Positions 1 through 64,000 of a stretch of 64,000 nt of DNA are shown one piece after another. Below the pieces are notes generated by a model. The model was given only the letters and a program-made list of their open reading frames with translations, had not been told where the DNA came from and searched no databases. Within the stretch, counting starts at the first letter, position 1; every line of letters begins with the position of its first letter. The DNA comes from an uncultured Bacilli bacterium (GTDB taxonomy: Bacteria > Bacillota_I > Bacilli_A > RF39 > UBA660). The stretch is taken from positions 6,528 to 70,527 of the forward strand of contig CANQRX010000001.1 of NCBI GenBank assembly GCA_947626425.1, given 5' to 3'. The position numbers and the translations under genes were made by a program.

Positions 1-265
1 CATTTCCACTAGCAATTATAATATGTAAATATTTTTTACCAGATTCTTCTTTAACCTCAATATCGTATAAGCCCAAGGTAATTGGTAAGATATTATTTTT
101 AATTCGATCTTTTATTTGTAATTGTAATTCATCAATGTTTTGATTTAGACCTACAATCTCGCCCTTATCAGATACTCCAATATACAAATTACCACCTTTA
201 GCATTTAAAAAGCTAATGCAATAATAACGCCATAATAAAAAATGCTTGCTTACTCTTTTTTATCC
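1..265 (-). pseudogene. 5'-truncated fragment of an AlbA_2 (Schlafen-like) DNA-binding domain protein; runs off left edge
   Basis: Minus-strand frame reads ...FLNAKGGNLYIGVSDKGEIVGLNQNIDELQLQIKDRIKNNILPITLGLYDIEV..., the GG-L-IGV-D-G-vG core of the AlbA_2 fold. An in-frame TAA lies just upstream and no ATG/GTG/TTG start is visible. Confidence 0.3.
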
Positions 266-377
266 CTTTCCAACTTTTATAATAGGACATTTTAACTTGT
301 AAATCACTGAAACTTAAAAAATGCAAAGAAAAAGCAGATATTTAATCCACTTTTCGTTTTATTTTGAGTACTTTAAA

Positions 378-638
378 TTAATCTTCTAATTTATTATATT
401 CATCAAAAATAGCTTTCGCAAAAGCATCTCTAACTTCTTGATTAATTGGATGACATACATCTTTATAATCACCAGTTGCTTTTTTTCTACTAGGCATAGC
501 TATAAATAAACCGTTGTCCCCATCAATAATGCGAATGTCGTGAATTGCAAAAGCATCATCGATTAAAACAGACGCAATTCCTTTCAATCTTGAATTTTCT
601 TTCGTAATTTTACGAACATTAACAGATGAAATTTTCAT
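378..638 (-). CDS. spoVG: septation/sporulation regulator SpoVG
   Basis: 86 aa; motifs IASVLIDDAFAIHDIRIIDGDNGLFIAMPSRK and DVCHPIN are typical of SpoVG; conserved synteny with veg/yabG/rsmA. Confidence 0.9.
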   Translation of the reverse strand: MKISSVNVRKITKENSRLKGIASVLIDDAFAIHDIRIIDGDNGLFIAMPSRKKATGDYKDVCHPINQEVRDAFAKAIFDEYNKLED

Positions 639-704
639 TTCTTACTCCTCCTATTTCAATTATAAATATATTTTAAAGCAAAATATTAAATAATTCAAGG
701 CATT

Positions 705-917
705 TTACATTAGTTTTACCACCACATCTCCAATTATGACATCAGCAAAATTAAAACTTTTTTCACTACCATCAATTAAAACCGTAAAAACATATGGATA
801 AACCGCGGATAAAACCCCTTCATATTGGTAATTTTTATTTCGCATACCATAAACTTTTACTTCAACTTTTTTATTCAAATAGTTCAAAAATTTTTCTCTT
901 ACTAAATCTAAATTCAA
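705..917 (-). CDS. veg: Veg-like protein (DUF1021)
   Basis: 70 aa; the AVYPYVFTVLIDG..SFNFADV core resembles B. subtilis Veg; sits between yabG and spoVG as in Bacillus. Confidence 0.75.
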   Translation of the reverse strand: MNLDLVREKFLNYLNKKVEVKVYGMRNKNYQYEGVLSAVYPYVFTVLIDGSEKSFNFADVIIGDVVVKLM

Positions 918-928
918 ACATATCCCCC

Positions 929-1711
929 TTATCTTGGAAAGCCAACGTACATCATTCCATTGCTTTTAATTCCGCCCATTCCATTTGGTCCATATTTTGT
1001 TTTGGAAAGTAAATCCACTAAATCAATTTCTTTATTTCGTTCTGTCATTGACAAAACCGTAGCAATTATGGCAGGATCTAAGCAATGGATATTTATTCTT
1101 TTGGGGCTAGAAGCAAAATTAGCCCCTGCCCTTATCAATTCTTCATAGTTACTTTGACAAGCTCCAGCGATAATGACAAGCTTTTCATGACTTTTTTCAT
1201 ACCGCCTAGCTTCTTTAACAGCCTTAATAAAACTCATGGAATTTCGATAATTGCCACAATCTTTAGGGCTTCCCTTCTTTGGATAATATGCATCATGACC
1301 CGTAATTATAACTATATCTGGTTGATATTCTTTCAAAAGGTTAAAAATTTGTTTAGGAACTTCTTCTTCACTTAACTTTTTTCCAACAACTTTAACTTTA
1401 TTAATTTTATAAAATTTTATACATCTTTTTAAATAATCTTCATCAGCATCAATGTGTAATACTTTCCCAGGCATATAAAAAAATTCTCCCCGATCATTAA
1501 AAACATCTAAATCAAGAATTAAATCTTCATCACATTCTCTATCTTCTTGCACATAAATTTGTAAATCTTCCAACGGGGCATCAGCATATAAACGAACTTG
1601 CATCCCTTTTAAATATGCCGTTTGGCCTTTAATTTTTATAATTTTAAAAACAATATCATGTTGATAACTAATTCTTGTTACAAAATCTCCAACCTTAAAA
1701 GTCATATGCAT
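929..1711 (-). CDS. yabG: sporulation-specific protease YabG
   Basis: N-terminus MTFKVGDFVTRISYQHDIVFKIIKI resembles YabG (MQFQIGDMVARKSYQMDVLFRII); immediately downstream of rsmA; the ORF track's N-terminal extension was trimmed to the internal ATG. Confidence 0.75.
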   Translation of the reverse strand: MHMTFKVGDFVTRISYQHDIVFKIIKIKGQTAYLKGMQVRLYADAPLEDLQIYVQEDRECDEDLILDLDVFNDRGEFFYMPGKVLHIDADEDYLKRCIKFYKINKVKVVGKKLSEEEVPKQIFNLLKEYQPDIVIITGHDAYYPKKGSPKDCGNYRNSMSFIKAVKEARRYEKSHEKLVIIAGACQSNYEELIRAGANFASSPKRINIHCLDPAIIATVLSMTERNKEIDLVDLLSKTKYGPNGMGGIKSNGMMYVGFPR

Positions 1712-1762
1712 CTCCTTATTAAAACATATGAAAAAAGTTAAAAAAAAAGCCATAAATTCCAT

Positions 1763-2536
1763 TTATAACTTAAAAAGTATTTTAAACAAATGAACAAAAT
1801 TTTCATAAGACAGTTCTTCCGCCCGAACATTATCACTAAATCCCATTTTTTGGAGTTCTGATGCAATAACTAAGTAATCATCTTGTAAATTATTTTTTAA
1901 AGTTTTCCGTTTTTGGCGAAAAGCCTTTTTTACAAACTTTTCAAAATCATCAATGTTTATCTTTTCAATATTAGCTTTTTTGGTAAACGAAACAATGGCA
2001 CTGTCGACATTAGGGACTGGCTCAAAACACTTAGCTAGAACTTCACCTTCAATTTTTATTTCAAAATAATGATTCAAAAACACTGTAAAAAATCCATAAT
2101 CATGACTTTTTGGATGCGCCGCAAATCTTAGGGCTACTTCTTTTTGAACAAGTAAAACCATCTTGGTGGGAATAATATTTTTTATAAGGTGATCGATAAT
2201 AGGTGTTGTAATATAATAAGGAATATTAGCCACGACAAAAAGTTGATGATAATTAAAAGCTTTTAAATTAGCTAAATCATTTGTCAAAAAATCTTGATAA
2301 ATAACTTCTAAATTAGGCAATTTTTCCAAATATGGTTTCATTCTTAAATCAATTTCATACGCCAAAACGGGACAATCTTTTAAAACCAAATATTTAGTTA
2401 AAGCACCCATTCCCGGCCCGATTTCTAAAAGTAAATCATCTTTTGTAACAGTAACTAAATCAGCTATCTTTTTTAAAATAGTTTCATCTTTCAAAAAATT
2501 TTGCCCTAAACTTTTTTTTGCTTTAACACTTTTCAT
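1763..2536 (-). CDS. rsmA: 16S rRNA (adenine1518/1519-N6)-dimethyltransferase RsmA/KsgA
   Basis: 257 aa; SLGQNFL start and EIGPGMGALT SAM motif. Confidence 0.9.
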   Translation of the reverse strand: MKSVKAKKSLGQNFLKDETILKKIADLVTVTKDDLLLEIGPGMGALTKYLVLKDCPVLAYEIDLRMKPYLEKLPNLEVIYQDFLTNDLANLKAFNYHQLFVVANIPYYITTPIIDHLIKNIIPTKMVLLVQKEVALRFAAHPKSHDYGFFTVFLNHYFEIKIEGEVLAKCFEPVPNVDSAIVSFTKKANIEKINIDDFEKFVKKAFRQKRKTLKNNLQDDYLVIASELQKMGFSDNVRAEELSYENFVHLFKILFKL

Positions 2537-3093
2537 TGCCTAGTCCAACCTTCTCTTAAAATATCATATGAAACATATTTACGACCCACATAAGTTCGAG
2601 CATAATTTTCATTCGGTGTTAATAAGTCTAAATCAGTTCCTAATACCCCGCGATCTAAAACAATCGCAATAACAGGTTCATTATTAACTGTATAATTATT
2701 AAGTCTTACAACCGTTCCACACGCGATTGATGTACTAGAAGCTACAATTCTTACTTGCCCATAATCAGCATCAACATAAGTATCCGTTCCATCTTTAACA
2801 TAATAACTTGGTTTACACGCTAAAGTACCATTACACAAAGGGCAATCCGCACTATAACCAGTTAAATCACCAGAATAAGTCATTAAAGGTCGATATATAT
2901 CATTTTTTTGTTCCTCTTCTAAACGCATCGCCATTAAATTCAAATTAATAACGCGATTATTTGCCCCACTGTAAATTTCTGTTGTATTAGTTTCTACTTT
3001 TAAATTAGCTAACAAAATAAAAAAAATTAAAAAGAATGTTTTAACAATATAATTAGCTAATAATCTGATTTTTCGCAAAATCAACCACCTCAA
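2533..3093 (-). CDS. RlpA-like double-psi beta-barrel (3D/DPBB) domain protein with N-terminal membrane anchor (YabE-position remnant?)
   Basis: IACGTVVRLNNYT..NEPVIAIVLDRG....DLDLL aligns with the RlpA core ([26 protein letters not shown]...IDLS); N-terminal hydrophobic segment; occupies the yabE position next to rsmA. Confidence 0.5.
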   Translation of the reverse strand: MRWLILRKIRLLANYIVKTFFLIFFILLANLKVETNTTEIYSGANNRVINLNLMAMRLEEEQKNDIYRPLMTYSGDLTGYSADCPLCNGTLACKPSYYVKDGTDTYVDADYGQVRIVASSTSIACGTVVRLNNYTVNNEPVIAIVLDRGVLGTDLDLLTPNENYARTYVGRKYVSYDILREGWTRQ

Positions 3094-3148
3094 CTAACAA
3101 AGTCATTATAACAAAAAAAAGAATGTTAGTCAAAAACCGACAAAAAAA

Positions 3149-3441
3149 GACGGAGTCTAAAAGTATCGGAAAATACAAAAAGGTAATATAATATTGCTAA
3201 AATAAGCATAGTAATGTAGTTCTCTTAAAAAGATATTATCATAAATTTTAAAAATTTAGTAACCAAAATTTTGTCTAATTAAAAATATAGTTTTGAATAA
3301 TCTCGTCATAAATCGAAAAATTATTTATTTCAGTATTACTATTAAGACATTGGCTTTTTCTTTTTCTTTAGATATTCGTTATATTGCTTATACTACATAA
3401 ATAGTGCATTTTTATTTATTCCGATAAATTTGTACTCCGTC
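3149..3441. mobile_element. MITE-like non-autonomous element: 23-bp imperfect TIRs, 8-bp direct-repeat flanks
   Basis: Left arm GACGGAGTCTAAAAGTATCGGAA (3149-3171) vs reverse complement of right arm (3419-3441) GACGGAGTACAAATTTATCGGAA, 19/23 identical; immediately flanked by CAAAAAAA (3141-3148 and 3442-3449); 293-bp AT-rich interior without an ORF. Confidence 0.4.
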
Positions 3442-3608
3442 CAAAAAAACATTATTGATCAAATATAAATATTAGATGACTCAATTTAAGAAAAGATTTA
3501 TTAAAGGCTAGCGCTTCGAAAGTATTCTTTACTAGGTCTTAGGTTTACAATTTCATTTCTTTTAACCGTCTTTGAAAGCTAGGACTATATATTCGACTAA
3601 AAATTGCT

Positions 3609-4382
3609 TTATCCGAAACTAAACGGTACAGCAATGTTAAGTACAAAAGCCAATGCAACGCCTATCCCTATCATAATTACGGTGTTTATTAAAGATTGAC
3701 GCTTCATAACGACACATCCGCATAAAAATGTTAACGCTTCCAAAAGAGAACGGCTATGAAAATATCCAATTCCATACCCAAATGACATATTAAAAAGGAC
3801 AGCTATTATTCCTGCGGAAAGAAACAGCGATATTCTGCTTTGTCCTTTCGCATACCAACAAATAAAAGCAAGCAACGGAGAAACAACGGTAAAGCCAATC
3901 CAAATAAGCGCATAACTTTTTGGAAAAAAACCAGCTATGAATGTTGAATATAAATAATAGCTAAAAATCATCCCTGCAAAGAACAAGAATACATTGATTG
4001 CTGCCCTTATTGGTGATAAACTGTAAATCGAAATACATACAGCAATAAATACCCATATGGCAAACCGTCCTAAAAAATTTGTCACATCCAAATATTGAAG
4101 AAAAATAGGTAAATGATTGATAGGGACAGTATCCAAAAATTTTGAAAGCACTCCCAATGTAATTCCCAAAAGCCCTATGGATGCTGTATTTATTATTTGT
4201 TTTTTTAGTGAAATTTTCTTTTCTACACATCGTATATTATTCAAAAAATTCAACATAAATGTACAGCCTCCATTACCTATACAAATTCTAAATAAGCATA
4301 ATAACGGCGGAAATACCACAATATGTATCTCCCACTCGATAATATTATACACCTGGATTTTGAAGATATCTACCTCAAGCAA
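3609..4382 (-). CDS. polytopic membrane protein of unknown function (start uncertain; TTG at 4382 or an internal ATG)
   Basis: 6-7 predicted hydrophobic helices; no recognisable motif. Confidence 0.45.
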   Translation of the reverse strand: MLEVDIFKIQVYNIIEWEIHIVVFPPLLCLFRICIGNGGCTFMLNFLNNIRCVEKKISLKKQIINTASIGLLGITLGVLSKFLDTVPINHLPIFLQYLDVTNFLGRFAIWVFIAVCISIYSLSPIRAAINVFLFFAGMIFSYYLYSTFIAGFFPKSYALIWIGFTVVSPLLAFICWYAKGQSRISLFLSAGIIAVLFNMSFGYGIGYFHSRSLLEALTFLCGCVVMKRQSLINTVIMIGIGVALAFVLNIAVPFSFG

Positions 4383-4740
4383 CGATTTTCTCGCCGGAAA
4401 TATTTCCGACTATACTGCCAACTTTATGACTTCTTGCAAAATCAAATCTTTAATTAAATCATCACTATTAAAACCACCATCTTGTCTAACATAATGACCA
4501 TATTTAACAATATTATCTAAATTGATAACTTGATAATCTGCTAAATGTTTGGTAAGTCTTTCAAAAGATTCATAACCTGAACTTTTAATACCTTATTTTT
4601 CCGTAGGCATATATCTAATAAGGGTTTTAAATATCTTATCTAAAATATTTTTATCATAAGCTTCAGTAATTAATTTAGGAATATCAAGTAATTGATTATT
4701 TTTAATAACATTAACATTTTTTTACATTCCTTTCTAATTT
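4383..4740 (-). pseudogene. degraded N-terminal extension of the membrane-protein gene (in-frame TAG at 4410-4412 plus one frameshift)
   Basis: The frame continuous with ORF 3609..4382 reads ...GIKSSGYESFERLTKHLADYQVINLDNIVKYGHYVRQDGGFNSDDLIKDLILQEVIKLAV*SEIFPARKSLLEVDIF... A neighbouring frame reads NNQLLDIPKLITEAYDKNILDKIFKTLIRYMPTEK*. Protein-like composition without an intact ORF. Confidence 0.3.
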
Positions 4741-4829
4741 CAATATTAAGCCACAAATTACAATGAAAAATTTTTACTTTTTTGGCAATAAGATTTACAT
4801 AATATCAAAATTCAATGTTAAAACTTACT

Positions 4830-5690
4830 CTATTTTTTAGTCATTATAAATATAAAAACAATTAATAAAACTATAAAGATTATTAACCAAGGAACTATTA
4901 AAATAAATTTCATTAATTTTTTCTTCTTCTCTGGCATAGAATTCCACTGTTCTAAAGATGTTTTTAGAGGATGTTTAAATTTTTCTTTTATTAGTTTCAC
5001 ATTTTCATCTACTTTTATATAAAATTCATTTCCAAAATTATTTTTAACCCATTCTTTGTCATAAAATTTATTTGTTTTATTATATGAATAATTTTTGGTC
5101 AAATTGTACGATTTATTAACTAGATACGATGAACTATATTCACTTCTATCTAAATATAACAATAATGCAACAATTCCATCACTTATATTTTCATAATTTT
5201 CTTTTAAATAACAACAATATTCGTCTTTAGCATCTATAACTACATTAGATTTTAAAGCTTCACCAATTTGGGTTTCACCATCATATATAGGAAAATGTCT
5301 AATATATCCATCTTCTATTGAATAACAAAAATATTGTTTATCATTTATTTCTATAACATATCTATTATCCCATATTGCTTTTTCTTCATAATATATTTTA
5401 ATTATATTTTTATCAGAAATAAATAGTAATTGATTAAATTTTTGTTTACCAGCTATTAAAAATTTCATTGGAATAAGTTCTTCTTTAAAATTTTCGATGT
5501 ATTTATAATCTGTTGTATATATTTCATTTTCATTTGGATCAACTATTTTAATACTTCTTAGTTTTTCTAAATTTAAGGGCTCATTAATTGAAACAAAAGG
5601 TAATTTTGCTTTATATTGCAATGTATCATTATACTTTATTTCAAATTCATTTTTTCCATCACTTGGAATCTGTATCACACTTATTTTCAT
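4830..5690 (-). CDS. hypothetical protein with C-terminal transmembrane anchor
   Basis: 286 aa; C-terminal LIVPWLIIFIVLLIVFIFIM helix; no recognised motif. Confidence 0.4.
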   Translation of the reverse strand: MKISVIQIPSDGKNEFEIKYNDTLQYKAKLPFVSINEPLNLEKLRSIKIVDPNENEIYTTDYKYIENFKEELIPMKFLIAGKQKFNQLLFISDKNIIKIYYEEKAIWDNRYVIEINDKQYFCYSIEDGYIRHFPIYDGETQIGEALKSNVVIDAKDEYCCYLKENYENISDGIVALLLYLDRSEYSSSYLVNKSYNLTKNYSYNKTNKFYDKEWVKNNFGNEFYIKVDENVKLIKEKFKHPLKTSLEQWNSMPEKKKKLMKFILIVPWLIIFIVLLIVFIFIMTKK

Positions 5691-5891
5691 CTTTATCTCC
5701 TCCCATAATGTAACTATTCTCCATATATTTGTACATTATTTTTATAAAAAGAAAAAGGGTAATTTAATAATTAATCACTTAATCTTAATTAGACAAGTAA
5801 ATGCAATCAATAAGATTAGAAATATCTTGGAAAAGTAAAAGCAATTAAAAATTGGCATTTAAATAGGATTAATCACCTATTCTTCCATTTT

Positions 5892-7541
5892 TTATCTAAC
5901 AATACATTTTTTCCCACAGAATACTAAAGCATATTCATGGATATTTGCAACTTTATCTAATTGTAACTCTTTATAATATCCTTTTTCTTTCATTTGTTTC
6001 TTGGCTTTTTTGGCCATATTTTCCATTTCACTTTCTTTATCACTTATTTTAAATTCCATTATACATCCAAACGTCCGATCAACACTTTCAATTAATACAT
6101 CGAATCTTCCTTTTCCTGCTTCTCGGTTTGACTTAACTATATAATTATGACTTATAAAAGAACCTAATAATCCGATAATATAACCATGATAAAAACTTTC
6201 TTTTTTATCATAATAACTTATACTTGCAAGTAATTTATTGATATATTCTTCAATAACATTTTTATTATCTAATATTAAAGCTCTTGTAAAATTCTTATAT
6301 GTATCAAACTGATTTATAACTTTTTGAAATGTTATTTTCTGAATCATTTCTATTAAATCACTTCTAACTTCTTCATTTGGTATACGATACATCTTATAAG
6401 TTAATTTAGTTATTTCATCATATACATTTTTATCAAAAGTTAAATAACCACTCATAAACATTAAACTTAAAATGCTATTAATATTTTCAGAATCATGAAA
6501 ATCTAAATAAGTTATTTGTTTATTATATGTAAAACTTATACTTTCTCCTTGCAATAATTTTTCGACTTCAATTTTATCTTCTTCACTTATTTTACTTAAT
6601 AAATCTTTAATTAAATCATTACTTGAAGTATTTATCCAATAAGGCTCAATTACTTTTTTACTAGCATAACTTAAAATACTCCATGGATTATAAATACTTA
6701 CTCCCCCAATATTGTAACCATCATAATTATTTTTAACTTCCTTAGTTAATTCTAATCCATAATATTCTAATAATTCTTTAGTTTCCTTTTCGGTAAAACC
6801 AAAAGCCTCATTATAAGTAGGAGTCATCATATCAATAACATCAGGATTATTTAAGTCACTGAAAATTGATTCTTTGCTTACTCTTAAAACGCCCGTTAAT
6901 ACTCCAAACTTTAATGAATCGTTTCCTTTTAAACAACTTGAAAAAACACTTCTGATTAAACTTACTATTTCATCATAAAAACCTTTCAAATAACCATATT
7001 GAATAGGAACATCGTATTCATCAATTAAGATTATTACTTTTTGGTGATGATATTCTTCTAACCAATTAGATAAATATTTTAAGGTTCGTTCGTAATCAGT
7101 TTTTTTAGCCGTTTTGTCGATAAAAGAATTAAAAATCAAAGCCTGACTTTCACTTAAATAATCTAACAAATACGTTTTCTTTTCATAAACATCAGCAATG
7201 ATATTTTTAAATTCTTCATAAGTGCTATCAAAATCATCTCTTTTTAGATCTTTAAAATCTAAATTAATAACAGGGTAGTTACTTAATTCTTTATAATAAG
7301 GACTTTGCGATATGTATAATCCCTTAAATAAATCTTTGTTAATTTCTTTTTTATCAATATCAAAAAAATGTTCTAACATTGAGATAAACAAACTTTTTCC
7401 AAACCTTCTAGGTCTTGTATATAGTACAACATCACTGCCATTTTCTAATAATTCCTCAATAGACGCAGTTTTATCAACATAATAACAATTTTCTTGAATT
7501 AATTTCTGAAAATTATCTTTTCCTATTGGTATTGACTTCAT
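5892..7541 (-). CDS. predicted AAA-ATPase (pfam09820-like) fused to PD-(D/E)XK nuclease (PDDEXK_9/DUF1703-like)
   Basis: N-terminal YYVDKTASIEELLENG....TRPRRFGKSLFISMLEHFF is the hallmark of the predicted AAA-ATPase family that carries a C-terminal PD-(D/E)XK domain. Confidence 0.65.
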   Translation of the reverse strand: MKSIPIGKDNFQKLIQENCYYVDKTASIEELLENGSDVVLYTRPRRFGKSLFISMLEHFFDIDKKEINKDLFKGLYISQSPYYKELSNYPVINLDFKDLKRDDFDSTYEEFKNIIADVYEKKTYLLDYLSESQALIFNSFIDKTAKKTDYERTLKYLSNWLEEYHHQKVIILIDEYDVPIQYGYLKGFYDEIVSLIRSVFSSCLKGNDSLKFGVLTGVLRVSKESIFSDLNNPDVIDMMTPTYNEAFGFTEKETKELLEYYGLELTKEVKNNYDGYNIGGVSIYNPWSILSYASKKVIEPYWINTSSNDLIKDLLSKISEEDKIEVEKLLQGESISFTYNKQITYLDFHDSENINSILSLMFMSGYLTFDKNVYDEITKLTYKMYRIPNEEVRSDLIEMIQKITFQKVINQFDTYKNFTRALILDNKNVIEEYINKLLASISYYDKKESFYHGYIIGLLGSFISHNYIVKSNREAGKGRFDVLIESVDRTFGCIMEFKISDKESEMENMAKKAKKQMKEKGYYKELQLDKVANIHEYALVFCGKKCIVR

Positions 7542-7920
7542 ATTATCCCTCTTTTCTTGCTATAATTTTAACAAATATTATTTTAAAGCTCAAGAGAAGG
7601 AAAAAAATGATTAGCACAGTAGGTCACCCTATGTAACCATCTCTACCATCCTCTTCTTTTACTTAATTTAGGTAACGGCTATTAACCGAAAATATTTCAT
7701 TTCACTCCAAGGTAGAAACATTATGCTATTCTTACTATATTGCAACAACCGATAACTCTCTAATAAGTAAGTCATGTTCTTATCATAGTTTTTATAATTT
7801 TATTTTGAATATTTTTACTTTTAAAGTTGAGGAACCATCATTGGTTAAATCCATAATCATTACCCAAATGATTAACTACTTGCAAAATCTCAAAAGAACT
7901 CACCAAGATTAAAACAAAAA

Positions 7921-8175
7921 TTAATGTTTCAAATACTTCATTCTTTTTCTTAATTCCTTTATCAGACTTTTAATCCTTTTTTTACTATCTAAATCTTTTT
8001 CATCGACTTTTTTTAATAGTAACTCTTCCATATGATTAATCAAGTTTTCCTGATATTCTTCAAATTCTTCTAACATCATATCTTCAATTGAATTTATATT
8101 TAATTTTCCTTCATTAACACTTGATATAAATTTATTTTCTAAATTATTTTGTTCCATACACTCACTCCTAAACAT
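7921..8175 (-). CDS. small hypothetical protein (acidic N-terminal, basic C-terminal; coiled-coil-like)
   Basis: 84 aa ORF; compositional only. Confidence 0.3.
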   Translation of the reverse strand: MFRSECMEQNNLENKFISSVNEGKLNINSIEDMMLEEFEEYQENLINHMEELLLKKVDEKDLDSKKRIKSLIKELRKRMKYLKH

Positions 8176-8242
8176 AATTTTATTTCAAAATTTTTTTAAA
8201 TAATCATTACCCCCATTTGAAATTTTATAAATTGAAACTCTT

Positions 8243-9508
8243 TTATTTTTCATCTTCTAATAACCAATCAATTATATTAATTATTTTTATCCCGTTATAA
8301 TCATTAATTACTAGCTTATCCAAAGTTAATATAATTTTTTGGTAATTATCATTTATACTTTCTAAACTTCGAAGTTCCCTTAATTTAACTTGTTCATCTA
8401 ACAAAGTTTGAGTTACTTGATAATATATTATATTATGAGGATTTTCGGCAATAAAATCAACTTCATATTCACTTAATTTACCGATATTAACCTTGTAGCC
8501 TCTCCTAAGTAATTCTAAATACACAATATTTTCTAATATATGTCCTTCATCTACATTTCTATATCCTAAAATAATGTTTCTAATGCCAATATCGGAAATA
8601 TAATATTTTCCAAGAGTTTTTAAAAGGGCTTTATTTCTAATATCAGCACGGAAAGCTTTATACACGATAAAAGATTTTTCTAACATATTTAAATAATTAT
8701 CAATTGTTTGATGATTAGATTTTACAACTATTTTATTGCTATTTAAATAATTACTTATTTTTACGGAAGAAATAGGACTACCAATATTGTTCACTACATA
8801 TTTTAATATATTTTCTAAAAGTATTGGGTCTTTTATGTTATTCCTATCAATTATATCTTTCTTTACAATAGAATTATATATATCTGTTAAATAAGATAAA
8901 GTTAATTCATCATTATTTTTTATTAAAGTTACAGCTGGTAATCCACCATATTTTAAATATTCTTTAAATTTATCATCCAAATTGTTATTATCATAATTAT
9001 TAAATATTAAATACTCTTTAAATGAAAGAGGATAAATTTTTATTTCTATATACCTTCCTGATAAAAGTGTCGACAATTCCGATGACAAAAGATAAGCATT
9101 AGAACCTGTTATATAAATATCTATATCAAAATCAACCTTAAAAGAATTAATAGCTTTTTCCCAAGATTCAACATTTTGGACCTCATCTAACAATAAATAC
9201 ATTTTGTTGTTATTTATTTTTTCTTTTACATAATTATATAAATCACGATAAGTATTTATATCATCAAACAAGCCAGATTCAAAGTTTATATAAATTATAT
9301 TTTTTTCTTCAACACCATTATTTAATAAGTAATCTTTAAACATCAATAATAATGTCGATTTACCGCACCGTCTAACTCCAGTTATTACCTTTATAAAATC
9401 AGTATCCTTGGCATTAACCATTCGGTTTAAATACGTTTCTCTTATTATCATTTTATCACCTAAAAGCACTATAACATAATCTAAAAAGTTTTGCAAGTTC
9501 ATTAGCAA
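8243..9508 (-). CDS. ATP-binding protein, AAA_14 + DUF4143 family
   Basis: Walker A GVRRCGKST and Walker B LLLDEVQ, with a DUF4143-like C-terminal region; paralog of 22309..23616. Confidence 0.7.
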   Translation of the reverse strand: MLMNLQNFLDYVIVLLGDKMIIRETYLNRMVNAKDTDFIKVITGVRRCGKSTLLLMFKDYLLNNGVEEKNIIYINFESGLFDDINTYRDLYNYVKEKINNNKMYLLLDEVQNVESWEKAINSFKVDFDIDIYITGSNAYLLSSELSTLLSGRYIEIKIYPLSFKEYLIFNNYDNNNLDDKFKEYLKYGGLPAVTLIKNNDELTLSYLTDIYNSIVKKDIIDRNNIKDPILLENILKYVVNNIGSPISSVKISNYLNSNKIVVKSNHQTIDNYLNMLEKSFIVYKAFRADIRNKALLKTLGKYYISDIGIRNIILGYRNVDEGHILENIVYLELLRRGYKVNIGKLSEYEVDFIAENPHNIIYYQVTQTLLDEQVKLRELRSLESINDNYQKIILTLDKLVINDYNGIKIINIIDWLLEDEK

Positions 9509-9555
9509 AACTTTTATTTTTCAAGTTTTTTGCAAACATATTTTAACAACTATCA

Positions 9556-10416
9556 TTATTTTAAATTATCAGTAATTTTAATAAAAAAATCACTACTCCA
9601 TAAATCCAAACTTTTTAAATCCTTTATAAAGGGGATTACATCTTCTTTTGCATCAACATAATTTATTTCTTTAAATTTACTTCTTAATAAATCTTTTAAA
9701 ATATCAAGATTAAAAGAATCACTGTCATTTATATATTTTGAATCAATTAATTTTCTCCTTATTAATTCTAAATTAACATTAACATCATTCGCTAAGAAAA
9801 AGACATAATCATATAAATCTCTTCCCTTTGTTCTTTTTTGCCAATTTCGACATAAAATTGCATGAATTTTCCCCGCAAATAAAGATGATTTATCGTATAT
9901 TCTTAATTGATGAGGACTGGGAAGTAATTTATATTGAATTTCATATGTAGCTCCAAATGGAGGATTAACATCTATTTCAAATTTTACTTTGATATTTTTA
10001 AAAAGATGGTCATATTGTTTATTAACTTCATTCGGAAAAAAGTTTAAAATAAGTTCTAGGGTATCTCCTTTTAAAAAGGCAGAAGAAATATTAGTTTTAT
10101 TATTTTTCTTCTTCGAACTTATCTCTAAATTTAAACCATAAGCTTTTAACTCATTTTCTATATAAACAAAGTATTTACTTAAATCAAAATTTTTATTTGG
10201 TTTAATCAATGCAAAATCTAAATCTTCTGAAAATCTATCCAATTTATAAAAAATTCTTAAAGCTGTTCCTCCATAAAAAGCTGCTTCATTAAAAAAACCA
10301 CCTCGAGATAAACCAAGTAAAACAATTTCTTGGATGATTTCTTTTAAAGCATTTATCTCATCATTTATATTTTTTATTTCATAATGGCTAAGCATCTGGG
10401 TAATTACATCATTCAT
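9556..10416 (-). CDS. abiEii: nucleotidyltransferase toxin AbiEii/AbiGii family (type IV TA toxin)
   Basis: FYGGTALRIFYKLDRFSEDLDFAL is the AbiEii/DUF1814 signature; overlaps the upstream antitoxin gene by 4 bp. Confidence 0.75.
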   Translation of the reverse strand: MNDVITQMLSHYEIKNINDEINALKEIIQEIVLLGLSRGGFFNEAAFYGGTALRIFYKLDRFSEDLDFALIKPNKNFDLSKYFVYIENELKAYGLNLEISSKKKNNKTNISSAFLKGDTLELILNFFPNEVNKQYDHLFKNIKVKFEIDVNPPFGATYEIQYKLLPSPHQLRIYDKSSLFAGKIHAILCRNWQKRTKGRDLYDYVFFLANDVNVNLELIRRKLIDSKYINDSDSFNLDILKDLLRSKFKEINYVDAKEDVIPFIKDLKSLDLWSSDFFIKITDNLK

Positions 10417-11000
10417 GGCAAATTTCTCCTTATATATTTAGATAACAATTTAACATTAGAACAATGATATAATTTACTTAATTTTTCAATTTTATCAAAA
10501 TTTAATTTATTAAATTCAATTTCATCTATTCGCAAGTCATTAAATAACATATTTTGAAGATTTGCATAATTTAGCAAAGGCGATAAAGTATAAAGTTTAT
10601 CACAAAGAGCTTTCTCGGGACTAGCTATTTGATATGAATATTCCCCTTCAATTTTTAATAATATTTCTTCCGGGTAAGCTAAAGAAGGAATATCACGATA
10701 CGTAAAAACACCAAAACTAGTATCAAACCTTTTTTTCTTTTTTTTACTAAAAGTTGCACAAGTAACTGTCATTACTCTTTCCGGAATCAATCCGTAATAT
10801 GATAAAGCATATTCAAAAGAAATATAAGATGGTCCATAAATAATTCCCGCTAAAAGATAACCTGGAGTATTTGGATCGGTTTCATATAATCCATTGACTA
10901 TTTTATATAATTTTCCGGATTTCGCTTCACGAGATAATTTTGTGTTTGTATTCGCGTAATTAGAAAATTTTTCTTTAAAAATATTGCTAGTAATTATCAT
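10413..11000 (-). CDS. abiEi: AbiEi-family antitoxin (type IV TA system)
   Basis: AbiEi-like N-terminal region (KLYKIVNGLYE...PGYLLAGIIYGPSYISFEYALSYYGLIPE); start set at MIITSN with SD AGAGGTGA at 11004-11011; 4-bp overlap with abiEii. Confidence 0.7.
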   Translation of the reverse strand: MIITSNIFKEKFSNYANTNTKLSREAKSGKLYKIVNGLYETDPNTPGYLLAGIIYGPSYISFEYALSYYGLIPERVMTVTCATFSKKKKKRFDTSFGVFTYRDIPSLAYPEEILLKIEGEYSYQIASPEKALCDKLYTLSPLLNYANLQNMLFNDLRIDEIEFNKLNFDKIEKLSKLYHCSNVKLLSKYIRRNLP

Positions 11001-11125
11001 ATTTTCACCTCTTTTTATCATTTTACGATAATTTATGGTGAAAATCAATGAAAAATTAAAATTTTTCAAATAGTTAAAGAGCTAATTATAAGTCTATTTT
11101 GAAACAAAAAATTCATCACTAACCG

Positions 11126-11575
11126 TCACTCAAAAAATTTTAATTGTCCCCTATACATTTGAGTATATTCCTTTCCTTGACTTCTTACATAATTTTGAAT
11201 TTGTTTTTCATTTCCGTACTTACCTACCGTTCCTACAAAATATCCAGCAGTCCACAGATTACCTCCCCATAATTTTTCTTTTACACATGGACATAATCTA
11301 TATATCTCCTTTGCCGTTATACTTTTTATTATTCTTACTATTTTTCGTGGAGCCAATCTTGGTATTGACTGTATCAAAAAATGCAAATAATCGCCATCTG
11401 TTCCTATTTCAACTATATTTATTTCATACCGCTTAGATATTTCTTTACACGTTTGGATTAATACTTTATCAACTGAATCATCAAAAATTACTCTCCTATA
11501 TTTTGCAGGACACACATAGTGATATAATAAAATGCTCACATCATGAGCTAGTACATAATTACTCATTTTTTTCAC
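11126..11575 (-). mobile_element. tnpA: IS200/IS605-family Y1 (HUH) transposase TnpA, solitary (no tnpB)
   Basis: YVLAHDVSILLYHYVCPAKYRRVIF... and C-terminal GYFVGTVG...Y are typical of IS200 TnpA. Confidence 0.7.
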
Positions 11576-11582
11576 TCCTTTT

Positions 11583-12174
11583 TCTTCGCACGATTAAACC
11601 AGAGATTAAATAACCAATTATTATTCCCAAAAAATTCATTATTAAATCATCTATATCAAAACTTCGACCAATAATTGGTTGAAAAATTTCAATCATTAAT
11701 GGAATCAAAATTGTAAAAATAACAATATTTTTATTATTTATTTTTTTTTAATATAAAGGCAACAACACTCCCATCGGAATAAACATTAAAACATTTCCAA
11801 TTATCATTGTCATCACCCAACTACCGAACAAGTACTTGCCTGTAATAGCTTTATATAAAATAGGAACAAAGTTATAAGAAAATTCAAACATCCCTTCAAA
11901 AAAGATTCTCACTATATCCATAAAATATTAAATGCCATATTCTACTCCAAAAATTACTCGGCACTAGTACTAAATTAAATAATAACCCATTATAACTAAT
12001 AAAAATTAAATACATTATTTCTTGCTTATAGTCTATTTTAACCATTTTCTTTTTTAAAATAATAATTCTAACAACAATATACAAAAGACATATTAATAAA
12101 GTTATTGGTATAATCTGGAGAAATTGATTAATAATCGAATCACCTAATAATAATTTTTTCATTTTGCTTCTCAA
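11583..12174 (-). pseudogene. VanZ-family membrane protein gene broken by frameshifts at homopolymer tracts
   Basis: 92-aa ORF (12174..11896) continues in two other frames: ...ILYKAITGKYLFGSWVMTMIIGNVLMFIPMGVLLPLY and NIVIFTILIPLMIEIFQPIIGRSFDIDDLIMNFLGIIIGYLISGL. The latter carries the VanZ motif GR..D..D...N..G. Frames switch at the T10/A-rich run near 11738-11760. Confidence 0.45.
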
Positions 12175-12181
12175 TTACGAT

Positions 12182-12796
12182 TTATTTTTCAAATTTAACA
12201 GTTACTTTATCGTTTCCTAAATCAGGTAAATTATCAACATGTCCTATTTTTGTATAGCTATAACTTGTAACAAATGATTTATAAAAAATAACTAAACATT
12301 TATCACCATATAGCATTAAATCTCCAGTCAAAATTTTTTGAGGATGTGTTGAATTTACCTGTAAAGAATAATCCATATAAACATATTTTTCATTTCCATT
12401 TAATTCTTCCATCGTAAAATCTTGAGGTAACCTCTCCAAAAATTCATTTACTGTCTCATTCTCTTCAAGGGTTACATTATATTTTTGATTTTTTATTATC
12501 ACTTTTATATTTTTCATTTGCTCTTCCTCACCTTTCTTTTCAAAATCCTCATCCTTTTGAGGTTCTACTGATACCGACAAAAAGTTTTTTTCCCATTTAT
12601 AAGCAGTTACTTTTTCACCATCTTTAAAAACATAAGTATCCACCAAAATTCCTTTATCTTTTCTTAATAAATTTCCCTCTTTGTAATTTTCAACAACTTT
12701 TAAAAAAGGACTATTATTAAAAATTTTGGCTTGGAAAGTATCTAAAAATATTATTCCTATCACAATAAATAAAATAATTTTAAAAGCTTTTTTCAT
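12182..12796 (-). CDS. secreted protein with cyclophilin-like fold domain (weak)
   Basis: Signal-peptide-like N-terminus MKKAFKIILFIVIGIIFLDTFQA; C-terminal GDLMLYGDKCLVIFYKSF resembles cyclophilin-like (non-PPIase) domains. Confidence 0.35.
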   Translation of the reverse strand: MKKAFKIILFIVIGIIFLDTFQAKIFNNSPFLKVVENYKEGNLLRKDKGILVDTYVFKDGEKVTAYKWEKNFLSVSVEPQKDEDFEKKGEEEQMKNIKVIIKNQKYNVTLEENETVNEFLERLPQDFTMEELNGNEKYVYMDYSLQVNSTHPQKILTGDLMLYGDKCLVIFYKSFVTSYSYTKIGHVDNLPDLGNDKVTVKFEK

Positions 12797-12867
12797 CTAA
12801 ACACCAACTTTATTAAATAACATTTTATCATGATTAACGTAGAGCATAAAGCAAAAAAAGCAAGAAA

Positions 12868-14619
12868 TTAACTTCCCACAACTTCACTGCTCTTTTTTAA
12901 TTCCAATTCATACAATTTCTTATAAGTATCATTATTTTGTAAAAGTTCTTCATGCGTACCCATTCCAATTATTTTTCCATCATCTAATAAAATTAAACGA
13001 TCGCTGTTGATAACTGTAGATAAACGATGAGCAATGATTAAAATTGTATATTTTCCTTGCATATTTAAAATCGATTTTTGAATTTCATTTTGAGTTTCGT
13101 TATCCAAAGCACTCGTTGCTTCATCAAATAAAATTATTTCCGTTTTTAAAATCAAAGCCCTCGCAATCGCAAGCCGTTGCCTCTGTCCGCCTGATAAAGT
13201 AACACCGCCTTCGCCAACCAACGTATCATAACCATCTTTCAAAGACATTACAAAATCATGCAAACAAGCCATTTTACAAGCCTTAATCATTTCTGTTTCG
13301 GTTAAATCACTTTTAATAATTTTTAAATTATCCCGAATACTCATATTAAAAATATAAGGACTTTGACTAATTATTGATAAATTACCCCTTATCGAAGCCT
13401 TATCTAATTCGTTTATAGGAATACCATCAAACAAAATTTCTCCTTTGGTAACATCATATAGCTTGGCTATTAAATTAAAAATTGTCGATTTACCAGCCCC
13501 ACTTTTCCCTACAAAGGAAACAATTTCATTTGGTTTAATTTTAAAATTAATATTTTTTAGCACTTCATTATCGTCATACTGAAACGAAACATTTCGAAAT
13601 TCAATCTCTCCTGTTGCTTTTTTGATTTTTTTAGTTCCAAACTTTTCTTTCGGATACTCATCATCAATAACATCAAATATTCTTTCCGCCGCCAAAGAAT
13701 AACTTTTAAGCGAATTTAAAAAATTTTCAATTTCACTAGAAATACTTACTATATTACCACGATAGTTTAAAATAACTAACATCGTTGCCACAGCAAGCTG
13801 TCCATCAATAATAAAATAAATACCAATCGTCATAATCAAAAAATCTAAAATATCACGAATACTAGCAACTACCAAACGATACCTATTTCGCACTAAATTC
13901 GTATCATAAAAAGTTTGATTTTTTTGCCAAGTTATTTCCTTTGATTTTTGTAAAAAAGATTCTTCAGCATCTAATATTTTTATATCCTTCGCGCCTCGCA
14001 CCAATTCGCTAATAAAACCTGAAGCTTTATCATCCATTCTTTTTTCAATTTCCCTTTTTTCAGCAACTTTTTCAGCCGATCTTTTCTGTAAAAATATTAA
14101 CAAAAAGATAAAAATTAAATATAAAATAAAAATAAATTTATTTAAGAAAAAAATACTTATAAATATCCCAATTGTCGTAATTAAATAAGTAGCCTCATCG
14201 ACTAATAAACTAAAAATATCTGCCAAAACATCAGTATCATTATTGATCCGTTCAATAAATACCCCACTTGAATTTTGATTTAAAGTATTCATTTCAATTT
14301 TCAAAGTTTCTTTAGCAACAGCATCTTGCAAATTCTTTTTCACTGCAAAATAATATTTTAAACTAAATAAGGAATAAAAATAATTAACAACGTTTCTTAT
14401 TATTTCAATGACAAAAGTAGCGCCAACCATCAATAGCAATTGCCCCCATATTTCTCCTGTTAAAGCCACGATTTTCTGAGCAGCAATAAGCGGCGAAACA
14501 ACTTCAATTCCACACAATAGTACACAAGTTATAAAAAAGTAATAAAAATATCTTTTTTCTTGCAAAGCATAATTATAAGTTCGTTTTAAATAATACCAAA
14601 CTGACTTTTTCATTCCCAA
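12868..14619 (-). CDS. ABC transporter, fused permease/ATP-binding (type I exporter, MsbA-like)
   Basis: 6-TM N-terminal domain; Walker A GKSGAGKST, signature LSGGQRQRLAIARAL, Walker B ILFDEATSALD. Confidence 0.85.
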   Translation of the reverse strand: MGMKKSVWYYLKRTYNYALQEKRYFYYFFITCVLLCGIEVVSPLIAAQKIVALTGEIWGQLLLMVGATFVIEIIRNVVNYFYSLFSLKYYFAVKKNLQDAVAKETLKIEMNTLNQNSSGVFIERINNDTDVLADIFSLLVDEATYLITTIGIFISIFFLNKFIFILYLIFIFLLIFLQKRSAEKVAEKREIEKRMDDKASGFISELVRGAKDIKILDAEESFLQKSKEITWQKNQTFYDTNLVRNRYRLVVASIRDILDFLIMTIGIYFIIDGQLAVATMLVILNYRGNIVSISSEIENFLNSLKSYSLAAERIFDVIDDEYPKEKFGTKKIKKATGEIEFRNVSFQYDDNEVLKNINFKIKPNEIVSFVGKSGAGKSTIFNLIAKLYDVTKGEILFDGIPINELDKASIRGNLSIISQSPYIFNMSIRDNLKIIKSDLTETEMIKACKMACLHDFVMSLKDGYDTLVGEGGVTLSGGQRQRLAIARALILKTEIILFDEATSALDNETQNEIQKSILNMQGKYTILIIAHRLSTVINSDRLILLDDGKIIGMGTHEELLQNNDTYKKLYELELKKSSEVVGS

Positions 14620-14754
14620 ATTCCCTTCTTTAGCAACCTTATTTTAATATTTTAGGTTCTAAAAAACAATAGACAATTTAAGAATTTATTAAAAATCAAA
14701 AGTAAAAAAAATTAAGTGTGGTCTCAAGAGAACTTTCGCCATCAAACAAGCCAA

Positions 14755-16086
14755 TTAATTGATCGTCAAAGTGTAAGGCGAATTTTCAGTTCCATCTCCT
14801 CCATTTATCTTCACATTAGATTTCAGATACACGACGGGGCGAATCGCGATGGTATCGTAAGCAGTATTGCTGTAGACACCCCCGTTCGGATCGACACGAA
14901 ACACATAGTAAGCATACAAAGAGTCTGGCACAGGTATCATTGTCCATTGTTCAGTACTAGAGTCAAGTAACCAATCATTACTTTTACAATAACTATTAGC
15001 AGAATTACTCCAATTAAACATTGATATTTCTAAACATTGCTTTCTCTTTTTTAATTGACCTCCACTTGTTGCTAACCCATAATCACTCGGATACATTAAG
15101 CCTACTTTACCTATCCATGTCGTTTGTCTTTCTACTGTATCGTTACAAAAATCTTCATCTTCCGTACATTTTTTTCCTGTATTTTTACTTCGCTCAACAT
15201 TATACATATAACTTGGAGTTATTAAAGTAGTCCAACTTGTTGTTTCTGATGTACCCGTATTCCATGTTACTTCTTCTATCATATTTTGAGCTGTTGCATT
15301 TAATGGTGACCAACTGGGACAAGAACTATTACCACATTTATCATTAGAAAGGCCTGTAATTTCTCCACCATACTTCTTTAAGGCATACATTAAATCTGCC
15401 TGACTCCATTCATTCACTCCTCTACCACCTTGTACACCTGCAGCAGATAAATCCCAACTATATGTTCCTAAACTATCCTTTTTGATAATTTTTAACAATT
15501 TTTGTTTCCCACTTGATTTTGTTTCCACATTTTCCATTAAACCTATTATTCGCCACGTTTCCCCATTAAATGTAACATAATTATCGGGATCTGGTCCTAT
15601 AAATCTTATGTTATTATCTTCTCCTTCTTGTTCATAATAAATTTGGTCAGCATAAAAACCACCATTTACTAAATCTTGGATTTTATCTTCAATTTCTGTT
15701 CCACCAACTGGTTCATCTCCTGTTAAAAAATATAATGTACATTTGGTTTTCGTTTGTTTTAAACCACTTAGTAAAAACCGCCAATTCGTACTATCCCAAT
15801 TACCTGTTGCTCCATTTGTACATTCGGCATGGTCAAAACGTATACCTTCACCTTTTTGGGGTATGTTCGTAACGTCTTTATCATCTAACTTGACCGCTAT
15901 GATTGAAATATCTCCACTGTTAACTTGTATCTTTCCATTCATTATTGGAAAACTTTCGGTAACTTGGTATTTTCCTAAACTTCTATTTAGTAGATACCCC
16001 CCCCCTAAAGCCATTATTCCTACCATACTTCCAATTAATATTTTCGTTTTTTTACTTGTTTTTAACTTATAATTTTCTATTTTCAT
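14755..16086 (-). CDS. membrane-anchored secreted cysteine-rich protein of unknown function
   Basis: N-terminal signal-anchor ILIGSMVGIMALGGGYLL; Cys pairs CGNSSCPSW, CTEDEDFC, CLEIS...C; no catalytic motif recognised. Confidence 0.4.
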   Translation of the reverse strand: MKIENYKLKTSKKTKILIGSMVGIMALGGGYLLNRSLGKYQVTESFPIMNGKIQVNSGDISIIAVKLDDKDVTNIPQKGEGIRFDHAECTNGATGNWDSTNWRFLLSGLKQTKTKCTLYFLTGDEPVGGTEIEDKIQDLVNGGFYADQIYYEQEGEDNNIRFIGPDPDNYVTFNGETWRIIGLMENVETKSSGKQKLLKIIKKDSLGTYSWDLSAAGVQGGRGVNEWSQADLMYALKKYGGEITGLSNDKCGNSSCPSWSPLNATAQNMIEEVTWNTGTSETTSWTTLITPSYMYNVERSKNTGKKCTEDEDFCNDTVERQTTWIGKVGLMYPSDYGLATSGGQLKKRKQCLEISMFNWSNSANSYCKSNDWLLDSSTEQWTMIPVPDSLYAYYVFRVDPNGGVYSNTAYDTIAIRPVVYLKSNVKINGGDGTENSPYTLTIN

Positions 16087-16283
16087 TTATCTTTTTCCTT
16101 CCTATTTTCTACTAAAATTATAAGTTAATACCCTTCTTTTTTCAAGACGAAATATAATTTTTTATGGCGTAGTTTATCGAAAGTATTTTTTTAAATTCTT
16201 TAATTATTTTTTAAGAAAAATTTCATAATTAGAAAGCATAAAATTAATAAATCAAACCATACTAAAAACAAAGAGGTGATAAA

Positions 16284-16823
16284 ATGTTAATCTTTGTTGG
16301 TTCTAGAAGAAAAGGTAATTGTTATAACTTAGCCCATAAAATTCAAAAAGAATTAAATAATGATCATTTAGAAAGTGAAATTATTATTCCGGGTAATCAA
16401 AGAATTTTCCTTTGTACTGGCTGTCGCGACTGTGAAGTAAGTGGTATTTGTGATTTTAAAGACGACATGCAAAAAATTATTCCCAAAATTAAAGAAGAAA
16501 AAGTTTTATTATTTATAACACCTGCTCGTTTTAATGCCATTTCAAGTGATTTAAAAGTAATGATTGATCGTTTAAATCCGCTTTATCCAAGACAAGAATT
16601 AAAAATGAAAAAAATGATAATTGTTGCCATCGGAGCAAAAGAAGCCGATATTTACAGCACGGAACAAGTCGTAAATAACTTTTTAAGCATTGCTGATGCC
16701 TTCCAAATGGACCCCGTAATTCGCTATGAATTTAATAATTGCTTAAATCCCGATGACATTTTAAAACAAGAATCTAAAATTCAAAATTTAATTACCGACA
16801 TAAAAAAAGAACTTATCAACTAA
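16284..16823 (+). CDS. iron-sulfur flavoprotein / NADPH-dependent FMN reductase-like (flavodoxin fold)
   Basis: Compact cysteine cluster CTGCRDCEVSGIC (CX2CX2CX5C) typical of Isf-type flavoproteins; flavodoxin-like N-terminus. Confidence 0.55.
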   Translation: MLIFVGSRRKGNCYNLAHKIQKELNNDHLESEIIIPGNQRIFLCTGCRDCEVSGICDFKDDMQKIIPKIKEEKVLLFITPARFNAISSDLKVMIDRLNPLYPRQELKMKKMIIVAIGAKEADIYSTEQVVNNFLSIADAFQMDPVIRYEFNNCLNPDDILKQESKIQNLITDIKKELIN

Positions 16824-16830
16824 GTTCTTT

Positions 16831-17580
16831 TTAAATTCGAAAAACTTCTTTAATATTTTGATTCGTAATCTTTTCTAATTCTTCTAAAGAAATATTGGTT
16901 TCTTGACAAATAAAATCCGCGATATTTTTAATATACTTTGGTTCATTTGTTGTCCCACGAAAAGGATGCGGTGTTAAATAAGGACTATCAGTTTCTAAAA
17001 TAATATTAGGTAAAATATCTGGCAAAATTTCTTTTAAATTGCAATTTTTAAAAGTTACAACACCATTTATTCCTAACTTATAACCTAATTTAAGATAAAT
17101 ATCCGCGACTTCTTTGCTTAACGAAAACGAATGAATAACTCCCGTAACTTTTGGAAACTCTTTTAAAATATTAATTGTATCCTCTGTTGCTTCTCGACTA
17201 TGAATAACGACTGGCAAGCCCCATTCGCAAGCTATCTGCATTTGTTTTCGAAAAAGCTTTTTTTGAGCTTCTTTATTTTCTTTTCCGTAATGATAATCTA
17301 AACCAATTTCCCCTATACCAACGATTTTTTTGGAAGCTAAGTTTTCCTTTATAAAATCTAAATCTTCTTCCTTATATTCTAATATATTCTCGGGATGAAT
17401 TCCTAAACAGCCATAAATACAATCGTACTCTTTGACTAATTCTAAAACTTCTTGATTGCTAGTCTTATCACAACCATCGACAATGAACCGATTAACTCCA
17501 TTTTTTTGGGCATTATCAATAATTGAAGGTAAATCATTATAATATTCTTTAAACAAATGACAATGACTATCAGTTAGCAT
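16831..17580 (-). CDS. tatD: TatD-family metal-dependent DNase/hydrolase (YabD)
   Basis: MLTDSHCHL start; located after metG as in Bacillus (metS-yabD). Confidence 0.85.
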   Translation of the reverse strand: MLTDSHCHLFKEYYNDLPSIIDNAQKNGVNRFIVDGCDKTSNQEVLELVKEYDCIYGCLGIHPENILEYKEEDLDFIKENLASKKIVGIGEIGLDYHYGKENKEAQKKLFRKQMQIACEWGLPVVIHSREATEDTINILKEFPKVTGVIHSFSLSKEVADIYLKLGYKLGINGVVTFKNCNLKEILPDILPNIILETDSPYLTPHPFRGTTNEPKYIKNIADFICQETNISLEELEKITNQNIKEVFRI

Positions 17581-19120
17581 TACTATTTATTTCTTTCATT
17601 TTGGCATCAATATCTAATCTTTGAAATAAAATTTTCGCTTCATTAAGTTGATAACGACCTTCAAAATTAAAAGTATCTGTTTCATCATCAGTATTTAATT
17701 GTCTTAATATTTCTTTTGAGGTATCTGGTAAAAATGATGATAATAACACGGCACTCACACGAATTCCTTCTAATAAATTATAAAGAACACATTCTAACAA
17801 ATCCCGCGAATTTTCATCTTTTGCTAAAACCCATGGCGCTGTTTCATCAATATATTTATTGCTCTTGCGTAATAAATCAAAAATAACGTCTAAAGATGCT
17901 CCAACTTCCAATTTTGTCATTTTCTCATCTAATAATTTTGAAGTTTCGACAATCGCAGCAATATAATTATGATTTATTGCATTATTAACAACCTTTTCAT
18001 TCGTTATAGCCCCATTAAAATATTTATGAGCCATAGTAATAGTTCGATTAACTAAATTACCTAAAATATTAACTAAATCCGTATTAATTCGTTCCATAAT
18101 TAATTCATAAGTAATTGTCCCGTCATTTGCAAAAGGAATTTCATGCAAGACATAATAACGAATTGCATCGACTCCAAATAAATTAACTAAATCATCAGCA
18201 TACATAATGTTACCCTTACTTTTACTCATTTTGTCATTACCCATCAATAACCAAGGATGACCAAAAATTTGCTTAGGTAAAGGTAAACCTAAAGCCATCA
18301 ATAAAATTGGCCAATAAATCGTATGAAAACGGACAATATCCTTTCCAATCAAATGTAAATCAGCTGGCCACCATTTTTGAAAATTGGTATTTCCGCCATC
18401 AACATCATAACCAATATTCGTAATATAATTTGACAAAGCATCAATCCAAACATAAACAACATGTTTATCATTAAAAGGAACTTTAACACCCCAATCAAAA
18501 GTCGTTCGCGAAACACATAAATCTTGTAACCCAGGTTCCAAAAAATTATGAATCATTTCATTTTTCCGTGATGGAGGCTGAATAAAATCAGGATGACTAT
18601 CAATATATTCTCTTAATTGTTGTTGATACTTTGACATTTTAAAAAAGTAAGCTTCTTCTTCTCGATGTTCAACCTCACGATGACAATCAGGACATTTTCC
18701 ATCCACTAGCTGGGACTCGGTCCAAAAAGATTCACAAGGTGTACAATACAATCCTTCATATTTTCCCAAATAAATATCCCCTTGATCATACAATTTTTGA
18801 AAAATATTTTGGACAATTTTTTTATGATGTTCATCCGTAGTTCGTACGAAATTATCATAACTTGTATTCATGACATCCCATATATCTTTAATTGTTTGAT
18901 ACTCTTTATCAACAAACTCTTGAGGCGTTAAACCAGCTTCCATAGCCTTTTTCTCAATTTTCTCCCCATGTTCATCAGTTCCCGTTTGAAAATAAACATC
19001 AAAACCTTTTCTTCTTTTATAACGGGCAATAGCATCAGCTAGAACAATTTCATAAGTATTTCCAATATGGGGTTTTCCCGAAGCATAAGCAATTGCCGTT
19101 GAAATATAATACTTCTCCAT
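17570..19120 (-). CDS. metG: methionine--tRNA ligase (short form)
   Basis: HIGN (HIGH) motif ASGKPHIGNTYE, KMSKS motif and CPDC zinc knuckle. Confidence 0.9.
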   Translation of the reverse strand: MEKYYISTAIAYASGKPHIGNTYEIVLADAIARYKRRKGFDVYFQTGTDEHGEKIEKKAMEAGLTPQEFVDKEYQTIKDIWDVMNTSYDNFVRTTDEHHKKIVQNIFQKLYDQGDIYLGKYEGLYCTPCESFWTESQLVDGKCPDCHREVEHREEEAYFFKMSKYQQQLREYIDSHPDFIQPPSRKNEMIHNFLEPGLQDLCVSRTTFDWGVKVPFNDKHVVYVWIDALSNYITNIGYDVDGGNTNFQKWWPADLHLIGKDIVRFHTIYWPILLMALGLPLPKQIFGHPWLLMGNDKMSKSKGNIMYADDLVNLFGVDAIRYYVLHEIPFANDGTITYELIMERINTDLVNILGNLVNRTITMAHKYFNGAITNEKVVNNAINHNYIAAIVETSKLLDEKMTKLEVGASLDVIFDLLRKSNKYIDETAPWVLAKDENSRDLLECVLYNLLEGIRVSAVLLSSFLPDTSKEILRQLNTDDETDTFNFEGRYQLNEAKILFQRLDIDAKMKEINSNAN

Positions 19121-19160
19121 AAAAATTCCTCCTCGTATATTAAGTGTATCAAATTTAATT

Positions 19161-20111
19161 TTAAATTACAAAAACAACCGTATAATAAATAACAAAAACT
19201 GCTAACATAAATATTCCTTGCCACTTTAACAAAACACTTTTATTACTTTTCGCGAAAACATATAACAATAAAGCTGCTAAAACCATCACAATTAAATCTA
19301 AACCTTGAAAACTACTTGGAATAATCCCCCCATAAATTACAACTGGTACTCCTAAAACGACACATATGTTAAAAATATTACTGCCAATTATATTTCCAAG
19401 CAATAAATCTTGTTCACCCTTTTTGGAAGAAACAACCGTTGTTACCAATTCAGGCAAAGAAGTTCCAAAAGCTACAATTGATAAAGAAATAACTCTTTCA
19501 CTTATTCCCAATAATTTAGCAATCGCAGACGCACTATCCACAACTAAATCACTACCATAAATAATACCTAATAAGCCTATACCCACAAATAATAAAGATT
19601 TTCCTAAGCCAAACATTTCCTCATCATCCGCTTTTTCCTTTTTTTGCTTAGCTAAACTAATTAAATAATAAACAAAAACCGTAAAAAATAAGAGAATAAC
19701 AATTCCATCGGACCGCGTTATTTGGTTAATTCCATTACCCAAAGCTGAATCCCACATTAAAACTGCTAACAAAACGGTAATCAATAAAGCCATTGGTAAT
19801 TCTTTCGTAACTGTATTATCTTTCATCTTAATTGGTTTAATAACCGCCGCAATTCCTAAAATAAGCAAAATATTTAAGATGCAACTTCCGATAACATTCC
19901 CTAAAACCATATCACTATTACCCGAAGCCAAAGCACTCATTGATACCGCAAACTCAGGAGCACTAGTTCCAAAAGCCACAATGGTTAAACCAACTAGCAT
20001 TTTTGAAACCTTAAAATTTAAAGCCGTTGAACTAGCCCCATCAACAAAAAAATCAGCTCCTTTTATTAATAAAATAAAACCCACAATTAAAATAACCATA
20101 TTTAAAATCAT
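19161..20111 (-). CDS. Ca2+/Na+ antiporter (CaCA family, YrbG-like)
   Basis: Two alpha-repeats GNVIGSCILNILLILG / GNIIGSNIFNICVVLG. Confidence 0.8.
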   Translation of the reverse strand: MILNMVILIVGFILLIKGADFFVDGASSTALNFKVSKMLVGLTIVAFGTSAPEFAVSMSALASGNSDMVLGNVIGSCILNILLILGIAAVIKPIKMKDNTVTKELPMALLITVLLAVLMWDSALGNGINQITRSDGIVILLFFTVFVYYLISLAKQKKEKADDEEMFGLGKSLLFVGIGLLGIIYGSDLVVDSASAIAKLLGISERVISLSIVAFGTSLPELVTTVVSSKKGEQDLLLGNIIGSNIFNICVVLGVPVVIYGGIIPSSFQGLDLIVMVLAALLLYVFAKSNKSVLLKWQGIFMLAVFVIYYTVVFVI

Positions 20112-20129
20112 ATTTTTAACCCACTTTCC

Positions 20130-20849
20130 TTAAAAATTAACGTATTTAGCAATTTTCAAACCACTGTAATTATATACAACAAACATTCCCATATTACCAT
20201 CAATTAATTTAATTTCTTCAATTGGATAAAATCGTTGAACATTTTTTTCTTGTAAATATTCCATATTTTCTAATTCACATTTATAAGCTTTAAGAGGATA
20301 ACCCATTAAAGCAATCTTAAAACGCACAGCTCCTTCATAATTAAAATAATTTTGGTATATCAAGATAAATAAAACAAATAATGGTAATAAAAGAAAAATA
20401 TTATTCTTTTGCATAAAAATTTTAATTAAAAAATAACAAATTATTATACTAAGACCTAAAATCAAGTAGACACTTATATTATTAAAAAGATAAAAGATAA
20501 AAAAGAATAACATTAAAAAAAGTCCCAAACTAATTCCCATCATAATCGGTTTATTTTGTTTATGTTTTTTTCGTAAAGTCATTAAAATCAGCAATAAATA
20601 ACCAAAACAACCACCATTTATTAAAAACCAAATAATAAATAATAACATATGTTCTTTTTTAAAATTCAACAAGTAGATAACGCTTGAATAATCTTTATTT
20701 AAAGATGGTATTAAATATAATAAATTAACAATCACCAATATAAATGTTAAGAATAATACTTGAAACATCGATTTCTTTAATTTTTTCTTTTTTAAATCTA
20801 AAACTTCCCAAATTAAAAAGATAATTAATAATAAAAGAGCATATATCAC
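20130..20849 (-). CDS. integral membrane protein of unknown function
   Basis: 239 aa, 6-7 hydrophobic segments; no motif. Confidence 0.4.
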   Translation of the reverse strand: MIYALLLLIIFLIWEVLDLKKKKLKKSMFQVLFLTFILVIVNLLYLIPSLNKDYSSVIYLLNFKKEHMLLFIIWFLINGGCFGYLLLILMTLRKKHKQNKPIMMGISLGLFLMLFFFIFYLFNNISVYLILGLSIIICYFLIKIFMQKNNIFLLLPLFVLFILIYQNYFNYEGAVRFKIALMGYPLKAYKCELENMEYLQEKNVQRFYPIEEIKLIDGNMGMFVVYNYSGLKIAKYVNF

Positions 20850-20898
20850 CTTAAATCACTTCCCACTCAAAATTATATCAAAAAAACACCCGAAGGTG

Positions 20899-21549
20899 TT
20901 AATTATCTGACGATCTACCAAATAGATTTAACAATTCAATGAAAATATTAATAAAGTCTAGATACAATTCTAAAGCACCATAAATTGCTAAATTATCTTC
21001 CGGAAGAGCCGCTAATTCATTCATTTTTTTAATTCTTTGAATATCATAAGCCGTAAAACCTACAAAAATTAAAACTGTGACAATGGATATAATTAAATCA
21101 AATGTTTCATTTTGAAAAAATAAATTTAACAAAATACATAAAAATGTCCCTAGAATAGCCATTATCAAAAAGCTACCAATTCCACTTAAATCTTTTTTCG
21201 TTATATATCCATAGGCTGCAAACATTCCAAAAAGAGCTGCGGTAATTAAAAAAATAAACATAATTGACATCAAATTATAAGTAATAAAAATTGTTGAAAA
21301 TGTTAATCCACTTACAAATGAATAAAGCAAAAAAGCAATTTTGGCGGTTGTTGGACTCATTTTCGTAATTCGTGCTGATAAAAAGATGACTAAAGCAAGT
21401 TCGGCAATAATAATGCCAATAAACCAACCTGATGAAAATACAGTTGCTATCATCTGGGGACTACTATAAACAACATATCCCGTTAAAAAAGTAACGATTA
21501 AGCCAATAAACATCCAACCAAATACTTTAGGTATTATTTTACTTTCCAT
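20899..21549 (-). CDS. Bax inhibitor-1/YccA family membrane protein
   Basis: 7-TM profile with the C-terminal FTAYDIQRI motif typical of BI-1. Confidence 0.75.
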   Translation of the reverse strand: MESKIIPKVFGWMFIGLIVTFLTGYVVYSSPQMIATVFSSGWFIGIIIAELALVIFLSARITKMSPTTAKIAFLLYSFVSGLTFSTIFITYNLMSIMFIFLITAALFGMFAAYGYITKKDLSGIGSFLIMAILGTFLCILLNLFFQNETFDLIISIVTVLIFVGFTAYDIQRIKKMNELAALPEDNLAIYGALELYLDFINIFIELLNLFGRSSDN

Positions 21550-21603
21550 ATTCCCTCCTTTGTATTAATATTATATCACTAAAAGGAAAAATAATAAACT
21601 AAT

Positions 21604-22185
21604 CTAATAGTTAGATATTCCCTTTTTTCGTTTCAAATAACAACTTCCACATACCGATTCATAGGTAATGGCCTCATTTGCCCCATCTATCGCTACTTGG
21701 TCACCTTCAAAAATCGGTTTAGCATTTTTTAAACGCATATTAAAAGTTGCTTTTTTTCCACACCGACATATAGTTTTCATTTCTTCAATATCATCCGCGA
21801 TAGCTAAAAGTCTTTGCGAAGCGGAAAAACCATTCATTAAAAAATCAGTTCGAAGACCATAACAAATTACTGGTATATCTAACAATTTAGAAATTTCTAA
21901 TAACTCATCAATTTGCCTAACCGTTAAAAATTGGACTTCATCAACTAAGACACAAGAAATTCCTTCAAAAGAAAGATCCAAAATTTTATCATCTTTAGTA
22001 ATTAAAAAATCAGCCTTTCTTGAAGAACCAAGTCTAGAAACAACTTCATCATTTCCTTTTGTATCAATCGCCGGTTTTAAAATCAAAGTTTTCATTCCCC
22101 GTTCTTGATAATTATAAGCCACTTGAATTAAATGCGTACTTTTTCCACAATTCATTGCTCCATATCGAAAATATAATTTTGCCAT
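21604..22185 (-). CDS. tdk: thymidine kinase
   Basis: MAKLYFRYGAMNCGKST P-loop and C-terminal CxxC...C zinc ribbon. Confidence 0.9.
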   Translation of the reverse strand: MAKLYFRYGAMNCGKSTHLIQVAYNYQERGMKTLILKPAIDTKGNDEVVSRLGSSRKADFLITKDDKILDLSFEGISCVLVDEVQFLTVRQIDELLEISKLLDIPVICYGLRTDFLMNGFSASQRLLAIADDIEEMKTICRCGKKATFNMRLKNAKPIFEGDQVAIDGANEAITYESVCGSCYLKRKKGISNY

Positions 22186-22308
22186 AATCATTACCTCCTA
22201 AAAATCAATTAACCCCTTTATATTTCTTCTTTATTTTAATTAATTCTCATAGTAAATGCAACTAATAAATTGATGAAAGAAATTAAATTAAAAACCAAAA
22301 TAGCAACA

Positions 22309-23616
22309 TCATTTATTTTTAATACAAAAAACAGCATATAAAGGAACTGACTTTATGTTATTTTCCCAACCAAAATTTTTAGTAGATATTCTTATACTAT
22401 ATTTGGGATGATACAGCTTAATATACTCATTTAAACTTTTACTACTCGTTCTTCTTCCACTCTTAACTTCCACAGGAATAATATCCCCATTTATTTTAAT
22501 TAAAAAATCAATTTCGTATTTATCAAAAGTATAATAATACAATTCTTTTAAATTTAAAATAAATTCACAAGCCACATAGTTTTCAGTTAAAACTCCTTTG
22601 TACATTTCATTTTTATCCAATAATATTTCTCCATAATCTAAGTTAGAAAGACTTCTTAATAAACCAACATCACTTAAATAAAGTTTAAATTTGCTAATAT
22701 CTGCGAAAGCTTTTAAAGGCGATTCATTTTTTTGCACTAAATCGCATTTTAAAATCATATTACTGGCTAATAACCACTCTAAACTACTTTCATATCTTAC
22801 TTTTCGAGCATCTTTATCAACTAAACTATATTTAAAAACATTATTTTCCCGCGCTAACTCTCTCGGCATTGCCTTGTATATTTGAGCATTTTTTATTCCT
22901 TCACTATTTTCAGTATATTTACTCATATCAGCAAGATAAGAAGTTATAATTTGTTCTTGTAACTCAAAATTAACATGTGCGATGTGGCAATCATTTTCAA
23001 TAAAATTTTTAATAACCGCCGGCATTCCTCCTAGTACTAAATATTTTTTATACAAATCAAGAGCTTTGTCATGAATTGCAGTCATTAAAGCTTCGTTAGA
23101 TTCATAATGCTTTTTAATTTCTTCAATTAATTTTTCTTCACCTAAAGCTTTTAAAAATTCCTCAAAATCCATTGGATATAAATATTTAATAACAACTTTA
23201 CCTACCGGAAATGAAGAATGAAACCGATTGATTTTGACCCCTAATAAAGAACCAGCACAAATAATTTTATATGGTTTGGAACTTTCACAAAAATATTTTA
23301 AAGACGAAATAGCTCTTTCACTTACTTGGATTTCATCCAAAAAAATTATTCCGTTATCAGGTTGAAAAACTGTATTTTTTATAATTTCAATTTTTTCAAT
23401 AATAGTATCAGGATCAATAGTCTTTTCAAATACTTTAGCAATATCATCTTCTTTATCTAAATTAATATAAATGTAATTACTAAAATTCTTTTTACAAAAT
23501 TCATCAATTATATAAGTCTTACCAGTTTGTTTTGCTCCAGCTAACATCAAAGGCATTTTATAATCAATTTTCCATTTTTCCAAAACCTCTTCAATTTTTC
23601 GATACATGAAATTCAC
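22309..23616 (-). CDS. ATP-binding protein, AAA_14 + DUF4143 family (paralog)
   Basis: Walker A GAKQTGKT and Walker B IIFLDEIQ; same architecture as 8243..9508. Confidence 0.7.
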   Translation of the reverse strand: MNFMYRKIEEVLEKWKIDYKMPLMLAGAKQTGKTYIIDEFCKKNFSNYIYINLDKEDDIAKVFEKTIDPDTIIEKIEIIKNTVFQPDNGIIFLDEIQVSERAISSLKYFCESSKPYKIICAGSLLGVKINRFHSSFPVGKVVIKYLYPMDFEEFLKALGEEKLIEEIKKHYESNEALMTAIHDKALDLYKKYLVLGGMPAVIKNFIENDCHIAHVNFELQEQIITSYLADMSKYTENSEGIKNAQIYKAMPRELARENNVFKYSLVDKDARKVRYESSLEWLLASNMILKCDLVQKNESPLKAFADISKFKLYLSDVGLLRSLSNLDYGEILLDKNEMYKGVLTENYVACEFILNLKELYYYTFDKYEIDFLIKINGDIIPVEVKSGRRTSSKSLNEYIKLYHPKYSIRISTKNFGWENNIKSVPLYAVFCIKNK

Positions 23617-23784
23617 CTTCTAAAAACATTTAAACATTATTTTGTTACTTTTGCACGTTTTTAATTAAAAATTTCGGACATTTTGTACATTTTTTAATAT
23701 TTTCCTCTTCAATTTCATCATTTTTATTCTTAACATATATTAATCCAAAATAACTCATTTATGACATAATATGTCGTGTTTTAT

Positions 23785-23813
23785 TTATTAAAAAAATCTA
23801 GCTTTACACTAGA
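23785..23813 (-). terminator. putative intrinsic terminator after ychF
   Basis: Minus-strand TCTAG-TGTAAAG-CTAGA hairpin followed by T7 run; the stem includes the TAG stop; short stem, weak. Confidence 0.35.
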
Positions 23814-24909
23814 CATTAAATCGGAAATAAACAATATCCCCATCTTGCATAACATAATCTTTGCCTTCTAAATATAATTTGCCAGCTTCTTGAACTTTTT
23901 TTTCATCTTTTAAATCTTCTAAATCCGGAAATTTCATTATCTCCGCTTTAATAAAACCTCGTTCAATATCCGAATGAATTAATCCTGCGGCTTTCTTAGC
24001 AATCGTTCCCTTTTTAAAAGTCCAAGCCCGACATTCATCAGGTCCAACTGTAAAAAAAGTTTCTAAACCTAATAAATTATAAGTTGCAAAAATTAATTTA
24101 TCCAACCCACTACTGGAAATACCTAAATCATTTAAAAAGTTCTTTTTGTCAGACTCTTCTAATTCCGCAAGTTCAGACTCCATCTTCGCACACATAACGA
24201 TAACCGAAGCTTCTTCATTGGCTGCATACTCATAAACTTTTTTTGTATATTCATTCTCACCTAAAACAACATCATCTTCACCAACATTCGCAACATAAAT
24301 GATTGGTTTGGCGGTAATAAAATTAAAATTTTTTAAAACTACCGATTCATCTTCAGAAAAACTAAGCTGGCGAATCGGTTTATTATTAATTAAAGCCTCT
24401 TGACATTTTTTTAAAACATCAAGTTCCAACAAACTATCTTTATCTTTCGTTGTCACAGCTTTTTTCTCAATTTTGCCAATTCGATTTTCCACAATTTCTA
24501 AATCGGCTAAAATAAGTTCAACATTAATAACATCCATATCATCAACTGGATTTACGCCCCCTGATACATGAATTACATTATCATCATCAAAACAACGCAC
24601 CACTTCAACAATGGCATCAACTTCTCTGATATGCGCCAAAAACTTATTGCCTAAGCCTTCACCCTTACTAGCTCCTTTAACTAACCCCGCAATGTCCGTA
24701 AATTCAAAACTAGTTGGTACCGTTCTTTTTGGAACATACAAATCTTCTAAAAAATCAAGCCGTGAATCTGGCACTGTTACCACTCCTACATTTGGATCAA
24801 TCGTTGCAAAAGGATAATTGGCCGCCAAAATATGTTTTTTGGTAATTGCATTAAATAAAGTTGATTTACCCACATTTGGCAAACCAACTATACCTGCTTT
24901 TAAACCCAT
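23809..24909 (-). CDS. ychF: ribosome-binding ATPase YchF (Obg-family)
   Basis: MGLKAGIVGLPNVGKSTLFNA G1 motif; C-terminal TGS domain. Confidence 0.9.
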   Translation of the reverse strand: MGLKAGIVGLPNVGKSTLFNAITKKHILAANYPFATIDPNVGVVTVPDSRLDFLEDLYVPKRTVPTSFEFTDIAGLVKGASKGEGLGNKFLAHIREVDAIVEVVRCFDDDNVIHVSGGVNPVDDMDVINVELILADLEIVENRIGKIEKKAVTTKDKDSLLELDVLKKCQEALINNKPIRQLSFSEDESVVLKNFNFITAKPIIYVANVGEDDVVLGENEYTKKVYEYAANEEASVIVMCAKMESELAELEESDKKNFLNDLGISSSGLDKLIFATYNLLGLETFFTVGPDECRAWTFKKGTIAKKAAGLIHSDIERGFIKAEIMKFPDLEDLKDEKKVQEAGKLYLEGKDYVMQDGDIVYFRFNV

Positions 24910-24922
24910 AATCAATACCTCC

Positions 24923-26473
24923 CTACAATACTACGCCACCATTAATACCTAAAGGTAGACCAATAATATACCACATTATAATTAAAACTAAAAGAATAAA
25001 GAATGTCACCAAACTATAAGGAATTTGATACTTTATGGCTTCATAAAAACCAATCGACTTATCTTCCCGTGAGTAATCATTTAATAAAGCTAAATAAATA
25101 ACAAAATAAGCCATGAATGGGGTTAATCCCATCGAAATCGATTCTCCAAACCGAAATATAACTTGAGTAAATTCCGGAGTAATTCCAGCATTCATCATCA
25201 CTGGAACCATCACGGGCGCTAAAACACTCCATTTTGTAATTGAAGTCGGCAACAATATCGTAGCTAAAACAACAATAATAAACATCAAAATAATTAAAGG
25301 TAACCCTTGAAACGAAACACTACTAAATAAATTAGCTAATCCCGCGGCGACAACTGTTCCCATATTAGTTTCTTTAAATAAACTAAGTAATAAAGAAGCA
25401 AAGAATATCAAAACCAAAGTTTTACCTGTTCCATCTAAAGAATGTCCTAAAGTATTAATAAAATCTTGATGATTTTTAATTGTTTTCGAACCAATTCCAT
25501 AAAATAAACCTAAAATAACAAAGAAAATGGTTACAACAAACACAAAACCAGTGGCAAAAAATGAATCATAACTAAATAATTTATCGATAAAAAATCCTTG
25601 CGAATTATCAAGTAAAGCTCCCGAAAATGGTAAGCCAGGAATAATATTATATAAGAAAAATAAAACATATAATATTCCAGCCCCAATTGCAAAAACTAAA
25701 CCTCGGATATCTCTTCTAGCAATTACTGTTTTTTCTTCTTCACTTTCTTCTAAATCATATTTTCCCATTTTGTTAGCCATAACTTTTTCAGTTACAACGG
25801 TAATTAAAATCGAAACTAAAATAACCGCCACCAACATAATAAAAATCGAACTAACAGTTGCTAAACGATAACCAGCATCAATAACTCGGGCTGCTAAAGA
25901 TGTTTCCGTTAACAGTGATGAATCTACACTCGTAAAAATTACCGATAAACCTTGACCACACGTCAAGCCTGCAAAAGAAGCTACTATCCCTAAACGCGGA
26001 TTTCTTTTTCCATATTTAAAAATATAAGCACTTAATGGTAACATTATAATATAAGAAATGTCTCCCATAATACTAGCAATAACACTTAAAAAAACCACTA
26101 AAAAAGTAACTGTATTTTTCTTAAGCTTTTTGGCCAAACAAATAACAGCCGTTTTTAAAAAACCACTTTTTTCCATTACTCCTAAACCAATTAAAATAAT
26201 GATAAAATTACTTAAAGGAGCAAAATTCATAAAGTTTGCCATTGCCGAACTAAAAATATATTTTAAACCCGACATATTAAATAATGATTTAACATTGACT
26301 AAATTTTGGTTATATTCTAAAGTTGTACTATTAATTTTATAAACTTCTTGGCCAATTCCTAATAATTGTAAAAAACCACTTAGGACTATTATAACCCCAA
26401 TAAAAACCAAATAAGTCATAATCGGATGTAAATTTAATTTATCTTTAATTTTTTGATTCATTACTATCACCAA
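24923..26473 (-). CDS. AbgT-family transporter (p-aminobenzoyl-glutamate/antimetabolite exporter family)
   Basis: 516 aa polytopic protein with AbgT-like topology and length. Confidence 0.7.
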   Translation of the reverse strand: MVIVMNQKIKDKLNLHPIMTYLVFIGVIIVLSGFLQLLGIGQEVYKINSTTLEYNQNLVNVKSLFNMSGLKYIFSSAMANFMNFAPLSNFIIILIGLGVMEKSGFLKTAVICLAKKLKKNTVTFLVVFLSVIASIMGDISYIIMLPLSAYIFKYGKRNPRLGIVASFAGLTCGQGLSVIFTSVDSSLLTETSLAARVIDAGYRLATVSSIFIMLVAVILVSILITVVTEKVMANKMGKYDLEESEEEKTVIARRDIRGLVFAIGAGILYVLFFLYNIIPGLPFSGALLDNSQGFFIDKLFSYDSFFATGFVFVVTIFFVILGLFYGIGSKTIKNHQDFINTLGHSLDGTGKTLVLIFFASLLLSLFKETNMGTVVAAGLANLFSSVSFQGLPLIILMFIIVVLATILLPTSITKWSVLAPVMVPVMMNAGITPEFTQVIFRFGESISMGLTPFMAYFVIYLALLNDYSREDKSIGFYEAIKYQIPYSLVTFFILLVLIIMWYIIGLPLGINGGVVL

Positions 26474-26654
26474 TCACTTTTTTTAATTTTCGTTCAAATT
26501 CTAAACGATCCATCATAATTTCTCGTCCACAATTACAACATTTTAACTTTATATCAACACCAATTCTGGTAATTATCCAATCATTAGTTTTACAAGCATG
26601 CATTTTTTTCATTATGACATGATTTCCTAAACTATATTTCTTCATTTGCTCCAT
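26445..26654 (-). CDS. DUF951-family small protein
   Basis: 69 aa with zinc-ribbon-like CxxC..CCNC; sits between ychF and mscS as in many Firmicutes. Confidence 0.55.
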   Translation of the reverse strand: MEQMKKYSLGNHVIMKKMHACKTNDWIITRIGVDIKLKCCNCGREIMMDRLEFERKLKKVIGDSNESKN

Positions 26655-27444
26655 AATGTACCTCTATCTGACTATAAGGAATTGATAAATTCTCTTCATC
26701 ATATGTTTTTTTAATAATTCGTAAAGCTCTTCTTTTAATATCCCATTGTTCACTTTGCTTACAATAAATTAAAATCGAATAAGTTATTGAAGAACCTTCA
26801 AAAGCATCAATTCCTAAATATTTCGTGTCTGCATAAACATTGGGAATTTTTTTAATCTGATCTAATATTTTTTTAATTACGGTTTCTACTCGTTCCACGC
26901 TTTCTTCATATCTTGTCGGAATGTCAATTTTAACACCCGCGCGTTCTTGACTTATATTTATAACTGACGTAACACTGTGGTTCGGTAAAACCATAACTTC
27001 ACCATTAAAACGACGAATTTTTGTACTTTTTAAACTTAGTTCAATAACTTCGCCCGTAAATCCGTTAATTGTAACCATATCCCCAATAACATAATAATTA
27101 TCAGTTATAATCGCTATTCCACTAATAAAATCTTGGGCTGTTTCTTGCAAAGCTAAACCTAAAAAAGCTCCAGCAATACCTAATGAAGCCACAATACTTC
27201 TTGTATCAACGCCATATAAATTCAAAATAAAAACAATCATTATCACAATGATAAAAAATTTAAAAATATTCATTACCAATTCAATAATCGTTGTTCTTTT
27301 CTTTTGTTCATAGGTATTAATTCCATGATTAAAAACTTTATCAACAAATGTTTCAGCAATTTTATAAATAATATAACCTACTACAACTACTAAAAAAGGT
27401 CCCATTACTTTTCTACTAAAAAGAAAATTCATTATTTTATCCAT
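26632..27444 (-). CDS. mscS: small-conductance mechanosensitive channel (MscS family)
   Basis: TM3 pore-helix motif IVASLGIAGAFLGLALQETAQDFISG followed by a beta domain. Confidence 0.8.
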   Translation of the reverse strand: MDKIMNFLFSRKVMGPFLVVVVGYIIYKIAETFVDKVFNHGINTYEQKKRTTIIELVMNIFKFFIIVIMIVFILNLYGVDTRSIVASLGIAGAFLGLALQETAQDFISGIAIITDNYYVIGDMVTINGFTGEVIELSLKSTKIRRFNGEVMVLPNHSVTSVINISQERAGVKIDIPTRYEESVERVETVIKKILDQIKKIPNVYADTKYLGIDAFEGSSITYSILIYCKQSEQWDIKRRALRIIKKTYDEENLSIPYSQIEVHYGANEEI

Positions 27445-28334
27445 TAAACGCCCTCAATTCTAACTCCTAGCATTTCCAAAATAGCCCCTAAATCTTCTTC
27501 TTTGGTATAAGGAATTTCAATTTTTTTATCAGTTACTTTTACTTTAACCCCTAATTTTTCTCTTAATAAACTTTCATAAATTGAATTTCTAATATTTTGA
27601 GTTTTAGTAGCTCGTTCTTGTTTTTGTCGTTTTGGCAAATTTTCTTCATTTATTAAATTTTCTAAGCCTCGGACACTCATTGATTCATTAATAATTCTTT
27701 CCGCTAATTCATTTATTTTAGCTTCATCTTTAATTTTACTTAAAGCTCTCGCATGTCCCATACTAATTTTTTTATCTAAAACATATTGTTTTGTTATTTC
27801 TGGTAAAGTTAAAAGGCCTAAAATATTTGTAACATGACTTCGACTTTTTCCAAATTTTTTTGCAAAATCTTCCTGAGTCATACTTGCATAATGAATAATA
27901 TTTTGAATAGCTGTAGCTTCTTCAATAGGATTCAAATCTTCTCTTTGGATATTTTCTAATAACGCCACTTCCATCATTTGTTGATCATTATAGTCTTTAA
28001 CAATCGCCTGAATTTCCGTTAACCCAGCTAAACGAGCAGCTTTACATCTTCTTTCACCAGCTACTAATTCATATCCTTTAATACTTTTTTTAACTAAAAC
28101 TGGTTCAATGATACCATGTTCCTTAATCGAATCTGATAATTCTCTTAATGTATCTTCATCAAATTTTTTTCGAGGTTGATACGGATTACTTCGAATCTCT
28201 TCTAATTTAATACTTTTTACTCCCAAATCACTAGATTCAGAGTGTTCTTCTTTTGTATAATTTTCAAAATTGATAACTTCGTTTGAAAACAACTGTTCTA
28301 AACCTTTTCCTAATGCTTTTCTTTTAGTCTCCAT
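27444..28334 (-). CDS. parB: chromosome partitioning protein ParB/Spo0J
   Basis: ParB box GERRCKAARLAGL and HTH; the ORF contains no parS (no CACGTG). Confidence 0.9.
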   Translation of the reverse strand: METKRKALGKGLEQLFSNEVINFENYTKEEHSESSDLGVKSIKLEEIRSNPYQPRKKFDEDTLRELSDSIKEHGIIEPVLVKKSIKGYELVAGERRCKAARLAGLTEIQAIVKDYNDQQMMEVALLENIQREDLNPIEEATAIQNIIHYASMTQEDFAKKFGKSRSHVTNILGLLTLPEITKQYVLDKKISMGHARALSKIKDEAKINELAERIINESMSVRGLENLINEENLPKRQKQERATKTQNIRNSIYESLLREKLGVKVKVTDKKIEIPYTKEEDLGAILEMLGVRIEGV

Positions 28335-29112
28335 TTCTACTAATCACTTCCTTTGCTAAATTTTCATAGGCAAGGGTTGCTCTTGAAGTAGGATCATAAT
28401 CGCTAATAGGCTTTCCATGACTAGGTGCCTCGACTAATCTTACTAATCTCGGAATGATTGTATTAAACACTTTTGATTTAAAACATTTTCTTACTTCTTC
28501 AATAATTTCTAAACCAATATTTGTTCTTCCATCTAACATTGTTAATAGAACCCCTTCTATTCTTAATTCTGTATTCATTTTATTTTGAACTAAAATTATG
28601 GAATTTAATAATTGGGCAATTCCCTCTAATGCAAAATATTCACATTGAACAGGAATAATAACTGAATTACTTGCCACCAAAGCATTCATGGTGGAAATAC
28701 CTAAACTTGGTTGACAATCTATAATAATATAATCAAACTTATCTTTTACTTCATTTAAAGCCTCTTTTAATTGTTCATTTTGTTTAAAAGAATTATCTTC
28801 AAGCATTTTTTTAACAAATTCTACATCAACCCCAGCCAAATTAATTGTCGCAGGAATTATTGACAAATTTTTAAATTTTGTTTTTATTATTGCCTGTTCG
28901 ATTGGACAAGACTTCGTTATTACATCATATATATCATGTTCAAAATCGTTGGTATTCAATCCTAACCCATTTGAAGCATTACCTTGAGGGTCTAAATCAA
29001 TAAGTAAAGTTTTTTTTCCTTCTTTTCCTAAAGCTGCTGCAAGATTAATACTTGTTGTCGTTTTTCCTACTCCACCTTTTTGATTTACTAATGAAATAAT
29101 CTTTGCCATAAT
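28324..29112 (-). CDS. parA: chromosome partitioning ATPase ParA/Soj
   Basis: Deviant Walker A MAKIISLVNQKGGVGKTT. Confidence 0.9.
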   Translation of the reverse strand: MMAKIISLVNQKGGVGKTTTSINLAAALGKEGKKTLLIDLDPQGNASNGLGLNTNDFEHDIYDVITKSCPIEQAIIKTKFKNLSIIPATINLAGVDVEFVKKMLEDNSFKQNEQLKEALNEVKDKFDYIIIDCQPSLGISTMNALVASNSVIIPVQCEYFALEGIAQLLNSIILVQNKMNTELRIEGVLLTMLDGRTNIGLEIIEEVRKCFKSKVFNTIIPRLVRLVEAPSHGKPISDYDPTSRATLAYENLAKEVISRNGD

Positions 29113-29265
29113 ACCACCTTTTAATCTCCTTAACACTAAAGACATTTTAACACGTATAATAAAATAAGTAAATTAAAGAACTTAATTTTTTTAAACACTT
29201 CCTAGCTATTCCTTGATTTAATCAACAAAAAATTTTTTATTTTTTTTCTTCAAAAAAACATTTCT

Positions 29266-30546
29266 TTATTCCAAATATAATAAATATGTAACTATAGAGT
29301 GCGGTTTTAATAAATCTGTAAAACTATATTTACCAATTACAACATTTATTGGCATTAAATCTGTACTTTTATTCATAAATACAATCGTTAAATCATGATT
29401 TTTAACTGCCGCCGTGACAAATAATTGCGATGTATATGAAGAACTTTCAACAATCTTCGAGTTTGGACTAATAAACTTGGAAACATGACCAAAATAATAA
29501 TAAATTGGTGTTTTAAGATAATCATTGCTTTTTTTATTTAATATAATAGGACTTTTACAAAAATTGTTTTGATGATTAGGTCCACCTTCATAATCTAAGA
29601 GAATATTCCAATCAATATACGCATTCATGCCATTATTCATATCACTTATTAAATCTTCTAATAGAAGTTCAGCATCATGAACCCATTCCTTTTCATTATA
29701 TTTAGAAAATCCACAACACCCTTCGGTATGAATTAACAATTTATCAGGATATTTTTGATGAACTAAGTTAACATTTTGACTATGCAAACCAGTATACCAA
29801 TGATAAGCAATTCCCCCAATCTGTTTATTTTGACTAACCAATTTCGTTGATACATCAAATAAATTTTCTTTATTATGATCCCAAACTAAAACTTTTACTG
29901 GCAAAGTTAATTTTGATAAAAGATGTTGATAAGTGAAATTTTTTAATTCTTCTTCCGTATAAACACAAGATTCCCAAGACTGATTAGCAAAAGGTTCATT
30001 TTGAATTGACAAATATTGAATTTTAATACCATTCTCTTTATAAAAATTTAAAAAGTCTATTAAATACTCAGCGTATTCATCGTAACATTCTTTTCGTAAT
30101 TTACCACCAACCAAACTTTGATTATCTTTAAATTTAACCGGCGGAGTCCATGGAACGGCAACTAAAGTAAGGTCTTTAATTTTGTAAATTTTTTGAATAA
30201 AAGGAATTATTGTTTTTTTATCATAACTTTTTGAAAATTCGTGACTTGCTAAAGAAAAATCATTGCTTCCAATACTAATTCTTCCCCAATTATAATTTAA
30301 ACCTTCTTTACTATAATATGAATTTAAAAAAGCATCTTGTTGTTCATAACTTAGTTTCGTAAAATTATGAATGCTTGCTTCCGTTAAAGCCCCACCCATT
30401 CCTAACCATTGTTGTTTAGCTATTTCTGGATATATTCTAACAACATTAAATTCAATATCATCAGCTCGATTATTTTCATCAATTATTGTGGTTTCCCAAT
30501 ATTTTTTTTCATCAATGCAAGTTTCAATTTTAATCAACAAAATCAC
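29266..30546 (-). CDS. glycoside hydrolase family 30 (glucosylceramidase-like)
   Basis: Multiple GH30/GBA blocks: WLGMGGALTEA, AVPWTPPVKFK, SIQNEP (acid/base), HWY, HTEGC (nucleophile region), DWNILLDYEGGPNH, YYFGHVSKFI. Confidence 0.8.
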   Translation of the reverse strand: MILLIKIETCIDEKKYWETTIIDENNRADDIEFNVVRIYPEIAKQQWLGMGGALTEASIHNFTKLSYEQQDAFLNSYYSKEGLNYNWGRISIGSNDFSLASHEFSKSYDKKTIIPFIQKIYKIKDLTLVAVPWTPPVKFKDNQSLVGGKLRKECYDEYAEYLIDFLNFYKENGIKIQYLSIQNEPFANQSWESCVYTEEELKNFTYQHLLSKLTLPVKVLVWDHNKENLFDVSTKLVSQNKQIGGIAYHWYTGLHSQNVNLVHQKYPDKLLIHTEGCCGFSKYNEKEWVHDAELLLEDLISDMNNGMNAYIDWNILLDYEGGPNHQNNFCKSPIILNKKSNDYLKTPIYYYFGHVSKFISPNSKIVESSSYTSQLFVTAAVKNHDLTIVFMNKSTDLMPINVVIGKYSFTDLLKPHSIVTYLLYLE

Positions 30547-30837
30547 ATCCTACTTAAATTATATGATAAAAATTCACATAGTAAAAGCATTTAAAGCGAA
30601 CTCTCATCTTTTTTATACAAATTAACTGATGTTGATAACTATTATTTGCTAAAAATATATCATTTTTAAATTCAAATAACGTTACTTTTTTTATTTTACA
30701 TTAAAATTTTAAAAATTTAACTTCTTAAATTAAGATTTTAAAATTATTTTAAACCGACTTATTGAACGAAAAGTTGATAACTTAATTACACGTTTTTTAA
30801 TTAACTACAAAACTAAAGATACTAATAACTATTAATT

Positions 30838-30953
30838 TTTATTCCCATTTTTCTATAGGGGGTTGCGACAAAACCTATTCTTAAAAAAATTTAACTTAGA
30901 TTAAATGGGAATAAAACTTTTTTGCTAGAGAGGTTTTTACTCAACCCCCTATA
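30838..30953. repeat. GC-rich interleaved inverted-repeat element (three IR pairs) upstream of the GH30 gene
   Basis: A=TTTATTCCCATTT (30838-50) / A'=AAATGGGAATAAA (30903-15). B=TATAGGGGGTTG (30854-65) / B'=CAACCCCCTATA (30942-53). C=AAAACCT (30870-76) / C'=AGGTTTT (30931-37). B-C/C'-B' form a 23-bp imperfect stem; A/A' crosses it in a pseudoknot-like or alternative-structure topology. Confidence 0.5.
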
Positions 30954-31109
30954 AAATCCTTTACGATTTTTCATAAACTAAATATAGGATAATTTAAGAA
31001 AATACAAATATCAAGCATTTTAAACTTTACTTTGAAATAACCATAATATTAGGTAGTGATTTTAAAAAAACATAAACAACTTTATATACTATATGCAAAA
31101 AACTACTGT

Positions 31110-31589
31110 TTAAGTAGTTTTCTTTGCTTTTAATTTCTTTTTTAAAAGATTCTTTTTACAACTATTAAAACACAACTCCAAATCTTTTAATGAATCATCT
31201 GACATACATTTTAATTCTTTTAAAAATTCTACTAAATCTTGGGCTGTATCTTTAAAAAATAATTTTACTATACTTAACAAATAAAGTTCCATTTTTGAAA
31301 AATTATTAGCATTAGGATAATATAAATATTGATACGCATTTTCAAAATTTATTTCATAATAAAAGCCTTGTCTTAAATTAACTCTTTGCACACATACCGG
31401 ACTATTATTTTTTAAATCATAGTTGACAACTATATCAACAAAATTTTCTTTGCCAACAGTCTTATTTTTAATAGGTTTTAATTTATTAGAAACATAATAA
31501 TCTACAAAGAGTTTTTCATTAAAAAATAAATGAATATGGTTTCCAAGTTGTTCTTGCATAATACCTCCTTTCCAAGATGATTTAATCAT
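31110..31589 (-). CDS. hypothetical protein
   Basis: 159-aa ORF, Lys-rich C-terminus; no motif. Confidence 0.35.
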   Translation of the reverse strand: MIKSSWKGGIMQEQLGNHIHLFFNEKLFVDYYVSNKLKPIKNKTVGKENFVDIVVNYDLKNNSPVCVQRVNLRQGFYYEINFENAYQYLYYPNANNFSKMELYLLSIVKLFFKDTAQDLVEFLKELKCMSDDSLKDLELCFNSCKKNLLKKKLKAKKTT

Positions 31590-31803
31590 AAAGTTTCCTA
31601 TAGTTCAAATAACTAATTTTCTTTATCTCTTTAGTTTTTATCCTTAAAATTTTAAATTGGCCTAACCAAAATTTTTAATATCATTAAAATTAGCAATTCA
31701 TTTTACTAAAATATATTATCTTTTAAAATGTTTATAACATATTTACAAAAATCCCATACAAAAAAAGCCCTAAATTAGGACTTTTCAAAAACATTGAAAC
31801 ATA

Positions 31804-32220
31804 TTAACGTTTACTAAATTGAGGGGCACGACGAGCTTTTTTAAGACCATATTTCTTACGTTCTTTTACACGTGGATCTCTAGTAATCATTCCAGCTGGT
31901 TTTAAAATTTTTCTATATGCTGTATCACTTGTTTGATCAGTATTACTATCAAATTTCAATAAAGCTCTTGCAATACCTAAACGAATTGCTCCAGCTTGAC
32001 CAGCATATCCGCCTCCTTTAACATTAACTGTAATATCAAAACGATTTTCATTGTTAGTTAAAGTTAAAGGTTGTTTTAAATCTAAAACTAAAATTGCATC
32101 TGGCATATACTCATTAACATCTACACCATTAACTGTAATATTTCCTGTCCCACTTGTAAGAGTAACCTGCGCAACAGCTCTTTTTCTTCTTCCTGTTGCC
32201 GTCCATACTAATTTTGCCAT
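31804..32220 (-). CDS. rpsI: 30S ribosomal protein S9
   Basis: C-terminal [19 protein letters not shown]...[12 protein letters not shown]. Confidence 0.9.
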
Positions 32221-32230
32221 AACTAACCTC

Positions 32231-32662
32231 CTAATCTACCTTTAGTTCAATAGGTTTTTGAGCTTCATGTTTATGATTGGCATCTCTATAAACAAATAAC
32301 TTTTTACCCATTGCTCGGCCTAATGGTCCATGTGGAAGCATACCCTTAACTGCTCGTTCCATCATTTCTTCTGGATAACTTTCGATCATAACTTTGGCAT
32401 TTCTTTCTCTAAGTCCACCTGGGTATCCACTATGATTATAATACATCTTATCTTGAAGCTTATTTCCTGTTAATTTAACTTTATCAGCATTCACAATTAT
32501 AACATAATCTCCACAATCAACACTAGGAGTATAAGTAGCTTTATGTTTTCCCCTTAAAACACTAGCAGCCTTTGAAGCAACACGACCTAATGGAATATCA
32601 GTCGCATCAATCACATACCATACACGTTCAACGTTTTCTTTTGTTTGCATAAATGTTTTCAT
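32231..32662 (-). CDS. rplM: 50S ribosomal protein L13
   Basis: WYVIDA...LGRVAS start typical of L13; 143 aa. Confidence 0.9.
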
Positions 32663-32749
32663 AAATATTTCCTTTCATTAACTTCTTTTAGATTATTTTG
32701 CTTTCCCAAGGCAAAAAACCATCAAGATAAATAAAATGTACCATTAAAA

Positions 32750-32778
32750 ATTATATTCGATTGAACCTCCCTTGTCAA
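32750..32778 (-). promoter_or_regulatory. consensus sigma-A promoter of rplM-rpsI (TTGACA-17-TATAAT), ~80-nt leader
   Basis: Minus strand: TTGACA (32778-32773), 17-nt spacer AGGGAGGTTCAATCGAA, TATAAT (32755-32750); the leader contains a small hairpin (possible L13 autoregulatory leader). Confidence 0.55.
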
Positions 32779-32894
32779 ATACTTTTTTTCGAAGTCCTAG
32801 CCTAAATACACTAAAAAACAAAAAAAGAACTAAAAAACAGCTAAATAAACCAATTTTTAATCCTTATTTAATAAAATATTTTTCAATTTTAACT

Positions 32895-33554
32895 TTATTT
32901 ACGAATTAAACTTAATTCTTTATCTTCTTTTTGCTTTCTTTCTTCATTTAATTTTCTTATTAAAAATTCATAACAATACGAAGCATATTTTTCCCAAGGC
33001 CATTGTTCTTTTAATGCTACCTGCGTTATTTCATTAGCCGAAGAAAACTCTTCAATTTCTTCTTCATTAACATCAACTAAAGAAGCAAATACAAACTCTC
33101 TTTTCTTTGGTCCTAAACTTTTATTTAACAAATCAATCTCCCTAATTATTGTATAAAAAGATTTAATATCCAAATCTGTAAAACTTTTCTCGGCTGTTAA
33201 ACATTTTATTATTTCTTGATATATTGCATAATATTCAATGTATTTTTCATAAAATTGAGAGTTGATAACATAAATTGCATCATCTTTTAAACCAGCATAA
33301 TCATAGTTAGCTATGGAAAGTATTTTATCATATAACGATGTACACATGAGCCAATAATTTACTTTTGTTCTTCGTAATTCCCAAGCTTTTTTATATCTTT
33401 CTTTTACATATTCATCGACAACTTCGTCATATTGCAAACATTGTTGATACAAAACATTTTCAACAACAAACAAATTATATGTATTTTGACGATCAATATT
33501 AACTTCTTCTAATTTCTCTTCAATTTTTCTTTTTTGACTACTTAATATCCACAT
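32895..33554 (-). CDS. hypothetical protein
   Basis: 219-aa ORF; no motif. Confidence 0.4.
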   Translation of the reverse strand: MWILSSQKRKIEEKLEEVNIDRQNTYNLFVVENVLYQQCLQYDEVVDEYVKERYKKAWELRRTKVNYWLMCTSLYDKILSIANYDYAGLKDDAIYVINSQFYEKYIEYYAIYQEIIKCLTAEKSFTDLDIKSFYTIIREIDLLNKSLGPKKREFVFASLVDVNEEEIEEFSSANEITQVALKEQWPWEKYASYCYEFLIRKLNEERKQKEDKELSLIRK

Positions 33555-33645
33555 TTTTTCTTTCCCTTTCTAATTTAATAAATGTTAGTATAGCAAAAAA
33601 TAATAAAATTTCAAGAAAAAAGAAGTTGATAACTTATTTAAAATA

Positions 33646-34146
33646 TTAAAGCTCAATCTTCCTAACAAATAACATGGTCAAAAATTTCAAAAATTTATTT
33701 TCCCATCCATCGAATGCTTTATCTTTCATTAAAATAATCATTCCTAAACAATCAGTCGAAACAATAATTGGTTTCATTAAAAAATAGCCTGTTAAACCTA
33801 AAAAACTTTCTTCTTGCTTAGAAGCATATTCTTCTCGTTCATTCATTAAATGGTCAATTTCTGATGAAAGATTATTATCATAATTTTTAACACTCGCCGA
33901 AACGACTTTATCGCGATCAACAATTATAGCATTTATTCCTAAACAATCCCCAATTTCTGTAACTAAAACATCACCTAATTTTTTTAAATCTAAAATTTTC
34001 GAATACTTCTGTAAATAAACACCATTTTCATCAACAAAAATTTCTAAATTTTCGCCATCTTTAATACCTAAATTTCTTCTTATTTCTTTTGGCAAAACAA
34101 TTCTTCCTAACTCGTCAATTTTTCTTACAACACCAGTTTGTTTCAT
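33646..34146 (-). CDS. spoVT: stage V sporulation protein T (AbrB-type DNA-binding + GAF domain)
   Basis: MKQTGVVRKIDELGRIVLPKEIRRNLGI swapped-hairpin AbrB domain; ~170 aa; directly upstream of mfd as in Bacillus. Confidence 0.8.
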   Translation of the reverse strand: MKQTGVVRKIDELGRIVLPKEIRRNLGIKDGENLEIFVDENGVYLQKYSKILDLKKLGDVLVTEIGDCLGINAIIVDRDKVVSASVKNYDNNLSSEIDHLMNEREEYASKQEESFLGLTGYFLMKPIIVSTDCLGMIILMKDKAFDGWENKFLKFLTMLFVRKIEL

Positions 34147-34196
34147 AAAAAAAGGTTCACTCCTATCCACCTTTAGTCTGCGTAAACCTTTTAAAA

Positions 34197-37100
34197 TTAT
34201 ACTTCTAAATCTTCTTTAATTTTATTTAATAATGGCACCATATAATACAAAAAATGTTTTTCTAATTTTAACAACGGCAATTTTATTAATATTTCATTAT
34301 TAACAAACGAAATATTGAAATTAATATTTATATTATAAGCTTCCAAAAATAATTTATCACCTTTAACTTTTAAAGAAATTTCTCTAGGCAAATAAATCAT
34401 AACGTATTGTTGATTTTGAACAATTTTGGTAATTTGTAATGATTGAGCTATTTTTTCAAACCATTCTTCATACATATAAACGTCTAATTCTTTTGGTAAA
34501 GTACCAAAACGGTCAATTAGTTCAGCTTTAACATCCAATAACTTCTTTTCGCTATCAATTTCATTAATTCGTTGATGAATAGCAATTTTAATATCTTCAT
34601 CAGAAACATAAGAATCATCAATATGCGTTTGCACTTTAATAAGCGGATTACTATTATCGGTCGTTTCTTCTTCCACAAACTCACCCTTTAATTTTTTCAT
34701 TTCTTCCTCAACCATTTTCATATATAAATTAATTCCCACACTGTCCACAAAACCAGCCTGTTCACTTCCTAATAAATCGCCAGCTCCCCGAATGGATAAA
34801 TCACGCATCGCAATTTTATACCCACTTCCTAATTCGGTAAAATCTCTAATAGCATTTAACCTTTTAACGGCAATATCATTTAACATCTTATCTTTATGAT
34901 ACATAAAATAGGCATAAGCTATTCGATCACTTCGACCAACTCGACCACGAAGCTGATATAACTGACTTAAACCAAACCGGTCAGCATCATAAATAATCAA
35001 AGTATTAGCATTAGGAATATCAATACCCGTTTCAATAATAGTCGTGCTAATTAGTAAATCAAACTCATGATTAATAAAATCATCCATAATATTTTCAAGA
35101 TCCGCCTTTGTCATTCGACCATGAGCAAACCTTATCCGAGCTTCCGGAATTAATCTTTTTAATTCAAACATTTTTTCTTCAATAGTTTCAACCCGATTAT
35201 ACAACAAGAAAACTTGACCATCCCTTGCTAATTCTTTATAAATTGCATCTTTAATTATTAAATCATTTTCCGCGATTACGTAAGTTTGAACTGGATAACG
35301 ATTAACAGGAGGTGTATCGATAATCGATAAATCCCTTAAACCTGACAAAGCCATCTTTAAAGTTCGTGGGATAGGTGTCGCCGATAAAGTCAAAACATTA
35401 ACATCATTTTTATATTGTTTAATCTTTTCCTTATGCGTTACTCCAAACCGTTGCTCCTCATCAATTATTAAAAGTCCCAATCTTTTGAACTTAACATCAT
35501 TACTTAACAAACGATGCGTTCCAAAAACTAAATCAATTTTTCCCGAACTTAAATCTTCTAAAATTCGTTTTGTTTCTTTATATGAAGTAAACCGATTTAA
35601 TAAAGCAATTTCAATCGGATAATTTTTAAATCTTTCTAAAGCTGATTCATATTGTTGCTTTGATAAAATAGTGGTCGGACACAAATAAAAAACTTGTTTA
35701 TTATTTAAAATCGTTTTGAAAATTCCTCGAAAAGCTACTTCCGTTTTACCAAACCCAACATCTCCACAAAGTAATCGATCCATTGGCACTTCACTATCTA
35801 AATCTTTAGCAATATCATCAATCGCTCTTAATTGGTCTTTCGTTTCTTCATAAGGAAAATACGAAGCAAAAACATCTTCTTCGGGATAATCAATATAAGC
35901 ATCCGACTTAACCGTTTTTCGTTCAGCATATAATTTAATCAATTCTCCTGAAATATCTTTAATTTTCTTTTGAATACTTCTTTTCTTCTTTAACCATGCC
36001 GTTGAACCCAATTTATTAATTTGGGGTTTCATTCCATCTTTATCACTATATTTGTAAATAATATCAATTTTTTCCACTGGAACATAAATTTTATCATTGC
36101 CTTGATAATTAATTTGTAGATAATCTTTTTTCAAACCATTAGTTTCTAAAGCAACAACTCCATAATAAATCCCAATCCCATGACTTGCATGAACCACATA
36201 ATCACCAGGTTGCAAAGCATTTAAAGAATGAATCTTCCGACCTATCTTTAAATTGTTTTTATACTTAATCTCCTTTTGGATATCTTCAATATCAAACTCA
36301 CTAATAAAAACATAATCACCAAAAATAAAACCATGATTAATTTTATAAGACCAAATGTTGATAACATTATTTATAAAATTTTCTTCACGCACCAAATGGA
36401 CCTTCTGGGCAAATAATTCTTTAATCACTTTAATTTCTGATTGCCTTGATAACGCAAAAACAACCGTTTTATGATGATATAAGAATCCTTCTACCACTTC
36501 TTTTAACTTTTCATAATGTCCATGAAATAAATCCATTTCTTTACTAACATACTTTTTAACATTTTTCTTATTTAAATCAGTCGCAATCGTATTTATATAC
36601 AAAGTTTTTTTCGGATGTAATTCTTCCCACTCAAAAAAGTATTTAGTTCCAACTTTATCTTCGCGTTCATTATAAGCCACCATCTCCGCAAATAACTTGT
36701 TATAACCAACTTGTACTTGTTGATTATTAAAAATAATCACTGTCGCTTCAGGCATATAATCTAGTAAAGAACTTACATCATTAGTTATAATTTCATCAAT
36801 AACTTTGATATTAACTTCTTCGACTGCTAAAATGGTCCGTTGACTTTCTTCATCAAAATAACGGATCGACTCAATATTATCACCAAAAAATTCAATTCTT
36901 ATAGGATGATCACTTTGGATAGGAAAAATATCCAAGACAAAACCACGAACCGCATACTCACCGGTCGTTGTAACTAAAGAATCACGATGGTACCCAAACT
37001 TTTCTAATGTTTCCAAAATTATTTCCCGGGAAATATTTTGGTCTTTTTTTAAGATTAAATTACTACTCATTTTATCTTTGACACTTGGATTGTATTTTAA

Positions 37101-37433
37101 GTAACCCATTAAATTCGTCACAACAATCTGCTTACCGTCTTTTATCTTTTCTAAAGTTTCCAGTCTTTTTAATTTTAACTCAGGTGAAGTTGCTACTGCT
37201 ACACTTGTTAAAAAATCATCCATTGGAAAAAATAAAACATTTTCTGTATGAGTTTGCAAAAAATTATAAAGCTGATTAGCTTCATAAAGAGTATTAGCTA
37301 AAACTATCACGCTTTTATCTTGAGTTTTAAAATAATTTAAAACATAAAAAATAGTCAATTCATTTGTTAAACCTTCGACTATAACTCCATCTTCATACGT
37401 AAATGTTTGGAAAATTTCATTCATCACAATCAC
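34197..37433 (-). CDS. mfd: transcription-repair coupling factor Mfd
   Basis: 1078 aa; helicase motifs LLCGDVGFGKTEVA, DEEQRFGV and TATPIPRT. Confidence 0.9.
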   Translation of the reverse strand: MIVMNEIFQTFTYEDGVIVEGLTNELTIFYVLNYFKTQDKSVIVLANTLYEANQLYNFLQTHTENVLFFPMDDFLTSVAVATSPELKLKRLETLEKIKDGKQIVVTNLMGYLKYNPSVKDKMSSNLILKKDQNISREIILETLEKFGYHRDSLVTTTGEYAVRGFVLDIFPIQSDHPIRIEFFGDNIESIRYFDEESQRTILAVEEVNIKVIDEIITNDVSSLLDYMPEATVIIFNNQQVQVGYNKLFAEMVAYNEREDKVGTKYFFEWEELHPKKTLYINTIATDLNKKNVKKYVSKEMDLFHGHYEKLKEVVEGFLYHHKTVVFALSRQSEIKVIKELFAQKVHLVREENFINNVINIWSYKINHGFIFGDYVFISEFDIEDIQKEIKYKNNLKIGRKIHSLNALQPGDYVVHASHGIGIYYGVVALETNGLKKDYLQINYQGNDKIYVPVEKIDIIYKYSDKDGMKPQINKLGSTAWLKKKRSIQKKIKDISGELIKLYAERKTVKSDAYIDYPEEDVFASYFPYEETKDQLRAIDDIAKDLDSEVPMDRLLCGDVGFGKTEVAFRGIFKTILNNKQVFYLCPTTILSKQQYESALERFKNYPIEIALLNRFTSYKETKRILEDLSSGKIDLVFGTHRLLSNDVKFKRLGLLIIDEEQRFGVTHKEKIKQYKNDVNVLTLSATPIPRTLKMALSGLRDLSIIDTPPVNRYPVQTYVIAENDLIIKDAIYKELARDGQVFLLYNRVETIEEKMFELKRLIPEARIRFAHGRMTKADLENIMDDFINHEFDLLISTTIIETGIDIPNANTLIIYDADRFGLSQLYQLRGRVGRSDRIAYAYFMYHKDKMLNDIAVKRLNAIRDFTELGSGYKIAMRDLSIRGAGDLLGSEQAGFVDSVGINLYMKMVEEEMKKLKGEFVEEETTDNSNPLIKVQTHIDDSYVSDEDIKIAIHQRINEIDSEKKLLDVKAELIDRFGTLPKELDVYMYEEWFEKIAQSLQITKIVQNQQYVMIYLPREISLKVKGDKLFLEAYNININFNISFVNNEILIKLPLLKLEKHFLYYMVPLLNKIKEDLEV

Positions 37434-37981
37434 CTTTTCTTACTGAATTTTTGCAAAGTATCTTCAGTTCCATATTTTACAAAATTATAAATTATTTGTT
37501 GATAAGTAGATAAGTTTGAATTTATAGTTTCCAATTCACCTTTACTAAACTTACCTAAAACCCAATCAATCGTATCTCCTCTTGATTTACCAATCCCAAC
37601 TTTTAAACGTAAAAAACTTTCCGTTTGCAAAGATGCAATAATTGATTTAATACCATTGTGACCACCTGATGAACTATTCCGTTTTAATTTATAACTACCT
37701 AAAGGTAAATCCATATCATCTTGAATTACTAATATATCTTGAGGATCAATATGATAAAAATTAACAACTTTTGCAACACTTATTCCTGATAAATTCATCA
37801 TTGTTATGGGTTTTATTAACAAATATTTTTCATGTTCATAACTATCTTCACCAATATAAGCTTGAAATTTTTTTTCTAAATGAAAGTTATTATAAAAACT
37901 ATCGACTACCATAAAACCAATATTATGACGGGTTTTATCATATTCTTTTCCAACATTTCCTAAAGCAACAATTAATTTCAT
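37430..37981 (-). CDS. pth: peptidyl-tRNA hydrolase
   Basis: MKLIVALGNVGKEYDKTRHNIGF. Confidence 0.9.
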   Translation of the reverse strand: MKLIVALGNVGKEYDKTRHNIGFMVVDSFYNNFHLEKKFQAYIGEDSYEHEKYLLIKPITMMNLSGISVAKVVNFYHIDPQDILVIQDDMDLPLGSYKLKRNSSSGGHNGIKSIIASLQTESFLRLKVGIGKSRGDTIDWVLGKFSKGELETINSNLSTYQQIIYNFVKYGTEDTLQKFSKKR

Positions 37982-38703
37982 TTTTCTTCACTTCTTTCTT
38001 TAAATAAATTTTGATAAGTATCAACTTTACTAATATTTATATTTGGCAAAACTTTCGTTCCCATTCTTCCGTTTTTTGTAAACATACATAAAACAATTTT
38101 CGCATTTTCATTATCTTTTGAATAAATAAATTGAATCTTTTTTAAAAACAAATGATTTTCATGAGCATAAATGACGATTTCCGATAATCTTTCAGGTAAA
38201 TGCACCAAATAAAAGCGCCCTTTATTTTTTAACATCGCACCTGCTATTTTAAAAACAGTTGCCAAATTAATATATATTTCATGACGCGCGATTTTTTTCA
38301 GTTCACAATCATTCACGTGATTTTCATTATGATAAGGAAAATAAGGTGGATTACATAAAATAACATCAAAACTTTCCCGTGGAAAATGTTTATCAATATT
38401 TTTAACATCATCGCAAATAAATTCGGCCAACTCTTCTAATTTATTCAATTTTATTGATTCAACCGCCAAATTATAAATTTCCTTTTGTAATTCTATGCCA
38501 ATTATTTTTTTATGATATTTATAAGCTAAAATAGTCGGAATTACTCCATTTCCTGTACATAAATCTAAAATTCGCTCTTCATTTTTCTTTATTTCGGCAA
38601 ATTCGGCTAGTAAAAGAGAATCCAAAGAAAATTTAAAACCATCTTCAAACTGATATATTTGCAAATTGGGATAATCAAATAACCAATTAAGAGTTTTTTT
38701 CAT
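37978..38703 (-). CDS. tRNA1(Val) (adenine37-N6)-methyltransferase-like SAM MTase (YabB/TrmN6 family)
   Basis: DLCTGNGVIP SAM site and NPPYF catalytic motif; position matches Bacillus yabB. Confidence 0.65.
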   Translation of the reverse strand: MKKTLNWLFDYPNLQIYQFEDGFKFSLDSLLLAEFAEIKKNEERILDLCTGNGVIPTILAYKYHKKIIGIELQKEIYNLAVESIKLNKLEELAEFICDDVKNIDKHFPRESFDVILCNPPYFPYHNENHVNDCELKKIARHEIYINLATVFKIAGAMLKNKGRFYLVHLPERLSEIVIYAHENHLFLKKIQFIYSKDNENAKIVLCMFTKNGRMGTKVLPNINISKVDTYQNLFKERSEEK

Positions 38704-39478
38704 TTTTTAAATTTACTTCCTTTATTTCATTTTGAACTAAAACCTTATATTTTCGTTGTAAAATATCCACACTCATCACTGTTGCAGGTTCTCCCTCATA
38801 CATCACATTATCACCAACATTAGGCATTCCTTTACTACATTCAATATATCCATCTTCTTCATAAGCCAAACAACATAATAAACGACCACAGCAACCATTA
38901 ATTTTGGCAGGATTTAAAGACAAATTTTGATCTTTTGCCATATTTATAGAAACCGTATCCATTTTATTTAAAAACGAAGAACAACACAAAGCGCGTCCAC
39001 ACATACCAACACCACCAACATTAGCGGCCTTATCTCGAGCCCCAATCTGTCTTAATTCAATCCGTGTCCGATATATACCTGCAAGTCTCTTAGCCAATTC
39101 TCGGAAATCAACCCTTTCATCAGCATAAAAATTCAAATATAATTGTTTTCGATCAAACGTAAATTCTCCATTCAAAAAACGCATATCTAAATTTAACTCA
39201 TCACTTATTTCTTGAGCTTTTTTGATAGCTTCATCAACATCTTTACAATTTTTCAAATATTGTTCATAATCCTTTTTAGTAGCAATTCGTAAAATAGGTT
39301 TTAAATCTTCATGAATATCTTTTAATTCATCAGCCGTTAATTTACTGACAGCCTTCCCAAATTGCAAACCCTTATTAGTTTCAACAATAACAGTTACATT
39401 AATCGGAATAACTAAATTACCAGCTTCAAAAAAATATCTTTTACCATTATCTTTAAAGACAACTGCGTATGCATTCAT
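38687..39478 (-). CDS. ricT: PSP1-domain protein RicT/YaaT
   Basis: Cys-rich MCGRALCCSSFL...GCCGRLLCCLAYE; follows holB as in Bacillus. Confidence 0.8.
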   Translation of the reverse strand: MNAYAVVFKDNGKRYFFEAGNLVIPINVTVIVETNKGLQFGKAVSKLTADELKDIHEDLKPILRIATKKDYEQYLKNCKDVDEAIKKAQEISDELNLDMRFLNGEFTFDRKQLYLNFYADERVDFRELAKRLAGIYRTRIELRQIGARDKAANVGGVGMCGRALCCSSFLNKMDTVSINMAKDQNLSLNPAKINGCCGRLLCCLAYEEDGYIECSKGMPNVGDNVMYEGEPATVMSVDILQRKYKVLVQNEIKEVNLKNEKNS

Positions 39479-39481
39479 ACT

Positions 39482-40342
39482 TTAACACCTACTTTCTAAT
39501 ACAAACCTTTCTAAAACTAATTGACCATTGACGTTATACTCTAAACTATCAAGTAATTCTTTAACTAAATTAAGTTTAAAAGATAAATCTTCAACATCTC
39601 TTTTTAATAAAAATTCTATCTCTTTATATTTAATATCCAATTTTCTATTTAAAATTTTAGCTAAATATAATTGTTGATAAGTACTTAATAATTTTTGAAA
39701 AAATAAAGTTAACATTGCTTTATCCGTAATAACTGGCAAAACTTCATTTTTTATAAACAACAAAGTTGCTTCCTTTGCTATTTCACTTTCTTTAATAAAA
39801 GATATTGCCAAATCATCAATTTTGCTATCCATTTGAACATCAATTTCATTATAATAATCTAAAAAAATTTGACACCGACTTCGGATTGTATCAATAACAT
39901 TTTCTTTATTATCAGTTACAAAAAAGCCTATTATATTATCATCTGGTTCTTCCAAAAACTTTAACATTGCATTCGCCGAAGATGAATTAAGTAACTCCGC
40001 ATTTAAAATAACATACATATTATATTTGGAAAATATCGGTTTGGTTTGAAAATTCCGTTTCAATTCTTGAATCTGTTCCCTTTTAATCTGTTGGCCATCA
40101 GGACTAATAATCATTAAAGATGGAATATGTTTAGTTTCAATCAAATGACATAAATTGCAATTAACACAATTGTCGCTATAATTCTCTTCACAATTAATCT
40201 TTTTTAAAAAATTTAAAATTTGCTCCAATGATTTTTCACTATTATTTGATTCAAGCAAAAAAGCATGACCTAACCGCTTGTCATGATACTGACTTTCCAA
40301 TTGTTTAAATACTGTATTTTCATGTGATTGCACATCTCTCAC
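39482..40342 (-). CDS. holB: DNA polymerase III subunit delta-prime
   Basis: N-terminal LGHAFLLES (delta-prime HAYLF-like block) and zinc-module Cys cluster; synteny. Confidence 0.7.
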   Translation of the reverse strand: MRDVQSHENTVFKQLESQYHDKRLGHAFLLESNNSEKSLEQILNFLKKINCEENYSDNCVNCNLCHLIETKHIPSLMIISPDGQQIKREQIQELKRNFQTKPIFSKYNMYVILNAELLNSSSANAMLKFLEEPDDNIIGFFVTDNKENVIDTIRSRCQIFLDYYNEIDVQMDSKIDDLAISFIKESEIAKEATLLFIKNEVLPVITDKAMLTLFFQKLLSTYQQLYLAKILNRKLDIKYKEIEFLLKRDVEDLSFKLNLVKELLDSLEYNVNGQLVLERFVLESRC

Positions 40343-40348
40343 CTAAAT

Positions 40349-40537
40349 TTATTGTACTATAAAAAACATGATAATTAAAGAGGTAAGCCCTGGAAAACCA
40401 AGAAAAGTTGTTAATCCTAAAGTAAAAATATTAATTGGAATATAAATATGTAAGGAACTTATTAAACAGTTTAAACCATACAATAGAAAAAAAGAAACTA
40501 CAATTTTTTTAAAAAATTTAATTAAAGACCTAACCAT
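40349..40537 (-). CDS. bofA: pro-sigma-K processing inhibitor BofA-like membrane protein
   Basis: 62 aa, two TM helices; LHIYIPINIFTLGLTTFLGFPGLTSLIIM resembles B. subtilis BofA (LHVPINLVTTAISGILGIPGIAALVVI); adjacent to recR as in Bacillus. Confidence 0.55.
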   Translation of the reverse strand: MVRSLIKFFKKIVVSFFLLYGLNCLISSLHIYIPINIFTLGLTTFLGFPGLTSLIIMFFIVQ

Positions 40538-40598
40538 TATTCACCATTCCCTTTAAAAAGATAATTCCCTAATTAACCATATGAAAAAAACAAAGAAT

Positions 40599-41204
40599 TT
40601 ATTCAGATATAATTTTTCGATCTTCTAAAGCCCGATCTAAAGTTGCCATATCTAAATAATCAATCTCTGCTCCCATAGGTAAACCATAAGAAAGACGGGA
40701 TATTTTTACCTTCTTATTTTCAAAAATTTTTTTAATATATAAAGTGGTAGTTTCCCCTTCTAATGACGATTTTAAAGCTAATATCAATTCTGGATTTTCT
40801 AAATTTTCCACTCTTTCCACCAACGATTTTAAATTAATATCTTCAACATTAATATCATCGATTGGCGATAGCAAACCATTTAAAACATGATAAGTTCCCT
40901 GATATTTGCCAGCTTTTTCTATTGCAAAAACGCTTTTATAATCTTCAATTACACATATTACATTTTTATCACGATAAGAACTATCACATATATTACAAAT
41001 TTCATTGTTAGTTAAATGCCCACATATTTTGCAAGGCTTTAAAACATTTTTAGCATTTAATATATTTACACTTACACTTTCTAAAAAATCCTCAGGCATT
41101 TCAATTAAAGCAAGCGCCAATCGCTCAGCACTTTTTTCGCCTATTCCTGGTAACTTTTTAAAAAAATCAATAATATGCTCCAATTCTGGTGGATATAATT
41201 TCAT
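40599..41204 (-). CDS. recR: recombination protein RecR
   Basis: HhH LPGIGEKSAERLA, C4 zinc finger CKICGHLTNNEICNIC and Toprim. Confidence 0.9.
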   Translation of the reverse strand: MKLYPPELEHIIDFFKKLPGIGEKSAERLALALIEMPEDFLESVSVNILNAKNVLKPCKICGHLTNNEICNICDSSYRDKNVICVIEDYKSVFAIEKAGKYQGTYHVLNGLLSPIDDINVEDINLKSLVERVENLENPELILALKSSLEGETTTLYIKKIFENKKVKISRLSYGLPMGAEIDYLDMATLDRALEDRKIISE

Positions 41205-41205
41205 C

Positions 41206-41502
41206 TTACATCAATCCATCAAACATTCCAGCATATTGTCCCATTTTATCTTCATATTCTTTATTTACTTTTTCTAAAGCATCTTTCATTGCTAAAACTA
41301 TAAAGTCTTCAAGCATTTCAATATCATCTTCATCTAAACTTTCTTGATTAATTTTACAAGAAACCATATCTTTATTACCGTTTAATTTTACTTCTACCCA
41401 CTCATATTTTCCAACAAATTCTTCTTGGGCTATTTCCTTTTTTTTACTTTCTAAATCACGTTGCATCCTTTGAGCTTGTTGCATCAATTTTTGCATATTC
41501 AT
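41206..41502 (-). CDS. ybaB: nucleoid-associated protein YbaB/EbfC
   Basis: 98 aa; MQQAQRMQRDLE start. Confidence 0.85.
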   Translation of the reverse strand: MNMQKLMQQAQRMQRDLESKKKEIAQEEFVGKYEWVEVKLNGNKDMVSCKINQESLDEDDIEMLEDFIVLAMKDALEKVNKEYEDKMGQYAGMFDGLM

Positions 41503-41576
41503 TTTTAAAAATCTCCACCTTTCGTTATATATAATTTATAAATATACAATTTTATTTTAACGTCTTCATTGACGAT

Positions 41577-43244
41577 CTAATCTATTATTTCTATTTTTTC
41601 TTCCGAAAATAAATCTTTTGCTATTTCTTCTAAAGCATTTTCCTCAGTCGGCTTCAACTCATTTAAGCTATCTTCATCTATTATCTCATATTTTATACCA
41701 TTTTTTAAATTTTTAATATATTCTTCCTTCATTTCATTCCAATCTTTCTCAGATACTGCAATTAACTTTATATTTTCACCTAAAATATTCGCCAAAGATT
41801 TTTCAATTTCTAAAATTTTTCGATTAATTAATAAAACCGTACTTTCTAAACTAACTGCCATAACCACAATTTCTGGGCTAGCTAATACAATTTTGGCATC
41901 TATTAATAAAGATTTTATTTCAGGTTTAATATCACTTGTCGCAAATTCTTGAAACTTATTTTGAAAATAAGTTAAATACTTTTTATGTGCATTGACAAAA
42001 CAGTTATTTATTCTAACCATTTTTAATTCATTTAAATACTCAATCATTTCTTCTTCATAATCATTACTAAAAGTTTCGGCTGTCGTTGTTTGAATATCAC
42101 TATTTTTTATTTCATTTCCAAAGTTTTGTTCTAAAATAACTTGGCTTTCTTTATTTTTTGATTCCCCATTTATCTCGTTTTTAGGCATCCTTTCTTGATT
42201 TTTTAATTCATCTTTATTTATATATTTTAACAAAATTAACTGAATTAAAACAAAAGGACTTATATAGACATTAACTTTGTTTAAACAATCATTTAAATCA
42301 AAAATTAAATTTTTTATTTGTTCATAACTTAATTTTTGCGAATAAGGATCATTCTTAATTTTAATCGCTTTTTGAACTAATTGAGCTATTAATTTTTTTA
42401 CAAACACTTTATAATCAGTTGCATTATTTTCTAATTCTTTAATAGCTTCAACTATAGCCATCGCATCATTATTTTCCAATGCTTCGACCATTTTATTGAT
42501 AAATACAGATGAGATAGAACCATAATTAACTAAAATTTTATCCAAAGTTATTTCTGTGCCATCACTAGAAAGCTGATCTATTAAAGATAATGCATCCCGT
42601 AAACCACCTTCAGCTAAATAACTTACCTCACTTAAAGCTTCATCTGTAATTTTAATTCCTTCATTTTGACAAACAAAAGCTAGTCTATTTTTAATATCTT
42701 CTAAAGCGATTTTTTTAAAATTAAACCTTTGACACCGAGATAAAATTGTTATAGGAACACTTTCTACATTCGTCGTAGCCATAATAAAAATTGCATGTGC
42801 TGGAGGTTCCTCCAATGTTAATAACAACGCATTAAAAGCATTTTGAGTCATCATGTGGACTTCATCAATAATGTAAATTTTGTAACGGCCTTCCGAAGGA
42901 GCAATTTTAACATTATTTATCAACTCTCTAATATCATCAACACCATTATTTGAGGCTGCATCAATTTCAATAATATCCGCACTTGAGTTAAAATTTAAAC
43001 AACTATTACACTTTCCACATGCTTCACCATTTACTAAATTTTCACAGTTGATAGTCTTAGCAAAAATCTTAGCTGTACTAGTTTTCCCAGTTCCCCGAGG
43101 TCCCGTAAATAAATAAGCATGAGAAATTTTATCATTCATAATAGCATTTTTTAACATTTTTACAGTATAATCTTGCCCAACAACATTAGAAAAATCACTG
43201 GGACGATATTTTCTATACAAAACTTTATAATCCATATAATTCAA
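41577..43244 (-). CDS. dnaX: DNA polymerase III subunit gamma/tau
   Basis: GPRGTGKTSTAKIFAK Walker A, zinc module CGKCNSC and SRC sensor motif. Confidence 0.9.
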   Translation of the reverse strand: MNYMDYKVLYRKYRPSDFSNVVGQDYTVKMLKNAIMNDKISHAYLFTGPRGTGKTSTAKIFAKTINCENLVNGEACGKCNSCLNFNSSADIIEIDAASNNGVDDIRELINNVKIAPSEGRYKIYIIDEVHMMTQNAFNALLLTLEEPPAHAIFIMATTNVESVPITILSRCQRFNFKKIALEDIKNRLAFVCQNEGIKITDEALSEVSYLAEGGLRDALSLIDQLSSDGTEITLDKILVNYGSISSVFINKMVEALENNDAMAIVEAIKELENNATDYKVFVKKLIAQLVQKAIKIKNDPYSQKLSYEQIKNLIFDLNDCLNKVNVYISPFVLIQLILLKYINKDELKNQERMPKNEINGESKNKESQVILEQNFGNEIKNSDIQTTTAETFSNDYEEEMIEYLNELKMVRINNCFVNAHKKYLTYFQNKFQEFATSDIKPEIKSLLIDAKIVLASPEIVVMAVSLESTVLLINRKILEIEKSLANILGENIKLIAVSEKDWNEMKEEYIKNLKNGIKYEIIDEDSLNELKPTEENALEEIAKDLFSEEKIEIID

Positions 43245-43308
43245 CCCTCCTTTAATAAGGATTTTATCAAAACCCTAAAAAAAAGTCTATCATCAAAAAA
43301 TAATAAAT

Positions 43309-43740
43309 CTATTTTCTTTTATCCTTAAAAAAATCTTTCAATATATTATTATACATTAGTTCGTATTCTTTGTCAATAGCATCTGAATGCATACATATGT
43401 TCGTTTTATTATATTCCTTCTTATAAGTCAATTTATCTAGCAAATAGTATACCTTGGAAATCCTTGACTGCTTTATAACTTCTAGACACATACTGCACGG
43501 CTTTAACGTAACATATAAAGTACAATCAGCTAAATTCCACCGTCCCAAAGCACGGGAAGCTTCAGCTATCGTATTTATCTCAGCATGCCCTAGTATTGAC
43601 TTATCCCTTTCTCTAGTATTGCAACCACTAGAAATTATCTTTCCGTCTCGTATTAATACGGCTCCAATCGGAACATCATCAGTTAATAACGATGCCTTTG
43701 CCTTTTCTATACAAGCATCCCATATTTCTATCTCATTCAT
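43309..43740 (-). CDS. tadA: tRNA-specific adenosine deaminase
   Basis: HAE...PCSMC zinc-binding CDA motif; start set at MNEIEIWD (the ORF track's N-terminal extension overlaps ffs). Confidence 0.85.
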   Translation of the reverse strand: MNEIEIWDACIEKAKASLLTDDVPIGAVLIRDGKIISSGCNTRERDKSILGHAEINTIAEASRALGRWNLADCTLYVTLKPCSMCLEVIKQSRISKVYYLLDKLTYKKEYNKTNICMHSDAIDKEYELMYNNILKDFFKDKRK

Positions 43741-43763
43741 TTTCCTCACTCCATTACATAAAA

Positions 43764-43838
43764 AAAGTGCACACAAACAGAGGCTGACGTGGCTGCTATC
43801 TTCCGATCCTGACCAGATTACAGTATATTTGTTGCACA
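43764..43838 (-). ncRNA. ffs: small (4.5S-type) SRP RNA
   Basis: Minus strand GUGCAACAAAUAUACUGUAAUCUGGUCAGGAUCGGAAGAUAGCAGCCACGUCAGCCUCUGUUUGUGUGCAC. GGUCAGGAUCGGAAGAUAGCAGCC matches SRP domain IV (E. coli CAGGUCAGGUCCGGAAGGAAGCAGCC); the terminal stem GUGCAACAAA/UUUGUGUGCAC is followed by a U-run. Confidence 0.7.
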
Positions 43839-43843
43839 AATAA

Positions 43844-43872
43844 ATTATAACAGATGCCTTATTAAAAATCAA
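43844..43872 (-). promoter_or_regulatory. sigma-A promoter for ffs (TTGATT-17-TATAAT)
   Basis: Minus strand: TTGATT (43872-43867), 17-nt spacer, TATAAT (43849-43844), ~7 nt before the SRP RNA 5' stem. Confidence 0.55.
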
Positions 43873-43893
43873 TAACATTAAATATATCACAAA

Positions 43894-43909
43894 TGTTCCA
43901 CGTGGAACA
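43894..43909. promoter_or_regulatory. parS: parS site 1 TGTTCCACGTGGAACA (perfect palindrome, 16/16 to TGTTNCACGTGNAACA)
   Basis: Seen in sequence. Confidence 0.8.
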
Positions 43910-44010
43910 TCAATTTTTTTAATCGCTTACCATTTTACTTTCGTAATTTAATAAAATATTTTTTAAATTTTGCTTTATTATTTATCAATAAATTTTATGT
44001 TATTAACATA

Positions 44011-44026
44011 TGTTTCACGTGAAACA
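44011..44026. promoter_or_regulatory. parS: parS site 2 TGTTTCACGTGAAACA (canonical, perfect)
   Basis: Seen in sequence. Confidence 0.85.
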
Positions 44027-44162
44027 TAGATTAACTTTTATTTTTTAAAATTTTTATTTATTAACTTCTACTTTAAATGTTATATAACAATTTTATATTT
44101 ACTCTATTGGATTTTAATTTATTTACATAATTCTCTGATAAGTTATCAATTACATTTCAAAT

Positions 44163-44178
44163 TGTTTCACGTGGAACT
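44163..44178. promoter_or_regulatory. parS: parS-like site 3 TGTTTCACGTGGAACT (1 mismatch)
   Basis: Seen in sequence. Confidence 0.6.
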
Positions 44179-44410
44179 TTTTTTAAATTATCAACAACAT
44201 AAATATATAAAAATATACACAATTGATCAGATTATTTCTGAATCAACTACCTTATCATATCTTATTTTTAAACCTTTATATTTTGAATTAACTTGCATTA
44301 CTATTCATATTTAAAAATTTTTCATTGCAAAATTATTAATCACTAATTATTTTTGTTACACTGTTATCTTTTTATAATTATTTGATAAATTATTGCATTA
44401 AAATTCCCAA

Positions 44411-44426
44411 CGTTTCACGTGAAACA
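44411..44426. promoter_or_regulatory. parS: parS-like site 4 CGTTTCACGTGAAACA (1 mismatch)
   Basis: Seen in sequence. Confidence 0.6.
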
Positions 44427-44554
44427 TTGTTTTGTTTATAATAAAAAATTGTAACTTAATTTAAAACTATTTTTTAGTTAACTTCATTTTTTTATAATAC
44501 ATTTTTACTATCAATTATTAAAATTTCACAAACTTACTTTCAACTGTTCTTTAA

Positions 44555-44570
44555 TGTTCCACGTGGAACA
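44555..44570. promoter_or_regulatory. parS: parS site 5 TGTTCCACGTGGAACA (perfect)
   Basis: Seen in sequence. Confidence 0.8.
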
Positions 44571-44672
44571 TCAATTTTTTTAATCATTTACTATTTTACT
44601 TTCGTAATTTATAATAAGATATTTTTTAATTTTTGCTTTGTATATATCAATTAGTTTTTTGTTATTAACATA

Positions 44673-44688
44673 TGTTTCACGTGAAACA
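44673..44688. promoter_or_regulatory. parS: parS site 6 TGTTTCACGTGAAACA (perfect)
   Basis: Seen in sequence. Confidence 0.85.
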
Positions 44689-44837
44689 TAAACTTAACTT
44701 TTATTTTTTTAATTGTTAATTTTTAATTTATTTTCATCAATTTTTTGTGATTTTGAAAAAATTAAATTAGTTAAGATAATAAAATAATTTTGAAAATTGT
44801 TTAATATTTATTTTCATCTAAATTTTGAGCAAACTTT

Positions 44838-44950
44838 TGGAAATAGGCAATGGTATGATAGGCTTAGATTTGCCAGTTGGCTTAAATGCTAACTGGCTCA
44901 AGCCATTAAATTCATACTATTGGGTTCCTGTTTCCAAAAGGAAATTAAAA
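44838..44950. ncRNA. candidate structured small RNA / foreign GC-rich segment inside the insertion in repeat unit 2 (strand unknown)
   Basis: Locally GC-rich. Perfect 10-bp stem (one G-U) GCCAGTTGGC-TTAAAT-GCTAACTGGC (44872-44897), flanked by AATGG/CCATT and GGCTTAG/CTCAAGCC pairings. A second hairpin TTTCC-AAAA-GGAAA (44931-44944) lies before an A/T-rich tail. Confidence 0.25.
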
Positions 44951-45181
44951 TTTAGTGAAAATAATCTTTAAATATTAGTTATTATAATTTTTAAATATTT
45001 TGTTTTTAAGTTTTTTTTAGACTAATTTATTTTTTAAATCGTTGGTTATAATATCATTAAAATTAACATTTAATTTTTAATTATTAACTTTCTACTTTAA
45101 ATATATAACAATTTTATATTTACTCTATTGGATTTTAATTTATTTACATAATTCTTAGATAAGTTTAATTACATTTCAAAT

Positions 45182-45197
45182 TGTTTCACGTGGAACT
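45182..45197. promoter_or_regulatory. parS: parS-like site 7 TGTTTCACGTGGAACT (1 mismatch)
   Basis: Seen in sequence. Confidence 0.6.
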
Positions 45198-45420
45198 TTT
45201 TAAATTATTAACATAAATCTATAAAAAAACTAATCAGATTTATATATATTTGCTGAATCCACTATCTTTTCATATTATTTTTAAACCTTATATTTTGAAT
45301 TAACTTGCATTACTATTCATTTAAAGTTTTTTTATTGCAAAATACTTTATTATTTTTTTTTAAACACATTATAATTTTAATGGTTGAAATTCATAATTAA
45401 AATATACTAAAATCTCCCAA

Positions 45421-45436
45421 CGTTTCACATGAAACA
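45421..45436. promoter_or_regulatory. degenerate parS-like site 8 CGTTTCACATGAAACA (2 mismatches, central CACGTG lost)
   Basis: Seen in sequence. Confidence 0.35.
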
Positions 45437-45563
45437 TCGTTTTGGTTATAATAAAAGTATATATAATTATAATTTAAAACTACTTCTTTAGTTTATTCAT
45501 TTATTTTTATCTATATTTTTATATCATCTATTCTTTAAAAATTTTCTTTCAACTATTCTTCAA

Positions 45564-45579
45564 TGTTCCACGTGGAACA
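45564..45579. promoter_or_regulatory. parS: parS site 9 TGTTCCACGTGGAACA (perfect)
   Basis: Seen in sequence. Confidence 0.8.
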
Positions 45580-45680
45580 TCAATTTTTTTTAATCGCTTA
45601 CCATTTTACTTTCGTAATTTAACAAAATATTTTCTAAATTTTGCTTTATATTTATCAATAAATTTTATGTTATTAACATA

Positions 45681-45696
45681 TGTTTCACGTGAAACA
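45681..45696. promoter_or_regulatory. parS: parS site 10 TGTTTCACGTGAAACA (perfect)
   Basis: Seen in sequence. Confidence 0.85.
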
Positions 45697-45826
45697 TAGA
45701 TTAACTTTTATTTTTTAAATTTTAATTATTAACGCTTTAGATGCTATATAACTATCTTATAATTACTTTATTGGATCCTAATATGTTTTATAATTTCTTT
45801 AATAAGTTATCAATTACATTTTAGAT

Positions 45827-45842
45827 TGTTTTACGTGGAACT
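45827..45842. promoter_or_regulatory. degenerate parS-like site 11 TGTTTTACGTGGAACT (2 mismatches)
   Basis: Seen in sequence. Confidence 0.35.
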
Positions 45843-46074
45843 TTTTTTAAATTATCAATAACATAAATATATAAAAATATACACAATTGATCAGATTATT
45901 TCTGAATCAACTACCTTATCATATCTTATTTTTAAACCTTTATATTTTGAATTAACTTGCATTACTATTCATATTTAAAAATTTTTCATTGCAAAATTAT
46001 TAATCACTAATTATTTTTGTTACACTGTTATCTTTTTATAATTATTTGATAAATTATTGCATTAAAATTCCCAA

Positions 46075-46090
46075 CGTTTCACGTGAAACA
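46075..46090. promoter_or_regulatory. parS: parS-like site 12 CGTTTCACGTGAAACA (1 mismatch)
   Basis: Seen in sequence. Confidence 0.6.
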
Positions 46091-46218
46091 TTGTTTTGTT
46101 TATAATAAAAAATTGTAACTTAATTTAAAACTATTTTTTAGTTAACTTCATTTTTTTATAATACATTTTTACTATCAATTATTAAAATTTCACAAACTTA
46201 CTTTCAACTGTTCTTTAA

Positions 46219-46234
46219 TGTTCCACGTGGAACA
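46219..46234. promoter_or_regulatory. parS: parS site 13 TGTTCCACGTGGAACA (perfect)
   Basis: Seen in sequence. Confidence 0.8.
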
Positions 46235-46336
46235 TCAATTTTTTTAATCATTTACTATTTTACTTTCGTAATTTATAATAAGATATTTTTTAATTTTTGC
46301 TTTGTATATATCAATTAGTTTTTTGTTATTAACATA

Positions 46337-46352
46337 TGTTTCACGTGAAACA
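46337..46352. promoter_or_regulatory. parS: parS site 14 TGTTTCACGTGAAACA (perfect)
   Basis: Seen in sequence. Confidence 0.85.
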
Positions 46353-46488
46353 TAAACTTAACTTTTATTTTTTTAATATTTAATTATTAACTTTCTACTT
46401 TAAATATATAACAATTTTATATTTACTCTATTGGATCTTTTAATTTATTTACATAATTCTTTGATAAGTTATCAATTACATTTTAAAT

Positions 46489-46504
46489 TGTTTCACGTGG
46501 AACT
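46489..46504. promoter_or_regulatory. parS: parS-like site 15 TGTTTCACGTGGAACT (1 mismatch)
   Basis: Seen in sequence. Confidence 0.6.
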
Positions 46505-46731
46505 TTCTTAAATATCAACTAAATCTATAAAAAAAAACTAACCCGATATATTTGCTGAATCCCAACTACCTCCTCTTATCTTATTTTTAAACCTTTATAT
46601 TTTGAATCAACTTGCATTACTATCCATTTAAAAGTTTTTCATTGCAAAATATTTTATTGTTTACTTTTTTAAAGCACAATATAATTTTAATGTTTAAAAT
46701 TCATAATTAAATTTATACTAAAATCTCCCAA

Positions 46732-46747
46732 CGTTTCACGTGAAACA
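46732..46747. promoter_or_regulatory. parS: parS-like site 16 CGTTTCACGTGAAACA (1 mismatch)
   Basis: Seen in sequence. Confidence 0.6.
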
Positions 46748-46875
46748 TCGTTTTGGTTATAATAAAAAATTTGTAAATATTAATTTAAAAACCATTTTAC
46801 TTCATTTCTTTATAATATTTTTTATACCATCAATTTCATTAAAAACTTTATAAACCACTTCTAATTATTATTCAA

Positions 46876-46891
46876 TGTTCCACGTGGAACA
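46876..46891. promoter_or_regulatory. parS: parS site 17 TGTTCCACGTGGAACA (perfect)
   Basis: Seen in sequence. Confidence 0.8.
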
Positions 46892-46992
46892 TCAATTTTT
46901 TTATCACTTACTATTTTGCTTTCGTAATTTAATAAAATACTTTTTAAATTTTGCTTTATATATATCAATTAGTTTTTTGTTATTAACTTTTA

Positions 46993-47008
46993 TGTTTCAC
47001 GTGAAACA
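46993..47008. promoter_or_regulatory. parS: parS site 18 TGTTTCACGTGAAACA (perfect), 19 bp from the gyrA stop
   Basis: Seen in sequence. Confidence 0.85.
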
Positions 47009-47026
47009 TAAAAAAAGAGAAATTTT

Positions 47027-49489
47027 CTATTCCTCTTCATTATCATTTGTTTCTTCTTCAGTATTTTTTTCAATATGTTCAACTATACTTATAGTCGATA
47101 CTGATTGATTTTCCTTTAAATTAATTAATCGAACCCCTTGAGTTACTCTACCCAACGTTGATACTTGATTTAAAGGTAACCTAATAGTCATACCAGTATT
47201 TGTAATAACCACTACATCGGCATTATCTTCTACTAATTTAAACGATGCTATTGACCCATTTTTCTCTGTAATATTCAATGCTTTAACGCCCTTACTGCCT
47301 CGACTTGTTACTCGATAGTCACGAACATTTGTTTGCTTACCGTAACCCTTCTCAGTGACTATTAAAATCTTAGCATCATCATTTGCAATCTCAGCACCAA
47401 TACAATCATTACCATCTAAATTAATTCCTCGAACACCACTAGCCGTACGTCCCATTACTCGGATTTCGGTTTCTTTAAATTTAACCATTCGACCCGAACT
47501 TGAACCCAATAACACCATATCATCGCCTGTGGTTTTCCGAACACCAATTAACTCATCATTTTCTCTTAAAGTAATACAAACCTTACCATTAGTTCTAATT
47601 GAATCAAATTCGCTTATAGAAGTTTTCTTAACAATACCTTTCTTCGTTGCAAACAACAAATACTTACTGCTTTCTTCACGACTAATTTTAACTAAAGAAT
47701 TAATCGACTCATCCTTCTCAATCTGCAATAAATTAATAACAGGTAACCCTTTAGATTGACGACTAAATTCCGGAATTTCATAGCCTTTTAAACGATAAAC
47801 CTTACCTTTATTCGTAAAGAATAAAATATAATCATGCGTTGATAAATTAAGCAAATGACTAACAAAATCCTCTTCATTAGTATTCATACCCTTAACACCA
47901 ACACCACCACGATTTTGCGATTTAAAGGCATCAACACTCATCCGTTTAATATAACCCTTGCTAGTCAAAGCAATCATAATATTTTCCTCTGGTATCAAAG
48001 ATTCATCTTCAATATACTCAATAGCCGTCATATCAATATCAGTTCTACGTTCATCAGCATATTTTCTCTTAATCTCCAACAACTCTTCTCGAATAATGGC
48101 TAATACAAGCTCATCACTAGCTAAAATCGCTTTTAAGCGGTCAATTTCCTTCAACAAGTCATTTAATTCATTTTCAATCTTTTCTCGCTCTAAACCTGTT
48201 AAACGACGTAATCTCATCTCCAAAATAGCTTCCGCTTGAATTTCATCTAATCCAAAACGTTCCATCAACGTATTCTTAGCAATTACATCCGTTTCACTAC
48301 TACGAATTATGTTAATAACTTCATCAATATGATCTAAAGCTATTTTAAAACCTTCCAAAATATGAACACGATCTTGAGCTTTCTTCAAATCAAATCTTGT
48401 TCGCCTAATAATAATTTCCTTTTGATAATCAATATATTTAGAAATAATACTTTTTAAAGGTAAAATTACTGGTTGTTTATTATCCAACATTAAGAAATTT
48501 ATCCCATAAGAAACTTGTAATTGAGTATGCTTATATAAATTATTTAAAACAACATTAGCATTGGCCTCTTTTTTCAAATAAATAACTACCCGAACAGGAT
48601 GCTCTAAATTCGACTCTTCATGTAAATCAGCTATACCATCAATAATTTTATCTCGAACTAATTGCCCTATTCTCGTTTGAAATTCCGCCTTATTTACTTG
48701 ATAAGGAAGCTCTGTAACGATTATCCGTGAACGACCATTACTAGTTTCCTCAATCTCTACTTTACCACGGATTGTAATTGTTCCTTTGCCGGTATCATAG
48801 GCTTTTCTAATCCCACTGTTACCTAAAATTGAAGCTCCAGTTGGAAAATCAGGACCTTTTATATACTGCATTAACCCATCCGTATCAATATCCGGATTAT
48901 CAATATAAGCAACACATCCATCTATAACCTCACCCAAATTATGAGGTGGAATATTCGTAGCCATTCCAACAGCAATCCCCATTGTTCCATTAACTAAAAT
49001 ATTAGGGAACCTACTTGGTAAAATAATCGGTTCTTTTTCCGTTTCATCAAAATTATCTCGAAAATCAATAGTATCTTTATTAATATCTCGAACCATTTCT
49101 AAGGCTAGTTTTGATAAACGAGCCTCCGTATAACGCATGGCAGCTGCCCCATCACCATCTAAATTACCAAAGTTTCCATGACCATCGACTAACATATGTC
49201 GAAAGCTAAAAGGCTGAGCCATTCGCACCATAGCATCATAAATCGAACTATCACCGTGTGGATGATATTTACCCATGACATCCCCGACAATTCTCGCACT
49301 TTTCCGATGAGGTTTATCAGGTGTATAACCAGATTCATACATTGAATACAAAATCCGACGATGAACAGGCTTTAAACCATCTCGTAAATCAGGTAAAGCT
49401 CTTGCGACTATAACACTCATTGAATAATTAGTAAAACTATCTTTAACTTCTTTAACAATATTATTCTCTATAATCTTATCCATAAACAA
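47027..49489 (-). CDS. gyrA: DNA gyrase subunit A
   Basis: 820 aa; active-site region ...[11 protein letters not shown]..., GyrA-box beta-pinwheel CTD and acidic tail. Confidence 0.95.
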
Positions 49490-49495
49490 CCCTCC

Positions 49496-52511
<3,016 letters not shown>

Positions 52512-52595
52512 ATTGTTATTGCCCCTTAATTTTGTCATACAGAAAAATAATAGGTATATTAATACTCCTATACCTATTACAATTATATCACAAAT

Positions 52596-53063
52596 CTAGT
52601 TTTCATTAAAAGCCTTTTTACTCTTTTTTCGACTTCTTAGAGCACTTTCTAATCGCGCCGAACGTAACACTTGATTATCCAAAGAACCATATGATAAATC
52701 TAAAGATAACTTCGTACCATTTTTAAATTGAATTTCAATACTATTATCTTTTTTAACGTATTTATCAATATGTCCTAAACAAATCCAGCTATTTTCTTTA
52801 TTTCGAAGCGATGACGTAGGAAAAAAAATAATTTCGCGGGATTCTTCAACAATAATTGGTGCTTTATAACAAACCCCTATCATTGATTCTGTACCTTTTA
52901 AACGACCTTCTAAACTACTTCCAAAATACTCACAGCTTTCTTCTAAAATTTTATTAGCATTTTGTTCAATATAAAAACTTTGATCTTCTTCATAAACTTT
53001 AGATAACTTATCACTACAAGCCACAACAGCCAAAGTAGATTCGTTAATTTCATAACTTTTCAT
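52596..53063 (-). CDS. comK: ComK-family competence transcription factor homolog
   Basis: Aligns block-by-block with B. subtilis ComK: SYEINESTLAV / SYEVNGATIAV; SCEYFGSSLEGRLKGT / SCRFFGSSYAGRKAGT; FFPTSSLRNKENSWICLGHI / LFPTLSSTRPQCGWISHVHV; FKNGTKLSLDLSYGSLDNQVLRSARL / FSNGKTMELPISYNSFENQVYRTAWL. Confidence 0.7.
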   Translation of the reverse strand: MKSYEINESTLAVVACSDKLSKVYEEDQSFYIEQNANKILEESCEYFGSSLEGRLKGTESMIGVCYKAPIIVEESREIIFFPTSSLRNKENSWICLGHIDKYVKKDNSIEIQFKNGTKLSLDLSYGSLDNQVLRSARLESALRSRKKSKKAFNEN

Positions 53064-53145
53064 TATTTCACCCCCCCAAATGTATGAAATTGTCTTTAAT
53101 ATAGCACAATCATTTTAAAAAAATTGTCGAAAAAAAACATCCTTG

Positions 53146-54270
53146 TTAGAATGTTTTAATTGGTAATATTAATTGAATTAATGACTCATCTGATAAAGAT
53201 TTAATTATCAATGGTTTAACATCATTATTAGCTAGTATTACGATGTCATCATCATGAATTGTTTTTAAAGCTTCAAGCATAAATTTGGCACTGAAAGAAA
53301 TTTCAATACTTGCTTTTTCATCCGTATCAATTGTTAACACTTCTTCTGTCTTCCCAATTTCTGAAGCATAAGAGTTAATAACCATTTGTTTATGGTCTAC
53401 TTTCATTTTAATAATGTTTTTATCTTTTCCTTGGGTTAATAAGGCAGCTCTATCCACAGCGCCTCCAAAATCGTTTCTTTTTAATTGAATAATTATTTCA
53501 AATTCAGTTGGAATTAAATTCGAAGTATTAGGATAAGTACCAGATAAAATATTAGATTGAAATTTAATATTTTTGTATTCAAATAACACCCGATTATTAA
53601 AAACGTGAATTGATACAGGATCATCATCAACAATAATTCTTTCTAATTCGATAATATTTTTTCCTGGAACAACAATGTTTATATCATTTTGAACAGGAGT
53701 AGATAACTTAACATTTTTTTTCGCTAAACGATAAGAATCAGTGGCAATACACTCTAGTAAATCACCAGTTATTTTAAAATTTATTCCTGTTAGAATTGGC
53801 CGTAATTCTTGATTGGAAATTGCAAAAGATGTTTGGTTGATAATTGATTTTAATAAATCACCATTAATAACAATCGGTTCTTTATGTAAAGAAAGTTTAA
53901 TATTTGGATAATCACTTGGATCTAAACAATTCAAATCATATTGGTTAAAGTCTGAATAAATTTTAATTTTCAAGTTATCCACCAATTCAAAATTAATTAA
54001 ATCACTAGGCATTTTTCGAATAATATCTAAAATATATTTACTATTAATAATAATTGTTCCCGTTTCTTCAATTTTTTCAATGCTTTCTTTATCAATAAAA
54101 GTTTCAATAGTTAGTTCACTATCACTAGCTAATAAAGTTAAGCCTTTTTCCGTTAAATCAAACTTAATACCATTTAAAACTGGTATAACATTCTTAGTTG
54201 AAACTCCTTTAATTACATTTGTTAAATTTTCTAATAATATTCCTTTTTCGATTGTAAATTTCATTTCCAT
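53146..54270 (-). CDS. dnaN: DNA polymerase III beta sliding clamp
   Basis: 374 aa, three-domain clamp; directly downstream of dnaA. Confidence 0.95.
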   Translation of the reverse strand: MEMKFTIEKGILLENLTNVIKGVSTKNVIPVLNGIKFDLTEKGLTLLASDSELTIETFIDKESIEKIEETGTIIINSKYILDIIRKMPSDLINFELVDNLKIKIYSDFNQYDLNCLDPSDYPNIKLSLHKEPIVINGDLLKSIINQTSFAISNQELRPILTGINFKITGDLLECIATDSYRLAKKNVKLSTPVQNDINIVVPGKNIIELERIIVDDDPVSIHVFNNRVLFEYKNIKFQSNILSGTYPNTSNLIPTEFEIIIQLKRNDFGGAVDRAALLTQGKDKNIIKMKVDHKQMVINSYASEIGKTEEVLTIDTDEKASIEISFSAKFMLEALKTIHDDDIVILANNDVKPLIIKSLSDESLIQLILPIKTF

Positions 54271-54277
54271 TCCTTCT

Positions 54278-54334
54278 TTCTTTTTTATTTATTATATATA
54301 TTAATAATAATAACAATGTTGATAATGTGGATAA
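54278..54334. promoter_or_regulatory. oriC: oriC unwinding module: AT-rich DUE (54278-54300) - (TAA)4 DnaA-trio-like repeat (54302-54313) - tandem DnaA boxes TGTTGATAA (54317-54325) and TGTGGATAA (54326-54334)
   Basis: Arrangement mirrors the Bacillus basal unwinding system (box6-box7, trinucleotide repeats, AT-rich 27-mer) in the dnaA-dnaN spacer. Confidence 0.6.
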
Positions 54335-54375
54335 CTTTTAACTTTCCTTTATTTATGGGCTTTAACAGGCCAAAG

Positions 54376-54415
54376 TTATCCACAAAGTTATCCACTTTTT
54401 ATAAAGTTATCCACA
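54376..54415. promoter_or_regulatory. oriC: DnaA-box cluster downstream of dnaA (incC-like)
   Basis: TTATCCACA at 54376-54384 and 54407-54415; TTATCCACT at 54388-54396; all in the same orientation with ~11-20 bp spacing. Confidence 0.8.
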
Positions 54416-54416
54416 T

Positions 54417-55808
54417 TCACATCGAATTCTTAATTTCTTCCAGTTGCTTTTCTAAGCTTTCATTATTCTTTAAATCACGCTTAATTTTGTCACAAGCGTG
54501 GATAACTGTCGAATGATCTCTTCCCCCAAACTCTAAACCAATTCGATTATAGTTTTCTTCTGACATACTCCTTGAAAGATACATCCCAATCATGCGTGGA
54601 TAAGCAATATTAGCGCTTTTTCTTTTTCCTTTTAAATCATCCACAGTAATTTTATAATAATCGGCCACTGCTTTTTGAATCTCCTCAATACTATTTTTAT
54701 TATAGATATTAATGTTAACAAAATCAGCTAAAGCCTCAACGGCAAAGTTAAGATCAATTTTTTCAGGAACAATCATTGCCGTATAAGCCATTAACCGATT
54801 TAAAGCTCCTTCTAAGAAGCGAACATCATTTTGACAACTATTAGCTATATATTCTATAACATTTTCATCAATTTTAGTTGATATTGTCATATTTTTTAAT
54901 TTCAATTTTAATATTTTACAACGTAGTTCAAAATCAGGTGGATAAATATCCACAGGTAATCCCCAAGTAAACCGACTTCTTAACCGTTCCTCCAGTAATT
55001 TTAAATCGTTTGGACTTCGATCGGAACTAATTATAATTTGTTTATTTGCTTGATGTAAAGCATTAAAAGTGTGGAAAAATTCTTGCTGAGTTTTTTCGGC
55101 CCCAACTAAATACTGGATATCATCAATAATTAAAACGTCAATGTCGCGATATTTCTTTTTAAAATCCCCCGCTGCTTCAAAGTTATTATTGCCATATTTT
55201 GTATTAGAAATGTTGACATAGTCATCTTTAAACATTTCACTTGTCGTGTATAAAACTTTTTTATGGGTGTTATTAACAATATAATTGCCAATCGCATGCA
55301 TTAAGTGAGTTTTACCAATTCCACTTTTTCCATAAATAAATAAGGGATTGTGTACTTTTCCGGGCTGTTCAGCTACTGCTAAACCCGCGACTTTTGCTAA
55401 GCGATTAGAATCCCCCACAATATAATTATCAAAATTTAAATCTGGATTTAAGTTACTATTCCAAACTTCATTTTTGTTTTTTTCACTTTCCTTTGGCTTA
55501 TCAACAACATTCGTAGCTTCAATAACATCTGAGTTATCCACATTTTTATCAGGTTTATCCACTTCATCTTTTAATAAAAATTCAAAAGAATAATTAACAT
55601 TTGTAAGTTTGTAAAAAGTGTCATCCATTAAAGTATAATAAATATCACTAAGAACTTTTTTGTGAATTTCCATTGGAACTTGAATTGTTATTTTATCCTT
55701 TGTCATCGAGATTAGTTTTAAGTCATGAAACCAAGCGTGATAAGATGCAGAGTTGACTTCATTAACTATAATATCTAAAAAAGATTGCCAAAGATTTTTC
55801 TCCGTCAT
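54417..55808 (-). CDS. dnaA: chromosomal replication initiator DnaA
   Basis: 463 aa; AAA+ GKSGIGKTHLMHA, box VII and C-terminal DNA-binding HTH. Confidence 0.95.
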   Translation of the reverse strand: MTEKNLWQSFLDIIVNEVNSASYHAWFHDLKLISMTKDKITIQVPMEIHKKVLSDIYYTLMDDTFYKLTNVNYSFEFLLKDEVDKPDKNVDNSDVIEATNVVDKPKESEKNKNEVWNSNLNPDLNFDNYIVGDSNRLAKVAGLAVAEQPGKVHNPLFIYGKSGIGKTHLMHAIGNYIVNNTHKKVLYTTSEMFKDDYVNISNTKYGNNNFEAAGDFKKKYRDIDVLIIDDIQYLVGAEKTQQEFFHTFNALHQANKQIIISSDRSPNDLKLLEERLRSRFTWGLPVDIYPPDFELRCKILKLKLKNMTISTKIDENVIEYIANSCQNDVRFLEGALNRLMAYTAMIVPEKIDLNFAVEALADFVNINIYNKNSIEEIQKAVADYYKITVDDLKGKRKSANIAYPRMIGMYLSRSMSEENYNRIGLEFGGRDHSTVIHACDKIKRDLKNNESLEKQLEEIKNSM

Positions 55809-55906
55809 GCTACCACCCCACTGCCTTAAAAATATCTAAAACCATTCTAACGCATTTTTATTTTTTTTAAAAGAACTTTTTCCACTTTTCCACTAAAAAG
55901 CCAAAG

Positions 55907-56202
55907 TTATCCACATCTAAAAAAAGGTATCCCCAAATTATCCACCGAGTTATGCACATTTTTACCAAAGTTATCAACACTACATTTGCCTTAAATAAAG
56001 GGAAAAACCTAGTTATCCACATTATCAACATTGGCTTAATCAACAATTTATCAACATGTGAATAACTTTATCCACCTTAATGTGGATATGTTGATAACTT
56101 TTAAACATTGCCCTATTTAAGGGACTTCATAACCAAAATAAATGTGGATAAAATGTGAATAAGATTGTGGATTAGCTTTTTCATACTCAAAAGTTATCCA
56201 CA
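55907..56202. promoter_or_regulatory. oriC: DnaA-box cluster upstream of dnaA (incA/B-like), at least 15 boxes in both orientations
   Basis: Perfect TTATCCACA/TGTGGATAA at 55907-15, 56013-21, 56143-51 and 56194-202. One-mismatch boxes at 55938-46, 55950-58, 55971-79, 56022-30, 56048-56, 56057-65, 56068-76, 56081-89, 56090-98, 56155-63 and 56166-74. Confidence 0.8.
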
Positions 56203-56296
56203 TTCTCAAATAAGGATGCTCTCTGTTAATTTTAAGTTGACTTTTCAACAGTCTTAATATTATAATAAGGAAGATTTTAAAAAAGGAGGGATACTC

Positions 56297-56419
56297 ATGA
56301 TCGGTACTTATCAACCAAATAAAAGAAAATGTAAAAAGAAACATGGTTTTTTTGCGAGAAAAGAAACAAATATTTTAAAAAATAGAAGAAAAAAAGGTCG
56401 CAAAAGATTATGTAAATAA
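56297..56419 (+). CDS. rpmH: 50S ribosomal protein L34
   Basis: 40 aa MIGTYQPNKRKCKKKHGFFARKETNILKNRRKKGRKRLCK; SD AAAAGGAGGG at 56281-56290; not in the ORF track because it is under 60 aa. Confidence 0.85.
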   Translation: MIGTYQPNKRKCKKKHGFFARKETNILKNRRKKGRKRLCK

Positions 56420-56466
56420 CCACATATTAATGTGGATTTTTTAATTTCTATGCGAGGAGGAACAAA

Positions 56467-56799
56467 GTGAAAAAATGCGAAATGATTAAATCTCACCAAG
56501 AATTTAGCCAAATTATCAACAATGCTAAATTTTGGAAAAATAAAAATTTTGTTTTATATGAAACTCCTAGTAATTACAAATATTCCCATTTTGGCATTGC
56601 CGTTTCTAAAAAATTAGGAAATGCTGTTTCTCGGAATAAAATTAAAAGAAGAATGCGAATGATTTTAGATAAAGCTAAAAATAAGTTGAGAACTAACTGC
56701 GATTATATTATAATAATGAAAGAAAATTCTGGTAAAATTTCATTTCATGAATTAGAACAGAGTTTTCAAAATTTAATCGACAGAAAGGAAAATGAATGA
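56467..56799 (+). CDS. rnpA: ribonuclease P protein component
   Basis: FGIAVSKKLGNAVSRNKIKRRMR RNR-like motif; GTG at 56467 or ATG at 56482. Confidence 0.85.
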   Translation: MKKCEMIKSHQEFSQIINNAKFWKNKNFVLYETPSNYKYSHFGIAVSKKLGNAVSRNKIKRRMRMILDKAKNKLRTNCDYIIIMKENSGKISFHELEQSFQNLIDRKENE

Positions 56800-57797
56800 A
56801 AACAAAAAAGAAATCATTGGCAGTTCTTCTTGTAGCAATTTTGTTATTAACCAGTGGCTGCGGAAGTGATAACTATTTAAAGGATGAGAATGGTAATATT
56901 ATTACTAACACCGAAACTGGCCAAAGTGTTCAAAAGAATATATTATGTCAACCGCAAGAAGATTCGCAATTATATAAAATATATCAAGAACATAATGATC
57001 AACTTGATGTTAAACTTGAAGATTTACCAAAATGTAATGAATTTAATTTATCATCAAATAAATACCGTGGTTTATGGAATTCACTTCTTGTACGACCAAT
57101 CGCTTTGATTGTTTTAAAACTCGGTTACTTAATCAATAACTTTGGTTTATCCGTTATGATTGTTGGTTTATTAATTCGTTTAATTATGTTACCACTTTCG
57201 TTAAAAAGTGTTCGGCAATCGGCTAGCATTCAAAAAGCTCAACCTGAATTAGCAAAAATTGAAAAAAAATATGCTAATAAAACTGATAATGCTTCCATGA
57301 TGCAAAAAAGTCAAGAAATGATGCTTGTTTATCAAAAATATAAAATCAATCCAGTATCAGGATGTTTATTGGCTTTAATTCAAATCCCTTTATTTTTTGC
57401 TTTTCTTGATGCAATAAATAAAGTTCCCGCGATTTTTGAAGGATCATTATTTGGAATGCAATTAGGAATGACCCCATGGAAAGGAATTAATCAAGGGCAA
57501 TATATTTATATAGTTTTAATATTTTTAATCATTGCCACAACTTATATATCATTTAAAAATTCAATGAATCAAAATAATACCAACGATGAAATGATGCAAC
57601 AAATGAGTTTTATGTTTAAATTTATGATTATAAGTATTTCCATTGCATCATTTACATTGCCAACCGCAATTGCTTTCTACTGGATAGTCACAAATGGATT
57701 TGCCTTTATTCAAAATATTATCATTAAACGTATTTTAGAAAATGAAAATGATGGACATCATAAAATAATTGATATAAAATCAAGAAAAAGGAAGTGA
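56796..57797 (+). CDS. yidC: membrane protein insertase YidC/SpoIIIJ (lipoprotein)
   Basis: Lipobox LLTSGC, 5-TM 60-kDa insertase core, basic C-terminal tail. Confidence 0.9.
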   Translation: MKTKKKSLAVLLVAILLLTSGCGSDNYLKDENGNIITNTETGQSVQKNILCQPQEDSQLYKIYQEHNDQLDVKLEDLPKCNEFNLSSNKYRGLWNSLLVRPIALIVLKLGYLINNFGLSVMIVGLLIRLIMLPLSLKSVRQSASIQKAQPELAKIEKKYANKTDNASMMQKSQEMMLVYQKYKINPVSGCLLALIQIPLFFAFLDAINKVPAIFEGSLFGMQLGMTPWKGINQGQYIYIVLIFLIIATTYISFKNSMNQNNTNDEMMQQMSFMFKFMIISISIASFTLPTAIAFYWIVTNGFAFIQNIIIKRILENENDGHHKIIDIKSRKRK

Positions 57798-57801
57798 TAT
57801 T

Positions 57802-58383
57802 ATGATTGAAACAAAAGGAAGTACTTTACTAGAAGCAGTTGAAAATGCCAAAAATGAACTTAAAACGGAAAAAATAATTTATATTAAAAGTGAAAATGAA
57901 GATTCTTCAGAATTTGCAATTAAAGCGATTTCTTATCAAGAATTAACTGAAAAAATTAAAGATTATTTATATGAAATAATTGAACCTCTAGGCGTTCTCG
58001 TTAATTTTGAAACCAATATTCGGGAAGAAACAATTAACATTGTGATGTATTCCAATAATAATCCAATTTTAATTGGAAAAAATGGTCAAACTTTGAAAGC
58101 TTTAGAGATTTTAGTAAAAACTAAAATACAGAATGAATGGAAAGCTTGTCCTAAAATAATTTTAGATATTGCTAATTATAAAGAAAGAAGAATTGAACAA
58201 TTAGAAAGATTAGCTATCAAAGTTGCTAAAGAAGTAAGAGACACTAAAATTTCAGTGGAATTAGAAAACATGAATTCTTATGAACGACGAATAATTCATA
58301 ATAAGTTATCTAATTTTAAAGGTGTTTCAACTCACAGTGTTGGTGAAGAACCTAATCGCCATGTGGTAGTTCAAGCAGAGTAA
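57802..58383 (+). CDS. jag: RNA-binding protein Jag/KhpB (KH + R3H)
   Basis: ILIGKNGQTLKALE (KH GXXG) and C-terminal R3H ERRIIHNKLS..GVSTHSVGEEPNRHVVV. Confidence 0.8.
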   Translation: MIETKGSTLLEAVENAKNELKTEKIIYIKSENEDSSEFAIKAISYQELTEKIKDYLYEIIEPLGVLVNFETNIREETINIVMYSNNNPILIGKNGQTLKALEILVKTKIQNEWKACPKIILDIANYKERRIEQLERLAIKVAKEVRDTKISVELENMNSYERRIIHNKLSNFKGVSTHSVGEEPNRHVVVQAE

Positions 58384-59112
58384 ATGAAAAATTTTACTCT
58401 TTTTTTTATAAAAATTTTATTTCCCGGGAAATAATTTTATCTAAATTTTATTAAAAAACATCAAAAAATGAAATATGAATAAAAATGTTGATAACTATAT
58501 AAAATAAAAAATATTAATCAAACCTTTTAAATTAACCTAAAGAAAAAATGAGAACTTTAAAAAATAAAAAATTGCCATTATTTATTAGCCATAAAGGTCT
58601 TTAAAAACGTACTTTATAAAAACCTACATTTATATAATAAAAATAAACTTAAAGTTCATCATCTAAATTTATCAGTCTTCCTAACCATCAATAAAAATTT
58701 ATAATTGTTATAACAACTTTCAAAGTTACATTAAAAAAATAATTTCAATTGGAAAAGTTGATAAGTATGATAACTCGAAAAAAATAAACAAATCCCCTAT
58801 TTTTAAACTAAAATTTTTTGTTTTTTTAACCAGTTTTATTATAAAAGAAAATTATCAGTTCTATATACAAAGAAATTCCTTTTTTTAAAATGACAATTTA
58901 TGTATTCTATTAAAATACAATTTTCATCTAGTCCTTTTGTTAATTTACGATTCACCTTTTTCAAACATTTTCCCTATTAATTTTGGATGATAAATTGTTT
59001 ATTTAAAAGCTTAATTTATTCTAAGTTTATTACATATTTATAAAATAATAAAATGTCGATAACTACAGTTTGCTATTTTTCTAAAAATTTCTTCGTCCTC
59101 TTTCAATTTATG

Positions 59113-59147
59113 CTTGTCAAATTATTTTTAAAATGATAATATCAAAA
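59113..59147 (+). promoter_or_regulatory. putative sigma-A promoter for mnmE (TTGTCA-17-TAATAT)
   Basis: TTGTCA at 59113-59118; TGATAATAT extended -10-like ~17 nt downstream. Confidence 0.35.
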
Positions 59148-59183
59148 TGGGAAATTGTAACCTTATATAGGAAGTGATTTTAA

Positions 59184-60539
59184 ATGAAAGATACAATTGC
59201 GGCAATATCAACAAATAATATAGGAGTAGGAGCAATAAACATAATTCGCATAAGTGGGACAGAGGCTTTCGCTATTTTAACTAAAATTTTTAGCAATTCA
59301 AAAATAGGGGAGGCGCCTTCCCATACCATCCATTACGGGTATATTAAAGAAAAAGATCTTATTGTTGACGAAGTATTAGTTATGATTATGAAAGCACCTA
59401 AAACTTATACAAAAGAAGACATCGTTGAAATAAATTGCCATGGGGGAACTTCAGTAACCAAGAAAATCCTGGAATTAGTTTTGAAAAATGGAGCTCGCTT
59501 AGCTGAACCAGGCGAATTTACTAAACGCGCTTTCTTAAATGGCCGCATTAATTTAATGGAAGCCGAAGCTGTAAATGACCTTTTAGAAGCTAAAATAGAT
59601 AGTCAATCCCAAATTGCTTTAAATTCTTTAAATGGCAAAACAACCGAATTAATTTCCGAACTTCGGGAAAAAATAGTTTCTTTACTAGCGAATATTGAAG
59701 TTAATATTGATTATCCTGAATATCAAGATGAACTCCAAATTACTAAACAAAATATCACCCCTATGTTAGAAGAAATTAAATACCGCTTAAATAATATTAT
59801 CAAAGAATCCCAAAATGGCCAGTTGATTAAAAATGGAATTAATGTTGCCATCATCGGAAAACCGAATGTTGGCAAAAGTTCTCTTTTGAATGCTTTAATT
59901 GAAGAAGATAAAGCTATTGTGACCGACATTCAAGGAACTACAAGAGATATAATCGAAGGCCAAATCATTTATCAAGGTATTTTAATTAATTTTTTAGATA
60001 CCGCCGGAATTCGTCAAACTTCGGATGAAATTGAAAAAATTGGGGTCGAAAAAAGTAAAAAAATTCTTGCTCAAGCAGATATAGCCATTTTAGTATTAAA
60101 CAATAATGAAAAAATAACCGAAGAAGAACAAACAATTTTAAAACAAATTGAACAAAAAACTGGCTTTATCTTTGTTAATAAAACGGATTTACCAACTAAT
60201 TTAACCGTTCCTTCGACGACATTGCCAATAATAAAAGGTAACGTTATTAATAATGAAGGCATCGAAAACATAAAAAAAGAAATTATCAAAATATTAAATT
60301 TAGAAAATATAAACGAAAAAGACTATGTCTACATTACCAATACTCGCCAAATAAGCTTAATTAAAAAATCACTCACGTGCATTGAAAACGTTATAAAAGC
60401 TAATCAAGATAATCTTCCTATTGATATTTTAGCTATTGATTTAAAAGAAGCTTGGGATCTTTTAGGCCAAGTAATAGGGGAGTCATATGAAGAAGAATTA
60501 GTCGACAACATTTTTAAAAGATTTTGTTTAGGAAAATAG
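59184..60539 (+). CDS. mnmE: tRNA modification GTPase MnmE
   Basis: G-domain GKPNVGKSSLLNAL and C-terminal CLGK. Confidence 0.9.
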   Translation: MKDTIAAISTNNIGVGAINIIRISGTEAFAILTKIFSNSKIGEAPSHTIHYGYIKEKDLIVDEVLVMIMKAPKTYTKEDIVEINCHGGTSVTKKILELVLKNGARLAEPGEFTKRAFLNGRINLMEAEAVNDLLEAKIDSQSQIALNSLNGKTTELISELREKIVSLLANIEVNIDYPEYQDELQITKQNITPMLEEIKYRLNNIIKESQNGQLIKNGINVAIIGKPNVGKSSLLNALIEEDKAIVTDIQGTTRDIIEGQIIYQGILINFLDTAGIRQTSDEIEKIGVEKSKKILAQADIAILVLNNNEKITEEEQTILKQIEQKTGFIFVNKTDLPTNLTVPSTTLPIIKGNVINNEGIENIKKEIIKILNLENINEKDYVYITNTRQISLIKKSLTCIENVIKANQDNLPIDILAIDLKEAWDLLGQVIGESYEEELVDNIFKRFCLGK

Positions 60540-60556
60540 GAAAGAAGGAAATAAAC

Positions 60557-62422
60557 ATGGACTTTGAAATAATAGTAGTAGGAGCTGGTCATGCTGGCAT
60601 CGAAGCTAGCCATATTTCAGCTTTTAAAAACCATAAAACACTTTTAATAACTAGTAACGAAAAAAACATAGCCGATATGCCATGTAATCCATCTATTGGC
60701 GGTTCGGCCAAAGGAATTATTGTTCGTGAAATAGATGCCTTAGGCGGATTAATGGGAAAAATTGCTGATAAATCTCATTTTCAAATTAAAATGCTAAATA
60801 ATTCTAAAGGACCTGCTGTTCGTGCTTTGCGAGCTCAAGCGGATAAAGTAACATACCGTCAAAATATGCTTAAAGCCTTAAAGGATACCAAAAATCTTAC
60901 CATTAAAGAAGGCATGGTCGAAGATTTAATTATTGAAAATAACCAAGTAAAAGGCGTAATTTTAGCCAATGGGGAAAAAATTACGAGCCAAATTGTTATT
61001 TTAACAACCGGAACTTATCTGAAAGCTAATATTTTAATAGGCTCATCATCAACCCCAAGTGGACCTCATGGGGAACAAAGAAGTAATAGGCTAAGCGACA
61101 ATCTAAAAAAATACGGTCATCAAATTCAACGCTTAAAAACGGGAACCCCTCAAAGAATCAAAGCCTCTTCAATCGATTTTAACCAAATGCAAGAAGAAAA
61201 GGGTGATTCCCAATATTGGACGTTTTCTTGCGACGATGAACCATCTTACGATATTAACAATCAACAAAAATGCTATTTAATTTATACCAATGCTCAAACT
61301 CATCAAATTGTCCTAAACAATCTTGACAAATCTGCTATGTATGGGGGCTATGTTACAGGCGTCGGTCCAAGATATTGTCCAAGTATTGAAGATAAGCTAG
61401 TGAGATTTAAAGACAAAGAACGGCACCAACTTTTTTTAGAACCAGAAAGTTTAGCCTATGATGAATGGTATCTCCAAGGATTTTCTACATCGATGCCTAA
61501 AGATATTCAAGAACAAATGGTTCACAGTTTAAAAGGCTTGGAAAATGCCATAATTACTAAATATGCTTATGCAATTGAATACGATGCGATAGATCCTCTC
61601 GAAATAAACCCCTCATTAGAATCAAAAATAATTAATAATCTTTTTACAGCTGGGCAAATAAATGGCACCAGTGGCTATGAAGAAGCCGCAGCTCAAGGCC
61701 TAATGGCTGGCATAAATGCTAGTTTAAAATTAGAAAACAAGGAGCCTTTAATTTTAAAAAGAAACGATGCTTACATAGGAGTTTTAATTGATGATTTAGT
61801 AACCAAAGGCACCAAAGAACCCTATCGAATGTTAACATCCCGAGCCGAATATCGTTTAATTCTTCGTCATGATAATGCTGATCTTCGTCTAAGAAAATAT
61901 GCTCATGAAATTGGAAGCATTACTGAAACTCAATATCAAAATTACCAAAATAAATTAAAATTACTAACAGATTGTGAAAATTTCTTAAAACAAACAACTT
62001 TAAAAATGACCGAAGAAAATAAAAAATACTTTGTTGACCAAAATTATGCAGTTCCCACGACGAGCTTAACATTTTATGAACTTTTAAAACGCCCAGAAAT
62101 AACTTTAGCATTTTTAAACAACTTTCAAACTATTCCTTTTCCTAAAGAGATAACTGATGAAATGGAAATAACAATCAAATACGAAGGATACATTGCCAAA
62201 ATGAACAAAGAAATTTCTAAAATGGAAAAATTAGAAAGCAAACAAATTCCGAAAGATATTGATTATCAAAAAATTAAAAATTTAGCTTCGGAAGCCCGCC
62301 AAAAATTAGAAAAAATAAGACCCATTTCTATAGGTCAAGCCTCCCGTATAAGTGGGGTAAATCCCAGCGACATTACAATTTTAAGCATTTATTTAAAGAA
62401 AGAATATGGTAAAAATGACTGA
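60557..62422 (+). CDS. mnmG: tRNA uridine 5-carboxymethylaminomethyl modification enzyme MnmG
   Basis: FAD site MDFEIIVVGAGHAGIEAS; SD AAGGAA at 60545-60550. Confidence 0.95.
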   Translation: MDFEIIVVGAGHAGIEASHISAFKNHKTLLITSNEKNIADMPCNPSIGGSAKGIIVREIDALGGLMGKIADKSHFQIKMLNNSKGPAVRALRAQADKVTYRQNMLKALKDTKNLTIKEGMVEDLIIENNQVKGVILANGEKITSQIVILTTGTYLKANILIGSSSTPSGPHGEQRSNRLSDNLKKYGHQIQRLKTGTPQRIKASSIDFNQMQEEKGDSQYWTFSCDDEPSYDINNQQKCYLIYTNAQTHQIVLNNLDKSAMYGGYVTGVGPRYCPSIEDKLVRFKDKERHQLFLEPESLAYDEWYLQGFSTSMPKDIQEQMVHSLKGLENAIITKYAYAIEYDAIDPLEINPSLESKIINNLFTAGQINGTSGYEEAAAQGLMAGINASLKLENKEPLILKRNDAYIGVLIDDLVTKGTKEPYRMLTSRAEYRLILRHDNADLRLRKYAHEIGSITETQYQNYQNKLKLLTDCENFLKQTTLKMTEENKKYFVDQNYAVPTTSLTFYELLKRPEITLAFLNNFQTIPFPKEITDEMEITIKYEGYIAKMNKEISKMEKLESKQIPKDIDYQKIKNLASEARQKLEKIRPISIGQASRISGVNPSDITILSIYLKKEYGKND

Positions 62423-63113
62423 ACAAGAATTTATAGAAGAATTACAAAAACTTAATATCACTTTAACGCAAACTCAAATAAACCAATTTCATATCTATGC
62501 TGATTTTTTGCAAAAATATAATGAACACACGAACCTAACAGCCATTAAAACCCTCGAAGATATTTATCTAAAACATTTTTATGACAGCTTAACTCTGACT
62601 AAAATAATTAATTTAGACCAAGGCAAATTACTAGATATTGGAACTGGGGCCGGATTTCCTGGTTTAGTTTTAGCAATAACTTATCCCAAATTACAAGTAA
62701 CATTGGTAGACTCAAATAATAAAAAAATAACCTTTTTAAAAGAATGCTTGAAATTATTAAAAATCGCCAATGTAAATATTATCTCTGATCGGGCAGAAAA
62801 CTATACAAGGACCCATCGCGAAGAATATGATTACGTAACTTCAAGAGCTGTAGCTCAACTTCGAATTTTAATTGAACTTGGAATTCCGTCTTTAAAAATA
62901 AATCAATATTTAATTGCCATGAAAAGCCATTCCGAAGATGAAGTAGCCGATTCCCAAATTGCTTTACAAAAATTAAATTGCCAAATTGTTGACCAAATAA
63001 ACTTCGATTTACCAAATAATGCTGGTTATCGAACTTTAATAAAAATAATTAAAAATCAAGAAACGCCAAGCATTTACCCTCGAACTTATGATAAAATTAA
63101 GAAAAAAATTTAA
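62406..63113 (+). CDS. rsmG: 16S rRNA (guanine527-N7)-methyltransferase RsmG
   Basis: SAM motif DIGTGAGFPGLVLA. Confidence 0.9.
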   Translation: MVKMTEQEFIEELQKLNITLTQTQINQFHIYADFLQKYNEHTNLTAIKTLEDIYLKHFYDSLTLTKIINLDQGKLLDIGTGAGFPGLVLAITYPKLQVTLVDSNNKKITFLKECLKLLKIANVNIISDRAENYTRTHREEYDYVTSRAVAQLRILIELGIPSLKINQYLIAMKSHSEDEVADSQIALQKLNCQIVDQINFDLPNNAGYRTLIKIIKNQETPSIYPRTYDKIKKKI

Positions 63114-63211
63114 TATTCTAATTTATTTTAAAGTCTTATAATAATTTCGAGCATATAATAAAAATGACTTTTACTAACTTTTGAGTTATAATATCGAAAA
63201 AGGTGGAGAAA

Positions 63212-64000
63212 ATGAATATCTTAAAAAAGAATTTAATTATAATAAAAAATCTTAAAGACCAAAAACATATTATGACACATTTAAAATATACAAATGAAAA
63301 ATTATTTATTGATGGACTGGAAATTGACTTGAATAAAATAGACCTTGCCCAAATATTTAACAATAAAATTATTGAACATATCGAAAAAATAACAATCACC
63401 GATATTAAAAAATTAGCTTTAATTGCCTTAGAAAAAGAACGGATGCAAGAAGAAAAATTAGCTAACGAAACCCCTGAGAATTTTCGAATTATGAATTTTC
63501 AAATTTTAAATAAGGTTAGAGAAGATGGAACATATCTTGAATATCCGTACTATGTCGATGAAAATAACCGAATTTATGTTCTTTTTAACTATGCTAAAAC
63601 TGATATTATTAATGAATATCAAAAACTATTTTTAGAATCACAAGGCCAATTAACCGGCCGCGATTTATATGAACACTTTGCCAGAAAAATGCCCAAAATC
63701 GAATTAACTCCTGATTATAAAAATCCTCATATGTCCGAAGAAAATAAGTTTGAAAGCGAATTAATCAATAAACAAAATAAATCCCAACGCGTATATCTAA
63801 ATCAAGAACATGATCTTTATTCACTTGGGACAACGCTTTATGTTCATAACTTTCAAAATGGTAATCTCAATCAAAATATTTACAACCATGAATCACCTTC
63901 GGAAAAATCTTCATACTATGACCAGTTTACTTCAACTAGAATTACCATGGCCCCAGCAAATCACCAAATGGGGCACATCATTACGATTCAAAAATATTTA
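63212..64000 (+). CDS. hypothetical protein, 3'-partial (runs off right edge)
   Basis: Open frame of 263 codons with no stop from the ATG at 63212 (SD AGGTGGAG at 63201-63208) to the window end; not in the ORF track because it is unterminated; no motif recognised. Confidence 0.5.
   Translation, partial: MNILKKNLIIIKNLKDQKHIMTHLKYTNEKLFIDGLEIDLNKIDLAQIFNNKIIEHIEKITITDIKKLALIALEKERMQEEKLANETPENFRIMNFQILNKVREDGTYLEYPYYVDENNRIYVLFNYAKTDIINEYQKLFLESQGQLTGRDLYEHFARKMPKIELTPDYKNPHMSEENKFESELINKQNKSQRVYLNQEHDLYSLGTTLYVHNFQNGNLNQNIYNHESPSEKSSYYDQFTSTRITMAPANHQMGHIITIQKYL

Follow-up and report, generated by a model that had tools for sequence, protein, structure and literature searches.

A tandemly repeated parS array between gyrA and tadA, a predicted chromosomal centromere in an uncultured Bacilli bacterium

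The gyrA-tadA region and its repeated sites

We analyzed a window of 64 kb (the whole stretch of 64,000 nucleotides) from an uncultured Bacilli bacterium, in which a repeat-bearing tract separates gyrA from ffs and tadA (Table 1). The neighboring core genes keep a conserved synteny, dnaA-dnaN-recF-gyrB-gyrA, then the tract, then tadA-dnaX, and there are no mobile-element genes near the tract. Gene orientation and GC skew both switch at ~56 kb, at the DnaA-box cluster upstream of dnaA. Together with a second cluster between dnaA and dnaN, this is likely a bipartite oriC; the two clusters lie 8.9 kb and 7.3 kb from the tract.

The tract has essentially no ORFs: those of at least 50 amino acids are limited to a 50-aa ORF starting at TTG and a 77-aa ORF antisense to the end of gyrA. 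Its G+C content is 18.7%, versus 27.9% for the window. It contains 18 matches to the 16-bp parS consensus TGTTNCACGTGNAACA at two or fewer mismatches (10 perfect, 6 with one mismatch, and 2 with two), and the rest of the window contains none; dinucleotide shuffles of the window gave a mean of 0.14 matches and a maximum of 2. Allowing three mismatches added two unrelated matches near 32 kb, as many as expected by chance. The sites fall into four classes, A (TGTTCCACGTGGAACA), B (TGTTTCACGTGAAACA), C (TGTTTCACGTGGAACT), and D (CGTTTCACGTGAAACA). Eight of the 18 depart from the consensus, with classes C and D altered at an outermost base and two sites, unit 2 D and unit 3 C, carrying an additional change in the core.

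The sites are organized in a unit of ~657 bp with four parS sites, present in 4.2 tandem copies that are 86 to 97% identical. Start-to-start spacings are 117, 152, 248, and 144 bp, and the flanks of the four sites are mutually unrelated. Unit lengths are 655 to 661 bp, except in unit 2, which is 1009 bp long. TRF did not call the array because its maximum period was 500. A sequence-only reading of this DNA had described 18 sites, with the same breakdown by mismatch, in an ORF-free tract flanked by gyrA and by ffs/tadA, and had proposed four sites per ~657-bp higher-order repeat over ~4.2 units. We recovered the same sites at exactly the same coordinates and the same neighboring genes, with no ORFs beyond the two above, and alignment of the units bore out the repeat structure.

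Table 1. Coordinates of the array, its units, and neighboring features in the window.
Feature	Position	Strand	Details
parB	27444..28334	-	296 aa
parA	28324..29145	-	273 aa; overlaps parB start
tadA (tRNA adenosine deaminase)	43309..43740	-	143 aa from ATG; anchors the parS cluster on the right, conserved in relatives
ffs (small SRP RNA)	43761..43841	-	Rfam, 54 bits
Whole parS array	43894..47008	.	18 sites; 3115 bp; 18.7% GC; no credible ORF
Unit 1	43894..44554	+	661 bp; 96.8% identity with unit 3
Unit 1 sites			A 43894, perfect; B 44011, perfect; C 44163, 1 mismatch; D 44411, 1 mismatch
Unit 2	44555..45563	+	1009 bp; holds extra insertion
Unit 2 sites			A 44555, perfect; B 44673, perfect; C 45182, 1 mismatch; D 45421, 2 mismatches (CACATG)
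Unit 2 insertion	44707..45073	.	~350-365 bp; only in unit 2, alignment gap in other units
Unit 3	45564..46218	+	655 bp
Unit 3 sites			A 45564, perfect; B 45681, perfect; C 45827, 2 mismatches (TTTTAC); D 46075, 1 mismatch
Unit 4	46219..46875	+	657 bp; A segment 100% identical to unit 2 A segment
Unit 4 sites			A 46219, perfect; B 46337, perfect; C 46489, 1 mismatch; D 46732, 1 mismatch
Partial unit 5	46876..47008	+	A 46876 and B 46993, both perfect; ends 18 bp before gyrA stop
gyrA	47027..49489	-	3' end abuts array; anchors the parS cluster on the left, conserved in all relatives
Second DnaA-box cluster	54326..54415	.	3 boxes, between dnaA and dnaN
DnaA-box cluster	55907..56202	.	7 boxes, upstream of dnaA

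The extra length of unit 2 comes from an insertion foreign to the repeating unit. This insertion forms a foldback, being a long imperfect palindrome, with a G+C-richer core at 44834-44940, minimum free energies of -54.9 and -106.5 kcal/mol (z = -9.1 and -10.0), and a 32-nt terminal inverted repeat that is 75% complementary. Homolog searches with the insertion found none.

Could an array of this kind be an assembly artefact, a spurious tandem duplication or a product of mis-joined reads? The middle of the array, unit 2 with its insertion, rests on a single assembly, and one short-read contig, L001, crosses from gyrA to tadA with only 2.2 units. However, the units are distinguished by many positions as well as by indels, a pattern unlike that of duplicated-read artefacts. 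In addition, sample ERZ27249337 contains two separate short-read contigs of the same species that match the window at 100%: L002 over 1378 bp next to gyrA (units 3 to 5), and L085 on the ffs side, including bases specific to unit 1. Both ends of the array are thus reproduced, which means that the repeat is not the artefact of one assembly, and the two contigs break inside the array, as they should at a genuine long repeat. Contigs from a third sample (L003 and L086) break there too. We therefore regard an artefact as highly improbable. L001 corresponds to the array minus exactly one 1664-bp two-unit block, joined as a unit-1/unit-3 recombinant; assembly collapse would look identical. This contig suggests possible copy-number variation of the array within the species.

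Partition proteins and conservation of the sites

The window encodes a ParA and a ParB in an operon that lies 14.7 to 16.5 kb from the nearer end of the array, closer than the 16 to 19 kb given in the sequence-only reading, which was right that parB has no internal parS (none at three or fewer mismatches). ParA is of the Soj type, with the deviant Walker A motif KGGVGKT and a Pfam AAA_31 match (E=7e-67). ParB has ParB_N and HTH_ParB domains (Pfam E=1e-34 for both), an N-terminal LGKGL motif for ParA interaction, the CTP-binding boxes GERR and ENIQRED, and the HTH. Among solved structures, its homologs are headed by B. subtilis Spo0J (6SDK, E=2e-60), ahead of Noc (7NFU, 1e-42). Anchoring on GKSR...N and GHAR located the specificity residues, which are R-I-T-G, with the equivalents of R173 and G201 present. 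ParB proteins of the 'RXXG' class are parS specific, while Noc has QKKR (Jalal et al., PMC7383237). On the basis of these features, ParA and ParB are the canonical cognate pair predicted for the array.

We also considered whether the palindromes are binding sites for Noc, which are of the ATTTCCCGGGAAAT type, and rejected this, as the sites have a CACGTG core with TGTT arms. The sole ParB-family protein in the window has R..G residues and passes the NCBIfam parB_part model (187.7 bits; cut-off, 58) but fails that of Noc (225 bits; cut-off, 315). No Noc gene follows rsmG, and parAB itself is not beside rsmG.

The sites have changed less than the DNA between them. Across aligned units 1 to 4, 2 of 64 parS columns vary, versus 154 of 554 spacer columns (Fisher p=1.2e-6), a comparison of column classes on one shared small tree in which the four units are not independent lineages. 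The difference holds against G/C spacer columns, 37 of 83 of which vary (p=3e-9). The mismatches of the C and D types are features of the unit passed on by duplication rather than independent decay.

The palindromes might instead serve mainly in transcription, as terminators (site A with its T-run), as a promoter or operator (site D), or as sites for another regulator that recognizes CACGTG. All five A sites form a terminator-like hairpin followed by CAATTTTTTT (5 versus 0.1 expected); they fit the terminator pattern on the + strand only, where no gene or conserved transcript precedes them. All four D sites overlap a promoter-like match on the same strand (TTCACG-17-TATAAT, 10 to 11 of 12 positions). 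However, the hairpin is the parS palindrome itself. Promoter-like matches are no more frequent than in shuffles (46 versus 36.6 +/- 6.7), the D-to-A segment is conserved no better than other spacers and not at all in relatives, and an Rfam search of the array finds nothing. Relatives, moreover, keep the full 16-bp parS amid varied flanks and not CACGTG alone. A primarily transcriptional role is accordingly very unlikely in our view. The ffs gene has its own promoter-like site, TTGATT-17-TATAAT, at 43872-43844, 21 bp from the first A site.

The cluster in relatives and the growth of the array

We scanned +/-10 kb around gyrA, 1.45 Mb in total, in 80 relatives whose GyrA proteins are 69 to 88% identical. 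This gave 264 parS sites (223 perfect and 41 with one mismatch), every one between -50 and +2500 of the gyrA stop, and none elsewhere in the 1.45 Mb. Most are in the gyrA-tadA intergenic region, with a few inside tadA or dnaX. At least two sites occur at 66 of the 67 loci with enough downstream sequence; the median is 3 and the maximum 11, only 1 or 2 sites occur at 18 of the 67, and a typical relative has 2 to 6 in less than 1 kb. Spacers are not conserved between species. These comparisons show a predicted parS cluster directly downstream of gyrA as ancestral to the whole clade.

We conclude that the tract is very probably the chromosomal centromere, a genuine parS cluster and the predicted loading site of the encoded ParB, a Spo0J-type CTPase clamp. 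This identity is supported by the consensus match, the proximity to the origin, the cognate ParA and ParB, the conservation of the sites, and the cluster in 80 relatives. The sequence-only reading had also named it an array of parS centromere sites matching the chromosomal consensus, and the consensus, the location, the protein pair, and the relatives uphold that identification. Going by established ParABS biology, CTP-bound ParB dimers would close at each of the ~16 to 18 sites, and the clamps would slide onto the flanks, over gyrA/gyrB on one side and ffs/tadA/dnaX on the other, perhaps as far as oriC, 7 to 9 kb off. A single large partition complex would result, to be segregated by ParA-ATP and probably to load SMC.

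How did the array reach its present size? In this lineage, an ancestral four-site cluster of ~0.65 kb was copied in tandem to give a two-unit block. The likeness of unit 1 to unit 3 and the identity of the A segments of units 2 and 4 (Table 1) imply a later duplication of that 1664-bp block, which brought the array to 4.2 units. The spacers have drifted while individual sites stayed intact. Repeated amplification of parS at this locus in five relatives, described below, also speaks for a centromere enlarged by tandem copying. Unequal recombination among the units may still lengthen or shorten the array. More loading sites would be expected to raise the rate of ParB loading and its local density, making nucleation more robust.

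Less probably, the sites are real parS but their increase from ~4 to 18 is neutral, a side effect of replication slippage or unequal recombination in AT-rich intergenic DNA that is prone to repeats, with redundant copies whose number drifts. The extra copies may add nothing, since relatives manage with 2 or 3 sites, and 18 of the 67 loci have 1 or 2. One parS is often enough (review PMC7333895), and L001 may have lost a two-unit block without obvious cost. Amplified arrays are also sporadic, as stochastic events would give: 5 of 73 relatives have independent tandem amplifications, of unrelated periods. One (L058) has 11 sites in 54-bp tandem repeats, another (L074) has at least 7 in 39-bp repeats that run into the contig end, and the others have periods of 56 bp (L082) and ~235 bp (L009 and L060). 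Against neutrality, the units have diverged by 3 to 14%, yet 16 of the 18 sites are at one mismatch or fewer. G/C-rich motifs would be expected to decay fastest at 19% GC, and they have not. The ~9-fold lower variation of parS columns relative to spacers suggests purifying selection on individual copies.

It is tempting to go further and see the gyrA-tadA locus as an evolutionarily tunable centromere, in which parS number is repeatedly amplified by selection and is polymorphic within species through unequal crossover at parS sites. The periods seen in the relatives, together with the 657 bp of the window, can be cited for this, and the L001 recombinant fits. We think this unlikely; if it were true, centromere 'strength' would be a variable, selected trait, paralleling the dynamics of eukaryotic centromere satellite repeats.

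The reasons for the range in parS number, from 1 to >20, and for the clustering of sites are named as open questions in a review (PMC7333895). Here the clade offers a natural series at one orthologous locus, from 2 to 18 sites with several independent tandem amplifications, so comparative and synthetic tests of site number against ParB loading, SMC recruitment, and segregation fidelity could be designed. There is also a practical side: short-read assemblies break or collapse at such arrays just past gyrA, and the origin regions of such MAGs are therefore systematically fragmented.

Comparison with known centromeres

The ~10 parS sites of Bacillus subtilis are scattered across hundreds of kb, and spo0J itself contains one. 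The window shares with it the 16-bp consensus, the Soj-type ParA, origin-proximal sites, and a ParB whose closest solved homolog is Spo0J. In contrast, all sites detected in the window are in one 3.1-kb intergenic tract, with none in parB; its parAB does not adjoin rsmG, and rsmG is not followed by a Noc gene.

Tandem iterated centromeres are typical of plasmids. F sopC, for example, is a run of 12 direct repeats of 43 bp that each include a 16-bp inverted repeat (PMC3177203). The array resembles sopC in its head-to-tail, non-coding units bearing a palindromic site of the ParB family, and the short repeats of L058 and L074 are very sopC-like in form. The array differs in its chromosomal location, in its chromosomal type of parS and ParB, in lying away from the par operon, and in a unit 15 times longer with four sites each. 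Tight triplets of canonical parS do occur in 16 IMG/VR contigs. An integrated plasmid or phage-plasmid might on that view have brought the array as its own centromere, distinct from the native chromosomal one. However, every relative has a parS cluster at this locus, which contradicts its absence from most of them. Searches of plasmid and phage records with the unit gave no similarity, and core genes in conserved synteny, with no mobile genes nearby, flank the array. We consider such an origin exceedingly improbable. A plasmid-type iterated centromere was likewise rejected, given the four-site unit, the core synteny, the distance to parAB, and the lack of plasmid or phage similarity.

Among chromosomes, those of Streptomyces coelicolor and Listeria innocua have parS sites scattered across tens to hundreds of kb, mostly inside genes, and not in a compact tandem repeat. 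The number of sites near oriC is comparable to that in the window, up to 20 to 23 (review PMC7333895). Compact clusters also turned up in a metagenome scan, which found 15 perfect parS in 1 kb of ORF-free DNA lying 1 kb upstream of dnaA-dnaN (L110) and 17 perfect parS in 1.5 kb (L214). These differ from the window in coming from unrelated organisms (35% and 46% GC), in their irregular, shorter spacings (34 to 340 bp), and in their loci. To our knowledge, there is no publication on either array.

The closest parallel in size and density is Myxococcus xanthus, with 22 chromosomal parS sites in ~3 kb, near equal to the 18 in 3.1 kb here; its ParB bound a 3.1-kb fragment of the cluster in vitro (Iniesta 2014, PMC3899335). 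Both clusters are chromosomal, origin proximal, and several kb from parAB, although the one in M. xanthus is 4 kb from parA and the one in the window 14.7 kb. The organisms are very different, a GC-rich deltaproteobacterium with a 9.1-Mb genome and an AT-rich gut Bacilli lineage, and the array here is built of a ~657-bp, four-site unit repeated 4.2 times in non-coding DNA. The sequence-only reading, which held the array to be unlike a typical chromosome, thus overstated its case, in view of M. xanthus, S. coelicolor, L. innocua, and L110. The array does not reveal a new mechanism. It is, as judged from its sequence and that of its relatives, a real but enlarged form of the centromere cluster common to them, expanded by tandem duplication, and it is not unprecedented, as other bacteria are known to have clusters of similar density.

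A parS array beside gyrA and its partition proteins

Sequence, protein and comparative evidence together make it very likely that the tract between gyrA and ffs/tadA is a parS centromere array, with ParB binding and function predicted. Searching the 64-kb window for TGTTNCACGTGNAACA with two mismatches tolerated recovered 18 matches (10 perfect, six with one mismatch and two with two), all within 43894-47008 and none elsewhere in the window; shuffled sequence gives a mean of 0.14 by chance. Allowing three mismatches across the window added just two unrelated matches, which is the chance level. TRF is blind to the array, since the unit period exceeds 500 bp, and a repeat search and alignments were used instead. 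Four classes of site (see the table) recur in the order A-B-C-D, with start-to-start spacings of 117, 152, 248 and 144 bp. The units are 655 to 661 bp long except for unit 2, in which an additional ∼365-bp segment brings the length to 1009 bp. The array has a GC content of 18.7%, versus 27.9% for the window, and no credible ORF was found in it. The sequence-only reading was thus accurate in its site count, mismatch tally, repeats and lack of ORFs; to its account of the units the ∼365-bp insertion had to be added, and the distance of 16-19 kb that it gave for parAB shrinks to 14.7-16.5 kb when measured from the near array edge.

Coordinates of the array, its sites and neighboring features in the window
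Feature	Position	Strand or direction	Remarks
parS class A			TGTTCCACGTGGAACA
parS class B			TGTTTCACGTGAAACA
parS class C			TGTTTCACGTGGAACT
parS class D			CGTTTCACGTGAAACA
Unit 1, terminator-like A site	43893-43920	+	unit start 43894
Unit 2, terminator-like A site	44554-44581	+	unit start 44555
Unit 3, terminator-like A site	45563-45590	+	unit start 45564
Unit 4, terminator-like A site	46218-46245	+	unit start 46219
Unit 5 (partial), terminator-like A site	46875-46902	+	unit start 46876
Unit-2 insertion	44707-45073		∼365 bp
Insertion core	44834-44940		105 nt, G+C-richer
ffs best promoter-like site to parS A1	43844-43909	-	TTGATT-17-TATAAT, upstream TG
ffs			SRP RNA, Rfam 54 bits
dnaX	41577-43244		single 555-aa ORF
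parB	27444-28334		same arm as array, further out
parA	28324-29145		same arm as array, further out
parAB region	26632-29145		MscS-type channel gene follows
comK family gene	52596-53063	-	Pfam E=4e-41
dnaA, dnaN, comK, recF, gyrB, gyrA	from 55.8 kb	leftwards
rnpA, yidC, jag, mnmE, mnmG, rsmG	from 56.4 kb	rightwards
DnaA-box cluster	55907-56202
DnaA-box cluster	54326-54415
Region after rsmG	62406-64000		ORF neither ParB- nor Noc-like

The window spans the chromosomal replication origin, with two gene blocks running outwards and a switch in GC skew at ∼56 kb. The array lies on the left replichore, 7.3-8.9 kb from the likely oriC; it contains no DnaA boxes, and we rejected a DnaA-box or oriC function for it on that ground. 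One edge is 18 bp past the gyrA stop codon. The other is followed by ffs, tadA and dnaX, and the best promoter-like site of ffs is 21 bp from parS A1, so that ParB would load directly beside the SRP RNA promoter. The origin gene block also holds a ComK-family gene between dnaN and recF, and this gene is found in same-species ENA contigs as well; this is an unusual location for a competence regulator. In many Firmicutes, parAB adjoins rsmG. Here, parAB and rsmG are on opposite arms, with ∼27 kb separating parAB from oriC, no Noc-like gene follows rsmG, and no Noc was seen within the window.

The encoded ParB has ParB_N and HTH_ParB domains, an N-terminal LGKGL ParA-contact motif, and the CTP-binding boxes GERR and ENIQRED. 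Its closest solved structure is B. subtilis Spo0J (6SDK, E=2e-60), ahead of Noc structures (1e-42), and it scores above the NCBIfam ParB cut-off and below that for Noc. Four positions (173, 179, 184, and 201), anchored by conserved G170-K171-S172, N178 and R204, determine ParB/Noc specificity; the “RXXG” class is parS specific, while Noc carries Q, K, K, and R (Jalal et al., PMC7383237). In the window ParB, whose recognition helix region reads GKSRSHVTN...MGHAR, the four residues are R, I, T, and G, which places the predicted protein in the “RXXG” class. A Noc/NBS reading was rejected, given the score below the Noc cut-off and an R..G in place of QKKR. The Walker A motif of ParA is of the deviant kind, KGGVGKT; with the domains, motifs and specificity residues of ParB, the cognate machinery is therefore canonical.

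Variation among sites and spacers within the array

Units 1 to 4 are 86-97% identical to one another. In a MAFFT alignment of these four full units, variation affects 2 of 64 parS columns and 154 of the 554 spacer columns that are free of gaps (p=1.2e-6, Fisher), a test on one small shared tree that contrasts the rates of column classes rather than independent lineages. The contrast with parS is stronger for spacer columns with a majority G or C (37 of 83 variable, p=3e-9). Classes C and D show their one-mismatch states in every copy; these states are therefore inherited unit features, leaving only two site substitutions since the duplications (45421 and 45827). This pattern argues that individual parS copies have probably been kept up. 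Neutral expansion remains the main rival explanation for why there are as many as 18 sites, but it is weakened by the contrast between site and spacer variation.

The palindromes might instead be read as transcription elements. All five class-A sites are followed by CAATTTTTTT, which makes them intrinsic-terminator-like on the + strand (five, versus 0.1 expected), and every class-D site overlaps a + strand promoter-like match, TTCACG-17-TATAAT. However, the overall number of promoter-like matches shows no enrichment (46 versus 36.6 ± 6.7), the terminator hairpin is the parS palindrome itself, and a transcript is not matched by any + strand gene, Rfam family or conserved segment; at E≤1, Rfam recovered nothing from the array apart from ffs. 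This reading is unlikely. A repeated small-RNA unit, with the promoter-like match at site D as its start and the terminator-like one at site A as its end, was rejected, since the promoter-like matches are unenriched and the segment is unconserved. The features at sites A and D are possibly incidental. They could have a bearing on antisense transcription that enters gyrA.

The ∼365-bp insertion occurs in unit 2 alone among the units. Over its full length it folds into a single extended hairpin with imperfect pairing (-106.5 kcal/mol, z=-10), with a core at -54.9 kcal/mol (z=-9.1), and its termini are imperfect inverted repeats of 32 nt. In form it resembles a MITE or foldback element; possibly it is a structured RNA. 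No homologs were found in the rest of the window, 222 loci, or IMG/VR, and neither its small ORFs in Pfam nor the insertion itself in Rfam gave a match.

Conservation and amplification downstream of gyrA

A GyrA scan with one genome per species yielded 80 loci at 69-88% identity, from MAGs of uncultured gut Bacilli of rabbit, mouse, human, and ruminant that are labeled Bacilli, Tenericutes or Candidatus Coprovivens and that presumably belong to the RF39 lineage. Over 1.45 Mb of these relatives, 223 perfect and 41 one-mismatch parS sites lie at -50 to +2500 bp of the gyrA stop, and none lie beyond. Most are in the gyrA-tadA intergenic region, with a few inside tadA or dnaX. At least two sites are present in 66 of the 67 loci that extend 2.5 kb or more downstream (median, three; maximum, eleven). 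Because the sites share one place across relatives, a parS cluster downstream of gyrA is ancestral and conserved in the clade; no spacer conservation was found between species. The window holds the largest known version of this cluster, with a gyrA-tadA gap of 3287 bp versus 80-1314 bp in relatives. A mobile-element origin was rejected, as a unit compared by BLAST with plasmids and phages matched none of them and the locus sits in core synteny shared with relatives. Several of the relatives' loci (among L058, L023, L041, L050, L072, and L082) are Bacilli-type gyrA-parS-tadA loci in MAGs titled Methanobacteriaceae archaeon or Muribaculaceae, which are probably mis-binned or mislabeled.

Many contigs of clade MAGs stop 2-700 bp past the gyrA stop, in or at the parS cluster (L022, L025, L028, L049, L051, L074, L079, and L081), suggesting that parS arrays systematically break short-read assemblies. 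With contigs broken after gyrA, the site counts in relatives are lower bounds, and if arrays are what breaks the assemblies, site numbers in MAGs of this clade are likely underestimates. The 1.19-Mb contig of a long-read relative (L039) carries just 3-4 sites, so artefacts alone do not explain small clusters.

Sites fall within tandem repeats (flanks at least 75% identical) in 5 of 73 relatives; as a control, random 50-mers from the same regions average 34% identity. At locus L058, repeats of 53-55 bp carry eleven perfect sites; at L074, repeats of 37-39 bp that run up to the contig end carry at least seven. The period is 56 bp in L082 and ∼235 bp in both L009 and L060. None of these periods is related to that of the 657-bp unit, so amplification arose independently several times. 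Within the window, units 1 and 3 are 96.8% identical, units 2 and 4 do not differ in their A segments, and other pairs share 86-91%, which fits a duplication of a 1664-bp two-unit block.

GyrB and TadA of the window's species are present in three ENA short-read assemblies. In one (ERZ27249337), contig L002 enters the array from gyrA, stops after 1378 bp and is 100% identical to units 3-5, and contig L085 stops 293 bp upstream of tadA, 100% identical to the end of unit 1 and 97% to unit 3. The array interrupts the contigs of the second sample too (L003 and L086). For the third sample, contig L001 joins gyrA to tadA with only ten sites, being of unit-1 type through site B plus ∼28 bases and then of unit-3 type to the end. 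This is the exact product of joining units 1 and 3 over a ∼65-bp identical stretch, minus one 1664-bp block. Because unequal crossover and collapse of the de Bruijn graph (3.4-fold coverage) would both give L001, copy-number variation in the species is suggested only. The array as such is no assembly artefact; unit 2 and its insertion are known from the window assembly alone. The same-species short-read contigs also have dnaX called as two genes, of 396+156 aa and 198+358 aa (L001 16481-18138; L085 799-2446), which could reflect low-coverage sequencing errors or a frameshift site.

These loci are of most value as a natural series in which to ask what difference the number of parS sites makes. 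Secondarily, they are a warning that parS arrays fragment MAG assemblies at the origin.

Dense parS arrays in other systems

We found no paper on the centromere of this clade. Across bacteria, parS number spans one to 20-23 (Streptomyces coelicolor, Listeria innocua), and variation in number and clustering are listed as open questions (review by Jalal and Le, PMC7333895). In Myxococcus xanthus, 22 parS sites form a 3-kb cluster ∼4 kb from parA, and ParB bound a 3.12-kb fragment of the cluster in vitro (PMC3899335); this cluster and the window array are essentially equal in site number and density.

Metagenome contigs with three perfect parS sites spaced 20-50 bp apart came to at least 120 loci from soil, marine and gut samples, and six of 136 metagenome and viral loci, among the matches listed, have at least 10 sites within 3.2 kb. 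The species-specific three-site pattern of the window had no match in metagenome contigs. Two contigs unrelated to the window's organism carry arrays of perfect sites that are denser still: L110, one of the six loci above, has 15 within 1 kb that is free of ORFs (1044-2027), 1 kb upstream of dnaA-dnaN, and L214 has 17 in 1.5 kb (2508-3963), inside a 649-aa ORF that has no Pfam match and is maybe spurious. Sixteen IMG/VR contigs classed as viral (L087-L102) have three perfect chromosomal-type sites within ∼100-140 bp and may be phage-plasmids with this type of centromere or chromosomal fragments misclassed as viral.

Given the M. xanthus cluster and the metagenome arrays, dense arrays of chromosomal-type parS are a recurring and partly documented arrangement. 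The earlier likening of the tract to a plasmid centromere rather than a chromosome was overstated, with 22 sites in 3 kb in M. xanthus and the L110 array beside dnaA. What is specific to the window and its clade is the ∼657-bp four-site unit, the fixed position downstream of gyrA, and the independent amplifications there.

Follow-up and report, generated by a model that had tools for sequence, protein, structure and literature searches.

Within the 64 kb of DNA analyzed here (the window), a 155-aa open reading frame with an ATG start lies between dnaN and recF, downstream of dnaA and upstream of gyrB and gyrA (Table 1). Its coordinates are exactly those given by an earlier reading of this DNA made without database searches (the sequence-only reading), which had placed the gene beside the replication origin. 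This placement agrees with the flanking ORFs, with a change in the sign of GC skew at ~56 kb, and with the distribution of DnaA boxes (TTATCCACA). The latter gave 68 matches versus 23 expected, concentrated at 55.9-56.2 kb and in the dnaA-dnaN spacer. A DnaA-box cluster of oriC is ~1.3 kb away from the gene; in B. subtilis, by contrast, comK is remote from the origin. On the B. subtilis map, the dnaN-recF slot is filled by the S4-like gene yaaA/rlbA, which is unrelated in fold and function. No S4-like yaaA/rlbA was found in the dnaN-recF slot of the window, as had been proposed, or in that of any of the 173 related loci examined.

Table 1. Features of the window around the comK-like gene, the replication origin, and two sporulation genes.
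Feature	Position	Strand	Remarks
yabG	929-1762		YabG peptidase gene (sporulation)
spoVT	33646-34170		SpoVT gene (sporulation)
gyrA	47027-49489	-	Flanking gene
gyrB	49496-51415	-	Flanking gene
recF	51405..52511 (longer ORF to 52538)	-	368 aa; SMC_N/AAA_23; start is the ATG called in identical ENA contigs
Conserved hairpin AATAGGTATA-GGAGTATTAA-TATACCTATT	52549..52578	-	Followed by U-run 52541-52548
Consensus extended -10 promoter TGTGATATAAT	52582..52592	-	Directly after the comK stop, reading into recF-gyrB-gyrA
comK-like CDS	52596..53063	-	ORF, PF06338, Bacillus ComK similarity, AF2 model, homologues
RBS GGGGGGGTGA	53068..53077	-	Strong Shine-Dalgarno, 5 nt before the ATG
Extended -10-like element TGCTATATT	53098..53106	-	Predicted own promoter of the comK-like gene
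TTCGACA	53125..53131	-	Spo0A box TGTCGAA in reverse complement; T-run on its upstream side; at ~-40/-34 in the predicted promoter
Weak hairpin (AACAT...ATGTT) and T-run	53131..53155	-	Immediately follows the dnaN stop; its T-run continues into the flank of the 0A box
dnaN	53146..54270	-	DNA_pol3_beta domains; upstream neighbour of the comK-like gene
DnaA-box cluster, dnaA-dnaN spacer	54317..54415	.	Half of the bipartite oriC; other half ~55900-56200
dnaA	54417-55808	-	Flanking gene

The 155-aa protein matched the Pfam ComK model (PF06338) with an E value of 4.1e-41 and 140.7 bits, against a gathering threshold of 22.3. This match spanned residues 2-146 of the protein and positions 2-151 of the 152 in the model. 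BLASTP aligned it to P0121, a Bacillus 'competence transcription factor ComK', with 35% identity over 149 aa (E 2e-31). Membership in the ComK family, proposed from the letters alone, was thus upheld both by the HMM over the whole domain and by similarity to a characterised ComK of the B. subtilis group. The motif blocks singled out at that stage (SYE-N-T-AV, FGSS..GR.KGT, FFPT.S, and NG.K..L..SY.S..NQV.R) were all present in the translation and were kept across 24 homologues. A total of 825 close homologues were identified; NCBIfam gave no match to the protein, and a sequence search of the PDB returned nothing meaningful. The ORF encodes a real, strongly conserved ComK-fold protein.

This protein is shorter than its Bacillus counterpart. 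The alignment stops at residue 157 of the 192 in ComK, beyond which the protein has a short basic tail, RSRKKSKKAFNEN. Relative to B. subtilis ComK, it lacks the first 8 and the last ~35 residues. In canonical ComK, the C-terminal region absent here carries the MecA/ClpCP degron FMLYPK...GERY (PMC8138137) and is needed for activation of comG. Indeed, B. subtilis ComK without its 25 C-terminal residues lost comG activation while still binding DNA (PMC3128618). A similar truncation occurs in B. cereus ComK2, which lowers comG expression and has been proposed to act as an antagonist or repressor (PMC3128618). The truncation in the 155-aa protein is longer. Further, ComK2 coexists with full-length ComK1, and neither an origin-linked context nor a TTCGACA promoter has been described for it. 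A profile search gave 1607 clusters at 50% identity and revealed most metagenomic members of the ComK family to be short forms, so an autonomous function for them is probable.

The AF2 model of the protein (pLDDT 92.7) was beta-rich with a long basic C-terminal helix. Foldseek searches with this model found nothing at E 1e-3 or better. The sole structural neighbours, LytTR DNA-binding domains such as those of AgrA and ComE, were weak (E 1e-2 to 0.3, TM 0.4-0.6) and 9-13% identical in sequence. This resemblance is a lead only and does not indicate family membership. The predicted model and the weak likeness to LytTR, a group of proteins that recognise direct repeats, would both fit a DNA-binding protein.

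Relatives of the protein were encoded in 315 GTDB species genomes, 80 of which were fetched. The order dnaA-dnaN-comK-recF-gyrB-gyrA was present in 79 of these 80, with the ComK-like proteins sharing 51-71% identity. Distant metagenome loci were retrieved with A4, a subset of alignment A3, whose sequences as a whole were too varied for this purpose. The order dnaN-comK-recF was retained in 74 of 80 such loci, even though their DnaA proteins were 44-60% identical to that of the window. Median identities of ComK and RecF were 57 and 57 in the GTDB set and 49 and 47 in the metagenome set. The comK-like protein is about as conserved as RecF, a housekeeping-gene level that sets it apart from Bacillus ComK. 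In one clade the gene was relocated (pcrA-ligA | comK | cca-dnaD-nth), again among replication and repair genes.

All relatives with titles were uncultured gut MAGs, labelled Bacilli, Tenericutes, Erysipelotrichaceae, or Mycoplasma. The database annotation 'competence protein ComK' occurs among these MAGs. A few others bore the label Muribaculaceae and are evidently mislabelled. The host group corresponds to reduced-genome orders of the GTDB class Bacilli (PMC10868615). These data do not support two points of the sequence-only reading, which had regarded the host as lying outside the Bacilli pattern of ComK and the gene as an insertion peculiar to one genome. The titled relatives are low-GC gut Bacilli and their like, and the slot is fixed across hundreds of uncultured species of this kind. 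Literature searches returned nothing that links ComK to dnaN and recF, or competence to RF39/RFN20.

Cross-species comparison revealed the upstream region of the comK-like gene to be conserved. An (A)GGGGGTGA-like RBS was kept at the same position in related loci, with gGGGg in the consensus. Farther upstream is the heptamer TTCGACA, whose copy here is the only intergenic one in the window. Among the 79 species loci, 60 contained TTCGACA at most 110 nt upstream of the comK-like gene, and in 55 it lay at -64 to -70 from the ATG. A TAnnnT hexamer lay exactly 21 nt after the heptamer in 55 of the 60 motif-bearing loci, 46 of which also had TGn. The -10 hexamers were weak, with 3-5 of 6 positions equal to those of TATAAT. 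The consensus of the region was TTTTTTCGACAAA. Neither this promoter nor the hairpin downstream of the gene emerged by any route other than comparison across species. The generic promoter scan did not call the 0A-box promoter, in which there is no -35 element at 16-18 nt.

TTCGACA was not only conserved in position but strongly enriched. Its density upstream of the comK-like gene was 2.97 per kb on the forward strand alone, compared to a background of 0.108 per kb per strand (at most 0.18 per kb), with an enrichment of about 250-fold at the fixed promoter position. In the distant set, 24 of 74 loci had the exact heptamer and 51 of 74 the CGACA core, while 16 had tandem copies with a 10-11 bp period. 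The motif also occurred between the DnaA boxes of the dnaA-dnaN spacer in 16 loci. It was lacking upstream of the relocated ligA-linked genes. We rejected TTCGACA as a DnaA box, as perfect TTATCCACA boxes lie nearby and differ from it at two core positions. Some TTCGACA-bearing lineages have a GC content of only 19-23% and may be non-sporulating.

The boundaries of the gene were also distinctive. Just after dnaN, the weak hairpin and T-run may tentatively be viewed as a terminator of dnaA-dnaN. The terminator scan did not call this hairpin in the window, and related loci (e.g. L007, L016-L020) have a clearer hairpin and T-run at its position. On the other side, the TGTGATATAAT promoter was kept in most related loci but was absent in some, including L007, L024-L026, L029, L063, and L068. 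The hairpin that follows occurs once in the window, and its core, AGGTATAGGAGTA, was almost invariant in 49 distinct sequences. Pairing was 83% in register compared to 25-47% when slid, and the outer pairs covaried (AU 20 / UA 9; AU/GC). The predicted fold had a dG of -20.6 kcal/mol (z -2.8). With only 2 G-C pairs, it was missed by the generic terminator scan, and Rfam searches of the spacers matched no family, whether the gathering or a permissive threshold was applied. This hairpin may terminate comK transcripts, act as a 5' leader or attenuator of recF, or both. The comK-like gene is thereby delimited as a transcription-unit-like module between the dnaA-dnaN operon and recF-gyrB-gyrA, with a T-run and a conserved box upstream, followed by an extended -10 and a strong RBS, and with a hairpin downstream. 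B. subtilis comK is likewise a small gene with a promoter of its own, and the promoter region here has a Spo0A-type box.

Spo0A is a candidate to act at this box. From Bacillus to C. difficile, 0A boxes share the core TGTCGAA flanked by A/T (PMC3485338), and Spo0A~P binds the B. subtilis comK promoter (PcomK) directly at both activating and repressing sites (PMC3297582). The comK-like gene carries a box of this kind at a fixed promoter position, as expected for a member of the Spo0A regulon, and we infer that TTCGACA at ~-40/-34 is a candidate Spo0A~P site. Its arrangement recalls that of Spo0A~P-dependent sigma-A promoters of the spoIIE/spoIIG type, in which the spacings are 21 and 22 bp. Here, a perfect 0A core overlaps a -35-like TCGACA at 21 nt from the -10, which is likewise weak. 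In a further likeness to the spoIIE/spoIIG promoters and to sites A1-3/R1-2 of PcomK, the putative Spo0A boxes in this group can be tandem and about one helical turn apart.

The genomic context is consistent with such control. The sequence-only reading took the host for a spore-former, and the sporulation genes yabG and spoVT are indeed present in the window. Pfam annotation of 40 ORFs identified no spo0A within the 64 kb. Most related orders are reported to keep spo0A, including RF39, ML615J-28, and part of RFN20 (PMC10868615).

Evidence for a canonical competence circuit was sought in the same window. Paired ComK boxes (two AAAA-N5-TTTT elements with spacers of 8, 18, or 31 nt) occurred 0, 3, and 0 times, compared to an expectation of ~1. 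None were located upstream of the comK-like gene or elsewhere in its vicinity, in contrast to B. subtilis comK, so the autoregulation typical of canonical ComK is not indicated. Likewise, Pfam annotation of these 40 ORFs revealed no late competence genes (comG, comE, comF, dprA, or ssbB) within the 64 kb. The identification as ComK thus holds for the family, while canonical status does not follow: the C-terminal ~35 residues are missing, the gene's own promoter has no ComK boxes, and such boxes are not enriched.

Our preferred explanation, held tentatively and at slightly less than an even chance, is that the window holds one representative of a minimal DNA-binding regulator of the ComK family that is linked to the origin throughout its lineage and gated by Spo0A. 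Spo0A~P bound at the TTCGACA box, 21 nt from the weak extended -10, would control the comK-like gene. If the box is a Spo0A~P site, the gene would be turned on or off as the cell enters stationary phase or sporulation. Activation is favoured because the layout resembles that of the spoIIE/spoIIG promoters, the alternative being repression as at site R1 of B. subtilis PcomK. By binding DNA, the short protein would in turn set up a K-state-like programme of genes for DNA uptake, recombination, and repair. Because the C-terminal tail of canonical ComK is absent, restraint by MecA/ClpCP in the Bacillus manner would be impossible, and the mode of activation may differ. Control of the protein would then be mainly transcriptional.

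Several observations run against this model of a Spo0A-gated regulator and bear on its rivals. The unbroken synteny with replication and repair genes, extending to the relocated pcrA-ligA clade, would be uncommon for a global regulator and hints at a role that is local or tied to the origin. The TTCGACA repeats could be sites for the ComK-like protein itself or for another factor. The region needed for activation is absent, and the truncated ComK2 lowers comG expression. ComK-box pairs were neither enriched in the window nor found in the gene's own promoter, and the 64 kb contain neither spo0A nor late competence genes. Lastly, some lineages with the motif, at 19-23% GC, may not form spores.

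One rival explanation is an origin- or repair-directed local regulator or nucleoid-associated protein, which would not control competence. It would bind TTCGACA(AAAT) direct repeats in its own promoter for autoregulation, and in some lineages inside oriC, thereby tuning replication initiation and/or recF-gyrBA expression. The near-absolute dnaN/recF synteny over very deep divergence points in this direction, as do the neighbours of the sole relocated clade, conservation at the level of RecF, and loss of the activation and degron tail. So do the 10-11-bp tandem arrays of the motif, its presence between DnaA boxes, the missing ComK-box signal, and the weak structural likeness to direct-repeat-binding LytTR domains. 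Nevertheless, we consider this role rather unlikely. The motif is a 7/7 match to the well-established Spo0A box, and Spo0A reportedly binds oriC in B. subtilis. Spo0A binding to PcomK (PMC3297582) weighs the same way, and all ComK-family proteins characterised so far regulate competence genes. The lack of an upstream TTCGACA at the relocated ligA-linked genes argues against obligatory autoregulation through the motif, and synteny alone is no proof of function. A canonical competence master regulator, fully equivalent in function to B. subtilis ComK, appears unlikely. It would autoactivate, switch on comG, comE, and comF through ComK boxes, and, in a speculation of the sequence-only reading, be linked to replication by its origin-proximal gene dosage. 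Family membership over the whole domain, the annotation 'competence protein ComK' in MAGs, and the precedent of Spo0A control of B. subtilis comK for the upstream box (PMC3297582) are in its favour, but the protein lacks the activation and MecA-degron region, paired ComK boxes are missing from its promoter and not enriched in the window, and no late competence genes lie within the 64 kb.

Loss of the activation region could also have produced a DNA-binding, non-activating variant that serves as a repressor or antagonist, as proposed for B. cereus ComK2. The truncation is of the same kind, though longer; ComK2 decreases comG expression and B. subtilis ComK minus its 25 C-terminal residues binds DNA without activating (PMC3128618). 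We find this improbable: no longer ComK paralogue that could be antagonised is known in these genomes, and short forms are the family majority in metagenomes, so they probably function autonomously. For a decaying remnant or pseudogene, a chance ORF, or an insertion acquired recently by horizontal transfer in this genome alone, there is nothing to cite beyond small size and unexpected position. PF06338 is matched over its full length, close homologues number in the hundreds, the same slot is occupied in 79 of 80 species genomes at 51-71% identity, and the promoter and RBS of the gene are conserved. These origins are excluded by such data, with a probability that we regard as negligible.

ComK is a textbook example of a bistable master regulator, studied almost only in Bacillus and close relatives. 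In metagenomes, most of the family belongs to a large, uncharacterised subfamily of short proteins. Across an entire radiation of uncultured gut Bacilli, genes of this subfamily keep a fixed place in the origin cluster, with an apparent Spo0A promoter and no proteolytic control element. The automatic label 'competence protein ComK' in these MAGs should not be taken as evidence of natural transformation. A bolder proposal, which we consider doubtful, is that short ComK-like proteins are origin-linked chromosome factors in gut Bacilli with reduced genomes and not competence regulators. They would bind TTCGACA(AAAT) repeats in their own promoters and in some oriC regions, coupling replication initiation or recF-gyrase expression to the Spo0A/transition-state decision. 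If the protein does act at oriC or alter the expression of recF-gyrase, the ComK fold would gain a new role, within a conserved origin module of oriC - dnaA - dnaN - comK - recF - gyrBA - parS array. For organisms that so far are not culturable, the locus offers a concrete and testable connection of the origin region and DNA-transaction programmes with a sporulation and transition-state switch.

The open reading frame between dnaN and recF encodes a ComK-family protein, as the sequence-only reading had proposed. Pfam ComK (PF06338) matched the protein at an E value of 4.1e-41 (140.7 bits; cutoff 22.3) with near-complete coverage (model positions 2-151 of 152). BLAST aligned it over 149 aa to P0121, a Bacillus database protein named 'competence transcription factor ComK', with 35% identity (E 2e-31). 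The sequence that we take to be B. subtilis ComK is 97% identical to P0121. A search of NCBIfam returned no match and a PDB sequence search no meaningful match. An identical protein is also present on ENA metagenome contigs. Same-strand neighbours of the gene are dnaA, dnaN, recF, gyrB and gyrA, and rpmH-rnpA-yidC-jag-mnmE-mnmG-rsmG diverge on the opposite strand. The GC skew flips at ~56 kb of the window, and DnaA-box clusters lie upstream of dnaA and in the dnaA-dnaN spacer. The oriC is bipartite and Bacillus-type, and the neighbouring genes, skew switch and DnaA-box clusters together place the comK-like gene ~1.3 kb from it.

Features of the comK-like locus and of other parts of the window
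Feature	Position	Strand	Remarks
comK-like CDS	52596-53063	minus	ORF call, 155 aa
RBS of comK-like gene	5 nt before ATG	minus	strong Shine-Dalgarno GGGGGGGTGA
TTCGACA box	53125-53131	minus	reverse complement of Spo0A box TGTCGAA
Extended -10-like element TGCTATATT	exactly 21 nt past TTCGACA	minus	from cross-species comparison
(A)CAATTT(T)C motif	~53085-53092	minus	~6 nt downstream of -10, at ~+1 of the putative transcript; RBS next
Consensus extended -10 TGTGATATAAT	52582-52592	minus	directly after comK stop codon
Hairpin	52549-52578	minus	followed by U-run (spacer to 52541), then recF RBS
soj/spo0J	27444-29145		
Predicted AAA-ATPase with PD-(D/E)XK nuclease domain	5892-7541		
AAA_14/DUF4143 ATPase	8243-9508		
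AbiEii-type toxin	9556-10416		
Upstream ORF of AbiEii-type toxin	10413-11069		without family assignment
IS200-like Y1 transposase	11126-11575		
Second AAA_14/DUF4143 gene	22309-23616		

Unlike B. subtilis ComK, the window protein has no C-terminal tail, the part that carries the degron and activation region. Its alignment stops at ComK residue 157 of 192, so ~35 C-terminal residues are missing. In B. subtilis, this tail holds the MecA degron FMLYPK...GERY (PMC8138137), and a ComK shortened by its last 25 residues still binds DNA but no longer activates comG (PMC3128618). When 1.84 billion representative proteins were searched with a profile, 1607 clusters matched at E ≤1e-3, with short forms dominating the top of the list. 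Members of the short subfamily are ~145-160 aa long. Neighbour-joining placed the Bacillus-type ComKs, which are long (185-216 aa), in a single clade; the window protein sat among many short lineages, in a tight clade with identities of at least 51%. An AlphaFold2 model built from 24 homologues was confident (pLDDT 92.7, pTM 0.86). It shows a beta-rich fold that includes two short helices, and a long helix at the C terminus leads into a basic tail. LytTR DNA-binding domains (AgrA, ComE) were the only PDB structures resembling the model, at weak scores (E of at least 1e-2, TM 0.4-0.6).

An alignment-based scan using one genome per GTDB species identified a relative in 315 genomes. The order dnaA-dnaN-comK-recF-gyrB-gyrA was present, as far as the contig goes, in 79 of the 80 GTDB loci fetched. 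A second scan compared distant short ComK-like proteins (36-50% identical to the window protein) with metagenome contigs, and the identical dnaA-to-gyrA order was found in 74 of 80 loci. These distant loci encode DnaA and RecF proteins 44-60% and 32-59% identical, respectively, to those of the window, and all have a GC content of 19-31%. Median identities of the ComK-like protein and RecF were 57 versus 57 in the GTDB set and 49 versus 47 in the metagenome set. The idea of an insertion in this genome was therefore not borne out, as the slot is fixed in both sets. The S4-like yaaA, in agreement with the sequence-only reading, is absent from the dnaN-recF slot and from the extra genes of related loci.

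Departures from this order were few. In seven loci (L090, L118, L130, L139, L159, L162 and, tentatively, L156), the comK-like gene adjoins (pcrA-)ligA. Because this clade is nested among origin-linked sequences, it reflects a single relocation. In L090 and L118 the gene is followed by cca-dnaD-nth, so that its neighbourhood again consists of replication and repair genes. Upstream of the ligA-linked copies there is no TTCGACA, and the leader is of another kind (-10, AGAGGA, hairpin). Two distant loci, L143 and L149, carry dnaN-comK-gyrB-gyrA without recF; the ComK-like gene therefore stays even where recF has left the cluster. In a minority of loci, dnaN and comK are separated by a further gene, of dCMP-deaminase, membrane-protein or HTH type. 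In one subclade (L001-L006, L021, L034 and L056) this is a 161-162-aa deaminase gene with Pfam dCMP_cyt_deam_1 and MafB19-deam matches, resembling dCMP deaminases, for example ComEB, which is encoded in the B. subtilis comE operon; in other related loci this position is taken by membrane-protein genes or by an HTH gene of XRE type.

The sequence-only reading had also placed the host outside the usual ComK taxa, which did not hold. All titled homologues come from MAGs of uncultured gut bacteria, under the labels Bacilli, Tenericutes, Erysipelotrichaceae or 'Mycoplasma sp.', with no cultured organism among them. Some of these labels are evidently wrong, and the set is consistent with reduced-genome orders of the GTDB class Bacilli (RF39, RFN20 and ML615J-28). 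These orders are reported to mix sporulating and non-sporulating lineages, most of which keep spo0A (PMC10868615). The window (~28% GC) resembles the B. subtilis origin region in gene order (tadA, SRP RNA, dnaX, ybaB, recR, holB, yaaT-like, pth, mfd, spoVT, metG, tatD, ksgA, yabG), and its YabG peptidase and SpoVT genes indicate a sporulation heritage. ComK is an established family, and automated annotation of MAGs already gives these proteins that name. Our literature search found no paper on dnaN-comK-recF synteny, and none that treats the short subfamily as one group or describes how it is fixed in the origin cluster of hundreds of species, the putative conserved Spo0A-box promoter or the recF-leader hairpin.

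Promoter, terminator and binding-site assignments at the locus were inferred from sequence. The dnaN stop codon is followed by a weak hairpin and T-run leading into TTCGACA, the only intergenic copy of this box in the window. Among 79 species loci, 60 have TTCGACA within 110 nt upstream of comK, 55 of them at -64 to -70 from the ATG. The 21-nt spacing from TTCGACA to TAnnnT occurs in 55 loci, with TGn in 46 of these. Upstream of comK the box reaches 2.97 per kb, on the forward strand only, versus at most 0.18 per kb elsewhere, with the exception of the dnaA-dnaN spacer (1.08 per kb). The comK -10 hexamers are weak matches to TATAAT, sharing 3-5 of its 6 positions. Distant lineages often carry the box as a tandem array, (T)TCGACAAAAT, with a period of 10-11 bp; among 74 distant loci, 24 have exact TTCGACA, 51 the CGACA core and 16 tandem copies. 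The (A)CAATTT(T)C motif at the putative start of the comK transcript is conserved in related loci, even those without TTCGACA. Sixteen loci have a TTCGACA copy between the DnaA boxes of the dnaA-dnaN spacer. These form a subclade (L028, L035, L036, L041-L043, L047, L050, L053, L060, L068, L070, L077, L102, L116 and L167) whose dnaA-dnaN half of oriC contains a conserved ...TTATCCACgACAAAATTCGACAA..., with the same repeat unit as the comK promoter arrays.

Downstream, the -10 element and hairpin of the comK-recF spacer are kept across species with DnaA only 50-78% identical. The hairpin core AGGTATAGGAGTA is near-invariant, and pairing is 83% in register versus 25-47% when slid. Its outer pairs show some covariation, the fold z-score is -2.8, and no Rfam family matched. 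Some relatives keep the hairpin with the recF promoter absent. Possible roles of the hairpin are transcription termination, a leader or attenuator function for recF-gyrBA, and protein binding.

Elsewhere in the window, a 3.1-kb region between gyrA and tadA/SRP RNA (43894-47008; ~18% GC, no ORF of at least 80 aa) consists of ~5 tandem units of 655-660 bp. Sixteen palindromes of parS type (TGTTNCACGTGNAACA, up to 1 mismatch allowed) lie in this region, against 0.02 expected, and the rest of the window has none. Clusters of parS lie directly 3' of gyrA in every related locus reaching that far (L001-L003, L007, L011, L012, L143 and L149), and the region looks like a conserved centromere-like parS array near the origin. 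Positions 5892-11575 are a probable mobile or defence island.

In the Spo0A-activated spoIIE and spoIIG promoters, a 0A box overlaps a -35-like hexamer that is shifted to 21-22 nt from the -10; the comK-like gene likewise has TTCGACA 21 nt from a weak -10. The box TGTCGAA with A/T flanks is recognised alike by Bacillus and C. difficile Spo0A (PMC3485338), and B. subtilis PcomK has activating as well as repressing sites to which Spo0A~P binds directly (PMC3297582). We propose that the conserved TTCGACA box would be a Spo0A~P site through which the comK-like gene is activated. Repression is a possible alternative, with activation favoured because the -10 elements are weak. Control of the protein would be mainly transcriptional, since the MecA degron is missing.

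The weakest step of this mechanism is its output, as a ComK-box search of the window gave no signal and the activation region is missing. The same absence of ComK boxes, with the loss of the C-terminal tail, makes the full equivalence to B. subtilis ComK implied by the sequence-only reading improbable. Slightly more credible, and still unlikely, is that the protein itself binds the TTCGACA repeats and acts locally on oriC, its own promoter or recF-gyrBA. Such local action would fit the rigid tie to genes of replication and repair, the direct repeats in tandem, the TTCGACA copy inside oriC and the weak structural match to a LytTR-like fold. The ComK2 protein of B. cereus, naturally truncated by 22 residues, reduces comG expression (PMC3128618); that the window protein is a ComK2-like antagonist seems to us very doubtful. 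A chance ORF, pseudogene or recent insertion was excluded by the Pfam ComK match, the homologues and the fixed slot.

The gene is a conserved, separately organised unit encoding a ComK-fold protein. Under the Spo0A-based mechanism that we prefer, this protein would bind DNA and set up a K-state-like programme for DNA-transaction genes.
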